Shown in pieces: positions 1-64,000 of a stretch of DNA of 64,000 nucleotides. Location of the stretch: positions 171,291 through 235,290 of the forward strand of contig DASZUS010000045.1 of NCBI GenBank assembly GCA_035547515.1, in the 5' to 3' direction. The number at the start of each line of letters is the position of its first letter. Within the stretch, counting starts at the first letter, position 1. This stretch comes from Mycobacteriales bacterium (lineage in GTDB: Bacteria > Actinomycetota > Actinomycetes > JAFAQI01). The notes under the pieces were generated by a model. The model had not been told where the DNA came from and did no database searches. It saw only the letters and a list, made by a program, of their open reading frames with translations. The position numbers and the translations under genes are program-made.

Positions 1-537
1 GTGCAGCTGTTCCTCAGCAAGTACTTCGGCTGGATCCCGCTGTTCGCCAACCCGAACAACCAGGCCAGCATCTTCAGCAAGTCGATCTTCGGCGCGGCGC
101 TCGTCCTTGCCATCATGGTGCTTCCGATCGTCGCCGCGGTCAGCCGCGAGGTGCTCCGGCAGGTGGACCCGGCGCAGAAGGAAGCCGCGCTTGCCCTCGG
201 CGCCACGCGCTGGGAGATGATCCGCACCTCCGTGCTGCCGCCGAGCCGCGCCGGGATCGTCAGTGCCGCGATGCTGGGCCTGGGCCGAGCGCTCGGCGAG
301 ACGATCGCAGTCGCGCTGGTCATCGGCGTCAGCTTCAAGATCAGCCCGCACATCTTGGTGCCCGGCGGCAACACGATCGCGGCGAACATCGCCAACTCCT
401 TCGGCGACGCCGACTCGCTGGGGAGGTCGGCACTGATCGCCAGCGGGCTCGTGCTGTTCGTTGTCACGCTCGCTGTGAACCTCGTCGCCCGGTACGTGAT
501 CCTGCGGTCCGGCACGGAGGAGCGCAGCGCCCTATGA
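1..537 (+). CDS. pstC: Phosphate ABC transporter permease PstC (5'-truncated by window start)
   Basis: C-terminal permease domain with EAA-like loop; followed by pstA and pstB in canonical order. Confidence 0.85.
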   Translation: MQLFLSKYFGWIPLFANPNNQASIFSKSIFGAALVLAIMVLPIVAAVSREVLRQVDPAQKEAALALGATRWEMIRTSVLPPSRAGIVSAAMLGLGRALGETIAVALVIGVSFKISPHILVPGGNTIAANIANSFGDADSLGRSALIASGLVLFVVTLAVNLVARYVILRSGTEERSAL

Positions 538-574
538 GCCAGCACATCCGGTTACCCGACCTCGAGACAAAGCC

Positions 575-1627
575 ATGAGCTCCGCCACGACCGTGTTGCG
601 CAACCAGGGCATCCGCCAGGCCTCCCTGCCGGTATGGGCACCGGCCGCCACGACCGTCGGCGCGGTGCTCGTGACTCTGCTGCTGTTCGCGACGACGGGC
701 TTTCAGGGCGACGCCGACTTCCTCGTGGTGGCCGTCGTCATCTCCGTCCTGGCGGTCTCCGGCCTCAGCTGGGTGGTCGAGGGGCGCCGGCGCGCGATCG
801 ACCGGATCGCCACGAACCTCGCGCTGGTCTGCCTCATGCTGACGCTCATCCCACTGGGCTTCGTCGTGGGCTACGTGATCAAACGCGGCCATACCGCGTT
901 CGGGTGGAGCTTCCTCACCCACGACCTGAGCACGACCGGCCCGCTGCAGGCAGGTGGCGGCGTCGGCCACGCCATCCTCGGCACCCTTGAGCAGGTGCTG
1001 ATCGCGAGCATCTTCTCGGTGCCGATCGGGATCATGGTCGCGATCTACATCACCGAGTACGGAGGGCGCCGCCTCACGACTGCGGTGCGCTTCCTCGTCG
1101 ACGTCATGACCGGCATCCCCTCGATCGTCGCCGGCCTGTTCGTCCTGTCGTTCTGGATCTTCGTCCTGCATCAGGGCTTCTCGGGCTTCGCTGGAGCGCT
1201 GGCGCTCGCGATCATCGAGCTGCCGATCATCGTCCGGACCTCCGAGGAGATGATCAAGCTGGTCCCCGCGTCGCTCCGCGAGGCGTCGTACGCCCTCGGC
1301 ATCCCGAAGTGGCGGACCACGCTTCGAGTGGTGCTGCCGACGGCGTCGACCGGCATCACCACCGGGGTGATGCTCGCCATCGCCCGGGTCATCGGCGAGA
1401 CGGCGCCCGTCCTGTTGGTGGTGGGCAGCAGCAACTACTTTCACAACAACCCGTTCCAGGGGTCCCAGGCCTCGATCGGGGCCTACATCTTCCAGAACGC
1501 GACCTCGCCGTCGAACTTCAGCGTCCAGCGCGCTTGGGCGGCCGCGTTGACGCTGATACTGATCGTGCTGGTCCTCTACGTCGCGGCGCGGCTACTCACC
1601 CGTCGTAACAACCTGGCCCGGAGGTAG
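575..1627 (+). CDS. pstA: Phosphate ABC transporter permease PstA
   Basis: 350-aa multi-TM permease between pstC and pstB; stop overlaps GTG start of pstB. Confidence 0.88.
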
Positions 1628-2409
1628 TGACGGTGGCAAAGCGGATCGAGACGATCGGGCTGTCGTGCTTCTACGGCAACACCAAGGCGGTCGACGACGT
1701 GAGCCTGGTGATCGAGCCCAAGAGCGTGACCGCCTTCATCGGTCCGAGCGGGTGCGGCAAGTCGACCTTCCTGCGCTCCCTCAACCGGATGCACGAGGTG
1801 ATCCCCAACGCCTCGATCCAGGGCAAGGTGCTGCTCGACGACGAGGACATCTACGGGCCGGGCATCGACGCCGCCGCCGTACGCCGCACGATCGGCATGG
1901 TGTTCCAGAAACCGAACCCGTTCCCGACGATGTCGATCTTCGACAACGTCGCCGCGGGGCTGAAACTGAACGGCGTCCGTAAGAAGTCCGAGCTCGACGA
2001 CGCAGTCGAGCGGTCGCTGCGCGGCGCCAACCTCTGGGAAGAGGTCAAAGACCGGCTCGGCAAGTCCGGGTCAGGCCTGTCGGGCGGTCAGCAGCAGCGG
2101 CTCTGCATCGCGCGTGCCATCGCGGTCGAGCCCCAGGTTCTGCTGATGGACGAGCCGTGCAGCGCCCTCGACCCGATCTCCACGCTGGCCATCGAGGATC
2201 TGATCGCGCAGCTCAAGGACCGCTTCACCATCGTCATCGTCACCCACAACATGCAGCAGGCCGCCCGGGTCTCGGACGTCACGGCGTTCTTCACGCTGCA
2301 AGGACCGGGTCAGCCCGGCCATCTCGTCGAGGTCGACGCTACCCAGAAGATCTTCACCAACCCGACGCAGAAGCGCACCGAGGACTACATCACCGGCCGC
2401 TTCGGTTAG
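1627..2409 (+). CDS. pstB: Phosphate ABC transporter ATP-binding protein PstB
   Basis: Walker [13 protein letters not shown] signature LSGGQQQR, 260 aa typical of PstB; GTG start overlapping pstA stop. Confidence 0.92.
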
Positions 2410-2437
2410 CCGGGCACCTGCGGCGCAGACTGGACAT

Positions 2438-2734
2438 GTGCGCAGGACTGACGATGAGGCCTTTGTCGTCACGTCGGCGGCTCAAAGCCCGGCCGAGGAA
2501 CGGCGGTCACGTGAGCGCCGCTACCTGTTCACAATGGGGCTGCGCGTGGTGTGCATCATCGCGGCGATCGCATTCGCCCGCGTCTCGTGGATCGTCGCCG
2601 GTATCGCGATCGCGGGATCTGTGGTGCTGCCGTGGGTCGCGGTGATCGCGGCCAACGCGCCCAGGCTCGGCAGGCGCAGCCGGATGGCCGCCCGCTACGA
2701 GGGCAAGCCCCGCGAGGAGCTAGGCCAGCGCTAG
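2438..2734 (+). CDS. Small membrane protein (DUF3099-like)
   Basis: 98 aa, two predicted TM helices, basic N- and C-terminal ends; position after pstB typical in actinobacteria. Confidence 0.5.
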   Translation: MRRTDDEAFVVTSAAQSPAEERRSRERRYLFTMGLRVVCIIAAIAFARVSWIVAGIAIAGSVVLPWVAVIAANAPRLGRRSRMAARYEGKPREELGQR

Positions 2735-2911
2735 CGCGACGCCGCCGGCGATGAGGACGAGCAAGACGCCGAGGAGGATCTCCAGCCACAGGGTGAGGTC
2801 GACACCGGGCAGCACCCGCGTGCCGAGATCGACGTCATCGAAGTGGTTCATGACTCCATCGTGCCTGATAGGTTTTCCCTTTGCTAGCAACGAGAACGTG
2901 ACGTTCGTCAA
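2720..2911 (-). CDS. Hypothetical small membrane protein
   Basis: 63-aa ORF with C-terminal hydrophobic helix; weak support. Confidence 0.25.
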   Translation of the reverse strand: MTNVTFSLLAKGKPIRHDGVMNHFDDVDLGTRVLPGVDLTLWLEILLGVLLVLIAGGVALALA

Positions 2912-2942
2912 TCTCGGGTGACGCTCGTCACAGCGACGGCGG

Positions 2943-3935
2943 CTATCCCACGAAGAGATGGACGATCTTGAACACGGCCGCCGCGGTCAGCCCTGCCGCA
3001 GGCAGCGTCAGGAGCCACGCGACCAGGATGTTGCCGGCGACTCCCCAGCGCACCGCTGAAAGCTTCCGGGTGGCCCCCACCCCCATGACGGCGGACGTGG
3101 TGACGTGCGTCGTCGACACCGGCGCGGCGTAGGCGTAGGCGGTCGTCATAAGAACCGCCGAGGCCACGGTTTGCGCTGCGAACCCCGCGGTGTTGTCGAG
3201 CTTGAAGACGCGACGCCCGAGCGTGCGCATGATCCGCCAGCCGCCCGACGCAGTGCCCGCGCTGATCGCGAGGGCACAGGCGATCTTGACCCACAGCGGG
3301 ACCGAGAACGCCGAGAGGTGGTGGGTGACGACTAGCGCGAGTGTGATCACGCCCATCGTCTTCTGCGCGTCCTGGAGCCCGTGGCCGAACGACATCGCGG
3401 CCGAGCCGAGCCACTGGCCCATCCGGAAGCCGACGTTGGCGTCGCGGGGGTTCGCACCTCGGAACACCCACAGCAGCGCCAGCATGAACAGGAAGCCGAG
3501 GCCGAAGCCGACCAGCGGTGAGGCGATCATCGGGATGATCACCTTCTCGACTACGGCGTGCCAGTTCACGTGCCCGCTCGACGCCAGGGCGGCGCCGCAC
3601 AGCCCGCCGATCAGCGCGTGTGAAGAAGATGACGGCAGGCCGAACCACCATGTGACGAGATTCCACGTGATCGCGCCGACCACCGCGGCGAAGACGATCA
3701 CGAGCCCTTCGCTCGTCGCTGGGGCGGTGATGATGCTCCCGACCGTGTTGGCGACCTTGGTCGACACGAGGGCGCCGATGAGGTTGAACACGGCCGCGAG
3801 CAGCAGCGCCGTACGAGGACTCAGCGCCCGTGTGGACACCGACGCCGCAATCGCGTTCGCCGCGTCGTGGAAGCCGTTGGTGTAGTCGAACCCGAGGGCG
3901 ACCACGATCAGGACGACGAGTCCTACCGTCTCCAC
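2943..3935 (-). CDS. pitA: Inorganic phosphate transporter, PiT family
   Basis: N-terminal GFHDAANAIA motif and multi-TM profile characteristic of the PHO4/PiT family. Confidence 0.9.
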   Translation of the reverse strand: METVGLVVLIVVALGFDYTNGFHDAANAIAASVSTRALSPRTALLLAAVFNLIGALVSTKVANTVGSIITAPATSEGLVIVFAAVVGAITWNLVTWWFGLPSSSSHALIGGLCGAALASSGHVNWHAVVEKVIIPMIASPLVGFGLGFLFMLALLWVFRGANPRDANVGFRMGQWLGSAAMSFGHGLQDAQKTMGVITLALVVTHHLSAFSVPLWVKIACALAISAGTASGGWRIMRTLGRRVFKLDNTAGFAAQTVASAVLMTTAYAYAAPVSTTHVTTSAVMGVGATRKLSAVRWGVAGNILVAWLLTLPAAGLTAAAVFKIVHLFVG

Positions 3936-3950
3936 AGCTGTCGCTTCGCC

Positions 3951-4580
3951 TCAGGACTCTTTGACAGCGATCGACTCGACCGTGTCAGCGACGTGCTCCA
4001 GCGCGTCTGCGGCCTCCTCGAGCTGCTCGGCGATCTCCTTCAGCTTCATGACGGTCAGCGCCTCGTAGTCACCGCTGAACAGCCTCGCGACGAATCTGCG
4101 AAACAGCTTGTCCGCGTCGTTCTCGAGCCGGTTGATCTCGATCCAGTAGTCGCTGAGGTTCGACAGCGACTTCAACCGGGTCATGGCGCCGGCCGTGAGC
4201 TCGGCGCCGCGCACGAGAATCTCGCACAAGTGGTGCATCTCGATCGGCAGGACCTCGAGGTCGTACAAGATCACCAGGTCGCCGGCCGCCTCGAAGTAGT
4301 CCATGACGTCATCGAGGCGGCTGGCGAGGCGATAGATGTCCTCGCGGTCCAACGGCGTGACGAAGGTCGAGTTGACCTTGCGCATGATCTCGTGGGTACG
4401 GTCGTCGCCCCGGTGCTCGAGGTCGCGAAGCCGCTGGGCGTGCTCGTTGCGCTCCAAGTAGCTGCCGGTCACGAGGTCGTTAAGCGCCTGCGCACCGTCG
4501 AGCAGGTTGGCACCGACGGCGGTGAACAGGTCGTAGAAGGCGTTCTCACGTGGCGTGAGTCGAAGGCGCACGTGCATCAC
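3951..4580 (-). CDS. DUF47 (PhoU-like) Pit accessory protein
   Basis: 209-aa helical protein immediately upstream of pitA on the same strand; matches the conserved DUF47-Pit pairing. Confidence 0.82.
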   Translation of the reverse strand: MMHVRLRLTPRENAFYDLFTAVGANLLDGAQALNDLVTGSYLERNEHAQRLRDLEHRGDDRTHEIMRKVNSTFVTPLDREDIYRLASRLDDVMDYFEAAGDLVILYDLEVLPIEMHHLCEILVRGAELTAGAMTRLKSLSNLSDYWIEINRLENDADKLFRRFVARLFSGDYEALTVMKLKEIAEQLEEAADALEHVADTVESIAVKES

Positions 4581-4617
4581 CCTAGGGCGCAGGTGAACGC
4601 CGGATGAACAACCCCCG

Positions 4618-5205
4618 CTAGGCCGAGCCGAAGCCCGCGACGAGAAGCGCGGTCAGTTCCTCGACGACGGTCGCCCTCGGCACCTCCGGGTGGTCCAGCC
4701 ACCAGTCCCCGGCGCCCTGCACCATGCCGGCGATCCCGTGCGCCCACACGACGGCGCGAGCCTCGCTGATGCCGCTGAGCGCGGGCTCGTTGCGGATGCC
4801 TTCCGCGAGTTCGTCGCCGAACCGGCGTACGAAGCCCTCGACATCGCCGCGCACCGCGGGCTCCTCGACCGCCGCGCGCTGGACGAGGAAGCGGTAGATC
4901 TGCGGCTGCTCCTCGATCGAGGCGAGATAGGCGTCGACCGTCGCGCGGGTGCGGGCGGCAAGACCGCCATGGGTCAGCAGCGCCTCGCGCAGCCGGGCGA
5001 GCAGATCCTCGATGTGGCGCGCAGCGAGCGCGCGGTAGAGCCCGCCTTTGTCGCCGAAGTGCCGATAGAGGATGGGCTTGGTGATGCCGGCCTCGGCCGC
5101 GATGACGTTCATCGTGGCCGCGCTCCCCTCGCGCCTCACCACTCGGTCCGCGGCCTCGAGCAGGCCCGCGCGACGGTCGACGACAGACGACGTCATCGCG
5201 CTCAC
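4618..5205 (-). CDS. TetR family transcriptional regulator
   Basis: N-terminal HTH (AAEAGITKPILYRHFGDKGGLY); divergent from the acyl-CoA dehydrogenase gene. Confidence 0.85.
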   Translation of the reverse strand: MSAMTSSVVDRRAGLLEAADRVVRREGSAATMNVIAAEAGITKPILYRHFGDKGGLYRALAARHIEDLLARLREALLTHGGLAARTRATVDAYLASIEEQPQIYRFLVQRAAVEEPAVRGDVEGFVRRFGDELAEGIRNEPALSGISEARAVVWAHGIAGMVQGAGDWWLDHPEVPRATVVEELTALLVAGFGSA

Positions 5206-5259
5206 CCCACCCTCGTACTGCTCGTTACTTGCTACTTGACACGATGTCGATTTGACACC

Positions 5260-5278
5260 GTGTTACCGCCGGTAACAC
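5260..5278. promoter_or_regulatory. Palindromic candidate TetR operator (GTGTTACCG-C-CGGTAACAC) in the TetR/acyl-CoA dehydrogenase divergent intergenic region
   Basis: Perfect 9-bp inverted repeat with 1-nt spacer; preceded by two TTGACAC direct repeats at 5236 and 5252. Confidence 0.4.
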
Positions 5279-5287
5279 CATAGCGGT

Positions 5288-6508
5288 ATGGCTGACGCTT
5301 CCTTTTCGCTCGACCTCAACGAGGACCAGCTCACCCTCCAGAAGTGGCTGCACGACTTCGCCGCCGAGGTGATCCGCCCCGCCGCGGCGGAGTGGGACGA
5401 GCGCGAGGAGACGCCCTGGCCGATCATCCAGGAGGCCGCCAAGGTCGGCATCTACTCCGTCGACTTCATGGCTCAGCAGTGGTTCGACGACAGCGGGCTC
5501 GGGATGGTCATCGCCCAGGAGGAGCTGTTCTGGGGGGACGCCGGCATCGCGCTGTCGATCATGGGCACCGGCCTTGCCGCCGCGGCGGTGAGCGCGAACG
5601 GCACCCAGGAGCAGATCGGCGAGTTCGTCCCGGCGATGTACGGAACGCCCGACGATGTGAAGCTCGGCGCGTTCTGCTCCTCCGAGCCGGATGCCGGAAG
5701 TGACGTCGGCGCGATGAAGACCCGCGCCGTCTGGGACGAAGCCGCCGGCGAGTGGGTCATCAACGGCACGAAGACCTGGGCCACCAACGGCGGCATCGCC
5801 GACTGGCACGTCATCGTCGCCTCGGTCGACCCGGAGCTCGGCACGCGCGGCCACGCGTCGTTCGTCGTACCGCCCGGCACGCCGGGCCTCAGCCAGGGCC
5901 AGAAGTTCAAGAAGCACGGCATCCGCGCCTCGCACACGGCGGAGGTCGTGCTCGACAACGTCCGGCTGCCGGAGAAGTACCTGCTCGGGGGCAAGGAGAA
6001 GCTCGACGCCCGGCTGGCGCGGGTCCGCGAGGGTCTGCGGGCCGGTGTACAGCCGTCGATGGCGACCTTCGAGCGGACCCGGCCGACGGTGGGCGCGCAG
6101 GCAGTGGGCATCGCCCGCGCGGCATACGAGGTGGCGTTGGACTACGCGAAGCAGCGCGAGCAGTTCGGCCGCCCGATCATCGAGAACCAGGGCATCGCGT
6201 TCAAGCTCGCCGACATGAAGACCCGCATCGACGCCTCACGGCTGCTGGTGTGGCGTGCCGCGTGGATGGCGCGCCAGGGCAAGACCTTCTCCGCGGCCGA
6301 AGGCTCGCAGTGCAAGCTGTTCGCCGGCGAGACCGCGGTGTGGGTGACCGAGCAGGCTATCCAGATCCTTGGCGGCAACGGTTTCACCCGCGAGTACCCG
6401 GTGGAGCGGATGCACCGCGACGCGAAGATCTACACGATCTTCGAGGGCACGTCCGAGATCCAGCGCCTGGTCATCGCGCGCGCGATCAGCGGCGTCCACA
6501 TCAAGTAG
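5288..6508 (+). CDS. Acyl-CoA dehydrogenase
   Basis: 406 aa with ACAD N-terminal, middle and C-terminal domain hallmarks (e.g. [20 protein letters not shown]). Confidence 0.9.
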
Positions 6509-6516
6509 CAGCGGCG

Positions 6517-7149
6517 CTATTCGAGCCGGCTGGGTGCCCCGACCCACGCCTTGCGGATGCTCGCCCAGCCGGTGATCTTGAACCGGAACCGGCCGGTGTT
6601 CCTCGCGACCCGGATCCGCCAGACCGGACCGCTCTTGTCGATGGGACCGACCAGGACGGTGCGGAAGTCGTTGTAGCTGTAGTGGATCTTCTGGCCGTGC
6701 ACGACGCCGAAAGTCCCGGGGATCAGGGTGGTCCGCTCGCCGTTGGCGAGCAGCAACCCCCATGGCAGGCCTGCGGGCTTGCCCAGACCGCCTGACCTCA
6801 CGAAGCGCGCGACCCTCAGCTGGGTGACCGTCTTGTCGTACGGCGCGGCAAGACAGAGCACGTCGGGCTTGTTCGCGCTCACCCAACAGGGGTCGTAGCC
6901 GAACCGGACATGGCAGCTGTAGGCGTTGCCGGTGACCGACGAGCGCGGCCGGCAGGTGGCCCCGCTGAGCCGGTGCGCGACCCGGTAGCCGGTCGCGAGG
7001 TAGCCGCCGGGGCCGATCGGGCTGACCTCCTCGACGACCGTCGCGCGAGCACCGCTGTCCGGGTCGGCCGCGGCCCCACCGGGTGCCGCGGCAATCAACG
7101 AGCACAGGCCCACCAGCACGGCGAGAGTCGTCGCGAGTCGTCCAGTCAC
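6517..7149 (-). CDS. Secreted hypothetical protein (signal peptide; GTG start at 7149)
   Basis: GTG start followed by a hydrophobic signal sequence (TTLAVLVGLCSLIAAAPGGAAA); the longer ORF extension overlaps glpD and is rejected. Confidence 0.5.
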   Translation of the reverse strand: MTGRLATTLAVLVGLCSLIAAAPGGAAADPDSGARATVVEEVSPIGPGGYLATGYRVAHRLSGATCRPRSSVTGNAYSCHVRFGYDPCWVSANKPDVLCLAAPYDKTVTQLRVARFVRSGGLGKPAGLPWGLLLANGERTTLIPGTFGVVHGQKIHYSYNDFRTVLVGPIDKSGPVWRIRVARNTGRFRFKITGWASIRKAWVGAPSRLE

Positions 7150-7180
7150 CCCCACACCCTGCCAGACCGCCAGCCTGTCG

Positions 7181-8689
7181 CTAGCCGATGCCCGCGGCGA
7201 CCTCCTCGACGTAGGGCAGCGCGTCGGCACGCCAAGCGGGCACCAAGTCGAGCCGGAGGCGACGGTCGAGGATGTCCTCGGCAGTGATCGCGCCCTCGGC
7301 GCGGACCGCCCAGGCCACCTCGCAGCGCAACGCCGGCAGGCCTGGGGCAATCGGCTCCTGACCGGCCAAGGCGCCCACCGCGGCGGCCTCGGAACCGAAG
7401 CGGCGCTGCAGCCTGCCGGCATCGGCCCCGGGACGGCCGGCCGCTCCGACCAGCGGCAGCTCCGCGGTACGGCAGCGGTCGCCTCGGCCCAGCATCGCGG
7501 CCGCCCGGTCGACGGCGTCCTGCGCCATGCGCCGGTAGGTGGTCAGCTTGCCGCCGACGATCACCAGCACGCCGTCACGATCCAACAGTGCGTGCCGGCG
7601 GGAGATGTCCGCGGTGTCACCGTCGGCGCTCCCCAGCAACGGCCGCAGCCCGGCGTACCGACCGATCACGTCGTCGCTGGACAGCGGCCGGGCCAGCCCG
7701 GTCGAGAGCATCTCGAGCAGGAAGCGCTCGTCGTTGGCATTGACCGTGGGCTCGTCCTCGACAGTGTCGACCGGATCGTCGGTGAGACCGACGAGGACCG
7801 TGCCGTCAGGTCGAGGGCAGGCGAAGACGAAGCGGTTGATGCTGCCCGGCAGCAAGACGTTGAAGGCCGCGGTCGGGTTTCCCAGGGCCTCGGCCGGAAG
7901 CACGAGGTGAGCGCCTTTGCTCGGCCGCATCGGCACGTCGGGGAGCAGTCCGCCCGACCACACGCCCGCGGCCACGATCACGGTACGGGCGTTGACCTGC
8001 GCCGTCGTACCGGTGAGCTCGTCGCGGACGACTGCCCCGTCACGGCCGATCTCGGTGGCGGCGCAGTGGGTGACGATGCGAGCGCCGAACCCGGCGGCGG
8101 TGCGGGCGATCGTCACCACGAGCCGCGCGTCGTCCTCGAGGGCGCCGTCGACGTGGACGTACGAGCCCTTCACCTTCCCGACCATCGGGATCGCGTCACG
8201 CGTCTCGGCCTCGTCGATCCAGGTCGTCGCAGGCATCCAGCTCGGGGTCCTCGACGCGGCCCGCAAGCCATCGGCGATGCCCAGCAGGACCCGGGAGACG
8301 GCGCGCCCACCACGCGGGTACGACGGGTAGAAGGGCAGCAGGAACGGCATCGGGCGGATCAGGTGCGGGGCGATCACCGTCGCGAGCCGGTTGCGCTCGA
8401 CTGCGGACTCCCATGCGACGCCGATCTGGCCGGCCGCGATGTAGCGCAGCCCGCCGTGGGCCAGCTTGCTGGACCAGCGGCTCGTCCCGGCAGCGAGATC
8501 GCGGCGCTCGACGAGGGCGACCGACAAGCCGCGGCTGGCCGCGTCGAGGGCGACACCGGCACCCGTCACGCCGCCGCCGACGACGAGTACGTCGACGACC
8601 TCACCCGCAGCCAGTGCGTCGAGATCGCGCTGCCGCCGCTCGGCGGTGAGGTAGGTGTCGCCGGGGATCGTGCTCACGGCCGCAACCAT
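7181..8689 (-). CDS. glpD: Glycerol-3-phosphate dehydrogenase (FAD-dependent)
   Basis: FAD-binding GGGVTGAG motif, ~500 aa; synteny glpD-TetR-FAD oxidase recalls the Mycobacterium Rv2249c-Rv2251 locus from memory. Confidence 0.9.
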   Translation of the reverse strand: MVAAVSTIPGDTYLTAERRQRDLDALAAGEVVDVLVVGGGVTGAGVALDAASRGLSVALVERRDLAAGTSRWSSKLAHGGLRYIAAGQIGVAWESAVERNRLATVIAPHLIRPMPFLLPFYPSYPRGGRAVSRVLLGIADGLRAASRTPSWMPATTWIDEAETRDAIPMVGKVKGSYVHVDGALEDDARLVVTIARTAAGFGARIVTHCAATEIGRDGAVVRDELTGTTAQVNARTVIVAAGVWSGGLLPDVPMRPSKGAHLVLPAEALGNPTAAFNVLLPGSINRFVFACPRPDGTVLVGLTDDPVDTVEDEPTVNANDERFLLEMLSTGLARPLSSDDVIGRYAGLRPLLGSADGDTADISRRHALLDRDGVLVIVGGKLTTYRRMAQDAVDRAAAMLGRGDRCRTAELPLVGAAGRPGADAGRLQRRFGSEAAAVGALAGQEPIAPGLPALRCEVAWAVRAEGAITAEDILDRRLRLDLVPAWRADALPYVEEVAAGIG

Positions 8690-9300
8690 CCGTCCAGGCC
8701 GACGCCGAGCTCATCGAGGGCTCGATCCCGTCCGACGTCGTCGAGCAACCGTGCAGACACGACGAACGGCAGCACCGCGACCAGGGCACTCGTCGCCATC
8801 ACCTCGGGGTCCCCTTTGCGGATCGAGCCGTCGCGATGACCGGCGGCGATCAGACCCTGCACGTGCTCGATGGCGAACCGCTGCGTCGAGCCGAGCCGCT
8901 CCGTCAGGTACGGCAGCAGCAGGTCGGGGTCGACGTCGATCACCCGCCGGAACAGCGGCTCCTCGGGCAGCCGCCGCGCGACGTCGACGGTCATCGCGAC
9001 CAGGCGACCGCGCGCGGTGCGTTTGCGGGCGGCGCGGGACTCGGCCTCGAGCAGCAGCGCGGCGAAGTCCCGGGTCATCACCGTCAGGATGAGCGTCTCC
9101 ACGTCGGGCACCATCCGGTAGAGCGTCATCCGGCTGACCCCTGCCCGGCGCGCGACGTCGGTCAGCGTCGTGCGCCGTACCCCGACGGCGAGCACCGAGT
9201 CGCGGACTGCCGAAGCGATCTCGACAGGAACCGGGCTTGTCGCCGCTCCGGACACCCAGCCCGGACGTGTCTCGGAGCTAGTGTGACGTTGTGACGTCAT
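8674..9300 (-). CDS. TetR family transcriptional regulator
   Basis: HTH (VARRAGVSRMTLYRMV) at the N-terminal end; divergent from the FAD-linked oxidase. Confidence 0.8.
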   Translation of the reverse strand: MTSQRHTSSETRPGWVSGAATSPVPVEIASAVRDSVLAVGVRRTTLTDVARRAGVSRMTLYRMVPDVETLILTVMTRDFAALLLEAESRAARKRTARGRLVAMTVDVARRLPEEPLFRRVIDVDPDLLLPYLTERLGSTQRFAIEHVQGLIAAGHRDGSIRKGDPEVMATSALVAVLPFVVSARLLDDVGRDRALDELGVGLDGWLRP

Positions 9301-9311
9301 ATGTCACACTG
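9279..9311. promoter_or_regulatory. Inverted repeat AGTGTGAC-N15-GTCACACT with embedded GTGACGTCA palindrome, spanning the TetR start codon
   Basis: Read directly in the 17-nt divergent intergenic region between the TetR (start 9300) and oxidase (start 9318) genes. Confidence 0.4.
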
Positions 9312-9317
9312 TAGCGC

Positions 9318-10964
9318 ATGGTGCTCACCGACCCGGACAACGGATCCTCCTGGACCTCGTGGGGTGCGACGCGGCCGGAGCTGCCGGACTCGGCGCGGTC
9401 GATGCTGCGCGACCTGCTCGGCGACCTCACGCCGAGCCGGCCCGGCGCGATCGAGCAGGCTCAGCTCCCGCCGTCGCGTCTCACCGCAGCACTGCGCAAG
9501 TCGCTCGCGGGAGCGGTAGGCGAGTCACGCGTGCTCACCGACGACATCACCCGCGCCCGCCACGCGGGCGGGCAGGCATACGCGGACCTGGTGCGCCGCC
9601 GCCGGGGGGACGCGTCGGACGCGCCCGACGTCATCGTGCGGCCCGGCTCAGCAGAGCAGGTGGCCGAGGTGCTGGCGATCTGCAGCAAGGCCCGCGTTGC
9701 CGTCGTCCCGTGGGGCGGCGGGACGAGTGTCGTCGGGGGGTTGTCGGCGATCGACGGCGGGCTGAAGGCCGTCGTCGCGCTCGACCTGTGCCGCCTCGAC
9801 CAGCTGCTGGGCGTGGATGCGGTCTCGCGCACCGCGACCTTCCAACCCGGCATCCGCACGCCGGCTGCGGAGGCCGCACTGGCCGAGCACGGACTATCTC
9901 TCGGTCACGTGCCGCAGAGCTTCGAGCGCGCCTCGATCGGCGGCTATGTCGTGACGCGCTCCTCGGGTCAGGGGTCGGCCGGGCGGGGGCGAATCGACGA
10001 CATGGTCCTCGGCGTACGGATGGCGACGCCGCGCGGTGAGCTCGTGCTGCCGGTCATGCCCGGCAGCGCCGCCGGGCCCGACCTGCGGCGCCTGGTGCTC
10101 GGCTCCGAGGGGACGCTCGGCGTGGTCACCGAGGTCACGCTGCGGGTGCGGCCCATCCCGAAGACGACGCACTTCGAGGGGTGGGTGGCGCGCAGCTGGG
10201 AGGACGGGACGCGCATCCTTCGTGCGCTCGCACAAGACGGGCCGAGGCCGGACGTGCTGCGGCTGTCCGACGAGGACGAGACGCGGATCTCACTTGCCTT
10301 GTCAGGGACGGAGGGTGCGAAGAAGCGAGCCATGGACAGCTGGCTGAGGCTGCGCGGCGTCTCCGGCGGGTGCCTGATCATCGTCGGGTTCGAGGGCTCA
10401 GCCGCCGACGTGCGCTACCGCCGCCGCGGCGTACGCCGAGTGCTTCGTGCCGCGAAGGCCGTCGGGCTGGGCACGACCGCCGGAAAGTCGTGGCAGCACA
10501 ACCGGTTCTCCGGCCCTTACCTACGTGACACCTTGCTCGACGAGGGCGTGCTCGCCGAGACCCTCGAGACCGCGACGACCTGGTCGAACCTCCCGCGCCT
10601 CTACGAGTCCGTGCGGGCAGCGCTCACCGAAAGCCTTGCTCGCGACGGGCGAGCGCCGCTGGTCGGCTGCCACGTGTCCCACGTGTATCCGGCCGGGGCG
10701 TCGCTCTACTTCACCGTGCTCGCGGCCGCGATGCCGGGCGAGGAGGTCGAGCAGTGGGCCGCCGCCAAAGCCGCCGCGAACGCCGCCATCGTGGAGGCGA
10801 GCGGCACGGTCACGCATCATCACGCGGTCGGTACCGCCCACCGCGACGCAGTGGTCAACGACCTCGGCGGCCCCGACCTGGTCGGGATCGCGGCGCTGCG
10901 CGCGGTCAAGAAGTGCCTCGACCCGGCAGGCATCCTCAACCCGGGCAAGCTGCTGCCGGACTGA
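9318..10964 (+). CDS. FAD-linked oxidase (alkyl-DHAP synthase-like flavoprotein)
   Basis: 548 aa, FAD-binding PCMH domain plus C-terminal oxidase domain. Confidence 0.85.
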   Translation: MVLTDPDNGSSWTSWGATRPELPDSARSMLRDLLGDLTPSRPGAIEQAQLPPSRLTAALRKSLAGAVGESRVLTDDITRARHAGGQAYADLVRRRRGDASDAPDVIVRPGSAEQVAEVLAICSKARVAVVPWGGGTSVVGGLSAIDGGLKAVVALDLCRLDQLLGVDAVSRTATFQPGIRTPAAEAALAEHGLSLGHVPQSFERASIGGYVVTRSSGQGSAGRGRIDDMVLGVRMATPRGELVLPVMPGSAAGPDLRRLVLGSEGTLGVVTEVTLRVRPIPKTTHFEGWVARSWEDGTRILRALAQDGPRPDVLRLSDEDETRISLALSGTEGAKKRAMDSWLRLRGVSGGCLIIVGFEGSAADVRYRRRGVRRVLRAAKAVGLGTTAGKSWQHNRFSGPYLRDTLLDEGVLAETLETATTWSNLPRLYESVRAALTESLARDGRAPLVGCHVSHVYPAGASLYFTVLAAAMPGEEVEQWAAAKAAANAAIVEASGTVTHHHAVGTAHRDAVVNDLGGPDLVGIAALRAVKKCLDPAGILNPGKLLPD

Positions 10965-12494
10965 TCAGGGCAGCTGAAGGCCGCCCGTCGTTGTCGGCGG
11001 CGGGGTGAGCGTCGACGTCGGCGGCAACGTGATCGGCGGGGTCGGCGTGGGATTACTCGGCGTCGGAGTTGGGGTCGGCGTCAGGCTCGGGCTCGGGGTC
11101 GGGGTCGGCGACTCGGTCGGGGTCGGCGGGGTGAGCCGGCGGGTCGCATCACTGCGGAAGAGCGTCAGCGCGTTGCCGATCGCCTGAGCAAGCTGCGGCG
11201 TCAGGTTGCCCGCCTGCTCCTGGTTCCCGATCGCCAAGCTCATGTTCGACGCGACGGCATCGAGGTCGGTCACGTCCTTGTTCTGCACGGCGGACGCGAG
11301 CTGACCGAGGTACGGCGAAAGCGCGTTCGACGCCTTCGCCGAAATGCTGCCCTTGCACACCAGGTCGGTCAGCGATGCCAGGTCGCTTCCGACCCGTCCC
11401 CCCAGGGTCGGAAGACCCTGCCCGCAGCTTGCCGAAGGACCTGTGATGTTGGGGCCGTTGCTCTTGTGGGACAGGGCGAGCACGACCGCGACCGCGATCG
11501 CGACCAGCACCGCCGCGCCGAGGACCCAAGGCCACAGCGGGCGCTGTGTGGGCGGAGCTGGGCGCACGTAGGAGGTGTCGGTCTCGGCTGCGAGCGGCAG
11601 CATCCGGGTCGGCTGCGTCATCGCGACGGTCTCGCCCGCGGTGGCGACCGGTACGCCGATCGCCATCGTTGCGTCGGCTGCGGCGCCCGAGAGCCGGCGC
11701 AGCCGGTCGCTGACCTGTGCCGCGGACAACCGGCCGGCAGGCAGCCTGGCAAGCATCCCGCCCAGGAGGTCCCGCCACGCCACCGGCAGCGATGCCGGCA
11801 CGGTCGGCGGGCGGGTGACGCGCGCCATCGCGGCTTCCAGCGGCGGCCCGTCGTACTCCCGATGCCCCGTCAGGCACTCCAGCAAGATCAGCCCGAGCGC
11901 GTAGACGTCCGCCGGCGGCCCCACCGGCTCACCGGTGACCTGCTCGGGCGCGAAATAGGCCGGGGTCCCGACGACCTCTCCGGCGGTGGTGACGTGGCTC
12001 GCGTCGACCAGCCGGGCAATCCCGAAATCTGCCAGGTGCACGCGACCGTCGGATGAGATCAGGACGTTGGCGGGCTTTACATCGCGGTGGATCAGCCCCT
12101 GGCTGTGCACGTAGCTGAGCGCATCCGCCAGCGCCGTACCGATCTCCGCGACCCGATCGCTCGGCAACGCGCCGTACCGAAGCTCCTCAGCAAGGGTCGG
12201 TCCCTCGACCAGCGTCATCACGAGGTACGGCCGGCCGGTCTGGTCGTCCTCGCCCGCGTCGAGGACGGTCACCAGCGACGGGTGGTCCAGCCGCGCGAGG
12301 GTGCGCATCTCGGCCTCGTGACGGCGAAGCTCGTCCGCGACGTCGGCGCGGAACAGCTTGATCGCGACGTCACGATGCAGCCGCTCGTCGAAGGCGCGGT
12401 AGACCTCGGCGACAGCACCGGATCCGAGCAGGACCTCGACGCGGTACCGCCCGTCGAGGAGGTGGTCACCCGGCGGTGGAGTAGGGCTGGTCAT
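10965..12494 (-). CDS. Receptor-type Ser/Thr protein kinase with single TM helix, small extracellular domain and Pro/Thr-rich tail
   Basis: Hanks kinase motifs (VAIK, HRDVKPANV, DFG, APE); TM segment WPWVLGAAVLVAIAVAVVLAL; C-terminal TPTPTPS repeats. Confidence 0.9.
   Translation of the reverse strand: MTSPTPPPGDHLLDGRYRVEVLLGSGAVAEVYRAFDERLHRDVAIKLFRADVADELRRHEAEMRTLARLDHPSLVTVLDAGEDDQTGRPYLVMTLVEGPTLAEELRYGALPSDRVAEIGTALADALSYVHSQGLIHRDVKPANVLISSDGRVHLADFGIARLVDASHVTTAGEVVGTPAYFAPEQVTGEPVGPPADVYALGLILLECLTGHREYDGPPLEAAMARVTRPPTVPASLPVAWRDLLGGMLARLPAGRLSAAQVSDRLRRLSGAAADATMAIGVPVATAGETVAMTQPTRMLPLAAETDTSYVRPAPPTQRPLWPWVLGAAVLVAIAVAVVLALSHKSNGPNITGPSASCGQGLPTLGGRVGSDLASLTDLVCKGSISAKASNALSPYLGQLASAVQNKDVTDLDAVASNMSLAIGNQEQAGNLTPQLAQAIGNALTLFRSDATRRLTPPTPTESPTPTPSPSLTPTPTPTPSNPTPTPPITLPPTSTLTPPPTTTGGLQLP
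10975..11140. repeat. Low-complexity GC-rich tandem repeats (GGGGTCGGCGTC-like units) encoding the Pro/Thr-rich tail of the kinase
   Basis: Repeated ggggtcgg/ggcgtcgg units visible in the sequence. Confidence 0.5.
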
Positions 12495-12636
12495 CCCTTA
12501 CAGGATCGCGGAGTGCAGCGAGACGTGCGCTTCGCCGCGCCGCCCGCGATCTTGTCAGCCCTCATCGGGGGTGGCTTACCCCCGATGCGGCGAGCCACGC
12601 AGCCAACGCATCAGCGGCCTAGCATTGGCAGCCTTC

Positions 12637-12709
12637 GCCCTCTTAGCTCAGGGGATAGAGCAACCGCCTCCTAAGCGGTAGGTCGGCAGTTCAAATCTGC
12701 CAGGGGGCA
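12637..12709 (+). tRNA. tRNA-Arg (anticodon CCT)
   Basis: Manual cloverleaf fold: acceptor GCCCTCT/AGGGGGC (one G-U), D-arm GCTC/GAGC, anticodon stem ACCGC/GCGGT with loop CTCCTAA, T-arm GGCAG-TTCAAAT-CTGCC, discriminator A. Confidence 0.85.
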
Positions 12710-13924
12710 CCGCCTCGAAGGTCGTGGCGATCCCGTGATCGCCACTGCTATCGCACCTATCGCTGCCGCAGTGAGCGTCGTGGCACGGGCGCCACCGACG
12801 GCGAGGGCTAGACCACCGATGCCAGCGCCGAGCGCGCTGCCGACGTAGATCGCCGACCCGTTAAGACCGACGGCTACGGGCGCGAGGTCGGGTACGGTCG
12901 CGAAGATCCGGTGCTGTTGCGGTACCACCGTCAGCCCGACGGCGAATCCGAGCATTGCCATCGTTGCGACAGAGGCGACGTGCCATGTGCGGCTGCCGGC
13001 GAGAATCGCTGTCGCAAGGGTGACCCCGACCGCTCCGGTTCGCAGGACGGCGCGGGTGCCGCGACGGTTGACCAGACGCGGTACGAACGCGGTCCCCGTG
13101 ACTTGACCCGCGCCATACGTCAGGGTCGCGATGACGACCCAGACACCTTCGGTGTGCAGAATCGTGGGCAGGTAGGCGAGGATCAGGAATCCGGGAACCA
13201 GCACCGTCGTCGTGCCGGCGAGGATGCCAAGGACCCGCCGGTCGGTGAGCGCCCGGCCGCGTTGGCGCAACGTCAGCCGGGGCGCGCGGGCAGGCGGCAG
13301 GAGCCGGACGGCCAGCACTGAGACGGCCGCGAGCGCGAGCAGCGTCCACATGGCGGCACGCCAACCCCACGCCTGGCCGATCAGAATGCCGAACGGAAGC
13401 CCAGCGACGACCGCGACCGAGCTGCCACCGGCAACGACCGCCAGAGAGCGGGCGCGGTGGGCATCGTCCGAGAGAATGCCGGCAGTGCTGTACGCCGTTG
13501 CCTGGTAGCCCGCCGCCCCCAACGCGGCCAGCACGCGGCCCAGCGCCACGACCGGAAAGCTCTGTCCGGTGGCCTGGACGGCGATCCCAACCATGAACAA
13601 GGCCATGCCGGCCGCAAGCAGCGTGCGCCGGTCCCAGTTGCCCGCCACCGTCGCGATCACCGGCGAGCCGAGCGCATAGGTCAGCGCGAACAGCGTGGTG
13701 AGCTGTCCCGCGGTGCTGACCGAGACATGCAGCGACGCCGCCACGTCCGGCAGCAATCCCGAAAGCACGAACCCGTCCACGCCGAGTGTGAAGGTCCCCA
13801 CCGCCAGGACGAGGAGCTGCGCGGCCCGAAGACCGGCGCGGGCGTCCGCACGATCAGTGGCCCTCCCGCGCTGAAAACGCGGGCGGCCTGCGCAACTTTC
13901 CGATGGCCAAGTCGAGGTGGGCAT
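12671..13924 (-). CDS. MFS transporter
   Basis: 417 aa, ~12 TM segments; the 3' end (last ~12 codons) overlaps the tRNA-Arg gene on the opposite strand. Confidence 0.8.
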   Translation of the reverse strand: MPTSTWPSESCAGRPRFQRGRATDRADARAGLRAAQLLVLAVGTFTLGVDGFVLSGLLPDVAASLHVSVSTAGQLTTLFALTYALGSPVIATVAGNWDRRTLLAAGMALFMVGIAVQATGQSFPVVALGRVLAALGAAGYQATAYSTAGILSDDAHRARSLAVVAGGSSVAVVAGLPFGILIGQAWGWRAAMWTLLALAAVSVLAVRLLPPARAPRLTLRQRGRALTDRRVLGILAGTTTVLVPGFLILAYLPTILHTEGVWVVIATLTYGAGQVTGTAFVPRLVNRRGTRAVLRTGAVGVTLATAILAGSRTWHVASVATMAMLGFAVGLTVVPQQHRIFATVPDLAPVAVGLNGSAIYVGSALGAGIGGLALAVGGARATTLTAAAIGAIAVAITGSPRPSRRCPLADLNCRPTA

Positions 13925-13962
13925 ACCGGTACCTCCATCCGATTACTCGACCTCGATGCAAG

Positions 13963-14010
13963 CGTTCAAGAAGTTATCTATGACTTCTTGAACGAACGGT
14001 CAAGAAGTTC
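13963..14010. promoter_or_regulatory. AT-rich operator-like repeats TTCAAGAAGT-N8-ACTTCTTGAA plus a third half-site CAAGAAGTTC between the divergent MFS and TetR genes
   Basis: 10-bp perfect inverted repeat read directly in the intergenic region. Confidence 0.4.
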
Positions 14011-14024
14011 TGTAGCCTCCTCGT

Positions 14025-14630
14025 ATGGTCCGCACCGGGCGACCGCGCGCCTTCGACACCGATCAAGCGCTGTCCCGCGCCCGCGACCTGTTCTGGTCAA
14101 AGGGGTACGGCGCGACGTCGGTCCAGGACCTCGTCGACCAGCTGAAGTTGCAGCGCGGCAGTCTCTATGCCGCCTTCGGCGACAAGCGCGCTCTCTATCT
14201 GCGCGCCGTCGCTCTCTACGCCCGCGAGAACCACGAGCGGCTGGAACGCCTTCTCAGCGTCGACCCGATATTGCCGACGATCCGACAGCTGCTGCTCGAA
14301 CCCGGCATGCTCACCGGTGCCCCCGAGTTGTCGTCCGGCGGCCGGCGCGGCTGTCTGCTGGGCAACACCGCCGCTGAGCTCCTGCCTGACGACGAAGCAG
14401 CCGCAGAGCTGGTCGCGAACGCCTACCGAGCCACAGTGCAGACCTTCACGACCGCACTACGACGATCCCAACACAATGGCGAGGTGACCAGCGACACGAC
14501 CCCGGAGGCCCAGGCGCAGCTACTGCTCCTGCTCTTCCAGGGCGCGGCACTTGTCGGACGCGCCGGCGAGGGTCCCGCTCAGCTCGCCGCGGGCGTGGAT
14601 GCGGCCCTTGACGCTCTCCGCGCCCGCTGA
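14025..14630 (+). CDS. TetR family transcriptional regulator
   Basis: HTH TSVQDLVDQLKLQRGSLYAAFGDK; divergent to the MFS transporter. Confidence 0.85.
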   Translation: MVRTGRPRAFDTDQALSRARDLFWSKGYGATSVQDLVDQLKLQRGSLYAAFGDKRALYLRAVALYARENHERLERLLSVDPILPTIRQLLLEPGMLTGAPELSSGGRRGCLLGNTAAELLPDDEAAAELVANAYRATVQTFTTALRRSQHNGEVTSDTTPEAQAQLLLLLFQGAALVGRAGEGPAQLAAGVDAALDALRAR

Positions 14631-14706
14631 GCGCGGCCCGCCGTACCTGAGAAGTGCGCGTCTCGAGGAGACGGCGCATTAACACCTAGCTCGACGGGAC
14701 CATGAT

Positions 14707-15267
14707 GTGGTCGTGGAAGGTACGGCGCTGCTCGTCCAGGACGTCCAGACGGCGATAGTCGAGGGAGCGCCGCCGAGCATGCTTCGGGCGGTGCGGGTCG
14801 CGCTGGATGGAGCCCACGCGGCGGGCATTCCGGTCATCTACATCCGGGTGCTGCTGCGTCCTGGTCGAGCCGGCGTATCACCACGGAACAAGATGCTGAC
14901 CAGACTTCACGAGAGGCTCACCGACGGCGCGCCGGGGTTGGAGATCCTTCCTGCTCTGGCTCCCCTGCCCGACGACTTCGTGCTCACCAAGCACCGAGTG
15001 AGCTCCTTCGCCGGCAGCGGATTGGACGTGCTGCTGCGCTCCTTGGACGTGACACATCTCGTGCTGACGGGGGTATCCACCAGCACCGCTGTCCTGGCGA
15101 CCGCGATGGCCGCCGCAGATCTGGACTTCGAGCTGACGGTGCTGTCCGATGCCTGCTTCAACGGGACCGAGGAGACTGAGCTCGCCCAGCATCGGCACCT
15201 GCTGGGGGAGCTGTTGCCGAGGATGGCCGCGGTGATGACCGCCGACGAGTGGGTCGCCATGGCCTAA
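14707..15267 (+). CDS. Isochorismatase-family cysteine hydrolase
   Basis: 186 aa; catalytic-type VLTGVSTSTAV motif context typical of the isochorismatase fold. Confidence 0.75.
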   Translation: MVVEGTALLVQDVQTAIVEGAPPSMLRAVRVALDGAHAAGIPVIYIRVLLRPGRAGVSPRNKMLTRLHERLTDGAPGLEILPALAPLPDDFVLTKHRVSSFAGSGLDVLLRSLDVTHLVLTGVSTSTAVLATAMAAADLDFELTVLSDACFNGTEETELAQHRHLLGELLPRMAAVMTADEWVAMA

Positions 15268-15329
15268 GCCGCGACCGCCGCCCCTGCGATGATCGCAGCC
15301 GTCCCGGCAACGACCCTGGGCGGGGCTCG

Positions 15330-15794
15330 TCATGGCGAGACGAGTTCTCCAGTAGTGAACGGCACCCGGCTCTGGATCGGTACGACTCGGCCGGTTGCTG
15401 CGTCGATGACATCGGGGCCGTCGTACGGCTTGGGCAAATGGACCAGGACGTAGAAGGGACCCACGCCGGGCTCGGCGCACACGACATCGCTCGGCCTCGA
15501 GGTGGGAATGAGCGATATCACCGGATAGGGCTTACGAGATCCGGCCGTCGCGCGGTACGACCGCCAGCATGGATCACTGCGGTCGCGAGTGCCCTCGTCG
15601 ACGTTCACGAGCAGGTCGCTCGGATTGGCAGTTCGGAAGGCCATGCCGAACACCCACAGCTTGCCGTCGGCGACAAGGGGCGAGATCGCCGGCAGTGGCT
15701 TCGGACGACCCGATACCGCGACCTGCTTGTGGAAGCCGCAACCGGTACAGGCAAGGAGGCATAGTCCGCCCAGTGTTACCGCGCGCCGTCGCAT
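15330..15794 (-). CDS. Hypothetical lipoprotein
   Basis: Signal peptide with lipobox LLACTGC after the internal Met start at 15794. Confidence 0.5.
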   Translation of the reverse strand: MRRRAVTLGGLCLLACTGCGFHKQVAVSGRPKPLPAISPLVADGKLWVFGMAFRTANPSDLLVNVDEGTRDRSDPCWRSYRATAGSRKPYPVISLIPTSRPSDVVCAEPGVGPFYVLVHLPKPYDGPDVIDAATGRVVPIQSRVPFTTGELVSP

Positions 15795-15832
15795 ATGCGG
15801 ACGGCAGGTGGATCGCGGACCGAGCGCCATTT

Positions 15833-16030
15833 CTAGAACGGTCCCAGAAACCAGACGCCGACGACGAGTAGCGCGCCGTAGGCAACGACCAGCGCGAGTT
15901 CAACGATCAGATGCCGCGGTACCGAGAAGCACGGCACTCGCTGGCTCAGGCGCGACGTCAAGGCGTACCCGGGATTGAAGACGAGTGCGGTCAACAGTCC
16001 CCACGCAGTCGCGGCAAATGCGTCAGCCAT
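15833..16030 (-). CDS. Hypothetical small membrane protein
   Basis: About 65 aa with two hydrophobic helices; its ATG overlaps the stop of the upstream small ORF by 8 nt (ATGGCTGA). Confidence 0.3.
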   Translation of the reverse strand: MADAFAATAWGLLTALVFNPGYALTSRLSQRVPCFSVPRHLIVELALVVAYGALLVVGVWFLGPF

Positions 16031-16038
16031 CGCTTCGG

Positions 16039-16233
16039 CTACAGCGCATGGGTCAGCATCGCAACCGTCACGATGCCAACGACCATGCCGAGTGCCAGCA
16101 GCATCGGGCGCCGGAAGCCACGCAACGGACGTGGTGATCGGAGCCACTCCGCAATGCCGGCGGCTAGACGAACCTCCGCGCCCTCGGCCGTCTCGGCACC
16201 GGGCAGGTACTTATCGTCGAGCCTGACCACCAT
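16039..16233 (-). CDS. Hypothetical small membrane protein
   Basis: 64 aa with C-terminal TM helix; translationally coupled to the next small ORF. Confidence 0.3.
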   Translation of the reverse strand: MVVRLDDKYLPGAETAEGAEVRLAAGIAEWLRSPRPLRGFRRPMLLALGMVVGIVTVAMLTHAL

Positions 16234-16257
16234 CTAAGGGTCACTCATCTCGCCCGA

Positions 16258-17226
16258 GTGGTCGATAGTCATTGGGGATCAACTGCGCGAAGCGGTTGGG
16301 CAAACCCCACCATGGCGAGAGAGGTACACGTGAAGCTGCCGAAGGCCGTGCTCAAGGAGCTCGTGGTCGCGGAGGGTGACGATCCGCGGTTGGCGAAACG
16401 CAGCACCAGCCGGACCGAGGCCGAGTGGCCGAAGGCCGGCAAGGGCCGCGCCGCCAAGGAGGTGCTCGACGAGGATCTCGCGGCGTTCAAGGACGAACTG
16501 GAACGAGCGCAGCTGCAGCTCTACGCGAGCGGGACCCACGCGCTGTTGCTCATCTTCCAGGCGATGGACGCCGCCGGGAAGGACGGCACGATCCAGCACG
16601 TCATGTCCGGAGTGAACCCCCAGGGCTGCTCGGTGACCTCGTTCAAGCGGCCGTCGGACACCGAGCTGCGCCACGACTTCCTGTGGCGTTGCACGCAGGC
16701 GCTCCCCGAACGCGGCCACATTGCGATCTTCAACCGGTCCTACTACGAGGACGTGCTCGTCGTGCGGGTCCACCCCGAGCTGCTCGCCGACAGCGGCATC
16801 GACAAGCACGACGGCCTCTGGCGCGAACGGTACGAGGACATCAACGCCTTCGAGCGGCGGCTGCACCGCAATGGCACCCGCGTCGTGAAGTTCTTCCTGC
16901 ACGTGTCCAAGGACGAGCAGCGCCGCCGGTTCCTCGACCGGCTCGACGACCCGACCAAGCACTGGAAGTTCAGCTCGGCCGACCTCGCCGAGCGAGCCCA
17001 CTGGGACGAGTACCAGACGGCGTACGAGAAGGCGATCGCCGCGACCTCCACCAAGCACGCCCCCTGGTACGTCATCCCCGCCGACCACAAGCCGACCATG
17101 CGTGCCCTCGTTGCCGGCGTGATCGTGGACGCCATCGACCGCCTCGGTCTCGACGCTCCGCGCCCGGCGGCCTCTCCCGAGGAGCTCGCTCAAGCCCGCG
17201 AGCAGCTGCTCGCCGAGGGCAGCTAG
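16258..17226 (+). CDS. ppk2: Polyphosphate kinase 2 family protein
   Basis: PPK2 Walker A-like GKDG and lid motifs (FQAMDAAGKDGTI, FNRSYYEDVLVVRVH). Confidence 0.9.
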   Translation: MVDSHWGSTARSGWANPTMAREVHVKLPKAVLKELVVAEGDDPRLAKRSTSRTEAEWPKAGKGRAAKEVLDEDLAAFKDELERAQLQLYASGTHALLLIFQAMDAAGKDGTIQHVMSGVNPQGCSVTSFKRPSDTELRHDFLWRCTQALPERGHIAIFNRSYYEDVLVVRVHPELLADSGIDKHDGLWRERYEDINAFERRLHRNGTRVVKFFLHVSKDEQRRRFLDRLDDPTKHWKFSSADLAERAHWDEYQTAYEKAIAATSTKHAPWYVIPADHKPTMRALVAGVIVDAIDRLGLDAPRPAASPEELAQAREQLLAEGS

Positions 17227-18758
17227 TCGCGCGTCGCGGCACCAGCGGCAAGAGCTGCCGCCACCACGATCAGGACCGCCGACACGATCAGGGCGACCGA
17301 CAGCCCGGACCGGAAGGCGTCGTACGCCGCGTCGTAGATGCGATCGAAGAAGCTCGGAAACAGCGCCTTGATCGCCGACAGCGAACCGCCCTTGGCGGTG
17401 CCGCCGTGCTCATAGCCGTTGATGATCGAGCCCTGGAAGAACGAAGGGATGTGCATCGCGGTCAGCCGGTTGCGCAGGTCGCTGGTCAGCTCACGGTCCA
17501 CCAGCCCGCCGAGGATCGCGACACCGAACACCACGCCGAGCTGACGCGCCATGTTCGTCGCTGATGCCGCCATTCCTGAATGCTCCGCAGGTACGACGTC
17601 GAGCACCTGCACGGTCACGGGCACCATCGCAAGGCCCATGCCGAGACCGGTCAGACCCAGCGACGCGGTGAGCGGCGCGAACGACGGGCGCGTCGACAGC
17701 AGAGGCTCGGTCAGTCCGATCCCGGCCGCGGCGACCAGGCAGCCGATCGGCATCGTCCAGCGGCTGCCGCGACCGGTGACGAGTCGCCCCGCCCACACCG
17801 CACCACCGACCATCAGCACCGTCATCGGCACGAACAGCGCGGCCGTGCGGTAGCTGCTGTACTTCGCGACCTCCTCGAGATAGAGCGCGGTGAAGAAGAA
17901 GATCGAGAAAGTGCCGAAGTACACCGCAAACGACACGACGAGAGATGCGGTGAAGCGCATCCGCCGGAAGTAGCGCAGATCGAGCATCGGGAAGCGGGCG
18001 TGCCGCTCGCGTACGACGAACCCCACGCCGCTCACAGCACCGATGACGAACAGCGCGACGATCCCGCCGTCGCCGTACCCGGAGACCTCGCCCTGGATCA
18101 GGCCGCTGATGATGGTCGCGAGCGCGGTGACGCCAAGAACCTGGCCGAGACCGTCGACCCGAGCGGTCTCCGGATCCGCACTGTCCGGGACCCACCGTCG
18201 GGCGGCAGCGAACAGAACGATGCCGAGCACGACGTTGAGCCAGAACACCGCTCGCCAGCTCCAGATGCCGACCAGTACGCCGCCGAGCAGCGGCCCCAGC
18301 GCAAGTCCCAGACAGGACACCGCGGCCCACACTCCGAGGGCACGCGCTCGACCGCGTTGGTCGGGGAAGACGTGACGGAGCACCGACAAGGTCCCGGGCT
18401 CCGACGCCGCGGCGCCGACGCCCATCGCCGCGCGCGCACCGATCAGCACGTCGCCGGAGTGCGCCACCGCGCCGCCGACCGAGGCAAGGCTGAACAGCGC
18501 CACCCCCGCGAGCATCACGCGGCGCCGGCCGAACCGGTCGCCGAGCGTGCCGCCGGTCAGCATCAGGCTGGCGAACGCGACGGCGTAGGCATCGACGATC
18601 CACTGCAGCCCCGTCACCCCAAGATGCAGCGAGTCCTGGATGCTGCCGAGCGCGACGGCGACGACGGTCGTGTCCAGGAAGGTGAGGGCGAGAATCCCGC
18701 AGACCACGATCAGCGCTGCTCGCTGGTCCCGCCTCACCACCGAAGTATCGTCGGCCAT
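17223..18758 (-). CDS. MFS transporter, DHA2 (14-TMS drug:H+ antiporter) family
   Basis: 511 aa, 14 predicted TM segments, motif GDRFGRRRV. Confidence 0.88.
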   Translation of the reverse strand: MADDTSVVRRDQRAALIVVCGILALTFLDTTVVAVALGSIQDSLHLGVTGLQWIVDAYAVAFASLMLTGGTLGDRFGRRRVMLAGVALFSLASVGGAVAHSGDVLIGARAAMGVGAAASEPGTLSVLRHVFPDQRGRARALGVWAAVSCLGLALGPLLGGVLVGIWSWRAVFWLNVVLGIVLFAAARRWVPDSADPETARVDGLGQVLGVTALATIISGLIQGEVSGYGDGGIVALFVIGAVSGVGFVVRERHARFPMLDLRYFRRMRFTASLVVSFAVYFGTFSIFFFTALYLEEVAKYSSYRTAALFVPMTVLMVGGAVWAGRLVTGRGSRWTMPIGCLVAAAGIGLTEPLLSTRPSFAPLTASLGLTGLGMGLAMVPVTVQVLDVVPAEHSGMAASATNMARQLGVVFGVAILGGLVDRELTSDLRNRLTAMHIPSFFQGSIINGYEHGGTAKGGSLSAIKALFPSFFDRIYDAAYDAFRSGLSVALIVSAVLIVVAAALAAGAATRD

Positions 18759-18781
18759 GCGGGGGATAGGAGGTCGCGGGG

Positions 18782-19927
18782 ATGCCGCTGCAGGCGGGCG
18801 TAGTGAAGGAAGCCGCGCCCGGCGAACGCAGAGTGGCTCTCACCCCGGACGCGGTACGCCGTCTCGCAGGCTCAGGCGTGGAGGTCCTCGTCGAGTCGGG
18901 CGCGGGAGACGGCGCGTGGTTCGACGACCAGCAGTACGCCGAGGCGGGCGCAACGGTGCTCGACGCGGCCGCCCTTCGCCGGCAAGCCGATGTCCTGCTT
19001 TGCGTCGATGCGCCGGACCTCTCGACGATCCCCGACGGCAAGGCGGTCATCGGCCTGCTCGCACCGTTGCTCCGCGCCCAATCCATGGCCGACCTCGCAG
19101 CGCGCGGCGTGACCGCGGTGAGCCTCGACGGGCTGCCCCGCACACTGACTCGCGCGCAGGGCATGGACGCGCTGACGTCCCAAACCAACATCGCCGGCTA
19201 CAAGGCGGTCCTGGTCGCGGCTGAGCACTTCGACCGCTTCTTCCCGCTTCTGATCACCGCAGCCGGCACCTCGAAACCGGCCGAGGTGCTCGTGCTCGGG
19301 GCCGGCGTCGCGGGCCTGTCGGCGATCGGCACCGCGCGCCGGCTCGGCGCGGTCGTCCGCGGTTACGACGTACGTCCGGCGAGCAACGAGGAGATCCGAT
19401 CGCTCGGGGCGCAGCCGATCGCGCTGACCTCGGTCGCACAAGGCGCTGGAGACGGCGGGTACGCGAGAGCACTGACCGACGAGGAGCAGCGCGCCCAGCA
19501 GGCCGAGCTGGCGGGCCACATCGCCAAGCACGACGTCGTCATCACCACCGCGCACGTGCCCGGACGGCGACCGCCGTTGATGGTCACCGCGGGCGCGATC
19601 GCCGCGATGCGCCGAGGCAGCGTGATTGTCGACATGGGCGCCTCGCCACTCGGCGGCAACGTCGAAGGGTCGGCACCGGGCGAGGTCATCGTGACCGGCA
19701 ACGGAGTGACCATCGTCGGGGCCAGTGACCTGCCCTCGCGGATGGCGAGCGCGGCGAGTGCGGCGTACGCCCGCAACATCAGCGCGCTGCTGGTGCACCT
19801 CGTATCCGACGGCGCGCTCACGATCGACCTGACCGATGAGATCTCTGCCGGCGTTGTGATCACCCATGACGGCAGGGTCGTCCATCCCGCCACGGCCGCG
19901 TTGCTCACCCAGGAAGGCCAGCCATGA
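18782..19927 (+). CDS. pntAA: NAD(P) transhydrogenase subunit alpha part 1
   Basis: Alanine dehydrogenase/PNT N- and C-domains with GAGVAGL NAD-binding motif. Confidence 0.9.
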   Translation: MPLQAGVVKEAAPGERRVALTPDAVRRLAGSGVEVLVESGAGDGAWFDDQQYAEAGATVLDAAALRRQADVLLCVDAPDLSTIPDGKAVIGLLAPLLRAQSMADLAARGVTAVSLDGLPRTLTRAQGMDALTSQTNIAGYKAVLVAAEHFDRFFPLLITAAGTSKPAEVLVLGAGVAGLSAIGTARRLGAVVRGYDVRPASNEEIRSLGAQPIALTSVAQGAGDGGYARALTDEEQRAQQAELAGHIAKHDVVITTAHVPGRRPPLMVTAGAIAAMRRGSVIVDMGASPLGGNVEGSAPGEVIVTGNGVTIVGASDLPSRMASAASAAYARNISALLVHLVSDGALTIDLTDEISAGVVITHDGRVVHPATAALLTQEGQP

Positions 19928-20241
19928 CCGGATCGTTCGTCGGCGACATGACGATCTTCGTGCTCGCCTTGCTGGTCGGGTTCGAGGTCATCAGCAAGGT
20001 CCCCGCAACGCTCCACACGCCGCTGATGTCGGGCGCCAACTCGATCCACGGCGTGGTGCTGGTCGGCGTGGTGATCCTGTCCGGGGAGACCCATGGCGCC
20101 CTCGGCTACATCTTGCTGTTCGTCGCCGGCGCGTTCGCCGCGGCGAACGTAATCGGGGGTTACGTGGTGACCGACCGCATGCTGCAGATGTTCAGACGCC
20201 GCCCGGCGGCCGCACCACCGGAGCAGGGCGGCGCGCCGTGA
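19924..20241 (+). CDS. pntAB: NAD(P) transhydrogenase subunit alpha part 2 (membrane)
   Basis: 105-aa membrane protein overlapping the pntAA stop. Confidence 0.88.
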   Translation: MTGSFVGDMTIFVLALLVGFEVISKVPATLHTPLMSGANSIHGVVLVGVVILSGETHGALGYILLFVAGAFAAANVIGGYVVTDRMLQMFRRRPAAAPPEQGGAP

Positions 20242-21647
20242 GCCACTGGGAAACCGCGATCCGCTTCGCCTCGCTGTTCGGCGCAGTGTGCTTCGTGGTC
20301 GGCCTGCACCTGATGAACTCCCCCGCCACCGCGCGGCGCGGCAACCAGGTCTCGGCGTTCGGGATGGTCGTCGCTGTTGCCGCGGTGCTGCTCAACGTCG
20401 GGCACGGCGACAACGGCGCCGTGATGGACGCGAGCCGTTGGCTGGTCCTGCTCGCGGGGGTGACGGTCGGCGGCGCCTGGGGCTGGTACGCCGCGCGGAC
20501 CCTGCAGATGACCTCGATGCCGCAGCTGGTGTCGATCTTCAATGCGGTCGGTGGAGGTGCGGCCGCGCTGATCGCGATCGCGGAGTACGACATCCACACC
20601 CACCCCTCCGGAGGCACCGCGACGGCAACTGTGCTCGACGTGGTGATCGGGGGTGTGACGTTCACCGGCTCGGTGCTCGCGGCGCTGAAGCTGCAAGGTC
20701 ACCTGTCCCAGCCGGTGTCGATCCCCGCTGCCCGGCCGGCATCCGCCGGCTTCGCGGCGCTCGCCGTAGCGGGAGCCGGCTGGGTGATCGCGGGCGCCGA
20801 CAGCAAGGGCGTGCTTCTCGGAGTGGTCATTGCGGCGATGGCCTTCGGCGTACTCATGGTGCTGCCGATCGGCGGCGCCGACATGCCGGTCGTCATCTCG
20901 CTGCTCAACGCCTTCACCGGGACGGCGGTCGCGATGGCCGGCTTCGTCCTGTCGAACGCGACCCTGACGATAGCCGGTGCGCTGGTCGGGGCCTCCGGCT
21001 CGATCCTGACCAAGCTGATGGCCGACGCCATGAACCGATCGGTCGTCAACATCATCGCGGGGGGCTTCGGGACCGGCGACGGCGCGGTGAGCGGCCCTGG
21101 CGGTGCGGGCGGCCCGGTCAGGTCGATCGCGGTCGACGACGCCGCGCTGCAGCTCGCCTACGCCAGCAAGGTGATCATCGTGCCGGGCTACGGCCTCGCT
21201 GCCGCACAGGCACAGCACGAGTGCCGCGAGCTGGCCGAGGTGCTCGAGTCACACGGTGTGGAGGTGAGCTACGCGATCCATCCCGTCGCGGGGCGGATGC
21301 CCGGCCACATGAACGTGCTGCTCGCCGAGGCCAACGTGCCCTACGACCAGCTCAAAGAGATGGAGGAGATCAACTCCGAGTTCGACCGCACCGACGTCGC
21401 CCTCGTGATCGGCGCCAACGACGTGACGAACCCCGCCGCCCGGCGGCCCGGCAACGCGGTGTCGGGGATGCCGATCCTCGACGTCGACCACGCGAAGTCG
21501 ATCATCGTGATCAAGCGATCGATGGCCTCCGGGTACGCCGGCATCGACAACGAGCTCTACACCGACCCGAAGACCTCGATGTTCTTCGCCGACGCCAAGC
21601 AGGGTCTCGCCTCGCTGGTGGCAGCCGCCAAAACCCTCGTCGCCTAG
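20238..21647 (+). CDS. pntB: NAD(P) transhydrogenase subunit beta
   Basis: GTG start overlapping the pntAB stop; membrane domain plus C-terminal NADP(H)-binding domain. Confidence 0.9.
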   Translation: MSHWETAIRFASLFGAVCFVVGLHLMNSPATARRGNQVSAFGMVVAVAAVLLNVGHGDNGAVMDASRWLVLLAGVTVGGAWGWYAARTLQMTSMPQLVSIFNAVGGGAAALIAIAEYDIHTHPSGGTATATVLDVVIGGVTFTGSVLAALKLQGHLSQPVSIPAARPASAGFAALAVAGAGWVIAGADSKGVLLGVVIAAMAFGVLMVLPIGGADMPVVISLLNAFTGTAVAMAGFVLSNATLTIAGALVGASGSILTKLMADAMNRSVVNIIAGGFGTGDGAVSGPGGAGGPVRSIAVDDAALQLAYASKVIIVPGYGLAAAQAQHECRELAEVLESHGVEVSYAIHPVAGRMPGHMNVLLAEANVPYDQLKEMEEINSEFDRTDVALVIGANDVTNPAARRPGNAVSGMPILDVDHAKSIIVIKRSMASGYAGIDNELYTDPKTSMFFADAKQGLASLVAAAKTLVA

Positions 21648-22843
21648 AACCGTACGGGCATCGACTCGTAGCCCGAGACGAAGTTCGCCGGACGGTACGG
21701 CGGCTCCGCTTCGTCCACCAGCTCGATGTCGGGCAGGCGGCGCAGCAACGTCTCGAAGAAGCACACGAGCTCGAGACGCGCCAGGTTGTTGCCCAGGCAG
21801 AAGTGCGTCCCGATGCCGAAGGCAACGTGCTCGTTCGGCGTACGGCTGATGTCGAACCGGAACGGGTCGGTGAACACCGAAGCATCGCGGTTCGCCGACG
21901 GATAGAGCAGCAGCAGCTTGTCACCTGCCGGCAGGTGCTGGCCACCCAGCTCGGTGTCGGCGACGACGGTCCGCGCCATGTTCTTGATCGGGCTGACCCA
22001 ACGCAGCATCTCCTCGACCGCGGTAGGGATCCGGCTCGGGTCCTCGATCAGCACCTGCTTGGCGGCAGGGTCGCGCAGCAGCTGGTAGAGGCCGCCGCTG
22101 ATCACGTGGCGAGTGGTCTCGTCGCCGCCGATCAGGATGAGCAGCGCGTCGTGGATCACGTCCTCCAGGTTGACGTCCTCCCCGTCGCTGCCGCCCTGCA
22201 CCAGCAGGCTGACCAGGTCGTCCCCCGGCGTACGGCGACGGTCTTCGATCGCCGCCATCGCGAACTCCCGGAAGCCGTTGTACGCCTCCGCGGCCGGAAT
22301 CATCGCCTCCGGATCACCGGTGCCGACAAGCGCCCGCAGCATGTCGTCGGACCACTTCAGCAACGATGCTCGATCGGATTCGGGGAAGCCGAGCATGTCC
22401 CCGATCACGTGCATCGGCAGCCACGCCGCGAGGTCGCGGACCGCATCACACTCACCGCGCTCGCAGACCTCGTCGATGATCCGGTTGCACCAGGCGTTGA
22501 TCGGGTCAACCGAGTCCGCGAGCCGCCGCGGCGTGAAGCCGCGGTTGACCATCTTGCGACGCCTTTTGTGCTCCGCGCCGTCCTGGTCGATCATCATCGG
22601 GATCGCGGCCTCGTCGGGCCGGATGCCCCCGCCGTTGCAGAACAGCTCAGGATGCAGCGACACGTACTTGACATCCGCGTGGCTGGCGACGCCCCACACC
22701 CGACCGTCCCAGTAGACCGGCGCGTTCTCGCGCAACCAGGTGAGCTCGTCGTGCGGGTTCCGGCCCCAGAACTCACCGCTGACGAGATCGATGGCCGGAT
22801 TTACCGGGTGATCGCCCTTGGCGACCGTCTGCCCGGAGGTCAT
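21644..22843 (-). CDS. Cytochrome P450, CYP142-like (sterol side-chain 26-monooxygenase family)
   Basis: Heme loop FGIGTHFCLGNNLARLEL, I-helix LILIGGDETTRH; close to my recollection of Mtb CYP142 (GGIRPD, IPMMID, RPANFVSG-ESMPV). Confidence 0.9.
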   Translation of the reverse strand: MTSGQTVAKGDHPVNPAIDLVSGEFWGRNPHDELTWLRENAPVYWDGRVWGVASHADVKYVSLHPELFCNGGGIRPDEAAIPMMIDQDGAEHKRRRKMVNRGFTPRRLADSVDPINAWCNRIIDEVCERGECDAVRDLAAWLPMHVIGDMLGFPESDRASLLKWSDDMLRALVGTGDPEAMIPAAEAYNGFREFAMAAIEDRRRTPGDDLVSLLVQGGSDGEDVNLEDVIHDALLILIGGDETTRHVISGGLYQLLRDPAAKQVLIEDPSRIPTAVEEMLRWVSPIKNMARTVVADTELGGQHLPAGDKLLLLYPSANRDASVFTDPFRFDISRTPNEHVAFGIGTHFCLGNNLARLELVCFFETLLRRLPDIELVDEAEPPYRPANFVSGYESMPVRF

Positions 22844-24351
22844 CAGGCGCCCTTCGCCAAGAAGCGACCGTCACAGCGATAGCCGGATTTCGGGTCGTCC
22901 ACGCGCTGGAATCCTCCGTTCTCGAGCTCCCACAGGATGTAACAGTGCGGCCCGCCCTTGGCGGCCGGGCTGACCGGGGCGATCAGCCCGTTGGCATCGA
23001 AGTCCTTGATCCGTCGCAGTGACGACATCAGGGTCTTGCGGTCGAGCGTTCCGTGGACGCTCTCGGCGGCCTGCTGGAAGAGCCGGTCGTCTGCCCAGGC
23101 GTACATCGCATAGAGGTTGATCGGCTGACCCGGATAGGTCCGTTCGAACCAGTCCTGGAAGGTCTTCACCTCGGGGATTCTCGTCGCCTCGTCCTTGTTG
23201 AAGAACAACGCGTAGGAGTTCCAGCCCAGGATGCCGTCGAGCTGCGAGGCCGGCCCGCTGTAGTCGGCCAGAAAGGCCTGGTCGTAGGCGATCGGGATGA
23301 TGTTGACCAAGCTCGACGGGCAGCCGGCCTGATGCTCGTTCTGGACCATCGTCGCGGCGTTCGCCGCGGTCTCGGTGAGCTCGAAGAAGACCTGGATGTG
23401 CTCCTGCTGGCACAGCTTGACGAAGTCGTTCTGGAAGTTGCTGTTCGTGGGCTGCTCGAGGATGCTGTCGACGAAGTGCCAGCCCTCGGCTTCCGCCGAG
23501 CGAACCTGGTTCTGCTGCTCTTCCACCGCCGAGGGGATGTCCTCGACGATGGTGCCGACGTGGTCGAGCTTCGAGCCCAGCTTCTGCTTGTAGTACTGGA
23601 ACATCCCGGTCCCGTAGCCGTTGCCCCCCGCGGTGACGTCGAAATGGTTGGCCGGGATGTACGCCGATGGATCGAGCGCGACATGGATGTCGGCGATGCC
23701 AGGGTTCGCCTTCACGATGGAGGCGCCGCAGCCGTCGTACAACGCGAACGTGCCCGACAGCGCGAAGGTCTTGCCGGCGAGGCTCTGAGTGGCGTTCTCG
23801 TCCTGCGTGCAGTTTGTCCCGTCGTCGGCGATGTCCACCTTGACCTGCCGCCCGCAGATCCCGCCAGAGGTGCTGTTGACGTAGTTGGCGAAGGCCTCGC
23901 CACCCTGTTCCGCCCCTTGGAAGAGTCCCGAGACCGGCCCGGTGAGCGTCACGACCTCGCCGAGTGCCAGCGTCGACGCGGTCAGGCCCACATCCGTGCC
24001 CCCCGAGCAGTCCGGGCCGGAGCCGGTGGTCGGAGCTGCGCTCGCCGCGGCGCTCCTGACGCTGCCCGGTCCGGGCGCGGCCGCCGACGGTACGCCGGAG
24101 CCGGAGCCGACCGGCGGGAGCACCGTGCCGCCGGACGTGACGGGGTTCGGTGCCGCCGCCGTCGGCTCAGCCGCTTGCGGAGCAGCCACTGCGCCGACCC
24201 GCTGGCTGAGTGCGGCGCGCTCGGCCTGGCTGCGCACGTCACCCGGCAACCGGGCGCCGCAAGCCGTCGACGCCAGGGCGAGGGCCGTGGCAGCGGCGAT
24301 CAGCAGACCGCCCGGCCGGCGACTCCCCGGAGTCACGACGTGCCGCGTCAT
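22843..24351 (-). CDS. ABC-type substrate-binding lipoprotein (type I periplasmic binding protein, Leu/Ile/Val-like) with long Ala/Pro-rich linker; no cognate permease or ATPase nearby
   Basis: ATG at 24351 preceded by GGAGG; lipobox LASTAC; about 100-aa low-complexity linker then a PBP1-type domain. Confidence 0.75.
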   Translation of the reverse strand: MTRHVVTPGSRRPGGLLIAAATALALASTACGARLPGDVRSQAERAALSQRVGAVAAPQAAEPTAAAPNPVTSGGTVLPPVGSGSGVPSAAAPGPGSVRSAAASAAPTTGSGPDCSGGTDVGLTASTLALGEVVTLTGPVSGLFQGAEQGGEAFANYVNSTSGGICGRQVKVDIADDGTNCTQDENATQSLAGKTFALSGTFALYDGCGASIVKANPGIADIHVALDPSAYIPANHFDVTAGGNGYGTGMFQYYKQKLGSKLDHVGTIVEDIPSAVEEQQNQVRSAEAEGWHFVDSILEQPTNSNFQNDFVKLCQQEHIQVFFELTETAANAATMVQNEHQAGCPSSLVNIIPIAYDQAFLADYSGPASQLDGILGWNSYALFFNKDEATRIPEVKTFQDWFERTYPGQPINLYAMYAWADDRLFQQAAESVHGTLDRKTLMSSLRRIKDFDANGLIAPVSPAAKGGPHCYILWELENGGFQRVDDPKSGYRCDGRFLAKGA

Positions 24352-24767
24352 GACGAGCTGCCTCCCGGGCCCGGAAAAGCCTGCTTGGCACCCTTGCCAC
24401 GGTGCGCACCGAGGCGCTCTTCGACGATCCGGTTGAGCGACGAGCCGCGCGGCCAGCCGATGTAGTGGGTCAGGAAAAGGACGACCTCTCGCAGCTCGTC
24501 GGCGGTCATCTCCTCGTTGGACAAGATCGCGTCGAGCTGGATCGGCAGGACCGACCACTCCGCTGATGCCGCGATGACCCCGAGCAGCAACATCCGCCGG
24601 TCCCGCATCGACAGGCCCTCGCGCGACCAGATCTCGCCGAACAGGTGGTCCACCGTGGTCGCGAAGAAGTCGCCCCGCACCTCCGGCACCTCCCCCCAGG
24701 CATAGACCTGCCCCATCAGCGCCTTGCCGCGCTCGTGGCGCTCGGCCTGCGCGTCCTGGTCGCTCAC
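24348..24767 (-). CDS. Carboxymuconolactone decarboxylase family protein
   Basis: 139 aa with AhpD-like fold signature; 4-nt overlap with the downstream gene. Confidence 0.75.
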   Translation of the reverse strand: MSDQDAQAERHERGKALMGQVYAWGEVPEVRGDFFATTVDHLFGEIWSREGLSMRDRRMLLLGVIAASAEWSVLPIQLDAILSNEEMTADELREVVLFLTHYIGWPRGSSLNRIVEERLGAHRGKGAKQAFPGPGGSSS

Positions 24768-25657
24768 GCGCCGTCCTCGTGGGGCACCCGCAGCGCCGAG
24801 GCAAGCGACGCCAGCCCGAGCTCGCCGAACGGCAGGTCCACCCCGAGCGCGGCGCCAAGGTCGAGCGCGTGCCGAAGGTCCTTCTCGCCGAGCTCGCGAG
24901 TGTGCTCGAAGATCGGCCGAAGCGGGTTATCGCTGCCGTACGGGTCCTGGCTCGGCGAGATCATGACGACTGCCGGGCCCCCGATCACGGCATCGCTGTG
25001 CCGGATTGCCGCCGCGAGCTTGAGTACGTCGACGCCCGCCGCCTGCGCCAGCCGCGCGACCTCTCCGGTGGCGGCATACCCGATGAACTGCAAGAGGTTC
25101 CGCGCGACCTTGGCACGGATCCCGGAGCCCGACGGCCCGAAGTAGAGCAGCAGCGACGCCCAGCGCTCGAACACCGGCTTCGCCTGCTCGTACGCGCCGC
25201 GGTCTCCGCCGACCATCGCTACGAGCTGGCCGTTCGCCGCGCCAGCCGGCCCGCCGGTGAGTGCGACGTCGAGCACCTCGATCCCGCGTGGTGCCGCAAG
25301 TGCCGCCAGCTCCGGCGCGGTGTCGACGTCGATCGTGGAGTGGACCGCGATCACCGTCCCGGGCTTCGCGCACTCGACCAGCTCACCGATGACGTCTCGT
25401 ACCTGCCCGTCCGTCAGCACCACGACGGAGATCACGCTCGCCGTCGACGCGAGATCCGCGAGGTCCGCGGCGCCTCGCGCGCCGGCCGCGGAGAGCCGAC
25501 CGACAGGGGTCGGATTGATGTCGTAGACGGTGAGCCCGCCCGGCCACTCCATGAGCCGCGCTGCGAGTGCCGCCCCCATGTTTCCCAGGCCCACCACGCC
25601 GACACCGACCGAGGCCGGCTCCGCCATCCCGGTCTCAGTCACGGGATCGGCGGCCAC
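24764..25657 (-). CDS. NAD(P)-dependent oxidoreductase (3-hydroxyisobutyrate dehydrogenase-like)
   Basis: Rossmann motif GVVGLGNMG; 6-phosphogluconate-DH-like NAD-binding domain; start may be 25627. Confidence 0.8.
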   Translation of the reverse strand: MAADPVTETGMAEPASVGVGVVGLGNMGAALAARLMEWPGGLTVYDINPTPVGRLSAAGARGAADLADLASTASVISVVVLTDGQVRDVIGELVECAKPGTVIAVHSTIDVDTAPELAALAAPRGIEVLDVALTGGPAGAANGQLVAMVGGDRGAYEQAKPVFERWASLLLYFGPSGSGIRAKVARNLLQFIGYAATGEVARLAQAAGVDVLKLAAAIRHSDAVIGGPAVVMISPSQDPYGSDNPLRPIFEHTRELGEKDLRHALDLGAALGVDLPFGELGLASLASALRVPHEDGA

Positions 25658-26193
25658 AGCGGAGCCGGCAGGTCCGCTCGTCGGTAGTGGCCCGGCAGCA
25701 GCTCGCCGCTGGCCGCGCGCTCCATGCGGCGGCGCATGCCGTCGGAGAGCACGCCGGCGCTGATCATCTCGAAGAACAACGATCCGGCGTTCATGTGGTC
25801 GAAGAAGTCACGCTGCCAGAGCCAGCCCCCCGGCGAGTACCCGAACCAGCTCGCGCCGAACCCGGCCACCTCGTAGGGCGAGCCGTCGGGACGCGTCACG
25901 TCCGCCACCTGGCGCCAGAACCCGATGATCATGCCCGCACGGTCGTCGATCAGCGTCGCCTGGTACGGGTAGCTCCACCCCTCGAGCCCCTCCATCTCCA
26001 GTCCTAGGGCGAGCCTGCGGATGTCGTCGCGGCCGACTGCCATGAACTCGTCGTCGGCTCCGCAGTTCCACCCGTACGTCGCATCGGGGGCGAAGAACTC
26101 CGCAAGGTCCGACCAGTCGCGCTTTGCCTCGCAGGCCTTGTTGGCGTCCAGCCAGCGCTGCCAGAACGCTTCCATCTCGTCGCGGTCGGGCAT
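25639..26193 (-). CDS. NTF2-like/SnoaL-like domain protein
   Basis: 184 aa; ATG at 26193 overlaps the ferredoxin stop (ATGA); fold assignment tentative. Confidence 0.5.
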   Translation of the reverse strand: MPDRDEMEAFWQRWLDANKACEAKRDWSDLAEFFAPDATYGWNCGADDEFMAVGRDDIRRLALGLEMEGLEGWSYPYQATLIDDRAGMIIGFWRQVADVTRPDGSPYEVAGFGASWFGYSPGGWLWQRDFFDHMNAGSLFFEMISAGVLSDGMRRRMERAASGELLPGHYRRADLPAPLWPPIP

Positions 26194-26390
26194 CAGGCAT
26201 CTCCCTCGATCGTGAGCGCTCTGGTCGGGCAGTACTTCACGGCAAGGCGCACGGCCGCTTCGTGCTCGTCGGGTACGGCGTCGGGAAGCACCTCGACCTG
26301 GTCGGCGCGACCGACCTTGAAGACCGCAGGCGCCTCGACCTCGCACATCGCGTGGCCCTGGCACAGCCCGTAGTCGACCCGCACCCTCAT
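26193..26390 (-). CDS. Ferredoxin (3Fe-4S type), P450 redox partner
   Basis: 65 aa; motif YGLCQGHAMCE...CP; ATGA overlap with the CYP51 stop, as in the mycobacterial cyp51-fdx pair. Confidence 0.8.
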   Translation of the reverse strand: MRVRVDYGLCQGHAMCEVEAPAVFKVGRADQVEVLPDAVPDEHEAAVRLAVKYCPTRALTIEGDA

Positions 26391-27742
26391 CGGCCCGACC
26401 TCGGCCGCACATGCACTTCGCACGGCTGCTCGAGCTGGACCACCATCTTCGAGTGGTCATTGCGGTAGGAGTCAGCGGGCTGCGCCATCTCGAACGCGTA
26501 GTCGCGAAGCAGCACCGAGAAGACCGCCTTGAGCTGCATCATCGCGAAGGCTGCGCCGACACATCGATGCCGGCCGCCCCCGAACGGGATCCAGGTCCAG
26601 GGGTTGACGTCGTCCTCGCGGCGCGGATCGAGGTAGCGGGAAGGGTCGAAGACGTCGGCATCGGGAAAGTCCGGGGTGAGGCGGTTGGAGATCGCCGGGC
26701 TCGCCGCGACAAGATCGCCCTTGCGGATCGCGTACCCGCCCACTTCCAGATCCTCTGTTGCCACGCGTAGCAAGAGGATCAGCGGCGGGTGCAGTCGCAG
26801 GGCTTCCTTGATCGCCGACTCCAACCGGGGAATCTCGCGCAACGCCTGGAAGCTGACCTCCGAGCCGTCGGCATACAGCGCGTCCAGCTCGGTGACGACG
26901 GCGGTCAGCTCCTCGGGATGGCGCAGCAGCTCGATCAGCGTCCACGCCGCCGTACCCGAGGTCGTGTGGTGCCCGGCGAACATCAGCGAGATGAACATGC
27001 CCGTGATCTCGTCGGCCGTGAACCGCGGCTGGTCCCCGACCGTCATCGACATCAAAACGTCGAGCAGGTCCTTGTCACCGACGACCTGTCCGGACGTCCG
27101 CGCCGCCATGATGTCCACCACGAGCTCGACGAGCGCCGCCCGCGCCGCATCGCGGCGGCGGAAGCTCTCGATCGGCGCGTAGGGGTCGACGTAGGCCAAC
27201 GCGTCGGTACCGCGCTCGAGATCGTGGTAGTAGCTCGCGAACCGGCTGTCGAGCTGGTCCCGGAACTTCTTGCCGATGAGGCAGGCCGACGAGGTGTAGA
27301 TCGTCAGCTCGGCGAAGAAGTCGAGCAGGTCGATCGCCTGCTCACCGGTCCACCCGGCGACCGCCCGCTCGACCTCAGCCGCGATCACCTCGGCGTGGCC
27401 CTTCATCTGCGGGCCGCGCAGCGACGAGTTCTTGAGCATCTCCGCGCGGCGCTCGGGCGGTGCGTCGAAGACGACGCCCTGGCCGAAGATCGGCGTCATG
27501 AAGGGGTACGCCGCGCCCTGGTCGAGCAGCTCGTCCGGGGCCCGGAAGTACCACTCGTTGACCTCCCGGCCGCAGACCAGCACGACGTCGCGGCCGGCCA
27601 GCTCGAAGACGCCGACGTCGCCACACTCGTCGTGGACCCTCCGCATCAGCCCGATCGGGTCACGGCGCAGCTCTTCGAGATGCCCGTGCTCGTGCTCGCC
27701 GCCCGACACCCGCGGCGGCGCGGGCCCTGCAGCCACCGTCAT
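26387..27742 (-). CDS. cyp51: Sterol 14-alpha demethylase CYP51
   Basis: 451 aa; near-colinear similarity to my recollection of Mtb CYP51 (PRVSGG-EHGHLEE, YPFMTPIFG, FGGGRHRCVGAAFA). Confidence 0.92.
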   Translation of the reverse strand: MTVAAGPAPPRVSGGEHEHGHLEELRRDPIGLMRRVHDECGDVGVFELAGRDVVLVCGREVNEWYFRAPDELLDQGAAYPFMTPIFGQGVVFDAPPERRAEMLKNSSLRGPQMKGHAEVIAAEVERAVAGWTGEQAIDLLDFFAELTIYTSSACLIGKKFRDQLDSRFASYYHDLERGTDALAYVDPYAPIESFRRRDAARAALVELVVDIMAARTSGQVVGDKDLLDVLMSMTVGDQPRFTADEITGMFISLMFAGHHTTSGTAAWTLIELLRHPEELTAVVTELDALYADGSEVSFQALREIPRLESAIKEALRLHPPLILLLRVATEDLEVGGYAIRKGDLVAASPAISNRLTPDFPDADVFDPSRYLDPRREDDVNPWTWIPFGGGRHRCVGAAFAMMQLKAVFSVLLRDYAFEMAQPADSYRNDHSKMVVQLEQPCEVHVRPRSGR

Positions 27743-27764
27743 GGCGACTCCTCGCTCTCGATGT

Positions 27765-28970
27765 TCATCGAAGCCTCACCGACGTCGGCAGATGCGCAAA
27801 GCCCCGGACGTTGACCGAGTGCACCCGACGGGCATTCGCCTCGTCGACGTCGTACGAGCCGACCCGTGACACGAGCTGCTCGAGCACGACCTTGGCTTCG
27901 AGCCGCGCCAGTGACGCGCCGAGGCAGAAATGCCGCCCGGACCCGAAACTGAGCAGCTCGGAGGTGTCGCGGTCGAGGTCGTAACTGTCCGGGTCCGCGA
28001 ACACACTGTCGTCCCGGTTCGCCGACCCGATGAGCAGAAGAACCCGCGACGCGGCGGGGATCACCACACCGCGCACCGCCACCTCGGTCGTCGTGGTGCG
28101 CGCCAGCATCTGCGTCGAGTTGTCGTAGCGGAGGGTTTCCTCGACCCATGCGGCGACTGCGGACCGGTTGCCGAGCGGCTTCGCCAGCTCGGCCGGGTTG
28201 CGCCACCCCCAGTACCAGCAGTGGCCGAGCAGCTTGGTGGTGGTCTCGTTGCCGGCGACAACCATGAGGAACAGAAACGCGCCGAGCTCGTCATCGGTGA
28301 GCCGCTCGCCGTCGAGCTCGACCTCGAGCAGCGCGGATGTGAGGTCGTCACGCGGATGCTTGCGACGCCCGGCGATCAGGTCGAGGTAGTAGACCGCGAG
28401 GTCGATCGAAGCGGCCGCCGCCGCCTGCGGCACATCGAACACACCGTCGTCCCGGTGCACCACGACGTCAGCCAGCCGTCGCAGCTCGGCGCGATCCGCT
28501 TCAGGCACGCCGAGCAGCTCCGAGACGACATCCATCGGCACCTTGCCAGCGACGTCGTCGATGAAGTCGAAGCTGCCCTGCTCGAGCGCAGGCGCGAGAT
28601 GGCCGTCGGTGATCGCCCGGACTCTCGGCTCCAGGTCCTGCACGCGGCGTGGCGTGAAGCCTTTCGAGACCAGCCGGCGCATCCGGCCGTGGCGCGGTTC
28701 GTCCATCGCGAGGAACGACATCACCCTCGCGGCCTGCGGCCCGGTCGCGGCGGGATCCAGCGACACCCCGTCGGCGCTGGAGTACCGCTGATCGTCGCGA
28801 AACGCGGCAACGACGTCGGCATGCCGCGACAGCGCGTAGAAGCCATGCTCGTCGTTGCGGTACACCGGCGCGTGAGCCCGCAGCGCGGCGTACGTCGGGT
28901 AGGGATCCTCGTGAATCGCGTAGTCGTACGGGTCGTACGCCGGCACCAGCTCGCCGAGGTCCGCGGTCAT
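27765..28970 (-). CDS. Cytochrome P450 (CYP123-like position downstream of TetR, upstream of cyp51)
   Basis: Heme loop FGSGRHFCLGASLARLE, I-helix VVAGNETT; gene order matches the mycobacterial cyp123-cyp51 operon. Confidence 0.88.
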   Translation of the reverse strand: MTADLGELVPAYDPYDYAIHEDPYPTYAALRAHAPVYRNDEHGFYALSRHADVVAAFRDDQRYSSADGVSLDPAATGPQAARVMSFLAMDEPRHGRMRRLVSKGFTPRRVQDLEPRVRAITDGHLAPALEQGSFDFIDDVAGKVPMDVVSELLGVPEADRAELRRLADVVVHRDDGVFDVPQAAAAASIDLAVYYLDLIAGRRKHPRDDLTSALLEVELDGERLTDDELGAFLFLMVVAGNETTTKLLGHCWYWGWRNPAELAKPLGNRSAVAAWVEETLRYDNSTQMLARTTTTEVAVRGVVIPAASRVLLLIGSANRDDSVFADPDSYDLDRDTSELLSFGSGRHFCLGASLARLEAKVVLEQLVSRVGSYDVDEANARRVHSVNVRGFAHLPTSVRLR

Positions 28971-29548
28971 CGACGCTCCGTCATCAGTGCCGTGGCATCC
29001 GCCATCAGCGTCGGCAGTGCGTCGTACGTCGTGTAACCCATGCCGGCCGAAAGCAACGCCCCGACGAAGGTGAAGGTGAGCACCAGTGCCACCCGCGGGT
29101 CAGCGTCCGAGCCGAGCGCATCCGCGATCCGCCTGCCGATCGCGGCACCGATGCGGTCCCGGATCACCTGCACGTCGGCGTCGTGGGCGAGCAGCGCGGT
29201 CGTGATGCCCGCCGCTAGCTCGGGTTCGTCAGCGACCAGCAACGCAACGGCCTGCATCGCGTCCTGGACCCGCGCGGCGCCGCGCTGTCGGCGGCTCGGC
29301 TTCGGGAGGTCGAGGGCGTCCAGGCGGCGCCAGAACACCTCGCTGAGCAAGTGCTCCTTGCTTGCGAAGTACGTGTACGCAGTCGCCGGCGACACCCCCG
29401 CGCGGCGTGCCACCGCGCGCACCGTGAGCCCGTCGTACCCGGTCTCGGCGACTTCATGGACCGCCGCGTCGACCAGGGCAGCGACCGTGTCAGCCGCGCG
29501 ACCGGCGAGCGCACGCCGAGGTACCTCGGCAGCGGCCGAACTGGACAT
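28967..29548 (-). CDS. TetR family transcriptional regulator
   Basis: HTH VRAVARRAGVSPATAYTYFASKEHLL; 4-nt overlap with the P450 start. Confidence 0.85.
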   Translation of the reverse strand: MSSSAAAEVPRRALAGRAADTVAALVDAAVHEVAETGYDGLTVRAVARRAGVSPATAYTYFASKEHLLSEVFWRRLDALDLPKPSRRQRGAARVQDAMQAVALLVADEPELAAGITTALLAHDADVQVIRDRIGAAIGRRIADALGSDADPRVALVLTFTFVGALLSAGMGYTTYDALPTLMADATALMTERR

Positions 29549-29567
29549 GTGTCCAGACAGTAGACCG

Positions 29568-30824
29568 TCAGAGCGAGGTTGGGAAGGCCCGTCCGAAGCG
29601 GAACCGGGCGCCGGTGCTGATCTTGGCGATGCCGAGCTCCGGTGCTTCGGCGAGCGGCTGCCGGTCCGGGTCTATCCGTACCTCGTAGGCATGCAGCTCG
29701 CCGTCCCGCGGTGGGACCCGGGTGAGCAGCGCGTGGGGGTCGAACGCCGCGACCACCTGCGCAAGGGAGGCATCCGTGTCGGCGCCGAGCCCGCTGAACC
29801 AGGTGTAGACGTCCCCCTCGTGTGCGGCAGGACCGTCGGCGAAGCTCAGCCGGACCACGCCATGCTCCACCGTTACGGCAGCCGCGACGTAGCGCCGCGG
29901 CGCGAACATCGGATGCAGCGAGAGCATGGTCGCGAGCCCTTCGATCGTCTGCGGGAGCGCGAGGGCGTCCTTCAGCCGTTGCGCGGTCAACCCGCACCAG
30001 CCGGTGACCAAACGCGGTCGGATGGCCAGCACGCGCTCGGCTCCGAGCCGGCGGTCGACACTGGTCAGCAGGGCACGCAGCAGCAGGTGGCTCTGCAGCG
30101 CGAACTCATCCAATGCGACCACGAGCGCCGGCCGGGAGAAGTCCTCGAGCCGGAGCTCGGGATCGAACCCGCCGCTGTAGTCGGCCCTGCCAGGCCCGTC
30201 AGGCGCGCCCGGGGTCATGACATCGAGCTGTGCCGCCAACGACTCCGCGACCTCGGCCTCCAGCTCGTGCGGCTTCACGATCGCCGCGTCCTCGGTGATG
30301 TCGATGCGCCAGTGGCAGTGCGGGACCCGGTCGGCCGGGGTACGCGGCGGCCGGTGCAACGGCCGGATCGCAGCGCGCGGATTGGTCGCCGCCGCCGTCG
30401 CGTCGAAGGTCGGGTCCTCGATCGTGTGGCACATGCCATGCACGAACTCGACACCCATCGGCTCGACGTCCATCAGCGCTCCGCAGTGCGCGAGCCAGAA
30501 CTCCGCGTGGGCGGCGTCGACGATCCGGAACCTGAAGTCCATGAACTCGTGAGGTGCGCCGATATCGAGCTGGAGGTTCTTGCAGATCGTCTCGACGCCG
30601 TCGCCCGGAAAGCGCAGCGCGCGTTGCATTCGGCGCGAGTAGATCGGGCTCGCCGCCATCCACTCGTCGATCGCGATCTGTTGCATCAGCTCGCGGTCGG
30701 CGGTCTCCATCACCAACGCCATGCCGACGCGGTCCTGCAGATGCCCGTGCAACAGCCATTCACGTCCCAGGACCGCGAGCGTCGCCTGGTCGAGATCGGT
30801 GAGGTACGGCGCCGCCCTGGTCAC
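29568..30824 (-). CDS. Conserved hypothetical protein (418 aa) heading the P450 operon
   Basis: Long ORF with balanced composition and good codon bias; no family recognised by eye. Confidence 0.55.
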   Translation of the reverse strand: MTRAAPYLTDLDQATLAVLGREWLLHGHLQDRVGMALVMETADRELMQQIAIDEWMAASPIYSRRMQRALRFPGDGVETICKNLQLDIGAPHEFMDFRFRIVDAAHAEFWLAHCGALMDVEPMGVEFVHGMCHTIEDPTFDATAAATNPRAAIRPLHRPPRTPADRVPHCHWRIDITEDAAIVKPHELEAEVAESLAAQLDVMTPGAPDGPGRADYSGGFDPELRLEDFSRPALVVALDEFALQSHLLLRALLTSVDRRLGAERVLAIRPRLVTGWCGLTAQRLKDALALPQTIEGLATMLSLHPMFAPRRYVAAAVTVEHGVVRLSFADGPAAHEGDVYTWFSGLGADTDASLAQVVAAFDPHALLTRVPPRDGELHAYEVRIDPDRQPLAEAPELGIAKISTGARFRFGRAFPTSL

Positions 30825-30847
30825 GGATCCGGGACGCTAGTGGCCAC

Positions 30848-32245
30848 TCACTCCGCGAGCAAGCCGAGTACGCCGATGCCGACCAACGCGAGCATCGCGG
30901 GCGCCAGGCCCGCCGCCGAGGTGAAGACGAGGACCGTGACCGCCGTGCCCGCAGCGGTGCCCAGCCCGCGGGTCATGTTGAGCAGCCCGGCGACCGCGCC
31001 CGTCGTACCGGGCGGCGCCGCGACCATCAGGCTTCGGTTGTTCGCCGGGGTGAAGGAGCCGATGCCGACCCCGATCACGCCGAGCAGCACCGCCAGTCCC
31101 CAGCCGGTGGGCCGAGCCGCGGCCAGCGCTGCGAGCCCGACCACGGCGACGAGCAGGCCGCCGCGGGCAACCCGGCCCGGCGCGCGGTCCGCCAGGCGTC
31201 CCGCGACCGGAGCCACGATGCCGATGCCGATCGGGAGGGCGGTCACAAGGAGCCCGACGTTCGCGGTGTCGAGGTGCTGCGTCCGCGTGAGGAACAGCGG
31301 CACCGCCACCAGAGCGCCGAAGAGCACGGCGTAGCCGCACAACGCAGCGAACAGCCCGCGCCGCAGCCCGGGCGCCTCGATCACCACGCGCTGCACCAGC
31401 GGTGCGGCGGACCGGCGCTGATGACGCATCGCGACCACGCCGAGCACCAGCGCAGCCAGTCCGGCAGCGAGCGCCGACCAGGCCTGACCGGACCGAGTCG
31501 CCAGCGACATCGCCAGAAGCGCCAGACCGACGACCGGGATGAGCAGCGCGATGCCGATCGGGTCGATCCGGCGCGCCGGTGCCAGGTCACGGCTGCGCGG
31601 AAGCAACACCGCCCCGGTGATAAGCCCGACGACGCCGGCCGGCACGTTCACCAGGAACAGCAACCGCCAGCCGCCGACCGCCAGCAGGAGCCCGCCAAGC
31701 GCCGGACCGGCTGCCAGGCCGATCGCTTGTGCCGCCGCCTGCATGCCGACCATCCGGCCCAGCCGGGAGCGCGGCGCGATCGCCGCGATCAGCGCGACGC
31801 TGTTCGCCTGCATGAGCGCGGCGCCGACGGCCTGTACGACGCGGAACCCGCAGAGCAGCCCGAGGTCGGGCGCGAACGCGCAAGCCGCGCTGCCCACCGA
31901 GAAGACCGCGAAACCGCCGATGTAGAGCGACTTGCGCCCGACGGTGTCCGCCCAGGTCCCGATCGGGACGACCAGTGCGACGAGGGTGAGCACGTAGGTC
32001 AGCGACACCCACTCGACGGCGGCCACGCCGGCGTGCAGATCGTGGGACATGCGGGGAAGCGCGACGCTGACGATGCTCGTGTCGAGCTGACCCATGAACG
32101 CGCCGATGCACACGGTCGCGACGGCGAGCATCGGGGCCGAGGACGAGGTCGCAATGCGCCGCGGCCGCGCCGGCTCGAGCAGCTGGAGCAGGCGGTAGCC
32201 GGGCACGCCAGGGGGCGGGCCGAGCTGGGCCGTCTGCTGCATCAC
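30848..32245 (-). CDS. MFS transporter (DHA2/EmrB-like)
   Basis: 465 aa, 14 TM; divergent from the MarR gene. Confidence 0.88.
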   Translation of the reverse strand: MMQQTAQLGPPPGVPGYRLLQLLEPARPRRIATSSSAPMLAVATVCIGAFMGQLDTSIVSVALPRMSHDLHAGVAAVEWVSLTYVLTLVALVVPIGTWADTVGRKSLYIGGFAVFSVGSAACAFAPDLGLLCGFRVVQAVGAALMQANSVALIAAIAPRSRLGRMVGMQAAAQAIGLAAGPALGGLLLAVGGWRLLFLVNVPAGVVGLITGAVLLPRSRDLAPARRIDPIGIALLIPVVGLALLAMSLATRSGQAWSALAAGLAALVLGVVAMRHQRRSAAPLVQRVVIEAPGLRRGLFAALCGYAVLFGALVAVPLFLTRTQHLDTANVGLLVTALPIGIGIVAPVAGRLADRAPGRVARGGLLVAVVGLAALAAARPTGWGLAVLLGVIGVGIGSFTPANNRSLMVAAPPGTTGAVAGLLNMTRGLGTAAGTAVTVLVFTSAAGLAPAMLALVGIGVLGLLAE

Positions 32246-32261
32246 AGGTAATACTGTATCA

Positions 32262-32312
32262 GGACCTTTCTGCCTCCGGACTTCTCTGTGTCAGGACCTG
32301 ACTGTCGCCGTA
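32262..32312. promoter_or_regulatory. Candidate MarR operator repeats (TGTATCAGGACCTTTCTG / TGTGTCAGGACCTGACTG) in the AT-rich divergent MFS-MarR intergenic region
   Basis: Two near-identical 18-nt direct repeats, the second partially palindromic (GTCAGGACCTGAC). Confidence 0.35.
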
Positions 32313-32322
32313 CGATCCCGGA

Positions 32323-32787
32323 GTGCCCGCGCCACGCCGGTCGACGCCGGCCGACCTCGACGCTCTCGCCGACGTGGTGACCCGGCTGCGCCGGGCGCTG
32401 CGGCGGGTGGTGCGCAGCGACGTGCCGTTCGAGGCCCTCCCGATGGCGCAGATCGAGGTGATGCAGCTGCTCGCGGAGCGCCCCGGCCTGCGGGCGAGCG
32501 AGGTCGGCGAGGCCCTCTTGCTCGCACCGACGACGGTGAGCACGCTGATCGGGAGCCTGCTGGCGCAGGATCTGATCGACCGCCAGCCGGACCCGGCGGA
32601 CCGGCGGGCCTGGCGCCTGCTGCTGACCGCCGAGGGCGAGGCGCGGCTGGCCGACTGGCAGCAGTCGAACCGCCGCGTCATGCGGTCTGCCGCCGCACAC
32701 CTCGGTGGCGAGGATCTCGCCGCGTTACGCGACGCACTACCCGCGCTGAGCAAGCTCGTCGCGCACCTCGATAGCAACCGGCCATGA
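32323..32787 (+). CDS. MarR family transcriptional regulator
   Basis: Winged-HTH core LRASEVGEALLLAPTTVSTLIGSLLAQDLIDR; stop overlaps the crcB start. Confidence 0.85.
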   Translation: MPAPRRSTPADLDALADVVTRLRRALRRVVRSDVPFEALPMAQIEVMQLLAERPGLRASEVGEALLLAPTTVSTLIGSLLAQDLIDRQPDPADRRAWRLLLTAEGEARLADWQQSNRRVMRSAAAHLGGEDLAALRDALPALSKLVAHLDSNRP

Positions 32788-33203
32788 CGCTGCGGCAGCT
32801 CTGCGTCGTCTTCGCCGGCGGCGCGGTCGGCGGGCTGGCCCGCTACGAGGCCGTCACCCGGTGGGCGGCAGCGGCGGGCACCTTCCCGTGGTCGACCTTC
32901 GTCGTGAACACCGCCGGTGCGTTCGTGCTCGGGGCGCTGGTCGTCGTGGTCCTCGAGGTGCTCGGCCCCTCGACGTACACGCGACCGCTGTTCGGCGCCG
33001 GGTTCTGCGGAGCGCTGACGACCTTCAGCTCCGTGGTGGTGCAGTTCGACGAGCTCGCGGCGCATCGCCACCTGGGGCTCGGCTTCGGCTACCTCGGGTG
33101 CAGCGTGGTCGCGGGGTTGGCGGCGGCCGGTCTCGGCGTACGGCTCGCCCGGCGCCTGCCGCCGACCGCGTCGCGCCGCGCACTCCCCTCGGGGAGCAAC
33201 TGA
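32784..33203 (+). CDS. crcB: Fluoride ion channel CrcB/Fluc (paralog 1)
   Basis: Motif GFCGALTTFSS, 4-TM, 139 aa. Confidence 0.85.
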   Translation: MTLRQLCVVFAGGAVGGLARYEAVTRWAAAAGTFPWSTFVVNTAGAFVLGALVVVVLEVLGPSTYTRPLFGAGFCGALTTFSSVVVQFDELAAHRHLGLGFGYLGCSVVAGLAAAGLGVRLARRLPPTASRRALPSGSN

Positions 33204-33574
33204 TGGCGCTGGCTTGCCTGGTCGCGCTCGCGGCCGCCGCCGGCTCGGTCGCGCGTTACGCCATCGACATCGCGATCCAGCGCAACCACCACCGCACCGG
33301 CCTGCCGTGGGGAACCTTCGTCATCAACATGACCGGGTCGTTCGTCCTCGGCCTCGTGACCGGCCTGGCGGCTCATCACGGCCTGGGCGCCGATCCCACT
33401 GCGATCCTCGGGATCGGGCTGTGCGGCGGCTACACGACGTGGAGCGCCCTCACCTGGGAGACCTGGTCGCTCGCGGAGCAGGGCCGGCTGGGCGCAGCGA
33501 CGGCGAACGTCCTCGGAAGCCTCGCAGTCGGCGTCGCCGCGGGGGCGGCGGGGCTGGGCCTAGCTCTTCTTTAG
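33203..33574 (+). CDS. crcB: Fluoride ion channel CrcB/Fluc (paralog 2)
   Basis: Motif GLCGGYTTWSA, 4-TM; TGATG overlap with paralog 1, consistent with a heterodimeric Fluc. Confidence 0.85.
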   Translation: MALACLVALAAAAGSVARYAIDIAIQRNHHRTGLPWGTFVINMTGSFVLGLVTGLAAHHGLGADPTAILGIGLCGGYTTWSALTWETWSLAEQGRLGAATANVLGSLAVGVAAGAAGLGLALL

Positions 33575-33937
33575 GTGCGGCGGAACCAGGTGGTCGGGCA
33601 GGTCGTGCTCGACTCCTAGGTGCTCCTTGATGTGGTGCAGATGCGCCAACGCCTCGGCGTGCAGCTTCGAGGCGTGCATCGTGGTGAGTGACGTCGTCAG
33701 TAACGAGAAGGTCGCCGCGAACAGCGGGATCACGGTGAGCATCACCAGTACGGCGATGAACCGGCCGGTATGGGTGTGCGGGGTGATGTCGCCGTAGCCC
33801 ACGGTCGTCGCGGTGGTGACGGACCAGTAGAGCGCGCTCGGCACTGAGATGTTCTCGACTGCCGCGAACCAGATCGCGCCGAGCACGTCGCACCCGACCG
33901 CCGCGGCGATCGTGATGAGGGCCGCACGCCGGTTCAT
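33560..33937 (-). CDS. Minimal 2-TM potassium channel with His-rich C-terminal tail
   Basis: Selectivity filter TTVGYGD between two TM helices; 125 aa; tail has 8 His in 38 aa. Confidence 0.75.
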   Translation of the reverse strand: MNRRAALITIAAAVGCDVLGAIWFAAVENISVPSALYWSVTTATTVGYGDITPHTHTGRFIAVLVMLTVIPLFAATFSLLTTSLTTMHASKLHAEALAHLHHIKEHLGVEHDLPDHLVPPHLKKS

Positions 33938-34296
33938 GGCCGTGCCCGGGCAGCAAGCGCTGCCTCGTGAGCCGCATGAGCCTGCTCGACGCTGAGCGGG
34001 CCGGCATCAGGATGGTGCTTGCGGCAGAGCAGGTGCCCCGCGGCGGTCGGCCGCTTGAGCTGCATGCGCAGGCACCCCGGGATCTCGCAGTTGTGATGGC
34101 GGATCAGCAGAACCAGCCCACCAAGCAGCGGTACGTATCCCAGGATGATCGCGCCGGAGCCGGACTCGAACGCATACCAGCGGCTCGACTCGTCCTTCAC
34201 ACCGAGGACCTGCAGTATGTCGCCCCACCACACGACGAGGGCCGCCATCACCACGACCAGCACGGCGGCGGCGACCGCCAGAGCGCGTTTGGACAC
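33934..34296 (-). CDS. Membrane protein with Cys/His cluster (zinc-ribbon-like), translationally coupled to the K+ channel gene
   Basis: N-terminal TM helices; HHNCEIPGC...CRKHH cluster; ATGA overlap with the channel gene. Confidence 0.45.
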   Translation of the reverse strand: MSKRALAVAAAVLVVVMAALVVWWGDILQVLGVKDESSRWYAFESGSGAIILGYVPLLGGLVLLIRHHNCEIPGCLRMQLKRPTAAGHLLCRKHHPDAGPLSVEQAHAAHEAALAARARP

Positions 34297-34314
34297 GACC
34301 TCAAAGTAAGGCCG

Positions 34315-35097
34315 TCAGGCGGCAGCGGCGTGCATCTCCCAAACGAGGATCTCCGCGGCGTCGACGGCGGTGACGCGGCGCTGCCCGGCGGCGGTGAGCC
34401 GCGCCGCGTCTCCCTCGCCGAGCACCCCTGCAGCCTCGAGCTCGACCGAGCCGACCGGCACGAACAGGTGCACGTATGGCGCGTCCGGGATCTGGACCGC
34501 GTCACCGGGCTGCAGGCGCGCGGCGTACAGGGCTGCGTTGCGGTTGCCGATCCGGATCGCCGAGTCGCCCGCGTGCCGCGGCATCCCTGAGGCCACCGGC
34601 GCCAGCTTGCCGCGCAGTGCCTCGTCGGCGATCTCCAGCTGCTCGTAGCCCGGTGTGACGCCTGCGGAGTCGGGCAGCACCCACATCTGCACGAAGTGGA
34701 CCGGCTCGCCGGCGGGCGGCCCGTCGATTGCACGGGCGTCGTTCTTCTCCGAGTGGAGGATGCCGGTGCCGGCGCTCATCCGCTGCGCCAGCCCCGGATA
34801 AATGACTCCGTTGTTGCCGACCGAGTCCTGGTGGACCAGCGATCCTTGCAGGACCCACGTCACGATCTCCATGTCGCGATGCGGATGGGTCTCGAACCCG
34901 GTGCCCGCAGCCACGATGTCGTCGTTGTTGACCAGCAGCAGGCCGTGATGGGTGTTCGACGGGTCGTAGTGCGGCCCGAAGGAGAACGAGTGCTTCGAGT
35001 GCAGCCACGAGATCTCGGTCCGCGCCCGGTCAGCCGCCCGCCGTACCTCGACCTCCACCACAGCCTCCCAACCCAGCGTGATCTTGACGAAATGCAC
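34315..35097 (-). CDS. Pirin family protein
   Basis: Cupin motifs HPHRDMEIVTWVLQG and FQMWV. Confidence 0.88.
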   Translation of the reverse strand: MHFVKITLGWEAVVEVEVRRAADRARTEISWLHSKHSFSFGPHYDPSNTHHGLLLVNNDDIVAAGTGFETHPHRDMEIVTWVLQGSLVHQDSVGNNGVIYPGLAQRMSAGTGILHSEKNDARAIDGPPAGEPVHFVQMWVLPDSAGVTPGYEQLEIADEALRGKLAPVASGMPRHAGDSAIRIGNRNAALYAARLQPGDAVQIPDAPYVHLFVPVGSVELEAAGVLGEGDAARLTAAGQRRVTAVDAAEILVWEMHAAAA

Positions 35098-35132
35098 GCT
35101 ATGGCTCAGTTATTCCATGCGCTTCGTCAAGA

Positions 35133-36488
35133 TCACCGGGGTAGGAGGACTCCGGGATTGAGCAGGCCGTGCGGGTCGAGGGCATCCTTCAGGGCGCGCA
35201 TCACCGCAATCTCGGCGTCGGAGCGCGACAGGCTGAGGTACGCCGCCTTCGCCCGCCCGACACCGTGCTCGGCGCTGATCGACCCGCCGTAGCGCGACAC
35301 CAGCTTCAGCACCGCGGCTTCCACCGCGTCGTCGTCGTCCAGCGCGTTGAGCACGTTGACGTGGAGGTTGCCCTCGTTGACGTGGCCGAACAGGATCGTG
35401 CGCGCACCGGGCGCTGCCGCCTCGATCGCCGCCGGCAACTCCTCGACCGCCTCCGCGAACGCGGCGAGCGGGACCGCGACGTCGAGCTTCACCGGTACGC
35501 CATTGGCGTTGATCGACTCGGTGTGGGACTCCCGGTACTTCCACAGCGCGGCTCGCCCGCGTGCATCACTGGCGACCGTCGCGTCCAGGACGACCTCACC
35601 GGCTGCCTCGATCGCCGCGAGCAGCTCGTCCGACGGGTCGTCGCTCGCGGCGCACTCCAGTACGACGTACGCCGGGTGCTCCGCCGGGAACGGAGCCGGC
35701 AGCCCCGTGTGCTCCCGAACCATTGCAAGCCCGTCGGCGTAGAAGAGCTCGGCGGCCTCCAGGTCCGGCAACGCCCGCGCGGCGCGGACCAGGTCGACGG
35801 CCTCGCTCGTGCCGCCCACCGCGATCAGCGCGACCGCCCGCGCGGCATGCAGGGGATGCAGCCGCAGCCGCACCCGGGTCAGCACGCCGAGGGTTCCCTC
35901 GGCACCGGCCAGCAGGGACATCAGGTCATAGCCCGTGTTGTCCTTCGGCAGGCCGGCCAGGCGCGTGACGACTGATCCGTCCGGCATCACCGCCTCGACG
36001 CCCGCGACCTGCGCGCGCATCGTGCCGTACCTCAGGACCCGCTCCCCGCCGGCGTTGGTGGAGACCATCCCGCCGATCGTGCAGGACTCGCGCGCGGCGA
36101 AGTCCACGCCGACGTCGAAGCCGGCAGGCCGCACGGCTTCCTGCACCGACACCAGCGTGGCGCCCGCGCCGACGGTCACCTGCGCCGCGACCGGGTCGAC
36201 CGCCTCGATCGCTGCCATCCGCTTCGTGCTCAGCACGACGGCGCCCTCGACCGGCACCGAGCCGCCGACCAGGCCGGTGTTGCCGCCCTGCACGCACATG
36301 TGGACGCCGGCGTCACGACACGCGCCCACGACGGCAGCGGTCTCGGCGGTGTCGGCCGGACGGACGACCAACCGCGCCGATGCGCCGAAGCGGCCGGTCC
36401 AGTCCGACTCGTACGACGCGCGCAGGTCAGCGTCCACCAGGACGTGAGGCTCGCCGACGATCGAGACCAGGCGGTCCTCCAGCGTCAC
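35133..36488 (-). CDS. FAD-binding oxidase (D-lactate dehydrogenase/glycolate oxidase GlcD-like)
   Basis: 451 aa with FAD_binding_4 and FAD-oxidase C-terminal domains. Confidence 0.88.
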   Translation of the reverse strand: MTLEDRLVSIVGEPHVLVDADLRASYESDWTGRFGASARLVVRPADTAETAAVVGACRDAGVHMCVQGGNTGLVGGSVPVEGAVVLSTKRMAAIEAVDPVAAQVTVGAGATLVSVQEAVRPAGFDVGVDFAARESCTIGGMVSTNAGGERVLRYGTMRAQVAGVEAVMPDGSVVTRLAGLPKDNTGYDLMSLLAGAEGTLGVLTRVRLRLHPLHAARAVALIAVGGTSEAVDLVRAARALPDLEAAELFYADGLAMVREHTGLPAPFPAEHPAYVVLECAASDDPSDELLAAIEAAGEVVLDATVASDARGRAALWKYRESHTESINANGVPVKLDVAVPLAAFAEAVEELPAAIEAAAPGARTILFGHVNEGNLHVNVLNALDDDDAVEAAVLKLVSRYGGSISAEHGVGRAKAAYLSLSRSDAEIAVMRALKDALDPHGLLNPGVLLPR

Positions 36489-36537
36489 GTCCGTTCCCCC
36501 GCCTGCCGCCCGAACGCGCTGCCGGCTGTCGCGGCGA

Positions 36538-37755
36538 TCATGAAAGGACGCGCAGCCGCACGGTCTCCGGCATCGCGGCGAGCTCGTCCGGCACGCCCGA
36601 CGGGTAGTCGACGCCGATGTCGGTGATCACGTAGCCGAGATCACCGCGAGTCCCGAGCAGCTGGCCTTCGATGTTGACCTTGTTCTCGGCGAGCACGCCG
36701 TTGATGGTCGCAAGCACGCCGGGGACGTTCTGGTGAAGGAGTGCGATCCGGTGGCTGTCCGGCCGCGCCGGAAGCACGAGATGCGGCAGGTTGACGCTCA
36801 TCGTCGTCGTGCCGTCGGTGACGTAGTCGCGCAGCTTGCCCGCGACGTAGCGGCCGATGTCTTGCTGAGCCTCCTCTGTCGACCCGCCGATGTGCGGCGT
36901 GAGGATCACGTTGGGCAGGTCGCGCAGCACGGAGACGAACTCGTCGCCCTGGGACTTCGGCTCCTCCGGGAACACGTCGACCGCAGCACCCGCGATATGG
37001 CCGCTCTCGATGTGCCGCCGCAACGCCTCATGGTCGACAACGAAGCCCCGGGAGAGGTTGAGGAACAGGCTGCCCGGCTTCATCAGTGCGAACTGCTCCT
37101 CGCCGAACATGTCGGCGTTGGTCGCCCGGCCGTCGACGTGCAGCGTGACGATGTCGGCCGTCGTGAGCAGCTCGTCGAGCGAGCCGCAGCGCTTCGCGTT
37201 GCCGAGCGCGAGCTTGTCCGCGGTGTCGAAGTACGACACCGACATGCCGAGCGCCTCGGCGATCACCGACAGCTGAGCGCCGATGTTCCCGTAGCCGACG
37301 ATGCCGATGCGACGGCCACGGATCTCGTGAGCACCCGCCGCGGACTTGTCCCACACTCCCGCGTGCAGGTCGGCGTTCTTCTGGGTGAGCCGTCGGGTCA
37401 GCGCGATGATCTCGGCGATCGCGAGCTCCACCACGCTTCGGGTGTTAGAGAACGGCGCGTTGAAGACCGCGATGCCGCGAGCAGATGCGGCGGGCAGGTC
37501 GATCTGGTTGGTGCCGATGCAGAACGCGCCGATCGCGAGCAGGTCGCTCGCGTTCTCCAGCGAGGCCTCGATCACGTCGGTCTTGGACCGGATGCCGAGC
37601 AGTGAGACGCCTGGCAGGCGCTGTGCGAGCTCAGCGGGGTCGAGCGCGCTCTTCGCGGTCTCGACCTCGAAGCCCTCGGCGGTCAGCGCCGAAGCGGCGT
37701 CCGGATGCACGTTTTCGAGCAACAACGCGCGAAGCGGCGGAACCTGACCAGTCAA
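36538..37755 (-). CDS. serA: D-3-phosphoglycerate dehydrogenase
   Basis: 2-hydroxyacid dehydrogenase catalytic and NAD domains (GIVGYGNIG) plus C-terminal ACT-like region; 405 aa. Confidence 0.88.
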   Translation of the reverse strand: MTGQVPPLRALLLENVHPDAASALTAEGFEVETAKSALDPAELAQRLPGVSLLGIRSKTDVIEASLENASDLLAIGAFCIGTNQIDLPAASARGIAVFNAPFSNTRSVVELAIAEIIALTRRLTQKNADLHAGVWDKSAAGAHEIRGRRIGIVGYGNIGAQLSVIAEALGMSVSYFDTADKLALGNAKRCGSLDELLTTADIVTLHVDGRATNADMFGEEQFALMKPGSLFLNLSRGFVVDHEALRRHIESGHIAGAAVDVFPEEPKSQGDEFVSVLRDLPNVILTPHIGGSTEEAQQDIGRYVAGKLRDYVTDGTTTMSVNLPHLVLPARPDSHRIALLHQNVPGVLATINGVLAENKVNIEGQLLGTRGDLGYVITDIGVDYPSGVPDELAAMPETVRLRVLS

Positions 37756-37843
37756 CGGATTTTCCCTTGGATCAAAGGAGATTTCGAGCCTTCGATCCTA
37801 CCCGCCGGGCCTGCTCGGCGGGCCTGCCCGGCGGCCCGGCAGA

Positions 37844-39079
37844 TCAGGCCAGCTCGGCGGCGAGGCTCGGGTCCACGCGGACGACGCCCGCCATGTCGTT
37901 GAGCGGCACCGGCACGTACTCGACGTACTCGCCGGTGTGCGGGGCGACCACCATCATCCCGTTCCCCGCGTAGATCGCGACGTGGTCGACGTCGGTCGGG
38001 TCGCTCTTGTTGTAATGCCAGAACAGCAGGTCGCCGGGCCGGGCGTCCTCGTAGGGCACGTGCGGCCCGGTGAAGAACTGCTCCTCGGACACGCGAGGCA
38101 TCGCGATGCCGGCCTGAGCGAACGCCCACTGCACCAGCCCCGAGCAGTCGAACGACGACGGCCCCGCCGCACCCCACACGTAGGGCAGGCCGATCCGGCT
38201 CTCTGCCGCCTTCAGGAAGTTGTAGATCTGCAGCCGCGTCAGGAACTCGCCTGCGTCCCGGGTGACGATGACCTCACGCAGCAGCTCCACGTGTACGCCG
38301 TGACCGAGCAGCTCAATCGCCGCCCTGCGAAGTTTCAGCGGGTCCGCCTTCGGCGCGCTGATCAGGGCGCCGGTGTCCGCCGACAGACCGAGCTGCGCGG
38401 CCCGCGCGGTGGACATGACCGCGTCGACGCCCGCCATCCCCACCGAGGCGAACGCGCCGATCCGCATTGCGGCCGACCCGTGGCGGTTGCCGACCGGCAC
38501 CGTGCCGCCGAGCGGCAGGTTCGTGTTCTCACCCATGTCGAACGACGTCGCGAGCTCCCCGTCTTCGACGGTCTGCCAGAGCGGGTTGCTGTCGGCGGTC
38601 AGCTTCGGCGTCCATGACCGGAACGTCGCCGGGTCGACGCCGAGCACGAAGGCGTTGTGCCCCTCGACACGTTCGTGACCTGCCATCACGGTCTGCACCC
38701 GGCGTACTCCCGAGAGCTTCTGCAGCCGGCTGAGCTGGCGGAAGGTCAGCGGCTGCTTGTCGGAAACGAGCAGCGTCGCGGACACCAGATGCCGATGATG
38801 GCGCGGAGGGGCCGGCGGCGGCTTTGCGCCCGGCGCGATCAGCTGACCGAGACTGCCCGGCGGAGCGGCAGCGAGAGGGGTGTCGGCGACCGGCGTGTGG
38901 TGGTTGGTGAGCAACGCGGCCGTGACGGCCGTCGCACCGGTCCCCACGGTAAGGACGGCGAGCAGCACGAGCACCAAGCCCCCGGCCGTCGTCCGTCGCG
39001 GGAGCCAGCCGGGCGCGTGGCGAAGCCAAGCGTCACGCGCGCCTTCGAAGGCCGGGCGCGGCGAGATGAACCTAGGCAT
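37844..39079 (-). CDS. NlpC/P60 family peptidoglycan hydrolase
   Basis: C-terminal NlpC/P60 domain (YVWGAAGPSSFDCSGLVQWAF...H); RBS AAGGAGGA before the ATG at 39079. Confidence 0.85.
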   Translation of the reverse strand: MPRFISPRPAFEGARDAWLRHAPGWLPRRTTAGGLVLVLLAVLTVGTGATAVTAALLTNHHTPVADTPLAAAPPGSLGQLIAPGAKPPPAPPRHHRHLVSATLLVSDKQPLTFRQLSRLQKLSGVRRVQTVMAGHERVEGHNAFVLGVDPATFRSWTPKLTADSNPLWQTVEDGELATSFDMGENTNLPLGGTVPVGNRHGSAAMRIGAFASVGMAGVDAVMSTARAAQLGLSADTGALISAPKADPLKLRRAAIELLGHGVHVELLREVIVTRDAGEFLTRLQIYNFLKAAESRIGLPYVWGAAGPSSFDCSGLVQWAFAQAGIAMPRVSEEQFFTGPHVPYEDARPGDLLFWHYNKSDPTDVDHVAIYAGNGMMVVAPHTGEYVEYVPVPLNDMAGVVRVDPSLAAELA

Positions 39080-39195
39080 CCGCGGCGCCGTCCTCCTTGC
39101 CCCCCGGTAGCTCTCAACGATTACAACGGCAGATCTCGCCGAAGGTTGACGGCCCGACCGTCACCAACCGCGCCATGGATCGAGCTACCGCGGCG

Positions 39196-39864
39196 TCAGC
39201 CGAGCAGCGCGGAAGCCGCCAGCTTGAGATCTGCGACTAATCCAGCGTATGCGGCATCGCGGTCGTCCGCCCGCAGAACGGCCGAAGGGTGCAGCGTCGC
39301 CATCGCGTACGCCGATGACGGCGCGTCGTCCTCGTCCGCGCCTGGGAACGCCTGCGGGTCGGCGGCTGACGCCGGCCACGGCATCAGGACGCCCCGCGAG
39401 CGGGTCACCCGAAACGACGGCCCGAACAGTGCACGCCCGGCCGTCGCCCCCAGCGCAACCACCACGTCGGGCGAGAGGACCGCGAACTCGGCGAGCAGCC
39501 ACGGCCGGCAGGCGGCCACGTCGGAGGCGTCGGGAGTCTGGTGAATCCGTCGCTTGCCGGCGCCGGCGGACTTGAACTTGAAGTGCTTCACCGCGTTGGT
39601 CGTGTAGACGTCGGTCGGATCGATCCCGGCCTCCTCGACCGCCCGGTCGAGCAGCTTGCCCGCCGGCCCGACGAACGGCTCGCCGCGGCGATCCTCGATG
39701 TCACCCGGCTGCTCGCCGACCATCACCAGCCGCGCGCTGACCGGGCCCTTGCTGAAGACGGTCTGCGTGGTGCCCTTGTAGAGTTCGCAGCCCGTGCAGC
39801 CAAGGGCCGCCTTGCGAAGCTTGTCGATCGTCGCGCTGGGCGGGACGAAGTCCGCCGCGCTCAT
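39196..39864 (-). CDS. Uracil-DNA glycosylase, family 4
   Basis: Motifs GEQPGDIEDRRGEPFVGPAG and HPS; ATG at 39864 overlaps the upstream MFS stop. Confidence 0.85.
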   Translation of the reverse strand: MSAADFVPPSATIDKLRKAALGCTGCELYKGTTQTVFSKGPVSARLVMVGEQPGDIEDRRGEPFVGPAGKLLDRAVEEAGIDPTDVYTTNAVKHFKFKSAGAGKRRIHQTPDASDVAACRPWLLAEFAVLSPDVVVALGATAGRALFGPSFRVTRSRGVLMPWPASAADPQAFPGADEDDAPSSAYAMATLHPSAVLRADDRDAAYAGLVADLKLAASALLG

Positions 39865-41150
39865 GGGACCGGGCTCGAGGCGTCGTACTTTGCGAACGAC
39901 GGGTACTTCGCCACGAACGCCAGCAGTCCCACGATGCAGGCGATACCCCCGGAGACCACCGAGAACTCGGTGCTCACGAGGCTCGCGACCGTGCCGGACT
40001 CGAGGTCGCCGATCCGGGGACCGCCCGCCACGACGACGGTGAAGACCCCTTGCAACCGGCCGCGCAGCGCGTCCGGCGTCGCGACCTGCAGGATCGTGCT
40101 GCGGAACACCGCACTGACCATGTCGGCCGCACCGGCGACCGCGAGCAGGACGACGCCCAGCCACAGCACATGGACCACACCGAAGAGCGCGATGCTGGCG
40201 CCCCACACCGCGATCGAGACGATCACGGCAAGGCCCTGCCGGCGTACCCGTCCGGACCAGCCGGAGAACGACGCGCCGAGGAACGCGCCAATCGAGGGCG
40301 CGGCGTAGAGCACGCCCGCGGTCTCCGCGCCGCCGTGGAAGACCCCTGATGCCAGCGCCGGGAACAGCGCCCGCGGCATCCCGAAGACCATCGCGACGAT
40401 GTCGACCAGGAACGTCATCATCAAGTTCTTGCGTGGCGCCAGGAACTTGAAGCCTTCACCGACCGACTTGAAGCCGGCCTTGTGGCTGGTGCTGTCCGGC
40501 GGGATCGGTGGTAACCGGATCACCGCGTAGAGCACCGCGCCGAACGACGCAACATCGATCGCGTACGCCGTGCCGTAGCCGGCCGCCCCCACCACCACGC
40601 CGGCAAGCAACGGCCCAGCGGTCAGCGCAGTGTTCCATCCCAGCTGGCCGAGCGAGTTCGCCGCCGGGAGCAGCTCGGGCCGCACGAGCCGAGGCAGCGT
40701 CGCGCCGCGTGCAGCGGAGTCGACCGAGCTGACTCCCGCCTGGAGACCGAGCAGCACGTAGATGACCGACAGCCGGTGGAGGTGCGTATCGGCTTGGACC
40801 AGCAGCAGGCTCGACGTGGCGAGCATCGCCAGGCTGGTGACGATGACGAGCTTGCGCCGGTCGACCGCGTCCGCGATCGAGCCGCCGAACAGTCCGAAAA
40901 CGATCAGCGGGATGACGGTGACCAGCCCGGTGAGGCCGACGTCGAACGACGAGTGCGAGATGTGGAAGACCTGGAGCTGGGCCGCGACGATCGTCAGCTG
41001 GGAGCCGATGTTGGAAACCGCGTAGCCGGCCCACCAGCGCCGGTACACCGGGTTCTCACGCAATGGTGTGAGGTCGGCGAACAGCCGCCGGCGCTCGGGT
41101 GCCGGCTCCTCGTCAGGGGTGAGCTCCCCCGGAGCGGTGACGTCACTCAC
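39861..41150 (-). CDS. MFS transporter (EntS-like)
   Basis: 12 TM; GTG start at 41150 overlapping the pdxH stop (GTGA). Confidence 0.8.
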   Translation of the reverse strand: MSDVTAPGELTPDEEPAPERRRLFADLTPLRENPVYRRWWAGYAVSNIGSQLTIVAAQLQVFHISHSSFDVGLTGLVTVIPLIVFGLFGGSIADAVDRRKLVIVTSLAMLATSSLLLVQADTHLHRLSVIYVLLGLQAGVSSVDSAARGATLPRLVRPELLPAANSLGQLGWNTALTAGPLLAGVVVGAAGYGTAYAIDVASFGAVLYAVIRLPPIPPDSTSHKAGFKSVGEGFKFLAPRKNLMMTFLVDIVAMVFGMPRALFPALASGVFHGGAETAGVLYAAPSIGAFLGASFSGWSGRVRRQGLAVIVSIAVWGASIALFGVVHVLWLGVVLLAVAGAADMVSAVFRSTILQVATPDALRGRLQGVFTVVVAGGPRIGDLESGTVASLVSTEFSVVSGGIACIVGLLAFVAKYPSFAKYDASSPVP

Positions 41151-41842
41151 GGTTGCAGCCGTTCGACGTACCAGCCATTCGAGGCCGCTGTGAAGCGGAG
41201 CCGGTCGTGGAGGCGGTCCTGACGGCCCTGCCAGAACTCGATCGTCTCCGGTACGACGAGATAACCGCCCCATCCAGGCGGGCACGGCACGTCGACACCG
41301 TCGTAGCGGGCCGCCACCTCGGCCACCTGCGCCTCGAGCGCCGCCCGGTCCGCGATGGGCTGCGACTGCACGCTCGCGACCGCGGACAGCTGTGCGCCGC
41401 GCGGGCGGCTGGCGAAGTAGGCCTGTGACTGCGATCGATCAACCTGCTGCGCGAGACCGGTGACGATCACCTGCCGCGACAAGCCGTGCCAGGGAAACAA
41501 CAGCGAAACCGCTGGATGTGCCGAGATCGCGCGACCCTTCCGCGACCCGTAGTTGGTGAAGAAGACGAAGCCGCGTTCGTCGGCGCCCTTGCACAACACG
41601 GTCCGGCTGCTCGGAAGCCCATCAGGATCGACGGTCGAGACCACCATCGCGTTGGCCTCTGCGAGGCCCGCGGCCCGGGCATCGGCGAGCCAAGCACGCC
41701 ACAGCTCTAGAGGGCGCTCCGGCAGGTCGGCCTCGCTCAAGCCGGCCGCCTGGTACTCGCTGCGAAGCCTCGCCAAGTCGCCGGCGGGGTCGGCTTCACT
41801 CACGGCAGGTGACGCTCTCACATCGATAACTGCAGGCTGCAC
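41147..41842 (-). CDS. pdxH: Pyridoxamine 5'-phosphate oxidase
   Basis: FMN-binding split-barrel motifs (VVSTVDPDGLPSSRTVLCKG, FWQGRQDRLHDRLRF); start may lie further in. Confidence 0.85.
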   Translation of the reverse strand: MQPAVIDVRASPAVSEADPAGDLARLRSEYQAAGLSEADLPERPLELWRAWLADARAAGLAEANAMVVSTVDPDGLPSSRTVLCKGADERGFVFFTNYGSRKGRAISAHPAVSLLFPWHGLSRQVIVTGLAQQVDRSQSQAYFASRPRGAQLSAVASVQSQPIADRAALEAQVAEVAARYDGVDVPCPPGWGGYLVVPETIEFWQGRQDRLHDRLRFTAASNGWYVERLQP

Positions 41843-41930
41843 CGGATTGTTCGGTGCCCGCCGTGATGGTTGCTACTGGGCGGTAGGAGAATGAAGGAGC
41901 CCACGAGGCGTTCGCAGACGAGGAGCCGAC

Positions 41931-43034
41931 ATGCCCGACGAGACAGTCTTCAAACCAGGCCTGGAAGGCGTCATCGCCTTCGAAAGCGAGATCGCGGAGC
42001 CGGACAAGGAGGGCTCGGCGCTTCGATACCGCGGCGTCGACATCGAGGACCTCGTCGGCCGGGTCAGCTACGGAAACGTGTGGGGCCTTCTCGTCGACGG
42101 CCGGTTCGCTCCGGGCCTGCCGCCCGCGGAGCCGTTCCCGGTGCCGGTCCACTCCGGGGACATCCGGGTCGACGTACAGAGCGCACTCGCCACCCTCGCA
42201 CCGGCGTGGGGGCTGCAGCAGCTGCTCGACATCGACGACGAGCAGGCGCGCGACGACCTCGCCCGCTGCTCGGTGACCGCGTTGTCGTTCGTCGCGCAGT
42301 CCGCGCGCGGCCTGGGCCAGCCGATGGTGCCGCAGAAGCGGATCGATGAGGCGAGCTCGATCGTGGAGCGGTTCATGATCCGCTGGCGCGGCGAGCCGGA
42401 CCCCGAGCACACCAAAGCCGTGGATGCGTACTTCGTCTCCGCTGCGGAGCACGGCATGAACGCCTCCACCTTCACCGCGCGGGTCATCGCGTCGACCGGA
42501 GCGGACGCGGCCGCGTGCCTGTCCGGGGCGGTCGGCGCCCTGTCCGGTCCGCTGCACGGCGGCGCGCCGTCCCGGGTGCTCAAGATGCTCGACGACGTCG
42601 CCGAAGAGGGCGACGCGCGCCGCTACGTCAAGCGCTTGCTCGACTCGAAGCAGCGGCTGATGGGCTTCGGTCACCGGGTCTACCGCGCCGAGGACCCGCG
42701 GGCACGCGTGCTGCGTCGTACCGCGAAGGAGCTCGGCGCCCCGCGGGTCGAAGTCGCCGAAGCGCTGGAGGACGCGGCGCTGGCCGAGCTGAAAGAGCGC
42801 TACCCGGACCGGGTCCTCGCGACCAACGTCGAGTTCTGGTCCGCGGTCGTGCTCGACTTCGCCCAGGTGCCCGCGCACATGTTCACCTCGATGTTCACCT
42901 GCGCCCGCGTGGCGGGGTGGAGCGCGCACATCCTCGAGCAGAAGCGCACCGGCCGGCTGATCCGGCCCTCGGCGAAGTACGTCGGGCCGGCCAACCGCGG
43001 CGTGGACGAGGTCGAGGGCGCCGACCAGCTCTGA
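41931..43034 (+). CDS. citA: Citrate synthase (type I, CitA-like)
   Basis: 367 aa; citrate synthase signature GFGHRVY. Confidence 0.88.
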   Translation: MPDETVFKPGLEGVIAFESEIAEPDKEGSALRYRGVDIEDLVGRVSYGNVWGLLVDGRFAPGLPPAEPFPVPVHSGDIRVDVQSALATLAPAWGLQQLLDIDDEQARDDLARCSVTALSFVAQSARGLGQPMVPQKRIDEASSIVERFMIRWRGEPDPEHTKAVDAYFVSAAEHGMNASTFTARVIASTGADAAACLSGAVGALSGPLHGGAPSRVLKMLDDVAEEGDARRYVKRLLDSKQRLMGFGHRVYRAEDPRARVLRRTAKELGAPRVEVAEALEDAALAELKERYPDRVLATNVEFWSAVVLDFAQVPAHMFTSMFTCARVAGWSAHILEQKRTGRLIRPSAKYVGPANRGVDEVEGADQL

Positions 43035-43063
43035 CCCAGCAACGCTCCTTTGCTGCGCAATAA

Positions 43064-45765
<2,702 letters not shown>

Positions 45766-45778
45766 CCGGCAGACCGGG

Positions 45779-47128
45779 CTAGCCGCGAACCGCCTCAGTC
45801 CACGCGAAGCTGTCGCGCCACGGCACGAAGCCGTAGTAGTCGGACGGGACCTGCACACCTGACACCACCTTGGTGGCGTGGCGCAGGCCCGGCGCGAGCA
45901 GCCACAGGGCATCACGGCGTACGACGAGCATCGCGCCGTCGGTCCCCCACATCGGCGCGGCCGCACCCCTGGCGGGACGCACCGCATGACGCAGCCCGGA
46001 GACCGACCGAACCTGCACGCCACCACTGGCCTGCACCCGGTCGACGTAGGACATGGCGTACCCGTCGCTGTCGTTGGTGGCCCGGTCCCGCACGAACGCC
46101 AGCTGGCCACTGTCGCTCCACGCGGGGTCGAAGCTCACCCGGCTCGCACCCTGCGCCAGCCTGTGGCACGACGACAGGCCGCAGACCACGAGGTGCTTGT
46201 GGCCGCCGGTGAGCTCGCGGCTGCCGCCTGCGACGAAGGCGACCTCATCGGTTGTCGGTGACGTCGCCAGCCACTGCGGGTACTGCAGCATCGACTTCGC
46301 CAGCAGCCGGCGATGACCGCTGGTGACCGAGACGTCGTAGAGCGGCAGCCCGTCAGCAGCCAGCGACGCCGATCCCTGGTAGTCCAACCAGGTGAGGATC
46401 CCGGAGCCGTCGGGCCACCAGCCGGCGACCTCGAACACGTTGCCCTCGGCAGTCGTGACCCGGTGGCGGGCGTCGGACGTTGCGCTGATCGTCACAAGCC
46501 GGCTGTGCCAGGCGCCGGGCTCGCCGGCGAACCCGTTGATGCTCGCCGCGATCCGGCTGCCGTCGGGCGACCACGCGAATCCCGAGATGATCCGGGCGGC
46601 TACCTTGCCGTCGAGCGAACCCCCGACGGGGTCCGCGACCGCGAGGACGTCCCGGTCGTTGTTCGGGCTCTTCGCGTGCAACGTGTAGCTGATCGCGAGG
46701 CGGTCGGCGGAGGGCGACCATGCAGTCATCACGTCGTACTCGTCGGTGCCTCTCGACAGGTTGTGGACCACCCTGCCCTCGGCGGTGAGGATCAGTATCT
46801 TGCTCGGCTCGTCGGCGTACGGATTGCTTTTGGGCGCCGGAGCGGTCACCACGACACTGAGCCACTTGCCGTCAGCCGACCACTCGGGGTCCCCAGCCTG
46901 CTGACCGAGCGGAACCCGACGGGTGCCGCTGACGGGGCCTCCAACCAGGAAGAGCTGGTGGTCGCGGATCACCGCAAGCTCGCCGTGCCCGCTCATCGTG
47001 GCCGCGCCCGACGTAGCAGAGCTCGCAACGGGCGACGCCGACGCCGATGCCGACCCCGGAGCCAGGGTCGCTACCGGCAGCGCGGTCAGGGCAAGGACGG
47101 CGGCGATCACAGGTTTCACGAGAATCAC
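45779..47128 (-). CDS. Secreted beta-propeller protein (TolB-like WD40 repeats)
   Basis: Signal peptide; repeated WSPDG/WSADG propeller-blade motifs. Confidence 0.6.
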   Translation of the reverse strand: MILVKPVIAAVLALTALPVATLAPGSASASASPVASSATSGAATMSGHGELAVIRDHQLFLVGGPVSGTRRVPLGQQAGDPEWSADGKWLSVVVTAPAPKSNPYADEPSKILILTAEGRVVHNLSRGTDEYDVMTAWSPSADRLAISYTLHAKSPNNDRDVLAVADPVGGSLDGKVAARIISGFAWSPDGSRIAASINGFAGEPGAWHSRLVTISATSDARHRVTTAEGNVFEVAGWWPDGSGILTWLDYQGSASLAADGLPLYDVSVTSGHRRLLAKSMLQYPQWLATSPTTDEVAFVAGGSRELTGGHKHLVVCGLSSCHRLAQGASRVSFDPAWSDSGQLAFVRDRATNDSDGYAMSYVDRVQASGGVQVRSVSGLRHAVRPARGAAAPMWGTDGAMLVVRRDALWLLAPGLRHATKVVSGVQVPSDYYGFVPWRDSFAWTEAVRG

Positions 47129-47178
47129 GACGCCCGACGCTAGCCCGAGGTTGTCCGGCCTCCGGATACCGTCTGCCG

Positions 47179-47958
47179 GTGCTGATCCTGCTGCCGCCCA
47201 GCGAAGGCAAGGCGCCCGGCGGCTCGGGGCCGGCGGTCGACCTCGCCGGCCTGTCCTGGCCGGAGCTGACCGCCGCCCGGCAGCGGGTCTTCGACGTGCT
47301 TGTGTCGACCTGCCGCAACCATCCGGCGAAGGCGCGCAGCCTCCTCGGGCTCTCGGCAGCCCTCGACGGCGACCGCGCCGCGAACGCCGTGGCCGACTCG
47401 TCCCCCACCATGCCCGCGGGACATCGGTACGCCGGAGTGCTGCACGACGCGCTCGGCTACCCGACGCTCAAGGCCGCTGCGCGGCGACGAGCGAATGCAT
47501 CCGTCGTCGTGTTCTCCGGGCTGTGGGGGGCGACCCGGCCCACCGACCTCCTGCCGGCGTACCGGATCGGCATCGGCACGAAGCTGCCGAAGATCGGAGG
47601 GCTGCCGGCGTACTGGCGCGATCCGCTGCTCGACGCCCTCGACGAGACGGTGGCCGCGGTGGGCGCGCTCGACCTGCGGTCGTCGGGTTACGCCTTGATG
47701 TACCGGCCGTCCAAGCTGGCGAGCGGCCGGTTGGTCACGATCACGGTCACCGGCCCTGACGGCAAGCGCGCGGCACCGAGCTACCAGAGCAAGGTCGCCA
47801 AGGGACGGCTGGTGCGCGCCCTGCTCGCGAGGGGTACGCCGACGGCGACCGCGGTCATCGACGCGGCGACGGCGATCGGCCTCGAGGCTGAGGAAGTTGC
47901 CGGCGGCTTCGTGGTCAAGGCGCCGCCGGGCTGGGGACTGGTCGCCGGCCGCCGATAG
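47179..47958 (+). CDS. yaaA: Peroxide stress protein YaaA (UPF0246/DUF328)
   Basis: GTG start then LILLPPSEGK, as in canonical YaaA N-terminal ends. Confidence 0.85.
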   Translation: MLILLPPSEGKAPGGSGPAVDLAGLSWPELTAARQRVFDVLVSTCRNHPAKARSLLGLSAALDGDRAANAVADSSPTMPAGHRYAGVLHDALGYPTLKAAARRRANASVVVFSGLWGATRPTDLLPAYRIGIGTKLPKIGGLPAYWRDPLLDALDETVAAVGALDLRSSGYALMYRPSKLASGRLVTITVTGPDGKRAAPSYQSKVAKGRLVRALLARGTPTATAVIDAATAIGLEAEEVAGGFVVKAPPGWGLVAGRR

Positions 47959-47959
47959 C

Positions 47960-48178
47960 GTGGTGAACGTGGCGGTCAAGGAGCCCAACTCGCGCGAGGT
48001 CGAGGTGAGCGTCGCGGGGATCATCGCCTGGGCGCTGGCGTTCGTGCTGCTCGCGACGGTCTTCCATCACGACCTGCAACGCCACCACGCGACCTGGTGG
48101 CTGTGGTCGTGCCCGTGCGGCGCCGTGCTCGGCCTCTACGGCCTGCGGACCGCGCTGCGGCGGCGCCGCAGCCGCTAG
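47960..48178 (+). CDS. Small membrane protein (DUF2530-like)
   Basis: 72 aa, two TM helices, Arg-rich C-terminal end. Confidence 0.4.
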   Translation: MVNVAVKEPNSREVEVSVAGIIAWALAFVLLATVFHHDLQRHHATWWLWSCPCGAVLGLYGLRTALRRRRSR

Positions 48179-49185
48179 TCCTCGGGGCTCGGCGCAGCCT
48201 CGGCATCGATCTCGAGCTCGTCGCCGTCCAGGGTGTCGTCGGCCGGGATCGGCTCGTCGGCCGCATCATCGACGGCGTCGTCGACCGTGTCGGCATTGGG
48301 CGCCGCGCTCACCTCGGCGGCCGCCAGTGCCGCGGCGGCCTCGACGGCAGCAGCACGCTCCTCGGGGGTGGCCGGCTCGACGACGTCGTACGTCGCATCG
48401 TCGATCAGCGGCGGCGGCAGCGGCGGCGAAGCAGGCGGGACGACGGCTTCGGAGTGCGCGCCGCAGCCGTGGTCCACCGCGACGACCTTGCCGTCATCGG
48501 GCGCGAAGGCGTTGGCACACGCGCCGAAAGCCGAGCGCAACCCGCCGGACAGCGGCACGTAGAAGCCGCACGACGCGCAGAAGGCCGGCGCGGTCCGGGC
48601 AACCTCGGCGCGCGGGCCGGGGTCGCCGGCGTACCAGCGGTCGACGGTCTCGGCCCGCCCGTCGTAGGACAGCACGCGTTCGCGGCCCAGGCCGATCTCG
48701 AAGGCGACCGCGGCATCCGCCTCGTCATCGGTCGAGAAGTACGCCGGGACCAGCCGGGTGTCGTCGGGAGCGGTGGGCAGCAGATCGCCCGCCCCCATGT
48801 CCCCGGGCCGCAGCCGCTCGCTCCAGGGCACCCACTCCGGCGCCAGGATCGCGTCGGCGCCTGGCAGCAGCACGACGTCATCGACCGTGGCGATCTTCGA
48901 GCGTGAGGCTCGCGCAACGGTGACCGCCCAGCGCCACCCGACGTACGCCGGATCGAGCGTCGCGAAGTAGTGGACGACGACCCGCTGGTCGTCGGGCTCG
49001 ACCCCGAGGTGCTCGCCCACCAGGCCGGGGGCGTCGGCCTCCGCGGCGGCACGCGCGAGATCGACCGCCGCGGCCGCGATCGCGTCGAGCTCCAGGTCGA
49101 TTGCCGGAGTCTCGACGTCATCCTCCACAGCGGAGGCGTCGTCGGGCAGCACGTCGGTCTCGGTCACGTGTTTAGTCTCGCTCAT
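48175..49185 (-). CDS. DUF3027 domain protein
   Basis: Acidic N- and C-terminal regions flank a Cys-containing core (FCASCGFYVPLSG...CANAFAPDDGKVVAVDHGCGAHSE); conserved neighbour of csp in actinobacteria. Confidence 0.7.
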   Translation of the reverse strand: MSETKHVTETDVLPDDASAVEDDVETPAIDLELDAIAAAAVDLARAAAEADAPGLVGEHLGVEPDDQRVVVHYFATLDPAYVGWRWAVTVARASRSKIATVDDVVLLPGADAILAPEWVPWSERLRPGDMGAGDLLPTAPDDTRLVPAYFSTDDEADAAVAFEIGLGRERVLSYDGRAETVDRWYAGDPGPRAEVARTAPAFCASCGFYVPLSGGLRSAFGACANAFAPDDGKVVAVDHGCGAHSEAVVPPASPPLPPPLIDDATYDVVEPATPEERAAAVEAAAALAAAEVSAAPNADTVDDAVDDAADEPIPADDTLDGDELEIDAEAAPSPED

Positions 49186-50563
49186 GACCAGCGACCCGGG
49201 CGAATCAGCCGAACGCGACGATCGCGTCGCTCCGGCGCTCGGTCACCTGCTGCGCGCGATGGCTGTCGCGTCGCGGCGCGGCGTACGCCGGCTGCGCGAG
49301 TGGAACCGTCGCGGTGGCGCCGGCGCATCGGGACTTGCCGGCCTGGTGGAGACCCATGCGCTGCAAGCGGCCGGCGACGCCACGGTCACGGTCGCGCTCG
49401 CCGGATCGCTGTTCTTCTCGGTCCCGACGCACGAGGCCCGCAGCCGAGTTGCGCTCTACCTGCTGATCACGATGGCGCCGTTCGCCGTCGTCGCGCCGGT
49501 GCTGGGCCCGATCCTCGATCGGCTCCGGCACGGGCGCCGGCTCGCACTCGCCGCGACGATGATCGCCCGCGCCGTCCTCGCGATCACCATCGCGCACAGC
49601 CTCGGCTCGCACGGCCACACGTCGGTGACCCAAGCCCTGACGCTCTACCCGGCAGCGCTCGGAGTGCTGGTCGCCGGCAAGGCCTATGGCGTGAGTCGCA
49701 GCGCGGTCGTTCCGAGGCTGCTGCCCCCCGACATGACGCTGGTGCAGGCGAACTCCCGACTGTCGCTTGCCGGAGTCGTCGCGCCGAGCGTGGCCGGCTC
49801 GCTTGCGGCCGCGGTGATCAAGACCCTCGGCCATCACGTCGAGCTCGAGCTCGGCGCGGTGATCTACATCGTGGCCGCCGTCACGGCGTTCCGGCTTCCC
49901 CGGAAGGTCGACGGCGGCGGGAAGGCGCGCCGCTCGGGGCTGCCCCGCTCGGCGCTTCGGATGAACGGCGAGATCCGGGCGGCGCTGCGTACGGCGGCGG
50001 CACTGCGCTGGCTGTCCGGCGTACTGCTGCTCTTCGGCGCCTTCGTCGTGCGGGTCCATCCGATCGGTGGGCTGTCCGCCAACATCAGCCTCGGCGAGCT
50101 CGCCCTCGGGATCGGGGCCGGCAACGTCCTGGGAACGGTGGTCGGCTCGCGCACGGCGAGCGCGGCCGGTGCCCGGCTGTCTGCCGCGCTGCTCACGGTC
50201 ACGATCGCGACGTGTGTTTACGCGGCGCTCGCGTTCGGCGTCGTCTCGGTGTTCGCCGTCGCCGCGATCGCGTCTGCGGCAGCGGCGGTGTCCAAGCTGG
50301 CGCTGGACGCGACCATCCAGCGCACCGTCGGCGAGGACGTCCGCACCTCGACGTTCGCGCGGTCGGAGACCGTTCTGCAGCTGTCGTGGGTCGTCGGCGG
50401 CGCGCTCGGCATCGTCATCCCGACCAAGCCGATCGCGGGGTTCGGCGTTGCGGCGGTCGTGCTTGCCGTGGCGCTCGCTGCCGCGATCACCCGGCCGGGC
50501 AGCCGCGACCGCTCGCCGCAGACGCCGTCAGACGAGCCACAGACGTCGGGCAGTCGCGTCTAG
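49184..50563 (+). CDS. MFS-type membrane transporter
   Basis: 459 aa, 12 TM. Confidence 0.8.
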   Translation: MTSDPGESAERDDRVAPALGHLLRAMAVASRRGVRRLREWNRRGGAGASGLAGLVETHALQAAGDATVTVALAGSLFFSVPTHEARSRVALYLLITMAPFAVVAPVLGPILDRLRHGRRLALAATMIARAVLAITIAHSLGSHGHTSVTQALTLYPAALGVLVAGKAYGVSRSAVVPRLLPPDMTLVQANSRLSLAGVVAPSVAGSLAAAVIKTLGHHVELELGAVIYIVAAVTAFRLPRKVDGGGKARRSGLPRSALRMNGEIRAALRTAAALRWLSGVLLLFGAFVVRVHPIGGLSANISLGELALGIGAGNVLGTVVGSRTASAAGARLSAALLTVTIATCVYAALAFGVVSVFAVAAIASAAAAVSKLALDATIQRTVGEDVRTSTFARSETVLQLSWVVGGALGIVIPTKPIAGFGVAAVVLAVALAAAITRPGSRDRSPQTPSDEPQTSGSRV

Positions 50564-50567
50564 CGCG

Positions 50568-50954
50568 TCAGCCTTCGAGCTCGGCCGCGATCGCGCGCAT
50601 CATCTGCGCGAGGCGCGAACCGGTCTGGCGATCCGGGTAACGCCCACGCCGCAGGTCCGGTTGCACCTTCGCCTCGAACAGCTTGATCAGGTCGTCGACC
50701 AGACCGTGCAGCTCCTCGGCCGGGCGGCGGGTCGCGGCAGCCACCGACGGCAGCGGGTCGAGGACCCGCACCGACAGCGCCTGCTCGCCGCGGCGGCCCT
50801 CTGCGACACCGAACTCGACACGGGCGCCGGGCTTGAGCGTCGTCGCATCCGGCAACGACGAGGCGTGGACGTAAACGTCACTGCCGCCGTCGTCACGGGA
50901 CAGGAACCCGAACCCCTTGTCCGTGTCGAACCACTTCACCTTGCCCGTGGGCAC
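50568..50954 (-). CDS. Cold-shock protein (CspA family, long C-terminal extension)
   Basis: GTG start then [18 protein letters not shown]; RNP motifs present. Confidence 0.9.
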
Positions 50955-51031
50955 CGCAGACCTTCTTCGCTCGCAGAATTGCCGCATCCGATCGTTGCGG
51001 CCCGGACAAGGCTATCGGGATCCGGAACCGA

Positions 51032-51841
51032 TTATTTCCCCAGCGCTTCGTTCATCGAACCCGATCGGAAGCCCCGCGGATCCACCTCGACCGCTGCGAA
51101 GCCGGCAACGGCGGAGAGCAGGTCGCCGCGATCTGCCAGCGCACCGACGAGCTCCGCGTCGACCTCGACGCGTGCGACCTCGCCGAGATCGCGGACCCGG
51201 AGGTTGCGTACGCCGAGGCCGGCCTCGGTCATCGCCGCGCGCAGCCCCGCCTCGGCGCGCTCGACCCTGGCAAGCCGGTACGGCGAGACCTCGATGCCGT
51301 AGGCGATCCGGCTCGACAGGCACGCTGCGGCGGGCTTGTCCCAGGTCCGGAGCCCCCACTCGCGGCTGAGCTCGCGGATCTCAGCCTTGGTCAGCCCGGC
51401 ATCGAGCAGCGGCGTGACCGCCCCCCGCTCGGCGGCTGCACGGATGCCCGGCCGGAACCCGGCCACCGCATCCTCGGCGTTGGTGCCGGTCGCGACCTGG
51501 GCGAGGCCCAGCGAGCCGGCGAGCGGCCTCAGCACGTCGAGGAGCTCGGACTTGCAGAAGAAGCAGCGGTCCGGGCCGTTGGCGCGGTAGCCCTCGCGGG
51601 CCATCTCGTCGGTGACGGGCGTGAGGTGCCGTACGCCGAGACCGGCCGCAAAGGAGCGCGCCCCGTCGAGCTCGCGGGCCGGCAGGCTGGCTGACACCGC
51701 GGTCGCCGCGGCCACGTTGTCGGCGCCAAGGGCGCGGACCGCCGCGGCCAGCAGGAACGCCGAGTCCGCCCCGCCGCTGAACGCGACCAGCACCGAGCCG
51801 AGCTCAGCGAGCCGAGTGTTCAGCGCGCTGAGCGAACCCAC
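51032..51841 (-). CDS. larE: PP-loop ATP pyrophosphatase, LarE-like sulfur transferase family
   Basis: PP-loop SGGADS and conserved Cys (CFFCKS). Confidence 0.75.
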   Translation of the reverse strand: MGSLSALNTRLAELGSVLVAFSGGADSAFLLAAAVRALGADNVAAATAVSASLPARELDGARSFAAGLGVRHLTPVTDEMAREGYRANGPDRCFFCKSELLDVLRPLAGSLGLAQVATGTNAEDAVAGFRPGIRAAAERGAVTPLLDAGLTKAEIRELSREWGLRTWDKPAAACLSSRIAYGIEVSPYRLARVERAEAGLRAAMTEAGLGVRNLRVRDLGEVARVEVDAELVGALADRGDLLSAVAGFAAVEVDPRGFRSGSMNEALGK

Positions 51842-51885
51842 GCTGCGAGGCTACCGAGCCACGATTCGAGGACGAGCTCGAAGCG

Positions 51886-53889
51886 CTAGCTCAGAGCAGC
51901 GACGAGGGCCGCGCCCTTCGGCGTCCCGAGACCTGTGGAGTCGTCGTAGCCGCGCCGGGCGTGCAACGTGCCGAGGTTGCCCAGTAGCCGCAGGGTGTCG
52001 TTGACCTTCGACTTCGGGTTGTCGGTCGCGGTGTAGTCGGGCCGGACGTTTGCCAGGGTCGACTCGCCATGCGCGCGACGTACCGCGATCGGGTCGTTGA
52101 ACAGCTTCTTGCGGCCCGCGGCCGTGCTTGCCTTCGCGTACAGCGTGGGGTTGATCAGCCCGAGCCCGTGGCCCGTCTTCCCGACCGCGAGCGCGACCAG
52201 CGCGGAGAACAGCGGGCAGGACAGGCTCGTGCCGCCGATGCGGAACTGGCCGTAGTGGTCGGTGCCGTCCGCGTAGTGCTGGGTCAGCCCGATGGCGAGC
52301 CCGGTGGTCGAGTCCGCATCCATCGACACGTCCGGCTCGACCCGGCCGGGACGCGCCAGCCCGCCGTACGTCGCTTCGCTGTCCGGGACGATGCCCTTCT
52401 GCCAGGACGGCTCGGCATAGGCGGTGCTCACCCCGCCACCGCCGCCGCCGTTGAAGATCTTGCCCTTGAGGTCCCAGCGGCCCTTCTTGAGCGGAGCCTT
52501 CCAGGTGCCCCAGTACGTCTCCGCCACGCGCTGGCCGTGCTTCCCGACCTCGAGCGTCGTGCCACCGACGGCGGTCACGCCAGGACTGGTCGCCGGGAAG
52601 TCCGCGAGGCGCTTGCCGTCCGACGCGACCTGGTCTCCGGAGTCGCCGCTGGAGAAGTCGACCGTGATGCCCTCGGCGGCAGCCTCGTTGGTGATGGTGT
52701 TGAGGATCAGGGTGTCGCCCGGCGTGGGCGCATCGCTCGCGCCGCCCCACGAGTTGCTGACCACCTGGACCTTGTCGCTCTCGACCGCCTGGCTGAGAGC
52801 GACGAGCAGCGGCTCGAGTCCGACCTCGAACGGCCCGACGTTGAGACCGAAGCCATTCAGCGCCGAGTAGTAGATGATCTTCGCGCCAGGCGCGATCCCG
52901 TGCACCGCCTCGACGTCGAGCGACTCCTCTTCCTGCCAGCCCTGGCCGTCGAGGATCGGCAGTACGACGTCCACCTCGGGCAGGCTCGACATCCCCGGCA
53001 GGGTCACCTGGTCGAGCTGGCCGGGCGCGAGCGCCGGGATGCCCTGGCGGCGCGACCACTCGTTGACGTCCTGGGTGATCGTCGGCGATGCGAACGCGTC
53101 GACCACCCCGACCGTCGCTCCCTTGCCGGTCAGCGGTACGCGGCTGAGCCCGTACGCCGAACGGATCTGCGCCATCGTGTAGCCACAGATCGCGTAGGCC
53201 TGGTGCTTGCCGTCGTACGCCGGCTGCCTCCTGTCGACCTTCTGCCCGAAGTAGCGCGAGCAGGGCCGGGCGTTGATGAAGGCGGGCGCCGGGCTCGCAT
53301 TGGACACCGCGGGGTTCTGCGCGAGGCCCACCACGGTCGAGACCACCGACCGCAGCGCGGCGGGCATCGTCGGCTGCGACAGTGGCGCGCGCAGCAGCTG
53401 ACCGGCGACGTCGAACAGGCCGAAGCTGGTGTGGAACAGCTCGGCCACAAGTGACGAGGCCGCGTGCGCGGTGATCAAGCCGCGGGCAGCGGTCGTGCCG
53501 TCGATCGTGAAGCCCTCCTGCCGCAGCCAGCTGCGCGCCGCCGCGGCTTCAGCGGCGGTGGGCGCGAAGCGCTTCTCGTACTCCGCTCGGGTCAGGAAGT
53601 GCCGGTACGACGGCGACGCCGGGTTGCTCACCGCCGCGTCGAACCGCTCGAGCTCGGCGGTGTTGCGACCCTTCAGCGCAAGGGTGATCTGCACCGGCGT
53701 GCGTGCCGGCTCGAGCACCTTGGGCGCCACCCCGGCCGCCCACGACGGGATCGCGTCGATCAGCCCGACGAGGCTGCGCACGGTCTGCGGACTCGAGGCA
53801 GCGGCAACGGCGGGGGCACCCGCCGCGGCGACCGCCATCACGGCGGAGACGGCAACGAGGCGAGCACTTCTGGACTTCATCGGACTCAT
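51886..53889 (-). CDS. Secreted S53 (sedolisin/kumamolisin-like) peptidase with pro-domain
   Basis: Signal peptide; N-terminal pro-kumamolisin activation region; catalytic GGTSLSCP serine motif. Confidence 0.82.
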   Translation of the reverse strand: MSPMKSRSARLVAVSAVMAVAAAGAPAVAAASSPQTVRSLVGLIDAIPSWAAGVAPKVLEPARTPVQITLALKGRNTAELERFDAAVSNPASPSYRHFLTRAEYEKRFAPTAAEAAAARSWLRQEGFTIDGTTAARGLITAHAASSLVAELFHTSFGLFDVAGQLLRAPLSQPTMPAALRSVVSTVVGLAQNPAVSNASPAPAFINARPCSRYFGQKVDRRQPAYDGKHQAYAICGYTMAQIRSAYGLSRVPLTGKGATVGVVDAFASPTITQDVNEWSRRQGIPALAPGQLDQVTLPGMSSLPEVDVVLPILDGQGWQEEESLDVEAVHGIAPGAKIIYYSALNGFGLNVGPFEVGLEPLLVALSQAVESDKVQVVSNSWGGASDAPTPGDTLILNTITNEAAAEGITVDFSSGDSGDQVASDGKRLADFPATSPGVTAVGGTTLEVGKHGQRVAETYWGTWKAPLKKGRWDLKGKIFNGGGGGGVSTAYAEPSWQKGIVPDSEATYGGLARPGRVEPDVSMDADSTTGLAIGLTQHYADGTDHYGQFRIGGTSLSCPLFSALVALAVGKTGHGLGLINPTLYAKASTAAGRKKLFNDPIAVRRAHGESTLANVRPDYTATDNPKSKVNDTLRLLGNLGTLHARRGYDDSTGLGTPKGAALVAALS

Positions 53890-53927
53890 TTCGCTGGGAG
53901 GTCGGTCCATCCTGCACGTGAAACGAC

Positions 53928-53962
53928 GAAAGGGACCAGCCCGCAACGGGCTGGTCCCTTTC
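53928..53962 (-). terminator. Rho-independent terminator of groEL (11-bp GC stem GGGACCAGCCC/GGGCTGGTCCC followed by a T-rich run on the minus strand)
   Basis: Perfect hairpin read directly, 40 nt downstream of the groEL stop. Confidence 0.6.
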
Positions 53963-54002
53963 GGGTCGAATCAGGACGCCTCGCGTCCTGTCGCGGGAGC
54001 TC

Positions 54003-55757
<1,755 letters not shown>

Positions 55758-55884
55758 CGGATCGACGCATCCAAACCGCCGGATCTGCTCCGGCCGCGCG
55801 ACTCGCCGGCCGAGCGTGCCTTGCGAGGGGGGTAGATGTTTTCGGGCAGCGTCGTTTATTGTGTGCGAGCGCGTCTAGCCGGGC

Positions 55885-56075
55885 GCGCGTCGCATTCACA
55901 CCGCCGAACCCGTCCGGTGAATGCGTTGCCCTTCAATCCCAGATGGACGGGGCCGGGGACCCACAGAGTTCCTACAAGCAGAGTTCTTACCCAGCTTTCG
56001 GAGTCCTACTCCTTGGGGTGAAGCCAGCGCTTGCGCTGGCCGGGTGATCCACTCATCCGAACCCGACAGCTAACT
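55885..56075 (+). promoter_or_regulatory. Candidate cyclic-di-AMP (ydaO/kimA-type) riboswitch in the 5' leader of an NlpC/P60 hydrolase gene
   Basis: About 190-nt structured leader with pseudo-symmetric halves (CCGAACCCG twice; GGTGAATGC / GGGTGAAGCC / GGGTGATCC; GGGGACCCA; 3' CCGAACCCGACAGCTAACTCGG). Classic genomic context for ydaO in actinobacteria. Confidence 0.5.
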
Positions 56076-56099
56076 CGGCAGGCGTCCGGAGTGGACTTC

Positions 56100-56822
56100 A
56101 TGCTGCCTGCGCGCCCTCACACGCTGCTTCGATCCGCATTCCTCACCCTGCTCACCGCCGGGTTGGTCGCCTCCGCGACCGGGACTGCGCTCGCCGAGAC
56201 ATCGCCGAGCCCGACCCCACTTCCGGCCGGATCCGTTCCGGCCGGCTCGGCACCGACCGACCCGGGTACCAGCGGTACGACGCCGGCCACCCCGGCCGAC
56301 CCGACGACCCCGGCCAGCCCGAGCGGGCCGTCGGTGCCGACCGCGAGCCAGCCGCTCATCACCTTCACGCTGCCCCAGGCGAGTGCGCACCTGCGCTACG
56401 AGCACGAGCGGCTGCGCCGGCGCGAGTGGCGCCAGCGTGCCGTGCGCGCCGTGCTGGCGGAGGCCCGCAAGCAAGCCGGCAAGCCGTACGTGTACGGCGC
56501 CGACGGGCCGCGCTCGTTCGACTGCTCTGGACTGGTTCGCTACGTCTTCGGGCACGCGATCGGCAAGTGGCTGCCGCACAACGCCGCCGCGCAGTACTCG
56601 GTGATCAAGCACATCAAGCGCCGCGACCTCGAGCCCGGCGACCTGGTATTCCAGGCCGCCGGCGGCTACCCGTTCCACGTCGGGATCTACGCCGGTCACG
56701 ACAAGTGGTGGCACGCGCCGCACACGGGGGCCGTCGTGCACAAGCAGACGATCTACTCCGGCCACCTGGTCTACGGCCGGGTGCTCACCACCAGGCTCGC
56801 GACGCTGCGCACCCGCCGCTAG
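56100..56822 (+). CDS. Secreted NlpC/P60 family peptidoglycan hydrolase with Pro/Thr-rich linker
   Basis: GGAG RBS then ATG 56100; signal peptide; C-terminal NlpC/P60 core (YVYGADGPRSFDCSGLVRYVF...H). Confidence 0.85.
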   Translation: MLPARPHTLLRSAFLTLLTAGLVASATGTALAETSPSPTPLPAGSVPAGSAPTDPGTSGTTPATPADPTTPASPSGPSVPTASQPLITFTLPQASAHLRYEHERLRRREWRQRAVRAVLAEARKQAGKPYVYGADGPRSFDCSGLVRYVFGHAIGKWLPHNAAAQYSVIKHIKRRDLEPGDLVFQAAGGYPFHVGIYAGHDKWWHAPHTGAVVHKQTIYSGHLVYGRVLTTRLATLRTRR

Positions 56823-57724
56823 GCGGCCGCGGCGGCGCTGACCTCGAGCAGGCGGCGTACGGCGGACACGACGTAGGCCGGGTCCTGCGTCACGTCGAAC
56901 CACGTCACGACCGCGAGCCGCCATCCTTCCGAGGTGATCGCCGCCCAGCGCCGGCGGTCGCCGCGAAACGGGTCGCGGGAGTTGCGGTAGGCATAACCGT
57001 CGCACTCGAGCACCGCGCGGACCTCCGGCCACGCGAAGTCGACGAAGCCGACCCACCCGGTCGCGCGGCTCTTCAGCGAGAGCTGAGTGACCGGCACCGG
57101 CAACCCGCTGCGCCACAGCAGGACGCGAGTGAGCGACTCGAGGACGCAGCCGCTCCACGGGTCGACCAGGCCGGCCACGGTCTGCGCCCGCAGGCGGCCG
57201 GGGCCCCTCGCCGCCCGAGCGACCGCGGCGAAGTCGGCGTCGGTGAAGTGGTGCTGCCGGATGAAGGCGTCGACCACCGCGACCGCTTGATCGGCCGGCG
57301 AGTGCCGCGCGATGTCGAGACAGGTCCGCAGAGGAGTGGTGACCAGTGCTCCGTCGACGAGCTCGACGTCGGTACGCGCGAGGTCGGCACGGTGCAGGCG
57401 TACCCCCGGCAGGGCCTCGGCGAGACCGCCGCGGGCTCGCGGGACGGTCAGGTGGATCTGGCTCAGCGGAGCGGGAAGCTCGACGCCCCACCACGCGGCG
57501 GCTGACTCGAAGCTGATCGCGGCGTACCAGTCCTTGGCGATCCGCCGCGGGTCGGGCAGCGGCTCGCCGATCGCATAGACGCCGCGCGCGATCCTGGCGA
57601 CCGACCCGCGGCTGACCAGGTCGCCGAGCGCCCGTGGGCTGATGCCTGTTGCCAGCACCTGCGAGCGGGTCAGCACCCCGCGGTTGTCGACGGCGATCGG
57701 GGCAAGAAGGGTGAGCGGATCCAC
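56819..57724 (-). CDS. DUF559 (Vsr-like endonuclease fold) protein with AbiEi-like N-terminal domain
   Basis: GTG start at 57724; N-terminal RGVLTRSQVLATGISPRALGDLVSRGSVARIARGVYAIG; C-terminal DUF559-like region. Confidence 0.65.
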   Translation of the reverse strand: MDPLTLLAPIAVDNRGVLTRSQVLATGISPRALGDLVSRGSVARIARGVYAIGEPLPDPRRIAKDWYAAISFESAAAWWGVELPAPLSQIHLTVPRARGGLAEALPGVRLHRADLARTDVELVDGALVTTPLRTCLDIARHSPADQAVAVVDAFIRQHHFTDADFAAVARAARGPGRLRAQTVAGLVDPWSGCVLESLTRVLLWRSGLPVPVTQLSLKSRATGWVGFVDFAWPEVRAVLECDGYAYRNSRDPFRGDRRRWAAITSEGWRLAVVTWFDVTQDPAYVVSAVRRLLEVSAAAAA

Positions 57725-57763
57725 CCCGCCACCGTCGAGCCTCCGGCAGCTGCTGCCCACCCC

Positions 57764-57799
57764 GAGATCGGTACCTGTGGAAACTCCACAGGTACCGAT
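57764..57799. terminator. Perfect 15/16-bp palindromic hairpin (GATCGGTACCTGTGG-AAACT-CCACAGGTACCGATC) downstream of the ThiS-like gene
   Basis: Read directly; lies between the ThiS-like stop (57804) and the DUF559 start (57724); no U-tract. Confidence 0.5.
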
Positions 57800-57803
57800 C
57801 GCG

Positions 57804-58079
57804 CTAGCCGCCCGCGACCGCCGGGATGATCGAGATCGACGCGCCGTCCGGCGTCGGCGTCTGCAGGCCCTCGGCGAAGCGCACGTCGTCGTCGTTGACG
57901 TAGATGTTGACGAACCGGCGCAGCTTGCCGTCATCGTCGAGCACCCGAGCCCGGATGCCGGTGTGGTCGGCCTCGAGCGCGTCGAGCACCTCGGCGAGGG
58001 TCGCGCCCTCGGCCGTGACCTCAGCAGCACCCCCGGTCAGCGGACGCAGGATCGTGGGGACGCGGACTGTGACGCTCAT
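57804..58079 (-). CDS. ThiS/MoaD-family sulfur carrier protein (CysO/MetO-like) with C-terminal Gly-Gly
   Basis: 91 aa, beta-grasp-like, ends ...AVAGG; ATGA overlap with the upstream ThrC-like gene. Confidence 0.8.
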   Translation of the reverse strand: MSVTVRVPTILRPLTGGAAEVTAEGATLAEVLDALEADHTGIRARVLDDDGKLRRFVNIYVNDDDVRFAEGLQTPTPDGASISIIPAVAGG

Positions 58080-59326
58080 TCGTGCAATCCTGCCGCACGG
58101 AACGCATCGAGCGTCGCCGGGATCGTCGCGGTCGGCCGCGCCACCGGCTCCACCGCGTCCAGCGTCTTCAGCCCGTCCCCGGTGTTGAGGATCACGGTCT
58201 CGGCTTCGGGATCGAGCTGGCCGGACGCGAGCAGCTTGCGCAGCGTCGCGACGGTCACGCCGCCCGCCGTCTCACCGAAGATCCCGGTGGTGCGCGCGAG
58301 CAGCTGGATCCCCTCCACCACCTCGGCGTCCGTCACGTCCTCGACGGCTCCGCCGGTACGACGTACGACGTCGAGCGCGTAGGGCCCGTCCGCCGGGTTG
58401 CCGATCGCGAGCGACTTGGCGATGCCGCTGGGACGGACCGGCTGGACCACGTCGTGCCCGGCACGGAACGCCGCTGACACTGGCGAGCAGCCGGTCGACT
58501 GCGCGCCGAAGACCCGGTACGGCGAGGCGTCGGCCAGCCCGAGCTTGCCGAGCTCACGCCACGCCTTGTCGACCTTCGTCAGCAGGGAGCCGGACGCGAT
58601 CGGGATCACGACCTGCTCCGGCAGCCGCCAGCCGAGCTGCTCGGCGATCTCGTAGCCGACGGTCTTGGAGCCCTCCGCGTAGAACGGCCGGACGTTGACG
58701 TTGACGAAGGCCCAGGGCAGCTCGCCGGCGACCTCGGCGCAGAGCCGGTTGACGTCGTCGTAGGAACCTTCGACCGCAACCAGCGTGCCCCCGTAGACCG
58801 CGGTCGTGACGACCTTGCCGGCCTCGAGGTCGTGCGGGATGAACACCACCGACTTCATGCCGCATGCGGCGGCCGCCGCTGCGACCGCGTTCGCGAGGTT
58901 GCCGGTCGAGGCGCACGAGAGCACGTCGAAGCCGAGGGCGCGAGCCGCATTGGCGGCCACTCCGACCACCCGGTCCTTGAACGAGTGCGTCGGGTTGCCG
59001 CTGTCGTCTTTGACCCACAGCGACTTCATGCCGAGCTCGGCGGCGAGGTTGTCGGCGCGCACCAGGCGAGTCATGCCGACCTGCAGGTCGACGACCGGTG
59101 CGGCCGGCAGCAGCCCGGCGTAGCGCCACATGGTCTGGGGCCCAGCGGCGATCGACTCACGGGTGACCAGCCGCTGCAGGTCCTCGTCGTAGGCGATCTC
59201 CAGGGGCCCGAAACACATCTCGCAGACGTGCAACGGACCGATCTCGTACTGCGTGCCGCACTCGCGACAGACCAGGTGAGAGGCAGAACCGAACGCGGTG
59301 CGCTCGAGCACCGAGGTGTCAGACAT
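58076..59326 (-). CDS. Threonine synthase-like PLP enzyme with N-terminal Cys4 zinc ribbon (MetM-like candidate)
   Basis: Fold-type II PLP motif HSFKDR; N-terminal CRECG...CEMC; 416 aa; RBS GGAAGG; lies downstream of a SAM-I riboswitch. Confidence 0.85.
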   Translation of the reverse strand: MSDTSVLERTAFGSASHLVCRECGTQYEIGPLHVCEMCFGPLEIAYDEDLQRLVTRESIAAGPQTMWRYAGLLPAAPVVDLQVGMTRLVRADNLAAELGMKSLWVKDDSGNPTHSFKDRVVGVAANAARALGFDVLSCASTGNLANAVAAAAAACGMKSVVFIPHDLEAGKVVTTAVYGGTLVAVEGSYDDVNRLCAEVAGELPWAFVNVNVRPFYAEGSKTVGYEIAEQLGWRLPEQVVIPIASGSLLTKVDKAWRELGKLGLADASPYRVFGAQSTGCSPVSAAFRAGHDVVQPVRPSGIAKSLAIGNPADGPYALDVVRRTGGAVEDVTDAEVVEGIQLLARTTGIFGETAGGVTVATLRKLLASGQLDPEAETVILNTGDGLKTLDAVEPVARPTATIPATLDAFRAAGLHE

Positions 59327-59334
59327 CAAAGAGG

Positions 59335-59460
59335 CCTTCCGTCCTCATCTTCCCCCCGGACGGTTGCCCGGAGGCCGGATGTGGCACCTGCCCGAGACGG
59401 GTGGTTGCCGGGGCTTCAGCGGGCCGGATCCCTCTGCCCCTCTTGATGAGTGCACGACTC
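59335..59460 (-). promoter_or_regulatory. SAM-I (S-box) riboswitch in the 5' leader of the ThrC-like/ThiS-like operon
   Basis: Minus-strand RNA reads CTCATCAAGAGGGGCAGAGGGATCCGGCCCGCTGAAGCCCCGGCAACC...GGTGCCACATCCGG...GGAAGATGAGGA. This is near-identical to the S-box core CTTATCAAGAGAGGCAGAGGGACTGGCCCGATGAAGCCCGGCAACC...GGTGCTAAATCC...AGATGAGAG. Confidence 0.85.
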
Positions 59461-59586
59461 GAGAGTCGCGCGTGATCAGTGTGCCACAGGAGCGGATGGC
59501 ACATCCGCTGGTTTTTCCGAGCGCGTGGAAGATCGCTGTGCCTATCGGGGGGCGGATGGGACATCCGCTCTTCATAGTGTGGGGGC

Positions 59587-60972
59587 GTGTCGGGCGCACG
59601 AGTGGTCATCGCTTCGAACCGCGGGCCGCTTTCGTTCCGCCGGGTCGAGGGCGAGATCACGTCCAGCCGGGGCGGGGGCGGGTTGGTCTCCGCCATGGCG
59701 GTTGCGGCTGCTCAGCCCGATGCTCTCTGGATCTGCGCCGCCCTGTCGGATGACGACCGGGAGGTCGCTGCGGGAGCACCGGGCGGGCGAGTCGATGAGG
59801 CAGGCTTCGACGCCGACGGCGCCTCGGTGCGGATGCTGGACATCGACGCCGGCGTGCTGAGCGCGGCCTACAACTCGATCGCGAACTCGACGTTGTGGCC
59901 GCTCAACCATGGGCTGCTCGACGGCCTGCCGGCGTACGACGAGGAGTGGCGGCGGGACTGGACGGCGTACGGCGAGTACAACGCCGCGTTCGTTTCGGCA
60001 ATCGCCGAGGAAGCAGCCCCGGGCGCGATCGTGCTGGTGCAGGACTACCACCTCGACCTGGTGCCGGCCGGGCTGCGGGAGGCGCGACCGGACCTCAAGA
60101 TCTCGCACTTCACCCACACGCCGTGGGCGAAACCGCAGGACTTCGCCGGCCTGCCTGAGGACGTCGCACGCGCCGTGATCAGCGGCCTGCTCGGCGCCGA
60201 CTCGCTGGGCTTCCACTCCCCGCGCTGGGCGGCGGACTTCGGCGGGTGCGCCGCAGCGCTCGGCATCGAGGTGACGACGCCGTTGCGGGCCCATCCGCTC
60301 GGCGTCGACCCCGAGCCATTGCTGGCGCGAGCAGGCGAGCCCGACGTGGCCGAGCGGCGGGCGGGGTTGCGGGCAGCCGTGGGCGATGCCGCGGTCGTCG
60401 GCCGGGTCGATCGGACCGAGCCCGCGAAGAACATCCACCGCGGTCTGCTCGCCTTCGCCGAGCTGCTGCGACGCCATCCGGAACACGTGGGACACGTGGT
60501 CCACCTCGCGGTCGCATACCCGAGCCGGCAGGACGTCGCCGAGTACCGCGACTACACCGCGCTGTGCCGCGACACCGCCGCGCGCATCAATGACGAGCTC
60601 GGCCGCGACGGGTGGAAGCCGATCAGCCTCGAGGTCCGGGACGACTACGCGCGCTCACTGGCGACGCTGGCGATCTCCGACGTACTGCTGGTGAACTCGA
60701 TGCGCGACGGGATGAATCTTGTTGCCAAGGAAGGCGTGCTGCTCAGCGACGATGCTGCGCTGGTGCTCTCCCGCGAGACCGGCGCCGCCGATGAAATGAC
60801 CGCGGCCATGCTGGTGGACCCGCTCGACATCGAGGGCACCGCCGAAGCGTTGCACGATGCACTGTCGATGAGCCGCAAGCAGCGGGCCGAGAGCCATGCC
60901 GCGCTCGCCCGCGTGGCGGCGGCGCTGCCGCCGCGGGAATGGCTGCAGCAGCAGATCGACGTGCTGTCCTGA
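59587..60972 (+). CDS. otsA: Alpha,alpha-trehalose-phosphate synthase (UDP-forming)
   Basis: GT20 family; GTG start; 461 aa. Confidence 0.9.
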   Translation: MSGARVVIASNRGPLSFRRVEGEITSSRGGGGLVSAMAVAAAQPDALWICAALSDDDREVAAGAPGGRVDEAGFDADGASVRMLDIDAGVLSAAYNSIANSTLWPLNHGLLDGLPAYDEEWRRDWTAYGEYNAAFVSAIAEEAAPGAIVLVQDYHLDLVPAGLREARPDLKISHFTHTPWAKPQDFAGLPEDVARAVISGLLGADSLGFHSPRWAADFGGCAAALGIEVTTPLRAHPLGVDPEPLLARAGEPDVAERRAGLRAAVGDAAVVGRVDRTEPAKNIHRGLLAFAELLRRHPEHVGHVVHLAVAYPSRQDVAEYRDYTALCRDTAARINDELGRDGWKPISLEVRDDYARSLATLAISDVLLVNSMRDGMNLVAKEGVLLSDDAALVLSRETGAADEMTAAMLVDPLDIEGTAEALHDALSMSRKQRAESHAALARVAAALPPREWLQQQIDVLS

Positions 60973-60981
60973 CCGCGGCGC

Positions 60982-61791
60982 TCAACCGCCGTTGAGCATC
61001 GCCGCAAGCTCCGCCAGCCACGCGACGACCGCGGCCGGGCCGGGCAGCACCAGGTCGGCACGCGCGGCGACCTCGGCAGGGACGTCGTGGTCCGCGGGGT
61101 CGACGCTTGCGACGGTCAGGCCAGTGATGCCCTCGTGGCGGAGCCGGTCGATCGCGTCATACGCCGGAAGGTCGCCGAGGTCGTCGCCGGCGTAGACGAC
61201 GGTCCGCGAGCCGAGCTCGGATGCGAGCGTCTCCAGCGCGCTGCCTTTGTCGATGCCCGGTGGCCGTAGCTCGATGACGTAGCGGCCAGGGACCGCCTCG
61301 AGGCCGCACTGCGCCGCGACCTCCGCCAGCCGGGGCCGCAGGGCCTCGAGCGCACCGGAGGGATCAGCGGCGTTGCGGGTGTGCACCGCAACCGAGTGCG
61401 TCTTGTCCTCGAGCCGGACACCGGGCGCCGACTCGGCGACGAGACCGGCGAGCAGTGCCCGCGCCCGCTCTACCCCCTCGACGGGAGCCGGGGAGCTCGT
61501 CGATCCCGCCTGCCAGCTCTGCAACCCGTAGTGGCCGAGCACCCGTATGCCGGAGGTGGCCGGAAGGCCGGCCAGCGTGACGATCTCGTCGGCGGCCCGA
61601 CCGCTGACGATCGCCACGCCGCCCACCCCCGCAGCCACCAGGTCGGCGAGTGCTTCGACCGCGCCCGGTGCCGGCCGCGAGTCCTCAGGCCGCGCGACGA
61701 TCGGCGCCAACGTTCCGTCGAAGTCGACCGCGACCAGCGCCGACCCGGGGTCGGTCCGCACCGCCGCCACGGCATCGGTGACGCCTGCCAT
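60982..61791 (-). CDS. otsB: Trehalose-6-phosphate phosphatase
   Basis: HAD motif I VAVDFDGTL; 269 aa. Confidence 0.88.
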   Translation of the reverse strand: MAGVTDAVAAVRTDPGSALVAVDFDGTLAPIVARPEDSRPAPGAVEALADLVAAGVGGVAIVSGRAADEIVTLAGLPATSGIRVLGHYGLQSWQAGSTSSPAPVEGVERARALLAGLVAESAPGVRLEDKTHSVAVHTRNAADPSGALEALRPRLAEVAAQCGLEAVPGRYVIELRPPGIDKGSALETLASELGSRTVVYAGDDLGDLPAYDAIDRLRHEGITGLTVASVDPADHDVPAEVAARADLVLPGPAAVVAWLAELAAMLNGG

Positions 61792-61800
61792 CAGCCGGGC

Positions 61801-62385
61801 TCAGTCGTGCCAGTCGGCGGTCAGGATCAAGGTCAGCCCGGTGAAGGCGATCCTCGCCGCACTGTCCGGCTCGACGCGGCGGATCGAGGCGAACTCGCTC
61901 GCCAGGTGTTGCGCCGCGGCCTTGAGCCCTGGCGCGTAGTAGAGCGTGGTCAGCGAGGATGCGCCCCTGACATTGCCGACGTCGATCACCGTCCAGCCTC
62001 GCGCACTGACCTCGTCGGCGACGTGGTGGGCCAAGCCGGTGATCGTCGTGCTGTTGTACACGCGGACCGGCGCCATCGCGGTCTGGTCCGGCTTCGGCTT
62101 GGGCTTGGGCTTGGCCGGCGGCGGCTTCGCGGTATGCGCCGGCGCCGAGGGGCTCGTGGATGCGGCCGCCGCGGGGCTGACGGTGGCGTGCGGCGTCAAC
62201 GACGCGCCCAGCGACGGAGTCGTCGCCGTGACCACGCCCGGCCCCGGCTGGTTACCGGAGGAGTGCCCGTTGATCTCGAGGACGACCACCACGACGAGGA
62301 CGACCGCCGCGACGGCGATGATCGGTGCGAGCAGGCGTACGACGGCCCTGCGTCCCGCGGGACGTGGCGCCCGGTGCCGACCCAC
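61801..62385 (-). CDS. LytR C-terminal domain membrane protein
   Basis: N-terminal TM anchor, Pro/Ala/Lys-rich linker (KPKPKPKP), C-terminal LytR_C-like domain. Confidence 0.6.
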   Translation of the reverse strand: MGRHRAPRPAGRRAVVRLLAPIIAVAAVVLVVVVVLEINGHSSGNQPGPGVVTATTPSLGASLTPHATVSPAAAASTSPSAPAHTAKPPPAKPKPKPKPDQTAMAPVRVYNSTTITGLAHHVADEVSARGWTVIDVGNVRGASSLTTLYYAPGLKAAAQHLASEFASIRRVEPDSAARIAFTGLTLILTADWHD

Positions 62386-62435
62386 CCACGGCTCGTTCGA
62401 GCCCGAGCCTCGGGGTCCGATGGCGAGACCTTAGA

Positions 62436-62804
62436 TCAGGCCTCGAAGCCCAGGCGGCGCGCCGAACGCTGGCGCTGCCGGGCGGCCCGCATCCGTCGCA
62501 GCCGCTTGACCAGCATGGGGTCGGCGGCCAGGGCCTCCGGCCGGTCGAGCAGGGCGTTGAGGACTTGGTAGTAGCGCGTGGCCGACATGTCGAACAGGTC
62601 GCGGATCGCCTGCTCCTTGGCCCCGGCGTACTTCCACCACTGCCGCTCGAACTCGAGAATCGCGCTGTCGCGCTCGGAAAGCTCGCCGGCTGTGGGTTCG
62701 CGGTCGGAGACCGCCCCGATTGTGCTCATGGCAAACTCCTGCATCGTCCGGCGCCGAACTACAGCAGTGTCATTCTGGCACGGGTCGGGCGCGAGGTCAC
62801 GCAA
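62436..62804 (-). CDS. DUF3263 domain protein
   Basis: Small helical protein with conserved ERDSAILEFERQWWKY...TRYYQVLNALLD core. Confidence 0.6.
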   Translation of the reverse strand: MRDLAPDPCQNDTAVVRRRTMQEFAMSTIGAVSDREPTAGELSERDSAILEFERQWWKYAGAKEQAIRDLFDMSATRYYQVLNALLDRPEALAADPMLVKRLRRMRAARQRQRSARRLGFEA

Positions 62805-62814
62805 GAGGCCCCGA

Positions 62815-64000
62815 TCAGGGGTAGAGGCCGCGAATCCGGTGGGCCTCGGCCACCCGCCCGACCGCGATGATCTGCGCGGCGGTGCGCTTGGACACAGCGC
62901 GCTCGCGGGCGACGGCGGCGACCTCGGCGTACGAGCGCTCCATGATCGCCTGCATCCGGGCGACCACCTCCTGCTCGGACCACCAGTAGACCTGGATGTC
63001 CTGCACCCATTCGAAGTAGGAGACCGCGACGCCGCCGGAGTTGGCGAGGATGTCCGGGACGACGACGGTGCCTTTGCCCTCGAGGATCGCGTCGGCCTTC
63101 GGGGTGGTCGGACCGTTGGCGCCCTCGACGACGAACCTCGCCCGGATCGCGTCGGCGTTGCCCTCGTGGATCACGCCTTCGAGCGCGGCCGGGACGAGCA
63201 CGTCGACGTCGAGCTGCAGCAGCTCGTCGTTCGTGATCCGGTCGGTGCCGGGGTAACCCGCCACGGTCGCGAGGCCCGCGCGGACGTCCTTGAGCATCGC
63301 GGCGGCATCCAGCCCCGCCGCGTTGTAGGCGCCGCCGCCGACATCGGAGATCGCGACGACCTTGCAGCCGGCCTGCTGGAGAAACTCCGCCGCCATGCCG
63401 CCGACCTTGCCGAAGCCCTGTACGGCGACGGTGACTCCGGCCGGGTCGACCCCTGCCTCCCGCAACGCCGCGAACACTGCGATCTGCACGCCGCGGCTGG
63501 TCGCTCCGCCGCGGCCCTCCGACCCGCCGACGCTGAGCGGCTTGCCGGTGACGACCCCGGGCGTCGTGTAGCCCTTCTGCACCGAGAAGGTGTCCATGAA
63601 CCACGCCATGGTCTGCTCGTCGGTGCCGACGTCGGGAGCAGGGATGTCCTTCTCCGGGCCGACGATCGGGAACAGCTCGCTGGCGTAGCGGCGGGTGACC
63701 CGCTCCAGCTCGAAGTGGCTGTACTTGCCGGGATCGATGGTGACGCCGCCCTTGGCCCCGCCGTACGGGATGCCGATCAGTGCGCACTTCCAGGTCATCC
63801 ACATGGCGAGCGCCCGGACCTCGTCGATGTCGGTCGACGGGTGGTAGCGGATCCCGCCCTTGGCAGGGCCGCGCGCATCGTTGTGCTGGACCCGGTAGCC
63901 GCGCAACACCTCGATGCGGCCGTCGTCGCGGCGCAGCGGGATCGCGACGGTCAGCTCGCGGCGCGGCGTCGCCAGCGTGTGGTACATCCCGTCGTCGAGC
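62815..64000 (-). CDS. Glu/Leu/Phe/Val dehydrogenase (glutamate dehydrogenase-like), N-terminal end may run past the window
   Basis: Catalytic-Lys region GPAKGGIRYHP and GGAKGG; NAD(P) Rossmann GFGKVGG. Confidence 0.88.
   Translation of the reverse strand, partial: LDDGMYHTLATPRRELTVAIPLRRDDGRIEVLRGYRVQHNDARGPAKGGIRYHPSTDIDEVRALAMWMTWKCALIGIPYGGAKGGVTIDPGKYSHFELERVTRRYASELFPIVGPEKDIPAPDVGTDEQTMAWFMDTFSVQKGYTTPGVVTGKPLSVGGSEGRGGATSRGVQIAVFAALREAGVDPAGVTVAVQGFGKVGGMAAEFLQQAGCKVVAISDVGGGAYNAAGLDAAAMLKDVRAGLATVAGYPGTDRITNDELLQLDVDVLVPAALEGVIHEGNADAIRARFVVEGANGPTTPKADAILEGKGTVVVPDILANSGGVAVSYFEWVQDIQVYWWSEQEVVARMQAIMERSYAEVAAVARERAVSKRTAAQIIAVGRVAEAHRIRGLYP

Follow-up and report, generated by a model that had tools for sequence, protein, structure and literature searches.

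What are ten closely packed minus-strand genes, including three cytochromes P450 and a ferredoxin, doing together in the genome of an uncultured soil actinobacterium? An earlier note on the same DNA had seen in them an undescribed sterol or terpenoid module. We analysed the whole 64 kb stretch around these genes, here called the window, together with the 80 loci that gave the best CYP51 matches (numbered L001 onwards), a set in which Rhodococcus is over-represented. The region is very probably a compacted, reduced and one-directional variant of the actinobacterial hpoR/cyp51 cluster. The full explanation, in which this identity is joined to an operon model and to a sterol or steroid function, has a probability of roughly 0.6. 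In other words, the window holds an informative variant of a known, functionally unsolved cluster and not a new system.

Layout and conservation of the gene block

All ten claimed open reading frames were found, each with a GC3 of 0.82-0.91 in its own frame. From g1 to g10 the successive junction gaps are 19, -4, 22, -4, -1, -19, -4, -4 and -1 nt, and the ATGA/GTGA and TGATG start-stop overlaps described previously are present at the junctions. A promoter/terminator consensus scan of the block returned no internal terminator above chance level. Judged from the sequence, packing this tight is compatible with co-transcription. Upstream of g1 lies a co-directional MFS transporter gene (30848-32245, minus strand; MFS_1 E 1.3e-46) that the earlier note overlooked, although its end is only 23 nt from g1; a MarR gene (32323-32787, plus strand; MarR E 3.8e-11) is divergent to it. 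The MFS gene is a conserved neighbour, with 12-61 nt between its stop and the g1 start in L001-L007.

The same ten-gene order recurs in six other soil MAGs (L001, L003, L004, L005, L007 and L008) at 50-87% protein identity to the window and with gaps mostly below 60 nt, and because it recurs in genomes this diverged the arrangement is not a product of chance. L002 has the window order without g7, L006 matches it up to the contig end, and L083 is without g10. More widely, the genes that had been called unusual accessories are common companions of CYP51: among the 80 loci, TetR occurs in 69, the NTF2-like protein in 78, the HIBADH-like protein in 57, the carboxymuconolactone decarboxylase (CMD) in 52 and the 418-aa protein in 56, the HIBADH-like gene being mostly paired with the CMD gene. 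CYP51, ferredoxin and NTF2 genes are contiguous in 75/80 loci, with the ferredoxin directly after CYP51 in 75/80, and a longer run of TetR-P450-(SDR)-CYP51-ferredoxin-NTF2, in which TetR is upstream of the P450 in the CYP123 position, is found in 63/80. The Mycobacteriaceae locus L076 has the M. tuberculosis order of TetR, P450, SDR, CYP51, ferredoxin, NTF2, Zn-ADH and SnoaL.

The Frankiales MAGs L010, L012, L014-L016 and L019 carry a co-directional U-TetR-P450-SDR-CYP51-fdx-NTF2-AldA-SDR-HIBADH-CMD cluster (truncated at both ends in L014), and in L012 and L015 a CYP142-like gene lies further downstream. Because the whole set, including aldA and both SDR genes, is already co-directional in these MAGs, the window represents a reduction and not, as had been supposed, a fusion of genes into one unit.

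Three P450s and a ferredoxin

The gene identities proposed earlier, with their cyp123-cyp51-fdx core, proved correct. Gene g4 (26387-27742, minus strand) encodes a CYP51B-type sterol 14-alpha-demethylase that matches solved structures over its full length (PDB 7tef, E 1.2e-206; M. tuberculosis 1e9x, E 7.2e-204) and contains the signature motifs YPFMTPIFGQGVVFD, AGHHTT and FGGGRHRCVG. Its stop is overlapped (ATGA) by the start of g5 (26193-26390, minus strand), which encodes a small single-cluster ferredoxin (Fer4_15 E 6.7e-10; CxxHxxC...CP motif), the presumed redox partner. Gene g3 (27765-28970, minus strand) encodes a member of the p450 family with an intact heme-binding motif, FGSGRHFCLG; in L076 the P450 flanked by the TetR and SDR genes shares 58% identity with it. 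It would be the positional ortholog of CYP123, an assignment made by position and not by comparison with named sequences; among solved structures there was no CYP123 to set beside it.

The third P450, g10 (21644-22843, minus strand), belongs to the CYP142 family, with matches to PDB 8a6w, 7p5t and 2xkr at E 1e-120 to 1e-122. Its identity is 51-52% to CYP142A1 (52% to the M. tuberculosis enzyme, with 384 residues aligned) and 32-37% to CYP125s, and a neighbour-joining tree groups it with CYP142A1, apart from CYP125; on this comparison the g10 clade is sister to CYP142A1. Placement in sterol or steroid clades, on which the earlier note had staked its reading of the P450s, was thus borne out for CYP51 (E 7e-204) and g10. 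Orthologs of g10 (at least 50% identity) lie near CYP51 in 15/80 loci, other lineages included, and in L024 an HpoR box of its own precedes the ortholog by about 99 nt.

Accessory genes

Gene g1 (29568-30824, minus strand) encodes a conserved protein of 418 aa without a Pfam family. Its model has two tandem helix-and-sheet domains with a distant likeness to V4R, Bet3 and H-NOX ligand-binding folds, suggesting a putative hydrophobic-ligand-binding fold. Gene g6 (25639-26193, minus strand), in the Rv0762c position, encodes an NTF2/SnoaL-fold protein with a C-terminal helical extension. Gene g7 (24764-25657, minus strand), in the Rv0770 position, encodes a beta-hydroxyacid-dehydrogenase-like NAD(P) oxidoreductase (NAD_binding_2 E 2.8e-35) whose best solved relative is 3qha, a "putative oxidoreductase" (E 5.9e-78). 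Gene g8 (24348-24767, minus strand), in the Rv0771 position, encodes a CMD-family protein (CMD E 2.9e-7; PDB 4g9q, E 5e-18). It contains no cysteine residues; consequently it lacks the CxxC of AhpD-type members and is not an AhpD-type peroxidase.

Gene g9 (22843-24351, minus strand) encodes a Liv-type substrate-binding lipoprotein (Peripla_BP_6 E 1.5e-24) with a signal peptide, a lipobox-like STAC and an 85-residue low-complexity linker rich in Ala, Gly, Pro and Ser. Liv-type binding proteins typically take small ligands. No related solved structure was found for g9, and its family is small, with 188 matches that come mainly from soil metagenomes and Mycobacteriales MAGs. Paralogs with 57% identity belong to complete SBP-permease-ATPase-ATPase operons; no HpoR box was found in the paralogous ABC operon. 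Since neither permease nor ATPase genes adjoin g9 itself, which makes it an orphan, the uptake part of the function first proposed for the block is weak. A g9 homolog lies inside the cluster in 9/80 loci, plus L083; it is a lineage-specific gain and the sole block gene confined to its clade among the 80 loci.

A predicted HpoR operator and candidate promoters

Gene g2 (28967-29548, minus strand) encodes a TetR-family repressor (TetR_N E 3.5e-16) that shares 48% identity with the TetR of L076, the locus with M. tuberculosis gene order. As judged by sequence and position, it is the positional ortholog of HpoR (Rv0767c / MSMEG_5860). Identification as KstR was rejected (48.9 bits against a cutoff of 280). 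Over the g2 start codon lies a perfect 16-bp palindrome, CTGGACAcaTGTCCAG (29541-29556), a predicted HpoR-type operator with a core identical to the published HpoR motif GGACANNTGTCC (PMC5909442). Nowhere else in the 64 kb window is TGGACANNTGTCCA matched perfectly, and the ten-gene block contains this one operator only. Among 72 TetR homologs, 48 have an HpoR box within 40 nt of the TetR start, and 37 exact sites were observed in 1.48 Mb of loci where 1.3 were expected. Boxes elsewhere in the loci precede AldA, g1, SDR, CYP142-like, KstD-like and yrbE genes.

A -10-like hexamer, TACTGT (29557-29562, minus strand), abuts the operator 8 nt upstream of the TetR ATG. All 20 loci inspected, Rhodococcus and Mycobacteriaceae included, have a TANNNT-type hexamer at fixed spacing to the operator, many also with a TTGC-type -35 element; no -35 element is recognisable upstream of TetR in the window. 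We consider TACTGT a candidate autoregulated, near-leaderless promoter. A second -10-like hexamer of the TANNNT type, TAGCGT (30834-30839, minus strand), lies 9 nt before the GTG start of g1 and is a candidate promoter from which g1 would be transcribed without a leader. In the window and six relatives (L001, L003-L007) the distance from such an upstream hexamer to the g1 start is 6-9 nt, and the sequence around it differs among them.

The conserved operator and -10 element in the g1-g2 gap argue for g1 plus a nine-gene operon, g2-g10, and not for one ten-gene transcript. We regard this model as likely, with g1 probably driven by its own promoter.

Proposed function and alternatives

We propose that the HpoR-type repressor g2 would shut off the near-leaderless promoter of the nine tightly coupled genes, and that the transcript of g1, upstream and with its probable own promoter, may read through into the operon. 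The ferredoxin would pass electrons to the three P450s, whose substrate would be a sterol or steroid-like lipid of exogenous origin. CYP51 would oxidise its 14-alpha-methyl group, the CYP123-type P450 its rings and the CYP142-type P450 the end of its side chain, and the oxidised intermediates would then be handled by the NTF2-fold, reductase and CMD proteins. Relative to the co-directional Frankiales clusters, aldA and two SDR genes have been lost and the binding lipoprotein gained.

The chances of a sterol or steroid substrate are, in our estimate, about even. A CYP125/CYP142-family P450 lies within 10 kb in 47/80 loci; the Rhodococcus locus L039 extends into FadD, CYP125 (E 1e-169) and yrbE/mce4 genes, and in R. 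opacus a CYP125-family P450 is directly upstream of TetR. With mce4, FadD and KstD-like genes also at some loci, a sterol or steroid function is plausible. In vitro, progesterone and 11-deoxycorticosterone are both hydroxylated by CYP123 of M. abscessus (PMC12799577). An Rv0767c-like motif stands in front of 14 operons of Mycobacterium sp. VKM Ac-1817D, and phytosterol induces 12 of these more than 3-fold (PMC6593523).

For a homologous operon one phenotype only has been reported from experiments, and it concerns not sterol metabolism but c-di-GMP-controlled resistance to H2O2: de-repression of the M. smegmatis operon raises this resistance, and c-di-GMP is a signal to which HpoR responds (PMC5909442). 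The enzymes may thus form a redox or oxidative-stress defence operon that detoxifies peroxide-derived or aldehyde products, sterols not being physiological substrates, and the M. tuberculosis block, which includes an aldehyde dehydrogenase, does alter its expression in response to p-hydroxybenzaldehyde (PMC10470581). We consider this unlikely. From the window aldA and both SDR genes have gone, its cysteine-free CMD protein cannot be an AhpD-type peroxidase, and the H2O2 phenotype comes without a mechanism, whereas CYP51 keeps its sterol-demethylase motifs at 70-87% identity across loci and steroid-type P450s, FadD, KstD-like and mce4 genes recur near the cluster, some with HpoR boxes. It is less probable still that the genes are several independent, merely co-directional transcription units and no single functional module. 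The operator and -10 between g1 and g2, the second -10 before g1, the gene losses in L002 and L083, and the lineages that split these genes over two divergent units or scatter them within 10 kb could all be read in that way. Yet at least 6 of the 8 g2-g10 junctions overlap and the remainder are at most 22 nt, leaving no promoter room; the block has no above-chance terminator and a single operator, its order and packing persist in the six diverged MAGs, and its members accompany CYP51 in 52-78 of the 80 loci.

To our knowledge, the CYP51 and CYP142 families are known solely as sterol or steroid oxidases. This weighs against a small aromatic or organic acid substrate, lignin-derived for example, imported by the Liv-type system, processed by the CMD and HIBADH-like proteins and acted on by P450s as demethylases or hydroxylases. 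The Peripla_BP_6 protein, of a type that usually binds small ligands, and the PcaC-like CMD speak for such a route, as does the p-hydroxybenzaldehyde response of the M. tuberculosis block (PMC10470581); but the binding protein is a late addition, present in just 9/80 loci, and with no ring-cleavage dioxygenase or beta-ketoadipate pathway gene nearby we find the route very improbable. Least credible is a biosynthetic cluster that tailors a terpenoid or sterol-like lipid made by the cell itself. The trio of P450s with a ferredoxin of their own, and the NTF2/SnoaL fold common among natural-product cyclases and isomerases, would suit it, but terpene synthase, squalene/oxidosqualene cyclase, PKS and NRPS genes are absent from the window and the annotated related loci, and neighbours elsewhere (FadD, CYP125, mce4, KstD-like) are of a catabolic or uptake kind.

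Comparison with known systems

Far from being undescribed, the cluster has been published as the M. smegmatis hpoR operon, Ms5855-5865, which HpoR represses via GGACANNTGTCC (PMC5909442), and as M. tuberculosis Rv0762c-Rv0771, listed as one co-regulated block of Rv0762c, fdx, cyp51, Rv0765c, cyp123, Rv0767c (TetR), aldA, Rv0769, Rv0770 (a dehydrogenase/reductase) and Rv0771 (a CMD) (PMC10470581). The window shares with the mycobacterial operon an HpoR-type TetR with its operator at the start, a P450 in the CYP123 position, CYP51, ferredoxin, and the Rv0762c-type NTF2-fold, Rv0770-type reductase and Rv0771-type CMD proteins. However, the mycobacterial genes form two divergent units and those of the ten-gene block lie on a single strand; aldA, the SDR that separates cyp123 from cyp51, and the second SDR are absent throughout the window; and the 418-aa V4R-like protein, the orphan binding lipoprotein and the CYP142-family P450 were not seen in mycobacterial loci.

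With the cholesterol catabolic regulon (KstR/KstR2, CYP125/CYP142, Mce4) the window has in common a CYP142-family P450, a family that there oxidises cholesterol and cholestenone at C26. The regulator is not KstR, the operator is different, and no kst, hsa, ksh, fadD, mce or other steroid-catabolic genes were found in the 64 kb window. The Rhodococcus clusters (L039, R. maanshanensis; L056, R. opacus) share the TetR-P450-SDR-CYP51-fdx-NTF2-g1-like core, HpoR boxes and an attached steroid side-chain-type P450. In these the g1-like gene follows the NTF2 gene, whereas in the window it precedes TetR; the attached P450 is of the CYP125 and not the CYP142 family; FadD, KstD-like and yrbE/mce4 genes stand where the window has the binding lipoprotein; and the AldA-SDR-HIBADH-CMD unit is divergent.

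The Frankiales/Mycobacteriales MAGs (L010, L012, L014-L016, L019 and L083) share the U-TetR-P450-...-CYP51-fdx-NTF2-...-HIBADH-CMD order, and some of their clusters end with a CYP142-like P450 (L012, L015) or the binding protein (L083). They have kept the SDR, AldA and second SDR genes that were deleted in the lineage of the window and L002-L008, which, unlike them, combines the binding protein with the CYP142-like gene.

Organization of the gene block

The window has about 70% G+C, and each of the ten minus-strand open reading frames between 21644 and 30824, which we designate g1 to g10 in the direction of transcription, has a GC3 of 0.82-0.91 in its own frame. With starts refined, the junctions from g1 to g10 measure 19, -4, 22, -4, -1, -19, -4, -4 and -1 nt. 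ORF calls and gap measurement thus confirm the ten-gene co-directional block with ATGA/GTGA and TGATG overlaps described in the earlier note. Pfam assigns TetR_N to the regulator g2 (E 3.5e-16), p450 to g3, g4 and g10, Fer4_15 to the ferredoxin g5, NAD_binding_2/NAD_binding_11 to the HIBADH-like g7, CMD to the carboxymuconolactone decarboxylase g8 and Peripla_BP_6 to the lipoprotein g9. SnoaL_2 falls slightly under threshold in the NTF2-like g6, and the 418-aa g1 has no match in Pfam or NCBIfam.

For comparison, the best 80 of 319 CYP51 relatives (69-87% identity; one genome per species) were taken with 10-kb flanks; these and further related loci carry L numbers. Counts come from tblastn searches of the 80 loci with the window proteins, later extended with extra gene queries, and are valid for those 80 only, a sample of best CYP51 matches in which Rhodococcus is over-represented.

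On the 5' side of g1 lies a co-directional MFS gene whose stop is 23 nt away, followed by a divergent MarR gene (30848-32787). The distance from MFS stop to g1 start is 12-61 nt across the window and its relatives L001-L007, and in L011 a TetR gene directly follows the MFS gene. The MFS gene may belong to the unit as an eleventh gene with a role in transport; alternatively, its position could be mere conserved synteny. On the 3' side of g10 the convergent pntAB genes (NAD(P) transhydrogenase; 18782-21647) end in a pntB stop that overlaps the g10 stop by 4 nt, a neighbourhood also present in L001, L002, L004, L005 and L008. The remainder of the window is housekeeping in character (groEL, citrate synthase, otsA/otsB, gdh, transporters, regulators), and no further steroid-catabolic genes were found among the annotated genes of its 64 kb. 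An AbiEi antitoxin-like gene (56819-57934) and a gene for a YaaA peroxide-stress protein (47047-47958) lie among the housekeeping genes.

The P450s and their ferredoxin

The identities that the earlier note gave to two of the P450s, CYP51 for g4 and a CYP142-type enzyme for g10, are correct by structure matches, motifs and phylogeny. g4 aligns over its full length with M. tuberculosis CYP51 (1e9x, E 7.2e-204; 7tef, E 1.2e-206) and keeps the B'-helix, helix-I and heme-binding signatures YPFMTPIFGQGVVFD, AGHHTT and FGGGRHRCVG. We assigned a protein to the CYP142 family if it was at least 40% identical to a named CYP142, following the P450 nomenclature rule, and grouped with CYP142 rather than with CYP125 or CYP124. 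g10 and M. tuberculosis CYP142A1 share 52% identity across 384 aligned residues, and in a small tree the g10 clade is sister to CYP142A1 and separate from the CYP125-family enzymes; it thus belongs to CYP142 on both counts. Against CYP142 structures it scores 406-410 bits, compared with 324 for a reconstructed CYP125 ancestor and 198 for CYP125A1. Subfamily A is excluded, since the identity is below 55%. We call g3 CYP123-type because it is 58% identical to the P450 at the cyp123 position of a Mycobacteriaceae locus, L076, an assignment that is positional; a search of the PDB returned no close solved relative. The ferredoxin g5 carries a CxxHxxC...CP motif, and we infer that it feeds electrons to all three P450s. 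No ferredoxin reductase gene is encoded within the window.

Conservation across CYP51 loci

A contiguous CYP51-ferredoxin-NTF2 run is present in 75/80 loci, and the longer run TetR-P450-CYP51-ferredoxin-NTF2 in 63/80. A HIBADH-like gene occurs in 57 of the 80 loci and a CMD gene in 52, the latter in a divergent HIBADH-CMD pair in 30 and on the same strand in 15. g1-like genes lie within 10 kb in 56/80, directly 3' of the NTF2 gene in 33 and directly 5' of TetR in 15. Rarer are the g9-like binding protein (9/80) and a CYP142-like P450 of at least 50% identity (15/80), and a P450 of either the CYP125 or the CYP142 family lies within 10 kb of CYP51 in 47/80. The 80-locus comparison shows that a steroid side-chain-type P450 of these two families has been recruited to the cluster repeatedly, and that the large unannotated g1 family travels with it. 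A gene for an F420H2-dependent quinone reductase lies within 10 kb of CYP51 in 20/80 loci, including L024, L025, L052 and L056.

The complete ten-gene order, with short junction gaps, recurs in L001, L003, L004, L005, L007 and L008; L002 has no g7, and L006 is interrupted at a contig end. All of L001-L008 are uncultured Mycobacteriales or Frankiaceae MAGs. Among these otherwise close relatives the g7 orthologs form two identity classes, 50-53% to g7 in L005-L008 versus 70-72% in L001, L003 and L004, and the gene is missing in L002, a pattern suggesting that the gene at this place was replaced by a paralog or lost. Frankiales MAGs (L010, L012, L014-L016 and L019) carry the single-strand order U-TetR-P450-SDR-CYP51-fdx-NTF2-AldA-SDR-HIBADH-CMD, where U is a g1-like gene (L014 is truncated at both ends), with a CYP142-like gene farther downstream in L012 and L015. 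In L083 the binding protein stands at the cluster end instead of a CYP142-like gene.

Other lineages divide or extend the cluster. Rhodococcus maanshanensis (L039) has genes for a KstD-like flavoprotein, CMD, HIBADH, SDR and AldA on one strand; on the opposite strand are TetR, P450, SDR, CYP51, ferredoxin, NTF2 and a g1-like gene, followed by FadD, a CYP125 (3ivy, E 1.2e-169), two yrbE/MlaE genes and an Mce4-type gene. In R. opacus (L056) the gene immediately 5' of TetR encodes a P450 of the CYP125 family. L076 runs TetR, P450, SDR, CYP51, ferredoxin, NTF2 (181 aa), Zn-ADH and SnoaL; M. tuberculosis is reported to have this order from Rv0767c to Rv0760c.

Operator and putative promoter

The chief new point of our analysis is the regulatory anatomy of the block. 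In M. smegmatis the published cyp51 cluster, Ms5855-Ms5865, is the hpoR operon, repressed by the TetR protein HpoR (Ms5860, the Rv0767c ortholog) through the 12-bp motif GGACANNTGTCC (PMC5909442). A perfect match to TGGACANNTGTCCA occurs just once in the window, at 29542-29555, and is enclosed in a 16-bp palindrome, CTGGACAcaTGTCCAG (29541-29556), that overlaps the ATG of g2. Inside the palindrome lies a perfect site for the 12-bp motif, GGACAcaTGTCC, the sole exact site in the window. A search of 21.6-32.4 kb for degenerate operators with up to 3 mismatches gave noise only, apart from this single perfect site. A two-mismatch copy, TGGACATGTGCGCA (2431-2444), lies across the start of a gene for a DUF3099 protein (2438-2734), and about one such copy per window is expected by chance.

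Exact GGACANNTGTCC sites number 37 over the 80 loci, versus 1.3 expected from shuffles (maximum 4), and sites with at most one mismatch number 149, versus 51 expected. A site lies within 40 nt of the start in 48 of 72 TetR homologs. Others lie 5' of AldA (about -53), g3-like P450, SDR and KstD-like genes, of g1-like genes in L009, L010, L015, L016 and L041, of a CYP142-like gene (L024, about -99) and of yrbE (L029). The HpoR operator marks attached P450 additions in some lineages.

A TANNNT-type hexamer stands immediately 5' of the operator, at constant spacing, in all loci inspected, reading TACTGT in the window and its close relatives and TAACGT, TAATGT or TAGCGT elsewhere, and many of the inspected loci have a TTGC-type -35 element as well. 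Mycobacterial promoters usually have a TANNNT -10 element whose last base is some 6 nt 5' of the start site, and many mRNAs are leaderless. If this usual geometry is applied to the hexamer, transcription would begin about 2 nt 5' of the TetR ATG, within the operator, and the 19-nt spacer between g1 and g2 would be nearly all -10 element and half operator. By motif and spacing, the comparison shows that the HpoR operator known from the literature is conserved far outside mycobacteria, together with its promoter geometry.

A TANNNT hexamer also lies 6-9 nt 5' of the g1 GTG in the window and six relatives (L001, L003-L007), and a motif search found no operator for g1 in the window lineage. A scan for consensus sigma-70 promoters, a consensus that is poorly informative for a GC-rich host, returned nothing; a terminator scan, likewise uninformative for such a host, stayed at chance level, with none above it inside g2-g10. 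The junctions from g2 to g10 leave no space for additional promoters. We infer that g1 forms a unit of its own, possibly with read-through into a nine-gene g2-g10 operon that would be near-leaderless and under HpoR-type autorepression.

Lesser-known proteins of the cluster

The g1 family has more than 4800 matches and no Pfam model, and relaxed-threshold Pfam searches with 36 of its members gave noise only. Numerous invariant His and Cys residues of g1 suggest a metal site, and a ligand-binding fold of the V4R, Bet3 or H-NOX kind is a tentative candidate for the protein. A restriction of g1 to cyp51 clusters was rejected, as homologs of 55-57% identity occur in loci without CYP51 (L085, L086 and L087); there they adjoin genes for AMP-binding CoA ligases, acyl-CoA dehydrogenases, enoyl-CoA hydratases, a MaoC-like protein and a Rieske oxygenase. 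FadD follows the g1-like gene in Rhodococcus, and a FadD homolog lies within 10 kb in 25/80 loci.

A search for solved sequence relatives of the NTF2-like g6 found none, and the closest solved relative of g7 is a putative oxidoreductase, 3qha (E 5.9e-78). g8 is PcaC-like. It was rejected as an AhpD-type peroxidase or antioxidant enzyme because it has no cysteine at all, and hence no catalytic CxxC.

The lipoprotein g9 has a signal peptide, a lipobox-like STAC and an 85-residue Ala/Gly/Pro/Ser linker; no solved relative was found. Its family is small, comprising 188 matches, chiefly from Mycobacteriales MAGs and soil metagenomes. Unlike the binding protein of an ABC importer, g9 is flanked by CMD and P450 genes, with no permease or ATPase encoded alongside, whereas paralogs of 57% identity, including one from the MAG of L008, sit in complete SBP-permease-ATPase-ATPase operons. 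By this gene context the cluster g9 is an orphan binding protein. The paralogous operons (L081, 8001-12992; L082, 8001-12737) neighbour nitronate-monooxygenase-like, PNPOx-like and F420H2-quinone-reductase genes, and the surroundings of the L081 operon further include genes for a P450 and a GGDEF-EAL protein. A regulon shared by g9 and the paralogous ABC transporter is unsupported, as no HpoR box was found at the L081 and L082 operons.

Substrate and function

The family specificities of CYP51 and CYP142 favour an exogenous sterol or steroid-like lipid as the substrate class, and we lean weakly toward this reading. It also draws on M. abscessus CYP123, which hydroxylates steroids in vitro (PMC12799577). 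A further argument is that, in a Mycobacterium able to transform sterols, an Rv0767c-like motif precedes 14 operons, and phytosterol induces 12 of these more than 3-fold (PMC6593523). That genes of the CYP125/CYP142, FadD, KstD-like and mce4 types have been attached to the cluster repeatedly points the same way. Against a sterol, we know of no established physiological substrate, a Liv-type binding protein would be an odd choice for such a ligand, and the window holds no further steroid genes. Moreover, peroxide resistance is the sole reported phenotype of the homologous operon (PMC5909442).

The stripped-down one-strand cluster sheds an aldehyde dehydrogenase and two SDRs, and retains three P450s, the ferredoxin, the NTF2-fold protein, the reductase and CMD. 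It defines a minimal conserved gene set and makes the orphan lipoprotein and the unannotated g1 family candidates for biochemistry. The retention of CYP51 by mycobacteria and their relatives, despite the lack of sterol synthesis, is a long-standing puzzle that the window leaves unanswered. One speculation, which we consider improbable, is that the cyp51/hpoR cluster is a methyl-sterol entry module through which soil actinobacteria would use 14-methylated, and possibly 4-methylated, sterols of fungi and plants. CYP51 would strip the 14-alpha-methyl group, the CYP123-type P450, dehydrogenase, CMD and NTF2-fold enzymes would handle other ring substituents, and the CYP142/CYP125-type P450 would initiate side-chain breakdown. 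In that case both the orphan lipoprotein and the g1-family proteins would be newly recognised accessory proteins that bind sterols or lipids. If true, this would provide a reason why bacteria that make no sterols retain CYP51.

Relation to the hpoR operon and other known systems

The block differs from the KstR cholesterol cluster in its regulator: g2 scores 48.9 bits against the NCBIfam KstR model, for which the cutoff is 280, and KstR is thereby ruled out as its identity. The hpoR operon, with its motif, is also conserved in M. tuberculosis and BCG (PMC5909442; PMC12980445). The M. tuberculosis block is tabulated as Rv0762c, Rv0763c (ferredoxin), cyp51, Rv0765c, cyp123, Rv0767c, aldA and Rv0769-Rv0771, where Rv0770 is a dehydrogenase/reductase and Rv0771 a possible 4-carboxymuconolactone decarboxylase; treatment with p-hydroxybenzaldehyde brings the whole of Rv0762c-Rv0771 down to 0.14-0.25-fold (PMC10470581). 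In M. smegmatis repression is relieved by high c-di-GMP, and de-repression increases H2O2 resistance (PMC5909442). The earlier reading therefore stands in part. Its CYP51 and CYP142-type identities hold, but the accessory genes that it called unusual are ordinary members of a published regulon (PMC10470581, PMC5909442), and what it took for an undescribed pathway is a fresh variant of a known, functionally unsolved cluster.

The window shares with the hpoR operon a TetR gene immediately 5' of the CYP123-position P450 (the arrangement of the 63/80 loci, L076 included) and a GGACANNTGTCC-type palindromic operator at the start of g2. The gene string cyp123-SDR (Rv0765c)-cyp51-fdx-Rv0762c is represented in part: the P450, CYP51, ferredoxin and NTF2 genes stand in this order, but the SDR is missing and g3 and g4 are separated by only 22 nt; a g3-like gene and CYP51 lie about 780-890 nt apart in 59 of the 69 loci with both on the same strand, with an SDR gene within the interval in most. 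aldA and the Rv0769-type SDR are likewise not in the window, and tblastn across its 64 kb found no match to AldA, the g3-g4 SDR or the second SDR. Because Frankiales MAGs carry a fuller one-strand cluster, we read the window cluster as a reduced form of the hpoR operon. AldA and both SDRs, the one between g3 and g4 and the second one, would have been lost and a binding protein gained, while the Rv0770-like g7 and the Rv0771-like g8 are still present.

Follow-up and report, generated by a model that had tools for sequence, protein, structure and literature searches.

Two adjacent genes in the metagenome-assembled genome (MAG) of an uncultured Mycobacteriales bacterium very probably form a SAM-repressed metM-metO operon, which would serve homocysteine synthesis via a protein thiocarboxylate. 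They were studied within the window, i.e. the whole 64-kb stretch of DNA that was analysed. The larger gene codes for a predicted O-phosphohomoserine-dependent homocysteine synthase, listed in GenBank as “threonine synthase” (HVW80880.1); the smaller one codes for a candidate sulfur-carrier protein, listed as “ubiquitin-like small modifier protein 1” (HVW80879.1). Most likely, the pair is a mis-annotated but ordinary example of MetM/MetO, a pathway known from Streptomyces since 2024. The same reading had been put forward in a first-pass annotation that invoked the Streptomyces pathway, which does exist according to the citing literature on S. albulus. The reading is supported by the identity of the enzyme to proteins of Streptomyces loci, by the presence of all eight MetM signature residues and by the conserved linkage of riboswitch and carrier.

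Organization of the locus

The two genes lie between a SAM-I riboswitch and a terminator-like hairpin (Table 1), and their reading frames overlap by 4 nt in an ATGA motif at 58076-58079. Both proteins are as the first-pass annotation had described them: a PLP enzyme of the threonine-synthase fold whose N-terminus bears a Cys4 motif (Pfam PALP, TIGR00260 and the motif itself), and a translationally coupled ThiS/MoaD protein with a terminal Gly-Gly (open reading frames and Pfam ThiS). An alternative start of the enzyme, TTG at 59329, would give 417 aa instead of the 416 aa counted from ATG, which is the length deposited as HVW80880.1.

Table 1 Features of the metM-like/metO-like locus, in window coordinates.
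Feature	Position	Strand	Basis
SAM-I riboswitch aptamer (P1 CUCAUC/GAUGAG, P2, short P3, P4)	59342..59452	-	Rfam RF00162
Ribosome-binding region: SD-like GGAAGG 59335-59340, 8-nt spacer, ATG 59324-59326	59324..59340	-	Sequence reading
metM-like gene, 416-aa fold-type-II PLP enzyme, Cys4 zinc-ribbon motif	58076..59326	-	Family scans
metO-like gene, 91-aa ThiS/MoaD beta-grasp sulfur-carrier protein, Gly-Gly end	57804..58079	-	Pfam ThiS
Terminator-like hairpin directly 3' of the metO stop codon	57763..57803	-	Inverted repeat and folding

The hairpin has 19-nt arms (57763-57781 and 57785-57803) around a 3-nt loop and is devoid of a U tract. Its minimum free energy of -37.7 kcal/mol (z = -6.9) was equalled by none of 200 shuffled sequences. 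The surroundings of the locus are conserved core genome (otsA, otsB, groEL, DUF3263), not a biosynthetic gene cluster.

The MetM-like enzyme departs from canonical threonine synthases

The enzyme matches Pfam PALP at 1.1e-65, and ThrC sequences from the PDB match its residues 63-412 at 5.8e-49. It passes the NCBIfam threonine synthase equivalog TIGR00260 with 261.2 bits (cut-off 167.1) and falls below the cut-off of its closest ThrC model, NF006050 (272.6 against 303); among the best 25 of 38 matching NCBIfam families, it fails every ThrC equivalog except TIGR00260. Fold assignments are given here as sequence matches to solved structures: an AlphaFold2 model built from a 12-sequence alignment was unusable (mean pLDDT 41.9, pTM 0.31).

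Ahead of the catalytic domain, the motif C20-x2-C23 ... C35-x2-C38 is invariant in 12 of 12 relatives and retained in nearly all full-length representatives that cover the N-terminus. Residue K117, within an SFKDR motif, aligns with K61 of Thermus ThrC, the Schiff-base lysine. The enzyme is 65-72% identical to its counterparts at equivalent loci of Streptomyces, Frankia, Kribbella and Actinomadura; the three Streptomyces loci among them (L070, L074 and L076; 65-68%) come from species other than S. albulus. Identity drops to 30-37% with five crystallised ThrCs (PDB 1uim, 6cgq, 2zsj, 2d1f and 1e5x), the M. tuberculosis enzyme, from the same order, standing at 34%.

Aligning 81 members of the MetM-like clade with the five ThrCs revealed 40 residue positions invariant in both groups and 37 positions at which all or nearly all clade members differ from ThrC. 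Four of the latter fall in the conserved substrate-phosphate site, which in Thermus ThrC reportedly comprises T88, N154, S155, R160 and N188 (Omi 2003; Murakawa 2011). Residues T88, S155, R160 and N188 are kept in all five ThrC structures; the enzyme has L144, N211, Y216 and S245 in their place, and each of these four replacements is shared by at least 80 of the 81 clade members. An arginine of the clade sits at 213, with Y216 occupying the place of ThrC Arg160.

Like canonical ThrC, the enzyme belongs to fold type II of the PLP enzymes, has its lysine in an SFKDR motif and presumably uses O-phosphohomoserine as substrate. Unlike ThrC, it carries an extra N-terminal Cys4 domain of ~60 residues, and its gene is associated with a SAM riboswitch and with that of a sulfur carrier. 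It groups away from bona fide ThrCs, a comparison that the first-pass annotation had called for, both by identity and by the residue signature given below. It is very unlikely to be a true threonine synthase, whether a second ThrC or one of archaeal type with a zinc ribbon, next to a small protein in an unrelated role. The TIGR00260 match and the public name would suit such an enzyme, and so would the PLP lysine and the large part of the fold that it has in common with ThrC; the low identity, the replaced phosphate-site residues and the missed NF006050 cut-off speak against it, and a conserved SAM riboswitch with a coupled sulfur carrier would have no rationale in threonine synthesis. As for the public name, MetM is often wrongly labelled threonine synthase, according to the GapMind authors (2026 preprint).

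The carrier is a close relative of CysO

The carrier has a Pfam ThiS match at 4.2e-17, and its last residues, ...PAVAGG, directly precede the stop codon. Its best solved relative is CysO of M. tuberculosis (3dwg_C), with a full-length match at 1.6e-28 and 60% identity; for CysO, both the thiocarboxylate role and the beta-grasp fold are established. The Amycolatopsis carrier in PDB 4n6e, an entry in which it is bound to an enzyme of 2-thiosugar biosynthesis, follows at 54%, and carriers of the Streptomyces loci are 76-77% identical. Archaeal SAMP1 structures match far more weakly (3.5e-5), and the protein passes the NCBIfam SAMP1 model with 64.4 bits (cut-off 60). The Gly-Gly terminus and the beta-grasp family, both essential to the first-pass reading, are thereby confirmed (the latter by Pfam ThiS and the CysO structure match). 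As the protein already ends in Gly-Gly, MetO would need no C-terminal trimming before activation.

These two solved relatives raise the question of a CysM/CysO-like or secondary-metabolite sulfur-insertion pair, delivering sulfur to cysteine or another thio-compound rather than to homocysteine. We hold this to be very improbable: the best NCBIfam matches of the enzyme are all ThrC models, with no CysK/CysM model among the best 25 of 38, neither mec nor cysM is adjacent to the pair, the neighbourhood is conserved core genome, and the regulatory signal is SAM, not cysteine.

No ThiF/MoeZ, rhodanese or JAB/JAMM protein was found in the 64-kb window (~50 open reading frames scanned with Pfam, the remaining ones read by eye), so the first-pass annotation was right that it holds no MoeZ/ThiF-like E1; neither were Mec, thrB or further methionine genes found there. 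A single MoeZR is shared by several carriers in mycobacteria, and in M. tuberculosis the gene of this E1 lies far from cysO; for these reasons, a window lacking an E1 is unremarkable.

Riboswitch, enzyme and carrier are linked across Actinomycetota

Of 80 genome loci searched with nhmmer, 79 have a homologous aptamer upstream of the metM-like gene; Rfam confirmed it in 10 of the 11 loci checked, and RF00162 scores 77.8-81.6 bits at the three Streptomyces loci. The linkage of riboswitch and metM is nearly universal across the sampled Actinomycetota. The carrier gene follows immediately in 65 of the 80 genome loci and in 61 of the 74 metagenome loci with enough sequence, and in 22 relatives it overlaps the enzyme gene by 4 nt. 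The remaining genome loci, about 15 of 80, have riboswitch and enzyme but no adjacent carrier.

Loci of this last kind would be expected if MetM used free sulfide or had another main activity, e.g. threonine deamination, and the small protein were a ubiquitin-like modifier, as its SAMP1 match might suggest. A cyanobacterial homologue, ~52% identical to MetM, has indeed been reported as a moonlighting deaminase, which in vitro acted weakly both as a threonine synthase and as a threonine deaminase (PMC12172450). Still, we give this scenario very little credence. The ATGA coupling and the 4-nt overlap in relatives argue for co-production of stoichiometric partners, the carrier is far nearer to CysO than to archaeal SAMP1, and the Streptomyces work, as relayed by the GapMind 2026 preprint, reported the MetO thiocarboxylate as the sulfur donor.

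The SAM-I riboswitch and its expression platform

The aptamer matches the full RF00162 model (positions 1-108, minus strand) with 80.7 bits and E = 2.1e-17, the gathering score being 44.4, and in isolation it folds into the consensus four-helix structure. The first-pass annotation had correctly placed a SAM-I riboswitch ahead of the pair, but had it begin at 59460 instead of 59452.

Between aptamer and start codon there is no intrinsic terminator, nor any room for one, since the ribosome-binding region begins 2 nt after the aptamer. This close packing is common to relatives too. Thermodynamic folding gave no clear sign that SAM occludes the ribosome-binding site. Comparing the accessibility of this site with P1 enforced and unconstrained, in the window and 145 leaders, gave mixed changes in a nested model that cannot represent pseudoknots; it carries no information, since such a model, once P1 is enforced, rules out pairing of the tail with the aptamer interior. 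Within the window lineage, a search by eye for an extended P1 or an upstream anti-SD returned just short, non-conserved matches.

The spacer and start codon (CCUCU-U-UGAUG) have a complement in the 5' P1 strand together with J1/2 (CAUCAAGAGG). By nested folding, the resulting alternative helix exceeds the aptamer fold in stability by ~5 kcal/mol, with the AUG buried in it. The same mimicry of P1 by the start codon occurs in one relative (L001) and partly in another (L083), but not in other relatives that are 82% identical. With such a helix, SAM binding could free the start codon and switch the operon on, making the riboswitch no conventional OFF switch; on this folding model, we regard that outcome as hardly probable at all. 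Were it true, a ThrC-like enzyme would be induced by SAM, echoing the SAM-activated threonine synthase of plants at the O-phosphohomoserine branch point, and the homocysteine-synthase assignment would come into question for the window lineage.

Proposed pathway and related systems

For this probable SAM-repressed metM-metO operon, we propose the following pathway, by analogy with the Streptomyces system and with CysO/MoeZ biochemistry. A MoeZ-type E1 encoded elsewhere would adenylate the C-terminal glycine of MetO and convert it to the thiocarboxylate. MetM would bind O-phospho-L-homoserine on its PLP (at Lys117) and the phosphate would be eliminated. Sulfur from the MetO thiocarboxylate would then be added at C-gamma: a gamma-replacement, where threonine synthase adds water at C-beta. 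The homocysteine released would be methylated to methionine. With plentiful SAM, the aptamer would close P1 and translation of the operon would presumably be shut off.

The carrier shares its PAVAGG end with CysO of M. tuberculosis, and the CysM/CysO/Mec/MoeZ system resembles the one predicted for the window in that a protein thiocarboxylate supplies the sulfur for a PLP enzyme whose substrate is an O-phospho amino acid. CysM, however, performs a CysK/CysM-type beta-replacement on O-phosphoserine, whereas the window enzyme is of ThrC type, with a predicted gamma-replacement on O-phosphohomoserine; moreover, unlike the cysteine pathway, the window pair has no adjacent mec and stands under a SAM riboswitch.

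Krishnamoorthy and Begley are said to have described, in 2011, how HcyS/MetY/HcyD/HcyF of Wolinella succinogenes makes homocysteine from a protein thiocarboxylate carrier, as is predicted for the window. The Wolinella enzyme is reportedly a fold-type-I O-acetylhomoserine sulfhydrylase with a clustered E1 gene, and the C-terminal extension of its carrier is said to be removed by a clustered metalloprotease. The window locus differs in having no fold-type-I enzyme, no carrier extension, and neither a clustered metalloprotease nor a clustered E1.

The closest known system is that of S. albulus. There, the ThrC homologue MetM works with the sulfur-carrier protein MetO to make homocysteine from O-phosphohomoserine (Hasebe, Adachi, Maruyama and Hamano; Hasebe et al. 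2024, AEM 90:e01247-24, as cited in the GapMind 2026 preprint and PMC12172450). Its metM also has an upstream SAM riboswitch, according to PMC12172450, so that the order of elements as given in these citing sources, SAM riboswitch, ThrC-homologous PLP enzyme and small sulfur-carrier gene, is that of the window.

Differences from the Streptomyces loci are small. In these and in Actinacidiphila, the carriers end in GGC and the genes are 23-45 nt apart; the window carrier ends in GG-stop and its gene overlaps that of the enzyme. The GGC ends are consistent with the Mec-dependent carrier maturation described in the GapMind 2026 preprint. At the Streptomyces loci, a P3 insertion complements the ribosome-binding site; the window aptamer, with its short P3, has no such insertion.

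A residue signature for annotation

Chemistry, carrier, riboswitch and broad distribution of MetM/MetO were already reported in 2024, as far as the citing literature conveys that work, and the window pair opens no new biological question. Its chief value is practical. NCBIfam release 20.0 returned no MetM or MetO model for the two proteins, which score above the threonine synthase and SAMP1 cut-offs. Because of these NCBIfam and GenBank assignments, metabolic reconstructions of the MAG and of many soil relatives will miss the homocysteine route.

The comparative residue data supply a usable discriminator of MetM from ThrC. In window numbering, it consists of L144, R213, Y216, S220, S245, K304, D313 and T353, where ThrC has T, N, R, Q, N, T, S and P, respectively. 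The window enzyme and the three Streptomyces-locus proteins score 8/8, canonical ThrC 0/8. The core of the signature, L144, R213 and Y216, is absent from canonical ThrC and retained by most of the full-length library representatives, even at identities as low as ~38-40%.

Organization of the operon

The SAM-I riboswitch that the first-pass annotation had placed ahead of the gene pair is a full-length Rfam match and, folded by itself, gives the consensus P1-P4 structure. The aptamer lies directly against the ribosome-binding site of the first of two translationally coupled genes, and the unit ends in a terminator-like hairpin. Neither a sigma-70-like promoter nor a U-tract terminator was found in the leader of the metM-like gene, and the gap between aptamer and start codon is too short to hold a terminator.

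The product of the metM-like ORF is 416 aa long from the ATG and 417 aa from a TTG one codon upstream; the 416-aa form is the one in GenBank (HVW80880.1; Mycobacteriales MAG, 248,846-bp contig). The enzyme matches Pfam PALP (1.1e-65) and TIGR00260 thrC, and its Cys4 motif (C20-x2-C23 ... C35-x2-C38) shows no variation among close relatives; the threonine-synthase-fold PLP enzyme with an N-terminal Cys4 is thus present as first described. The coupling to a Gly-Gly-ended ThiS-type ORF was also read correctly: the TGA of the first ORF and the ATG of the second overlap.

Features of the window, and related loci (L handles, other genomes or metagenomes) exemplifying the P3-insertion pairing
Feature	Position	Strand	Remarks
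SAM-I aptamer	59342-59452	minus	Rfam, 80.7 bits (gathering score 44.4)
5' P1 strand + J1/2	59436-59447	minus	CAUCAAGAGG
Shine-Dalgarno-like GGAAGG	59335-59340	minus	starts 2 nt past 3' strand of P1
Spacer/start codon	59324-59336	minus	CCUCU(U)UGAUG
metM-like ATG	59326		downstream of GGAAGG
metO-like ORF	57804-58079	minus	ThiS family, 91 aa; C-terminus PAVAGG then stop
Hairpin	57763-57803		19-nt arms; directly after metO-like ORF; folding z-score -6.9
AbiEi_4-like ORF	56822-57760	minus	adjoins metO hairpin
NlpC/P60 hydrolase gene	56031-56822	plus	
c-di-AMP riboswitch	55917-56098	plus	RF00379, 67 bits
Cytochrome P450 gene group	21647-29099	minus	
P3-insertion example	L076:5800-5970		Streptomyces
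P3-insertion example	L009:5825-5985		
P3-insertion example	L055:1493-1635		
P3-insertion example	L030:1980-2146		
P3-insertion example	L006:5811-5960		

Comparison of the enzyme with threonine synthases

The closest solved structures are threonine synthases of Thermus (5.8e-49), B. subtilis (2.3e-48) and Aquifex (2.6e-46), that of M. tuberculosis matching more weakly (1.4e-38). All align from about residue 63 on, so that the Cys4 domain is an N-terminal addition. Identity to five crystallised ThrCs (PDB 1uim, 6cgq, 2zsj, 2d1f, 1e5x) is 30-37%, against 65-92% for the best 80 of 597 relatives found by scanning one genome per species. These 80 loci, the ones analysed, include Streptomyces, Actinacidiphila, Frankia, Kribbella, Actinomadura, Streptosporangium, Nocardioidaceae and Nanopelagicales.

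When 81 clade members are aligned with the five ThrC structures, both groups share the PLP lysine K117 (Thermus K61) along with 39 further residue positions, and 37 positions are fixed or nearly so in the clade yet different in ThrC. The clade-specific changes are located in classic ThrC motifs: STGNT(S/A) becomes STGNLA, N-SVNPxR(L/I)EGQKT becomes NVNVRPFYAEGSKT, PVGNAGN becomes PIASGSL and ATAIRIGNPASW becomes AKSLAIGNPADG. The changed residues, T88, S155, R160 and N188 in Thermus numbering, reportedly hold the substrate or product phosphate in ThrC and steer water addition (work of Omi et al. 2003 and Murakawa et al. 2011). The remodelled phosphate pocket would fit a reaction specificity moved away from threonine formation.

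A search of 1.84 billion cluster representatives found the L144/R213/Y216 core kept in most full-length zinc-ribbon proteins down to ~38-40% identity; it is missing from canonical ThrC. All eight signature residues (L144, R213, Y216, S220, S245, K304, D313, T353) occur in both the window enzyme and the Streptomyces proteins. By identity and signature alike, the enzyme does not group with bona fide threonine synthases, in line with the role first proposed for it.

The sulfur carrier

The metO-like protein aligns along its whole length with CysO of M. tuberculosis (3dwg_C; 1.6e-28, 60% identity), matches the Amycolatopsis carrier in 4n6e and is 76-77% identical to the carrier of the Streptomyces loci; this homology establishes the beta-grasp fold and Gly-Gly terminus initially attributed to it. 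The window MetO ends in GG then stop, like 56 of 65 carriers at genome loci; GGC ends occur at three loci of Streptomyces, two of Kribbella and one of Actinacidiphila. The GGC end agrees with the maturation step that the GapMind preprint lists as "[MetO]-L-cysteine hydrolase Mec"; the window MetO needs no such C-terminal trimming.

MetO homologues overall take three C-terminal forms. Most have GG then stop, the form of the window protein; a second form is longer by a single residue (GGC in L064, L070, L074 and L076, from Streptomyces and Actinacidiphila, and GGS or GGQ elsewhere); the third, in some metagenome lineages (L122-L156 and others), has tails of 4-25 residues past GG, many ending GQMA. 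The latter two forms imply proteolytic maturation.

Conservation of the arrangement and assignment

Iterated nhmmer finds an aptamer homologue close ahead of the enzyme gene at 79 of the 80 best genome loci, and Rfam agrees for 10 of 11 representatives, among them three Streptomyces, Frankia torreyi, Kribbella and Actinomadura. A MetO homologue lies directly downstream in 65 of the 80 (with a 4-nt overlap in 22) and is next in 61 of the 74 metagenome loci whose sequence reaches far enough. The window neighbours (otsA, divergent upstream, otsB, DUF3263, groEL) are conserved core genome with no functional link.

About 15 of the 80 loci, from Frankiaceae, Nakamurella and some Nocardioidaceae, have the SAM riboswitch and metM-like gene with no adjoining carrier gene (among them L003, L006, L007, L026, L032, L036, L041, L053, L057, L061, L071 and L079); in one or two the contig ends within the locus. 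At these loci the enzyme must draw its sulfur from a carrier whose gene lies elsewhere or from some other source.

The Streptomyces pathway named in the first pass is the right one: Hasebe et al. 2024 describe, for Streptomyces albulus, the ThrC homologue MetM and the sulfur carrier MetO, and PMC12172450 reports a SAM riboswitch upstream of S. albulus metM and widespread homologues. B. subtilis ThrC and MetM share 33% identity according to a 2026 preprint; for the window enzyme we measured 32.5%. The system is already published, and the window pair is most probably a new, mis-annotated member from an uncultured Mycobacteriales lineage. Sequence comparison supports this membership through orthology to Streptomyces loci other than S. 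albulus with the same three-part layout. In those loci the carrier ends in GGC and the genes lie 23-45 nt apart, whereas the window MetO stops after GG and its gene overlaps the preceding one; P3 of the window aptamer is 14 nt long, and a longer P3 insertion is present in most relatives.

In NCBIfam 20.0 the enzyme scores above the cut-off of TIGR00260 (thrC) and the carrier above that of NF041918 (SAMP1), with no MetM or MetO model among the matches listed; hence GenBank calls them "threonine synthase" and "ubiquitin-like small modifier protein 1", names that are probably wrong. MetM "is often misannotated" as threonine synthase, in the words of the GapMind preprint. Three other readings were weighed: that the enzyme is a genuine ThrC, that the pair delivers sulfur in the manner of CysM/CysO or for a secondary metabolite, and that a deaminase stands beside a SAMP-like modifier. 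The signature residues and family scans, together with the conserved linkage to riboswitch and carrier and the core-genome setting, speak against all of them; even jointly we consider them improbable.

Proposed mechanism and control

A MoeZ-type E1 encoded elsewhere would thiocarboxylate the MetO C-terminus; in mycobacteria a single MoeZR serves CysO and MoaD proteins. ThiF/MoeZ, rhodanese, JAB, thrB, hom and other methionine genes do not occur among the ~50 window ORFs scanned, nor do the same E1, JAB and methionine gene types in the 12.5-16.2 kb stretch read by eye, so the E1 partner is missing from the window, as first noted. MetM would then exchange the phosphate of O-phosphohomoserine for thiocarboxylate sulfur in a PLP-dependent gamma-replacement, yielding homocysteine.

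Translation would be repressed upon SAM binding. In nested folding, the 5' P1 strand and J1/2 pair with the spacer and start codon, burying the AUG in a closing helix that is favoured by ~5 kcal/mol over the aptamer fold with canonical P1. Taken literally, this fold would predict an ON switch, a reading that we find scarcely credible because the complementarity recurs in L001 and partly in L083 and in no other close relatives, because every known SAM-I switch represses, and because the biology favours repression.

Long P3 elements occur in 111 metM leaders, and 56 of these leaders have at least 7 nt of perfect complementarity between the distal 3' arm of the P3 insertion and the stretch from Shine-Dalgarno to start codon, at a constant site 9-13 nt before the end of P3. 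The pairs fall into 18 types, such as GGCCUCGC:GCGAGGCC, GGCCUCGU:ACGAGGCC, GUCUCCGC:GCGGAGAC and UCCGCAUG:CAUGCGGA. The pattern resembles a covarying pseudoknot by which the aptamer interior would sequester the ribosome-binding site; the complementarity does not occur in the window's own aptamer.

Other features of the window

The NlpC/P60 cell-wall hydrolase gene has a c-di-AMP riboswitch in its leader, a known association, and L001 has the same riboswitch at the corresponding place. The ORF beside the metO hairpin combines an N-terminal domain like that of AbiEi_4 antitoxins with a weak C-terminal match to REase_MTES_1575, and no AbiEii partner was seen; lying outside the neighbour families common to other loci, it may be a lineage-specific insertion. 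Three cytochrome P450 genes, an ORF with a periplasmic-binding-protein domain, an NAD-binding dehydrogenase and a TetR regulator may form a small oxidative catabolic or tailoring cluster, unrelated to metM-metO.

Follow-up and report, generated by a model that had tools for sequence, protein, structure and literature searches.

A predicted SAM-I riboswitch beside the ribosome-binding site of a metM-metO operon in a Mycobacteriales bacterium

In Actinobacteria the base stems of riboswitches were found to overlap the translation initiation site (PMC1262725), and a layout acting at the level of translation has been reported as typical of the group (PMC2258182, PMC1262725). Among SAM-I (S-box) riboswitches it is represented by the type with “direct translation attenuation” (Barrick and Breaker 2007, PMC2258182; “group 1”, PMC10907184), which possesses no separate expression platform, carries a purine-rich ribosome-binding site (RBS) at or beside the 3' side of the P1 helix, with the Shine-Dalgarno sequence (SD) inside P1, and has its start codon within about 20 nt. 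SAM-I(Xcc) of Xanthomonas campestris likewise combines a SAM-I aptamer with control of methionine synthesis mainly at translation, and does so through hairpins P5-P7, a long platform separate from the aptamer that provides explicit anti-SD and anti-AUG strands and also senses tRNA-fMet (PMC7270179). A preQ1 aptamer fold was described to attenuate translation without any pairing to the SD, even from up to 10 nt away (Schroeder et al., PMC10018353). Regarding the genes concerned, a recent preprint describes MetM and MetO of Streptomyces albulus as a thiocarboxylate-dependent route to homocysteine (bioRxiv 10.1101/2024.10.14.618325), and GapMind points out that MetM “is often misannotated” as threonine synthase (bioRxiv 10.1101/2024.10.14.618325). 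A SAM riboswitch upstream of S. albulus metM was reported as well (Hasebe et al. 2024, as cited in PMC12172450). Earlier publications already cover the riboswitch class, its direct-attenuation layout in Actinobacteria and its association with metM-metO. The stretch of DNA analysed here, hereafter the window, comprises 64,000 nucleotides of contig DASZUS010000045.1 from the Mycobacteriales/Frankiales-like genome of an uncultured actinobacterium, and the leader under study lies on its minus strand.

When the whole window was compared with all Rfam models, RF00162 (SAM riboswitch, S-box leader) matched at 59452-59342 on the minus strand with 80.7 bits (E = 2.1e-17; gathering score 44.4) and over the full length of the model (positions 1-108 of 108); it was the top-scoring member of clan CL00012 at this site and was retained after clan competition. 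A sequence-only reading had named an S-box riboswitch on this strand and an RF00162 scan as the way to check it, and the match bears out this assignment: judged from its sequence and from the covariation given below, the element is a SAM-I riboswitch. The SAM-IV and SAM-I/IV variants of the same clan, which combine a SAM-I-like core with a different pseudoknot and have no canonical P4 between J3/4 and P1, were ruled out, as a canonical, covarying P4 is present and RF00162 won the clan competition.

Along the minus strand the leader is ordered ...GUGCA-CUCAUC-AAGAGGGGCAGAGGGAUCCGGCCCGCUGAAGCCCCGGCAACCACCCGUCUCGGGCAGGUGCCACAUCCGGCCUCCGGGCAACCGUCCGGGGGGAA-GAUGAG-GACGGAAGGCCUCUUUG-AUG. The 5' strand of P1 (CUCAUC, 59450-59445) pairs with GAUGAG (59349-59344), the switching strand, which was placed by the sequence itself, by the RF00162 alignment and by the alignment of relatives. 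The remaining elements follow the RF00162 alignment. P2 (GGGGC/GCCCC and GGG/CCC, with the K-turn consensus nucleotides) extends over 59440-59410, where AGAGGGGCAGAGGGA represents P2 and the K-turn region and CCCCGGCAACC the 3' strand of P2 running into P3; the P2 loop CCGG (59427-59424) is the 5' half of a pseudoknot and pairs with CCGG at 59378-59375. P3 is minimal (59409-59383), consisting of GGCA-A-CC-A-CCCG and CGGG-CA-GG-UGCC around a UCU loop, and is followed by J3/4 (ACA, 59382-59380) and by UCCGG, which holds the 3' half of the pseudoknot down to 59375. P4 (59379-59350) is made up of the pair U59379-A59350, the stem CCUCCG/CGGGGG and the 10-nt loop GGCAACCGUC. The strongly conserved consensus positions (AUCAAGAG, GAGGGA, UGAAG, GGCAACC, GGUGCC and AGAU-AG) are all matched bar one, the sole mismatch at sequence level being A to C in J3/4 at 59381. 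The motifs quoted in the sequence-only reading are likewise all found on the minus strand, but GGTGCC, which had been ascribed to P4, is the 3' strand of P3. ACATCC corresponds to J3/4.

With the SAM-I family as modelled in RF00162 the window thus shares the four-way junction of P1-P4, the K-turn consensus in P2, the pseudoknot between the P2 loop and J3/4, the core nucleotides and a methionine-pathway gene downstream. It differs in its P1, which comprises just six Watson-Crick pairs with the two outer pairs of the model mismatched, and in its J3/4, which reads ACA and not AAu. Unlike SAM-I riboswitches of Bacillota, it has no terminator/antiterminator platform.

Relatives were collected as loci encoding homologues of the protein behind the leader; species-representative genomes supplied 80 of them and metagenomes another 80. 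Among the genome loci, an Rfam scan of 35 placed SAM-I immediately ahead of the metM homologue in 34, and in the remaining 45 its core was found by a strict pattern, so that the predicted association of SAM-I with metM-metO extends across Actinomycetota (79 of the 80 species-representative loci). The strict core pattern was also present in 59 of the 80 metagenome loci, many of which come without upstream sequence. The closest relative locus is that of the MAG DASZTV010000006, and the score of the window aptamer lies within the range of the relatives (44.7-85.8 bits).

The fold was tested in a MAFFT alignment of the window and 26 relatives with a short or medium P3 (n = 27). P1-P4 and the pseudoknot between the P2 loop and J3/4 were paired in 96.6% of cells and 11 pairs of this canonical structure varied on both sides, values that none of 500 shuffles matched; the same structure slid by 1-3 columns as a control was paired in only 37-51%. 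Within it, P1 was paired to 97.5%, the second and third helices of the alignment, which are listed for P2, to 100%, and the pseudoknot helix to 99.1%, with one of its pairs being CG in 18 relatives and AU in eight. Four pairs of P3 varied on both sides among relatives, and both sides changed in five of the six stem pairs of P4. The P1-P4 junction claimed from the letters of the window is accordingly found again in its relatives, and four-way junction and pseudoknot, as predicted structures, are backed by covariation.

The gene behind the leader (58076-59326, minus strand, with its ATG at 59326) encodes 416 amino acids and matches PF00291 with 222 bits and TIGR00260 with 261 bits (cutoff 167), from which the NCBIfam name threonine synthase derives. 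Its product belongs to the PLP enzymes of the threonine-synthase family and carries an N-terminal CxxC...CxxC zinc ribbon, which is without counterpart in solved threonine synthases; these align only from residue 63-84 onward. It is followed by a gene for a metO-like sulfur carrier of 91 amino acids with ThiS/MoaD fold (57804-58079, minus strand; PF02597 62.9 bits, NF041918 64.4 bits), which ends in ...AVAGG and hence in Gly-Gly, and whose start shares 4 nt (ATGA) with the stop of the preceding gene. From gene context and literature the 416-aa gene was identified as a putative metM, and the predicted pair matches the MetM/MetO thiocarboxylate route from O-phosphohomoserine to homocysteine. The arrangement appears to be that reported for S. 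albulus, with a ThrC-like MetM and a ThiS-like MetO in one operon and a SAM riboswitch upstream. It recurs in a Streptomyces locus of the relative set (L065), the leader of which has a P3 of 71 nt with the anti-RBS GCGAGGCUC, an element that is missing from the window. For annotation, the riboswitch flags the downstream “threonine synthase” as MetM of the methionine pathway and the small protein encoded next to it as MetO, the sulfur carrier.

Directly 3' of GATGAG follows GACGGAAGG, and the SD GGAAGG (59340-59335) is located 3 nt after P1 and 8 nt before the start codon ATG (59326-59324), which itself lies 17 nt after the 3' strand of P1. This spacing is conserved: in 79 of the 79 related leaders measured the start codon is found 9-20 nt past GAUGAG, and a purine-rich SD 0-6 nt past P1. 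A terminator does not fit into leaders in which the start codon follows P1 so closely, and the minus strand showed no terminator-like site between 57000 and 60500, so that the earlier claim of a leader ending at the RBS holds. That control is translational, as is typical of actinobacteria, also stands as the best inference, based on this layout in the window and the 79 leaders together with the literature (PMC2258182, PMC1262725). A terminator-like hairpin with T-run at 59491-59509 was rejected for this leader, since it faces the plus strand and no gene of that strand ends there; it is one of two copies of a palindrome.

As in the SAM-I type with direct attenuation, the window has no separate expression platform, its purine-rich RBS is placed beside the 3' side of P1 and its start codon within about 20 nt. 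In contrast to that type, its best SD lies 3 nt outside P1 and not inside, and a 5' hairpin, P0 (59471-59452), abuts P1 on the other side, ending 1 nt before it. The platform of SAM-I(Xcc) cannot be accommodated in the 17 nt between P1 and ATG. An extension of P1 into the SD was considered and rejected, as no subgroup has matching bases next to P1 (CA..GA, AC..CG, CG..GA). A hairpin formed locally within the tail (GAAG-GCCU-CUUU) was likewise dismissed as a means of sequestration, with just four weak pairs and a modest effect of constraint folding.

We consider it rather probable that the element acts as a SAM-dependent OFF switch on the initiation of metM-metO translation and does so by direct translation attenuation, i.e., by direct occlusion. 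SAM-I membership, gene context and the conserved spacing of P1, SD and AUG are features of the compared loci themselves, whereas we infer the OFF logic, the action on translation and an occlusion that is steric rather than due to base-paired sequestration; it would be steric because the SD lies 3 nt outside P1 and not within it. Binding of SAM at the four-way junction would lock the short 6-bp P1 (59450-59445 with 59349-59344), which P0 would flank on its 5' side. With the SD 3 nt and the ATG 17 nt past P1, the ribosome-binding region would then sit tight against about 130 nt of compactly folded RNA, the SD emerging where P0, P1 and the folded junction meet, and the 30S subunit could not load. 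At low SAM, P1 would open, the purine-rich GGAAGAUGAGGACGGAAGG (about 20 nt) would become single-stranded and metM-metO would be translated. Mechanistic precedent for a compact ligand-bound fold that works without SD pairing is provided by the preQ1-I type III riboswitch of Carnobacterium antarcticum (PMC10018353), although it differs from the window in ligand, fold (an H-type pseudoknot) and phylum, so that the likeness is one of mechanism only. In folding models the unpaired probability of the SD decreased from 0.57 without constraint to 0.21 with the aptamer fold enforced, which is a weak indication; the leader fold is no more stable than that of shuffled sequences (z = -0.53). A structure 3 nt upstream of the SD does not necessarily block 30S binding, and steric occlusion may be insufficient in this family of metM leaders, since most relatives use a base-paired anti-RBS located in P3. 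The window copy, without such an extension of P3, might regulate weakly or by some other element.

In P3 the window departs from its relatives, with 27 nt compared to 45-104 nt in most of them. The 3' strand of the P3 extension in relatives contains a tract, most often GCGAGGCC, that is complementary to the spacer between SD and AUG, GGCCUCGC. A helix of at least 7 contiguous base pairs between P3 extension and tail can be formed in 54 of 83 distinct leaders with long P3, as opposed to 7.7% with shuffled tails, and more than 20 versions of its sequence occur in which a change on one strand is matched on the other, such as CGGCGAGG/CCUCGCCG, CACGAGGCC/GGCCUCGUG, GACGAGGCC/GGCCUCGUC and AGCGGCGAG/CUCGCUGCU. 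P3 pairs better with the tail of its own leader than with those of other leaders (0 of 300 permutations; 143 of 300 for P4 as control). In an ordinary MAFFT alignment, built without regard to the helix, pairing was seen in 75.1% of cells against 36-44% after sliding, and 49 cells changed on both sides compared to 25.5 +/- 4.2 in shuffles, a level that 0 of 500 shuffles reached. As the tail leads away from P1 and the 3' strand of P3 heads inward next to it, so that the two are antiparallel, geometry would allow the helix to form with P1 closed. In some Nocardioidaceae it is a large P3 loop that exposes CCUCC instead.

The window is without the P3 tract, and its tail still has AAGGCCUC, half of the partner GGCCUCGC. 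Two members of the same clade with 80-82% protein identity, L004 and L006, possess the P3 extension. Since these two keep the extension and the window tail keeps AAGGCCUC, a loss in the sublineage of the window would be the parsimonious explanation. A substitute anti-RBS partner was sought for the window in P3, P4, the 5' leader and the tail, and among the candidates in these regions none was conserved and none exceeded chance. The candidate in the window's own P3, CCGUC on the 5' strand and loop, was rejected, as its orientation would be parallel to that of the tail and it lacks conservation in L056, L083 and L087.

These comparisons allow a tentative reading, to which we give somewhat less than even credence, of the metM leaders as riboswitches with a platform nested in the aptamer, in which a pseudoknot of P3 extension and GGCCUCGC spans P1 and of which the window is a minimal variant. 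SAM, by clamping P1 and P3 next to each other, would favour the nested anti-RBS, and the window copy, having lost the extension, would have to rely on steric occlusion alone. No description of a P3-nested anti-SD in SAM-I was found in the searchable literature, which is weak evidence of novelty, and the P3-nested anti-RBS of relatives, with the window as a variant lacking it, is the sole part of the present results that might be new; the window alone adds nothing new to riboswitch biology. If the nested anti-RBS is real and undescribed, it would constitute a new architecture of the SAM-I expression platform, for which the window offers a built-in loss-of-element control. Copies with a covarying P3-nested anti-RBS and minimal copies with just P1 beside the SD make a natural comparison, by which the share of translational control due to base-paired sequestration could be tested against that of a steric effect.

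Other explanations place control of the window copy in different pairings of the leader. According to the sequence-only reading, CCGUCC (59363-59358), i.e., five nucleotides of the P4 loop and the first of the P4 3' strand, pairs with GGACGG (59344-59339) and thereby sequesters the RBS, which we regard as very unlikely. The six nucleotides are indeed exactly complementary, but of 5000 shuffled versions of the 21-nt tail, 1477 (30%) also had 6 nt or more in perfect complementarity to the interior of the aptamer, and the best tail-aptamer duplex did not stand out from shuffles (p = 0.57). In the alignment of 27 leaders the six pairs were formed in 52.4% of cells, slightly above the shuffle mean of 44.8%, with a pairing level that 1 of 500 and a covariation that 3 of 500 shuffles reached; slid controls, however, came to 30-48% (maximum 47.6%), and all six pairs were complete only in the window and in L001, the protein of which is 93% identical. 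Four relatives that share the GCAACCG loop show partial matches of 4-5 of the six. The two strands do not change together: five relatives (L005, L084, L085, L086, L090) keep the GCAACCG loop of P4 with differing tails, five others (L004, L056, L081, L083, L087) keep the tail (G)ACGGAAGG with differing P4 loops, and co-evolution of P4 and tail was not seen when own and permuted tails were compared in the short-P3 group (67 of 300) and in the window's clade (302 of 1000). The helix would moreover cover just the first two bases of the SD, and GGACGG shares nucleotide 59344, the last of P1, with that helix, leaving no linker. In SAM-I structures the P4 loop is situated at the opposite end of the coaxial stack of P1 and P4, about 14-15 stacked base pairs away. 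Starting on the last nucleotide of P1 and reaching for the far end of the stack, the pairing would exclude a closed P1 and with it the SAM-bound state, the one expected to hide the RBS. On the grounds of shuffling, column pair counts and permuted duplex energies it was therefore rejected as unsupported and as sterically incompatible with P1. The same loop:tail pairing, or one of CAUCAAGAGG from the 5' strand of P1 and J1/2 with CCUCUUUGAUG of the start region, could alternatively form only in the absence of SAM and set the threshold of the switch as an anti-P1 element, which appears unlikely to a considerable degree. Once P1 is open, an H-type pseudoknot of P4 stem, loop:tail helix and a 9-nt linker (GAAGAUGA-G) would be sterically feasible, and the unconstrained minimum free energy (MFE) structure does replace P1 by CAUCAAG:CUUUGAUG, the aptamer fold and this alternative being nearly isoenergetic (-84.1 and -85.5 kcal/mol, 1.4 apart). 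Against it, both pairings would partly cover SD or AUG in the presumed ON state, and neither is conserved past the closest relatives or lies above shuffles; the pairing CAUCAAGAGG:CCUCUUUGAUG, taken from the MFE structure, was rejected for hiding the AUG in that state and for its lack of conservation.

Two further possibilities concern the level of control and the state of the copy. Control might act mainly on the transcript, by Rho-dependent termination or nuclease access in the early coding region, with inhibition of translation absent or secondary. For the window copy no base-paired sequestering helix was found, and it has been suggested that riboswitches may act via the processing or degradation of RNA (PMC2258182), but the conserved spacing of P1, SD and AUG and the covarying anti-RBS of relatives point to the initiation region, and we hold transcript-level control to be unlikely. 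The window copy might also be a weakened or non-regulating relic, with an intact aptamer and with the anti-RBS platform of the P3 extension lost in its lineage. The minimal P3 of 27 nt beside a tail that retains half of the GGCCUCGC used by L004 and L006, and the C in J3/4 where A is the consensus, would agree with such a decay, whereas the aptamer matches its relatives in score, and forms with short P3 are found in many independent relatives with full conservation of the aptamer and the same SD spacing, which implies continued selection; we hold a relic to be extremely improbable. Direct occlusion by the SAM-bound fold is the reading that we prefer for the window.

On the 5' side of the aptamer, P0 has the stem GCGCGACU/AGUCGUGC closed by CUCG (-12.5 kcal/mol). 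A stable hairpin in this position, ending 1-2 nt before P1, is present in 17 of 17 members of the window's clade, and its stem sequence varies on both strands among the window, L002, L003, L056, L081, L083 and L087. Upstream of it a putative -10 element, CACACT (59483-59478) with a TG before it, coincides with a conserved TGGCA-ACT block in relatives; a sigma-70 promoter scan gave no matches. Transcription would start at about 59471, the base of P0, if this -10 element, which was read from conservation alone, is accepted; for most relatives the predicted start is at the first base of P1. An anti-RBS within P0 was tried and rejected, as the window has two mismatches and a permutation test across the clade was not significant (353 of 1000). 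In L081, L083 and L087, GCCUUC/ACCUUC of P0 is complementary to GAAGGC/GAAGGU.

In most metM leaders of the relatives, an anti-RBS tract, GCGAGGCC, together with covarying variants of it, occupies the 3' strand of the P3 extension. This tract is complementary to the spacer between SD and AUG immediately past P1, as can be seen in the extensions and tails of the related metM loci L013 (2327-2485), L004 (2344-2491), L153 and L114, and the pairing between P3 extension and tail in the relatives' leaders is backed by shuffles, permutations and pair counts. Pairing of the extension with the SD-AUG spacer would be a pseudoknot across P1, by which the expression platform would be nested within the aptamer. 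At 59409-59383 of the window, where P3 has its minimal form, the anti-RBS of the P3 extension is missing. The window also deviates in J3/4, which reads ACA, with the C at 59381 (minus strand), instead of the AA- of the SAM-I consensus and nearly all relatives; among the latter, the C is common only to L073.

Upstream of the aptamer, a conserved box, ACAACTGAATAC / ACAACTTCATAT, was observed within the 12 nt adjoining P1 in most relatives (e.g., L013, L014 and L068). It is probably the -10 region, in which case the mRNA of most species would begin directly with P1. The window's clade has a related ACTGA block some 27 nt upstream. In the window, P1 is preceded at a distance of one nucleotide by the hairpin P0 (59452-59471, minus strand), which has a stem of 8 bp and a CUCG tetraloop. 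All 17 members of this clade possess an equivalent hairpin, with stem sequences varying on both strands. The transcript probably starts at this hairpin, which may stack on P1 or protect the 5' end of the mRNA.

The intergenic region between the divergent genes otsA and metM contains the 17-bp palindrome GCGGATG-N3-CATCCGC in two perfect copies at a spacing of 60 bp, the module being situated at 59489-59509 and 59549-59569, and also at 59474-59485 and 59531-59542. Since GGCACA--GATC comes after each of the two copies, the arrangement looks like a duplicated operator-plus-promoter-like module. Neither the rest of the window nor any of 160 related loci contains a further occurrence of it. The copy closer to the riboswitch would coincide in part with the -35 region of the promoter postulated for it, and this copy is also terminator-like on the plus strand.

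A c-di-AMP riboswitch of the ydaO/yuaA type (RF00379, 67 bits) was identified at 55917-56098 on the plus strand, preceding an ORF for an NlpC/P60 peptidoglycan hydrolase (56031-56822), the true start of which is probably farther downstream. A c-di-AMP riboswitch is present at comparable distance in five related loci (L001, L002, L003, L005 and L006), and the neighbourhood is therefore conserved. In the ORF downstream of metO (56819-57700, minus strand), the N-terminal domain is AbiEi_4 antitoxin-like and the C-terminal part matches REase_MTES_1575 weakly; this ORF has nothing to do with methionine metabolism. Within metM itself, the first ~60 codons (59326-59140, minus strand) encode an N-terminal CxxC...CxxC zinc-ribbon segment of the MetM-like protein, for which no counterpart was found in solved threonine synthases and which matched the NinF model weakly, slightly under the cutoff. 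Finally, the Rfam scan revealed a tRNA gene at 12637-12709 on the plus strand (66.4 bits), and because its anticodon loop reads CUCCUAA in the alignment, an assignment to tRNA-Arg(CCU) is suggested.
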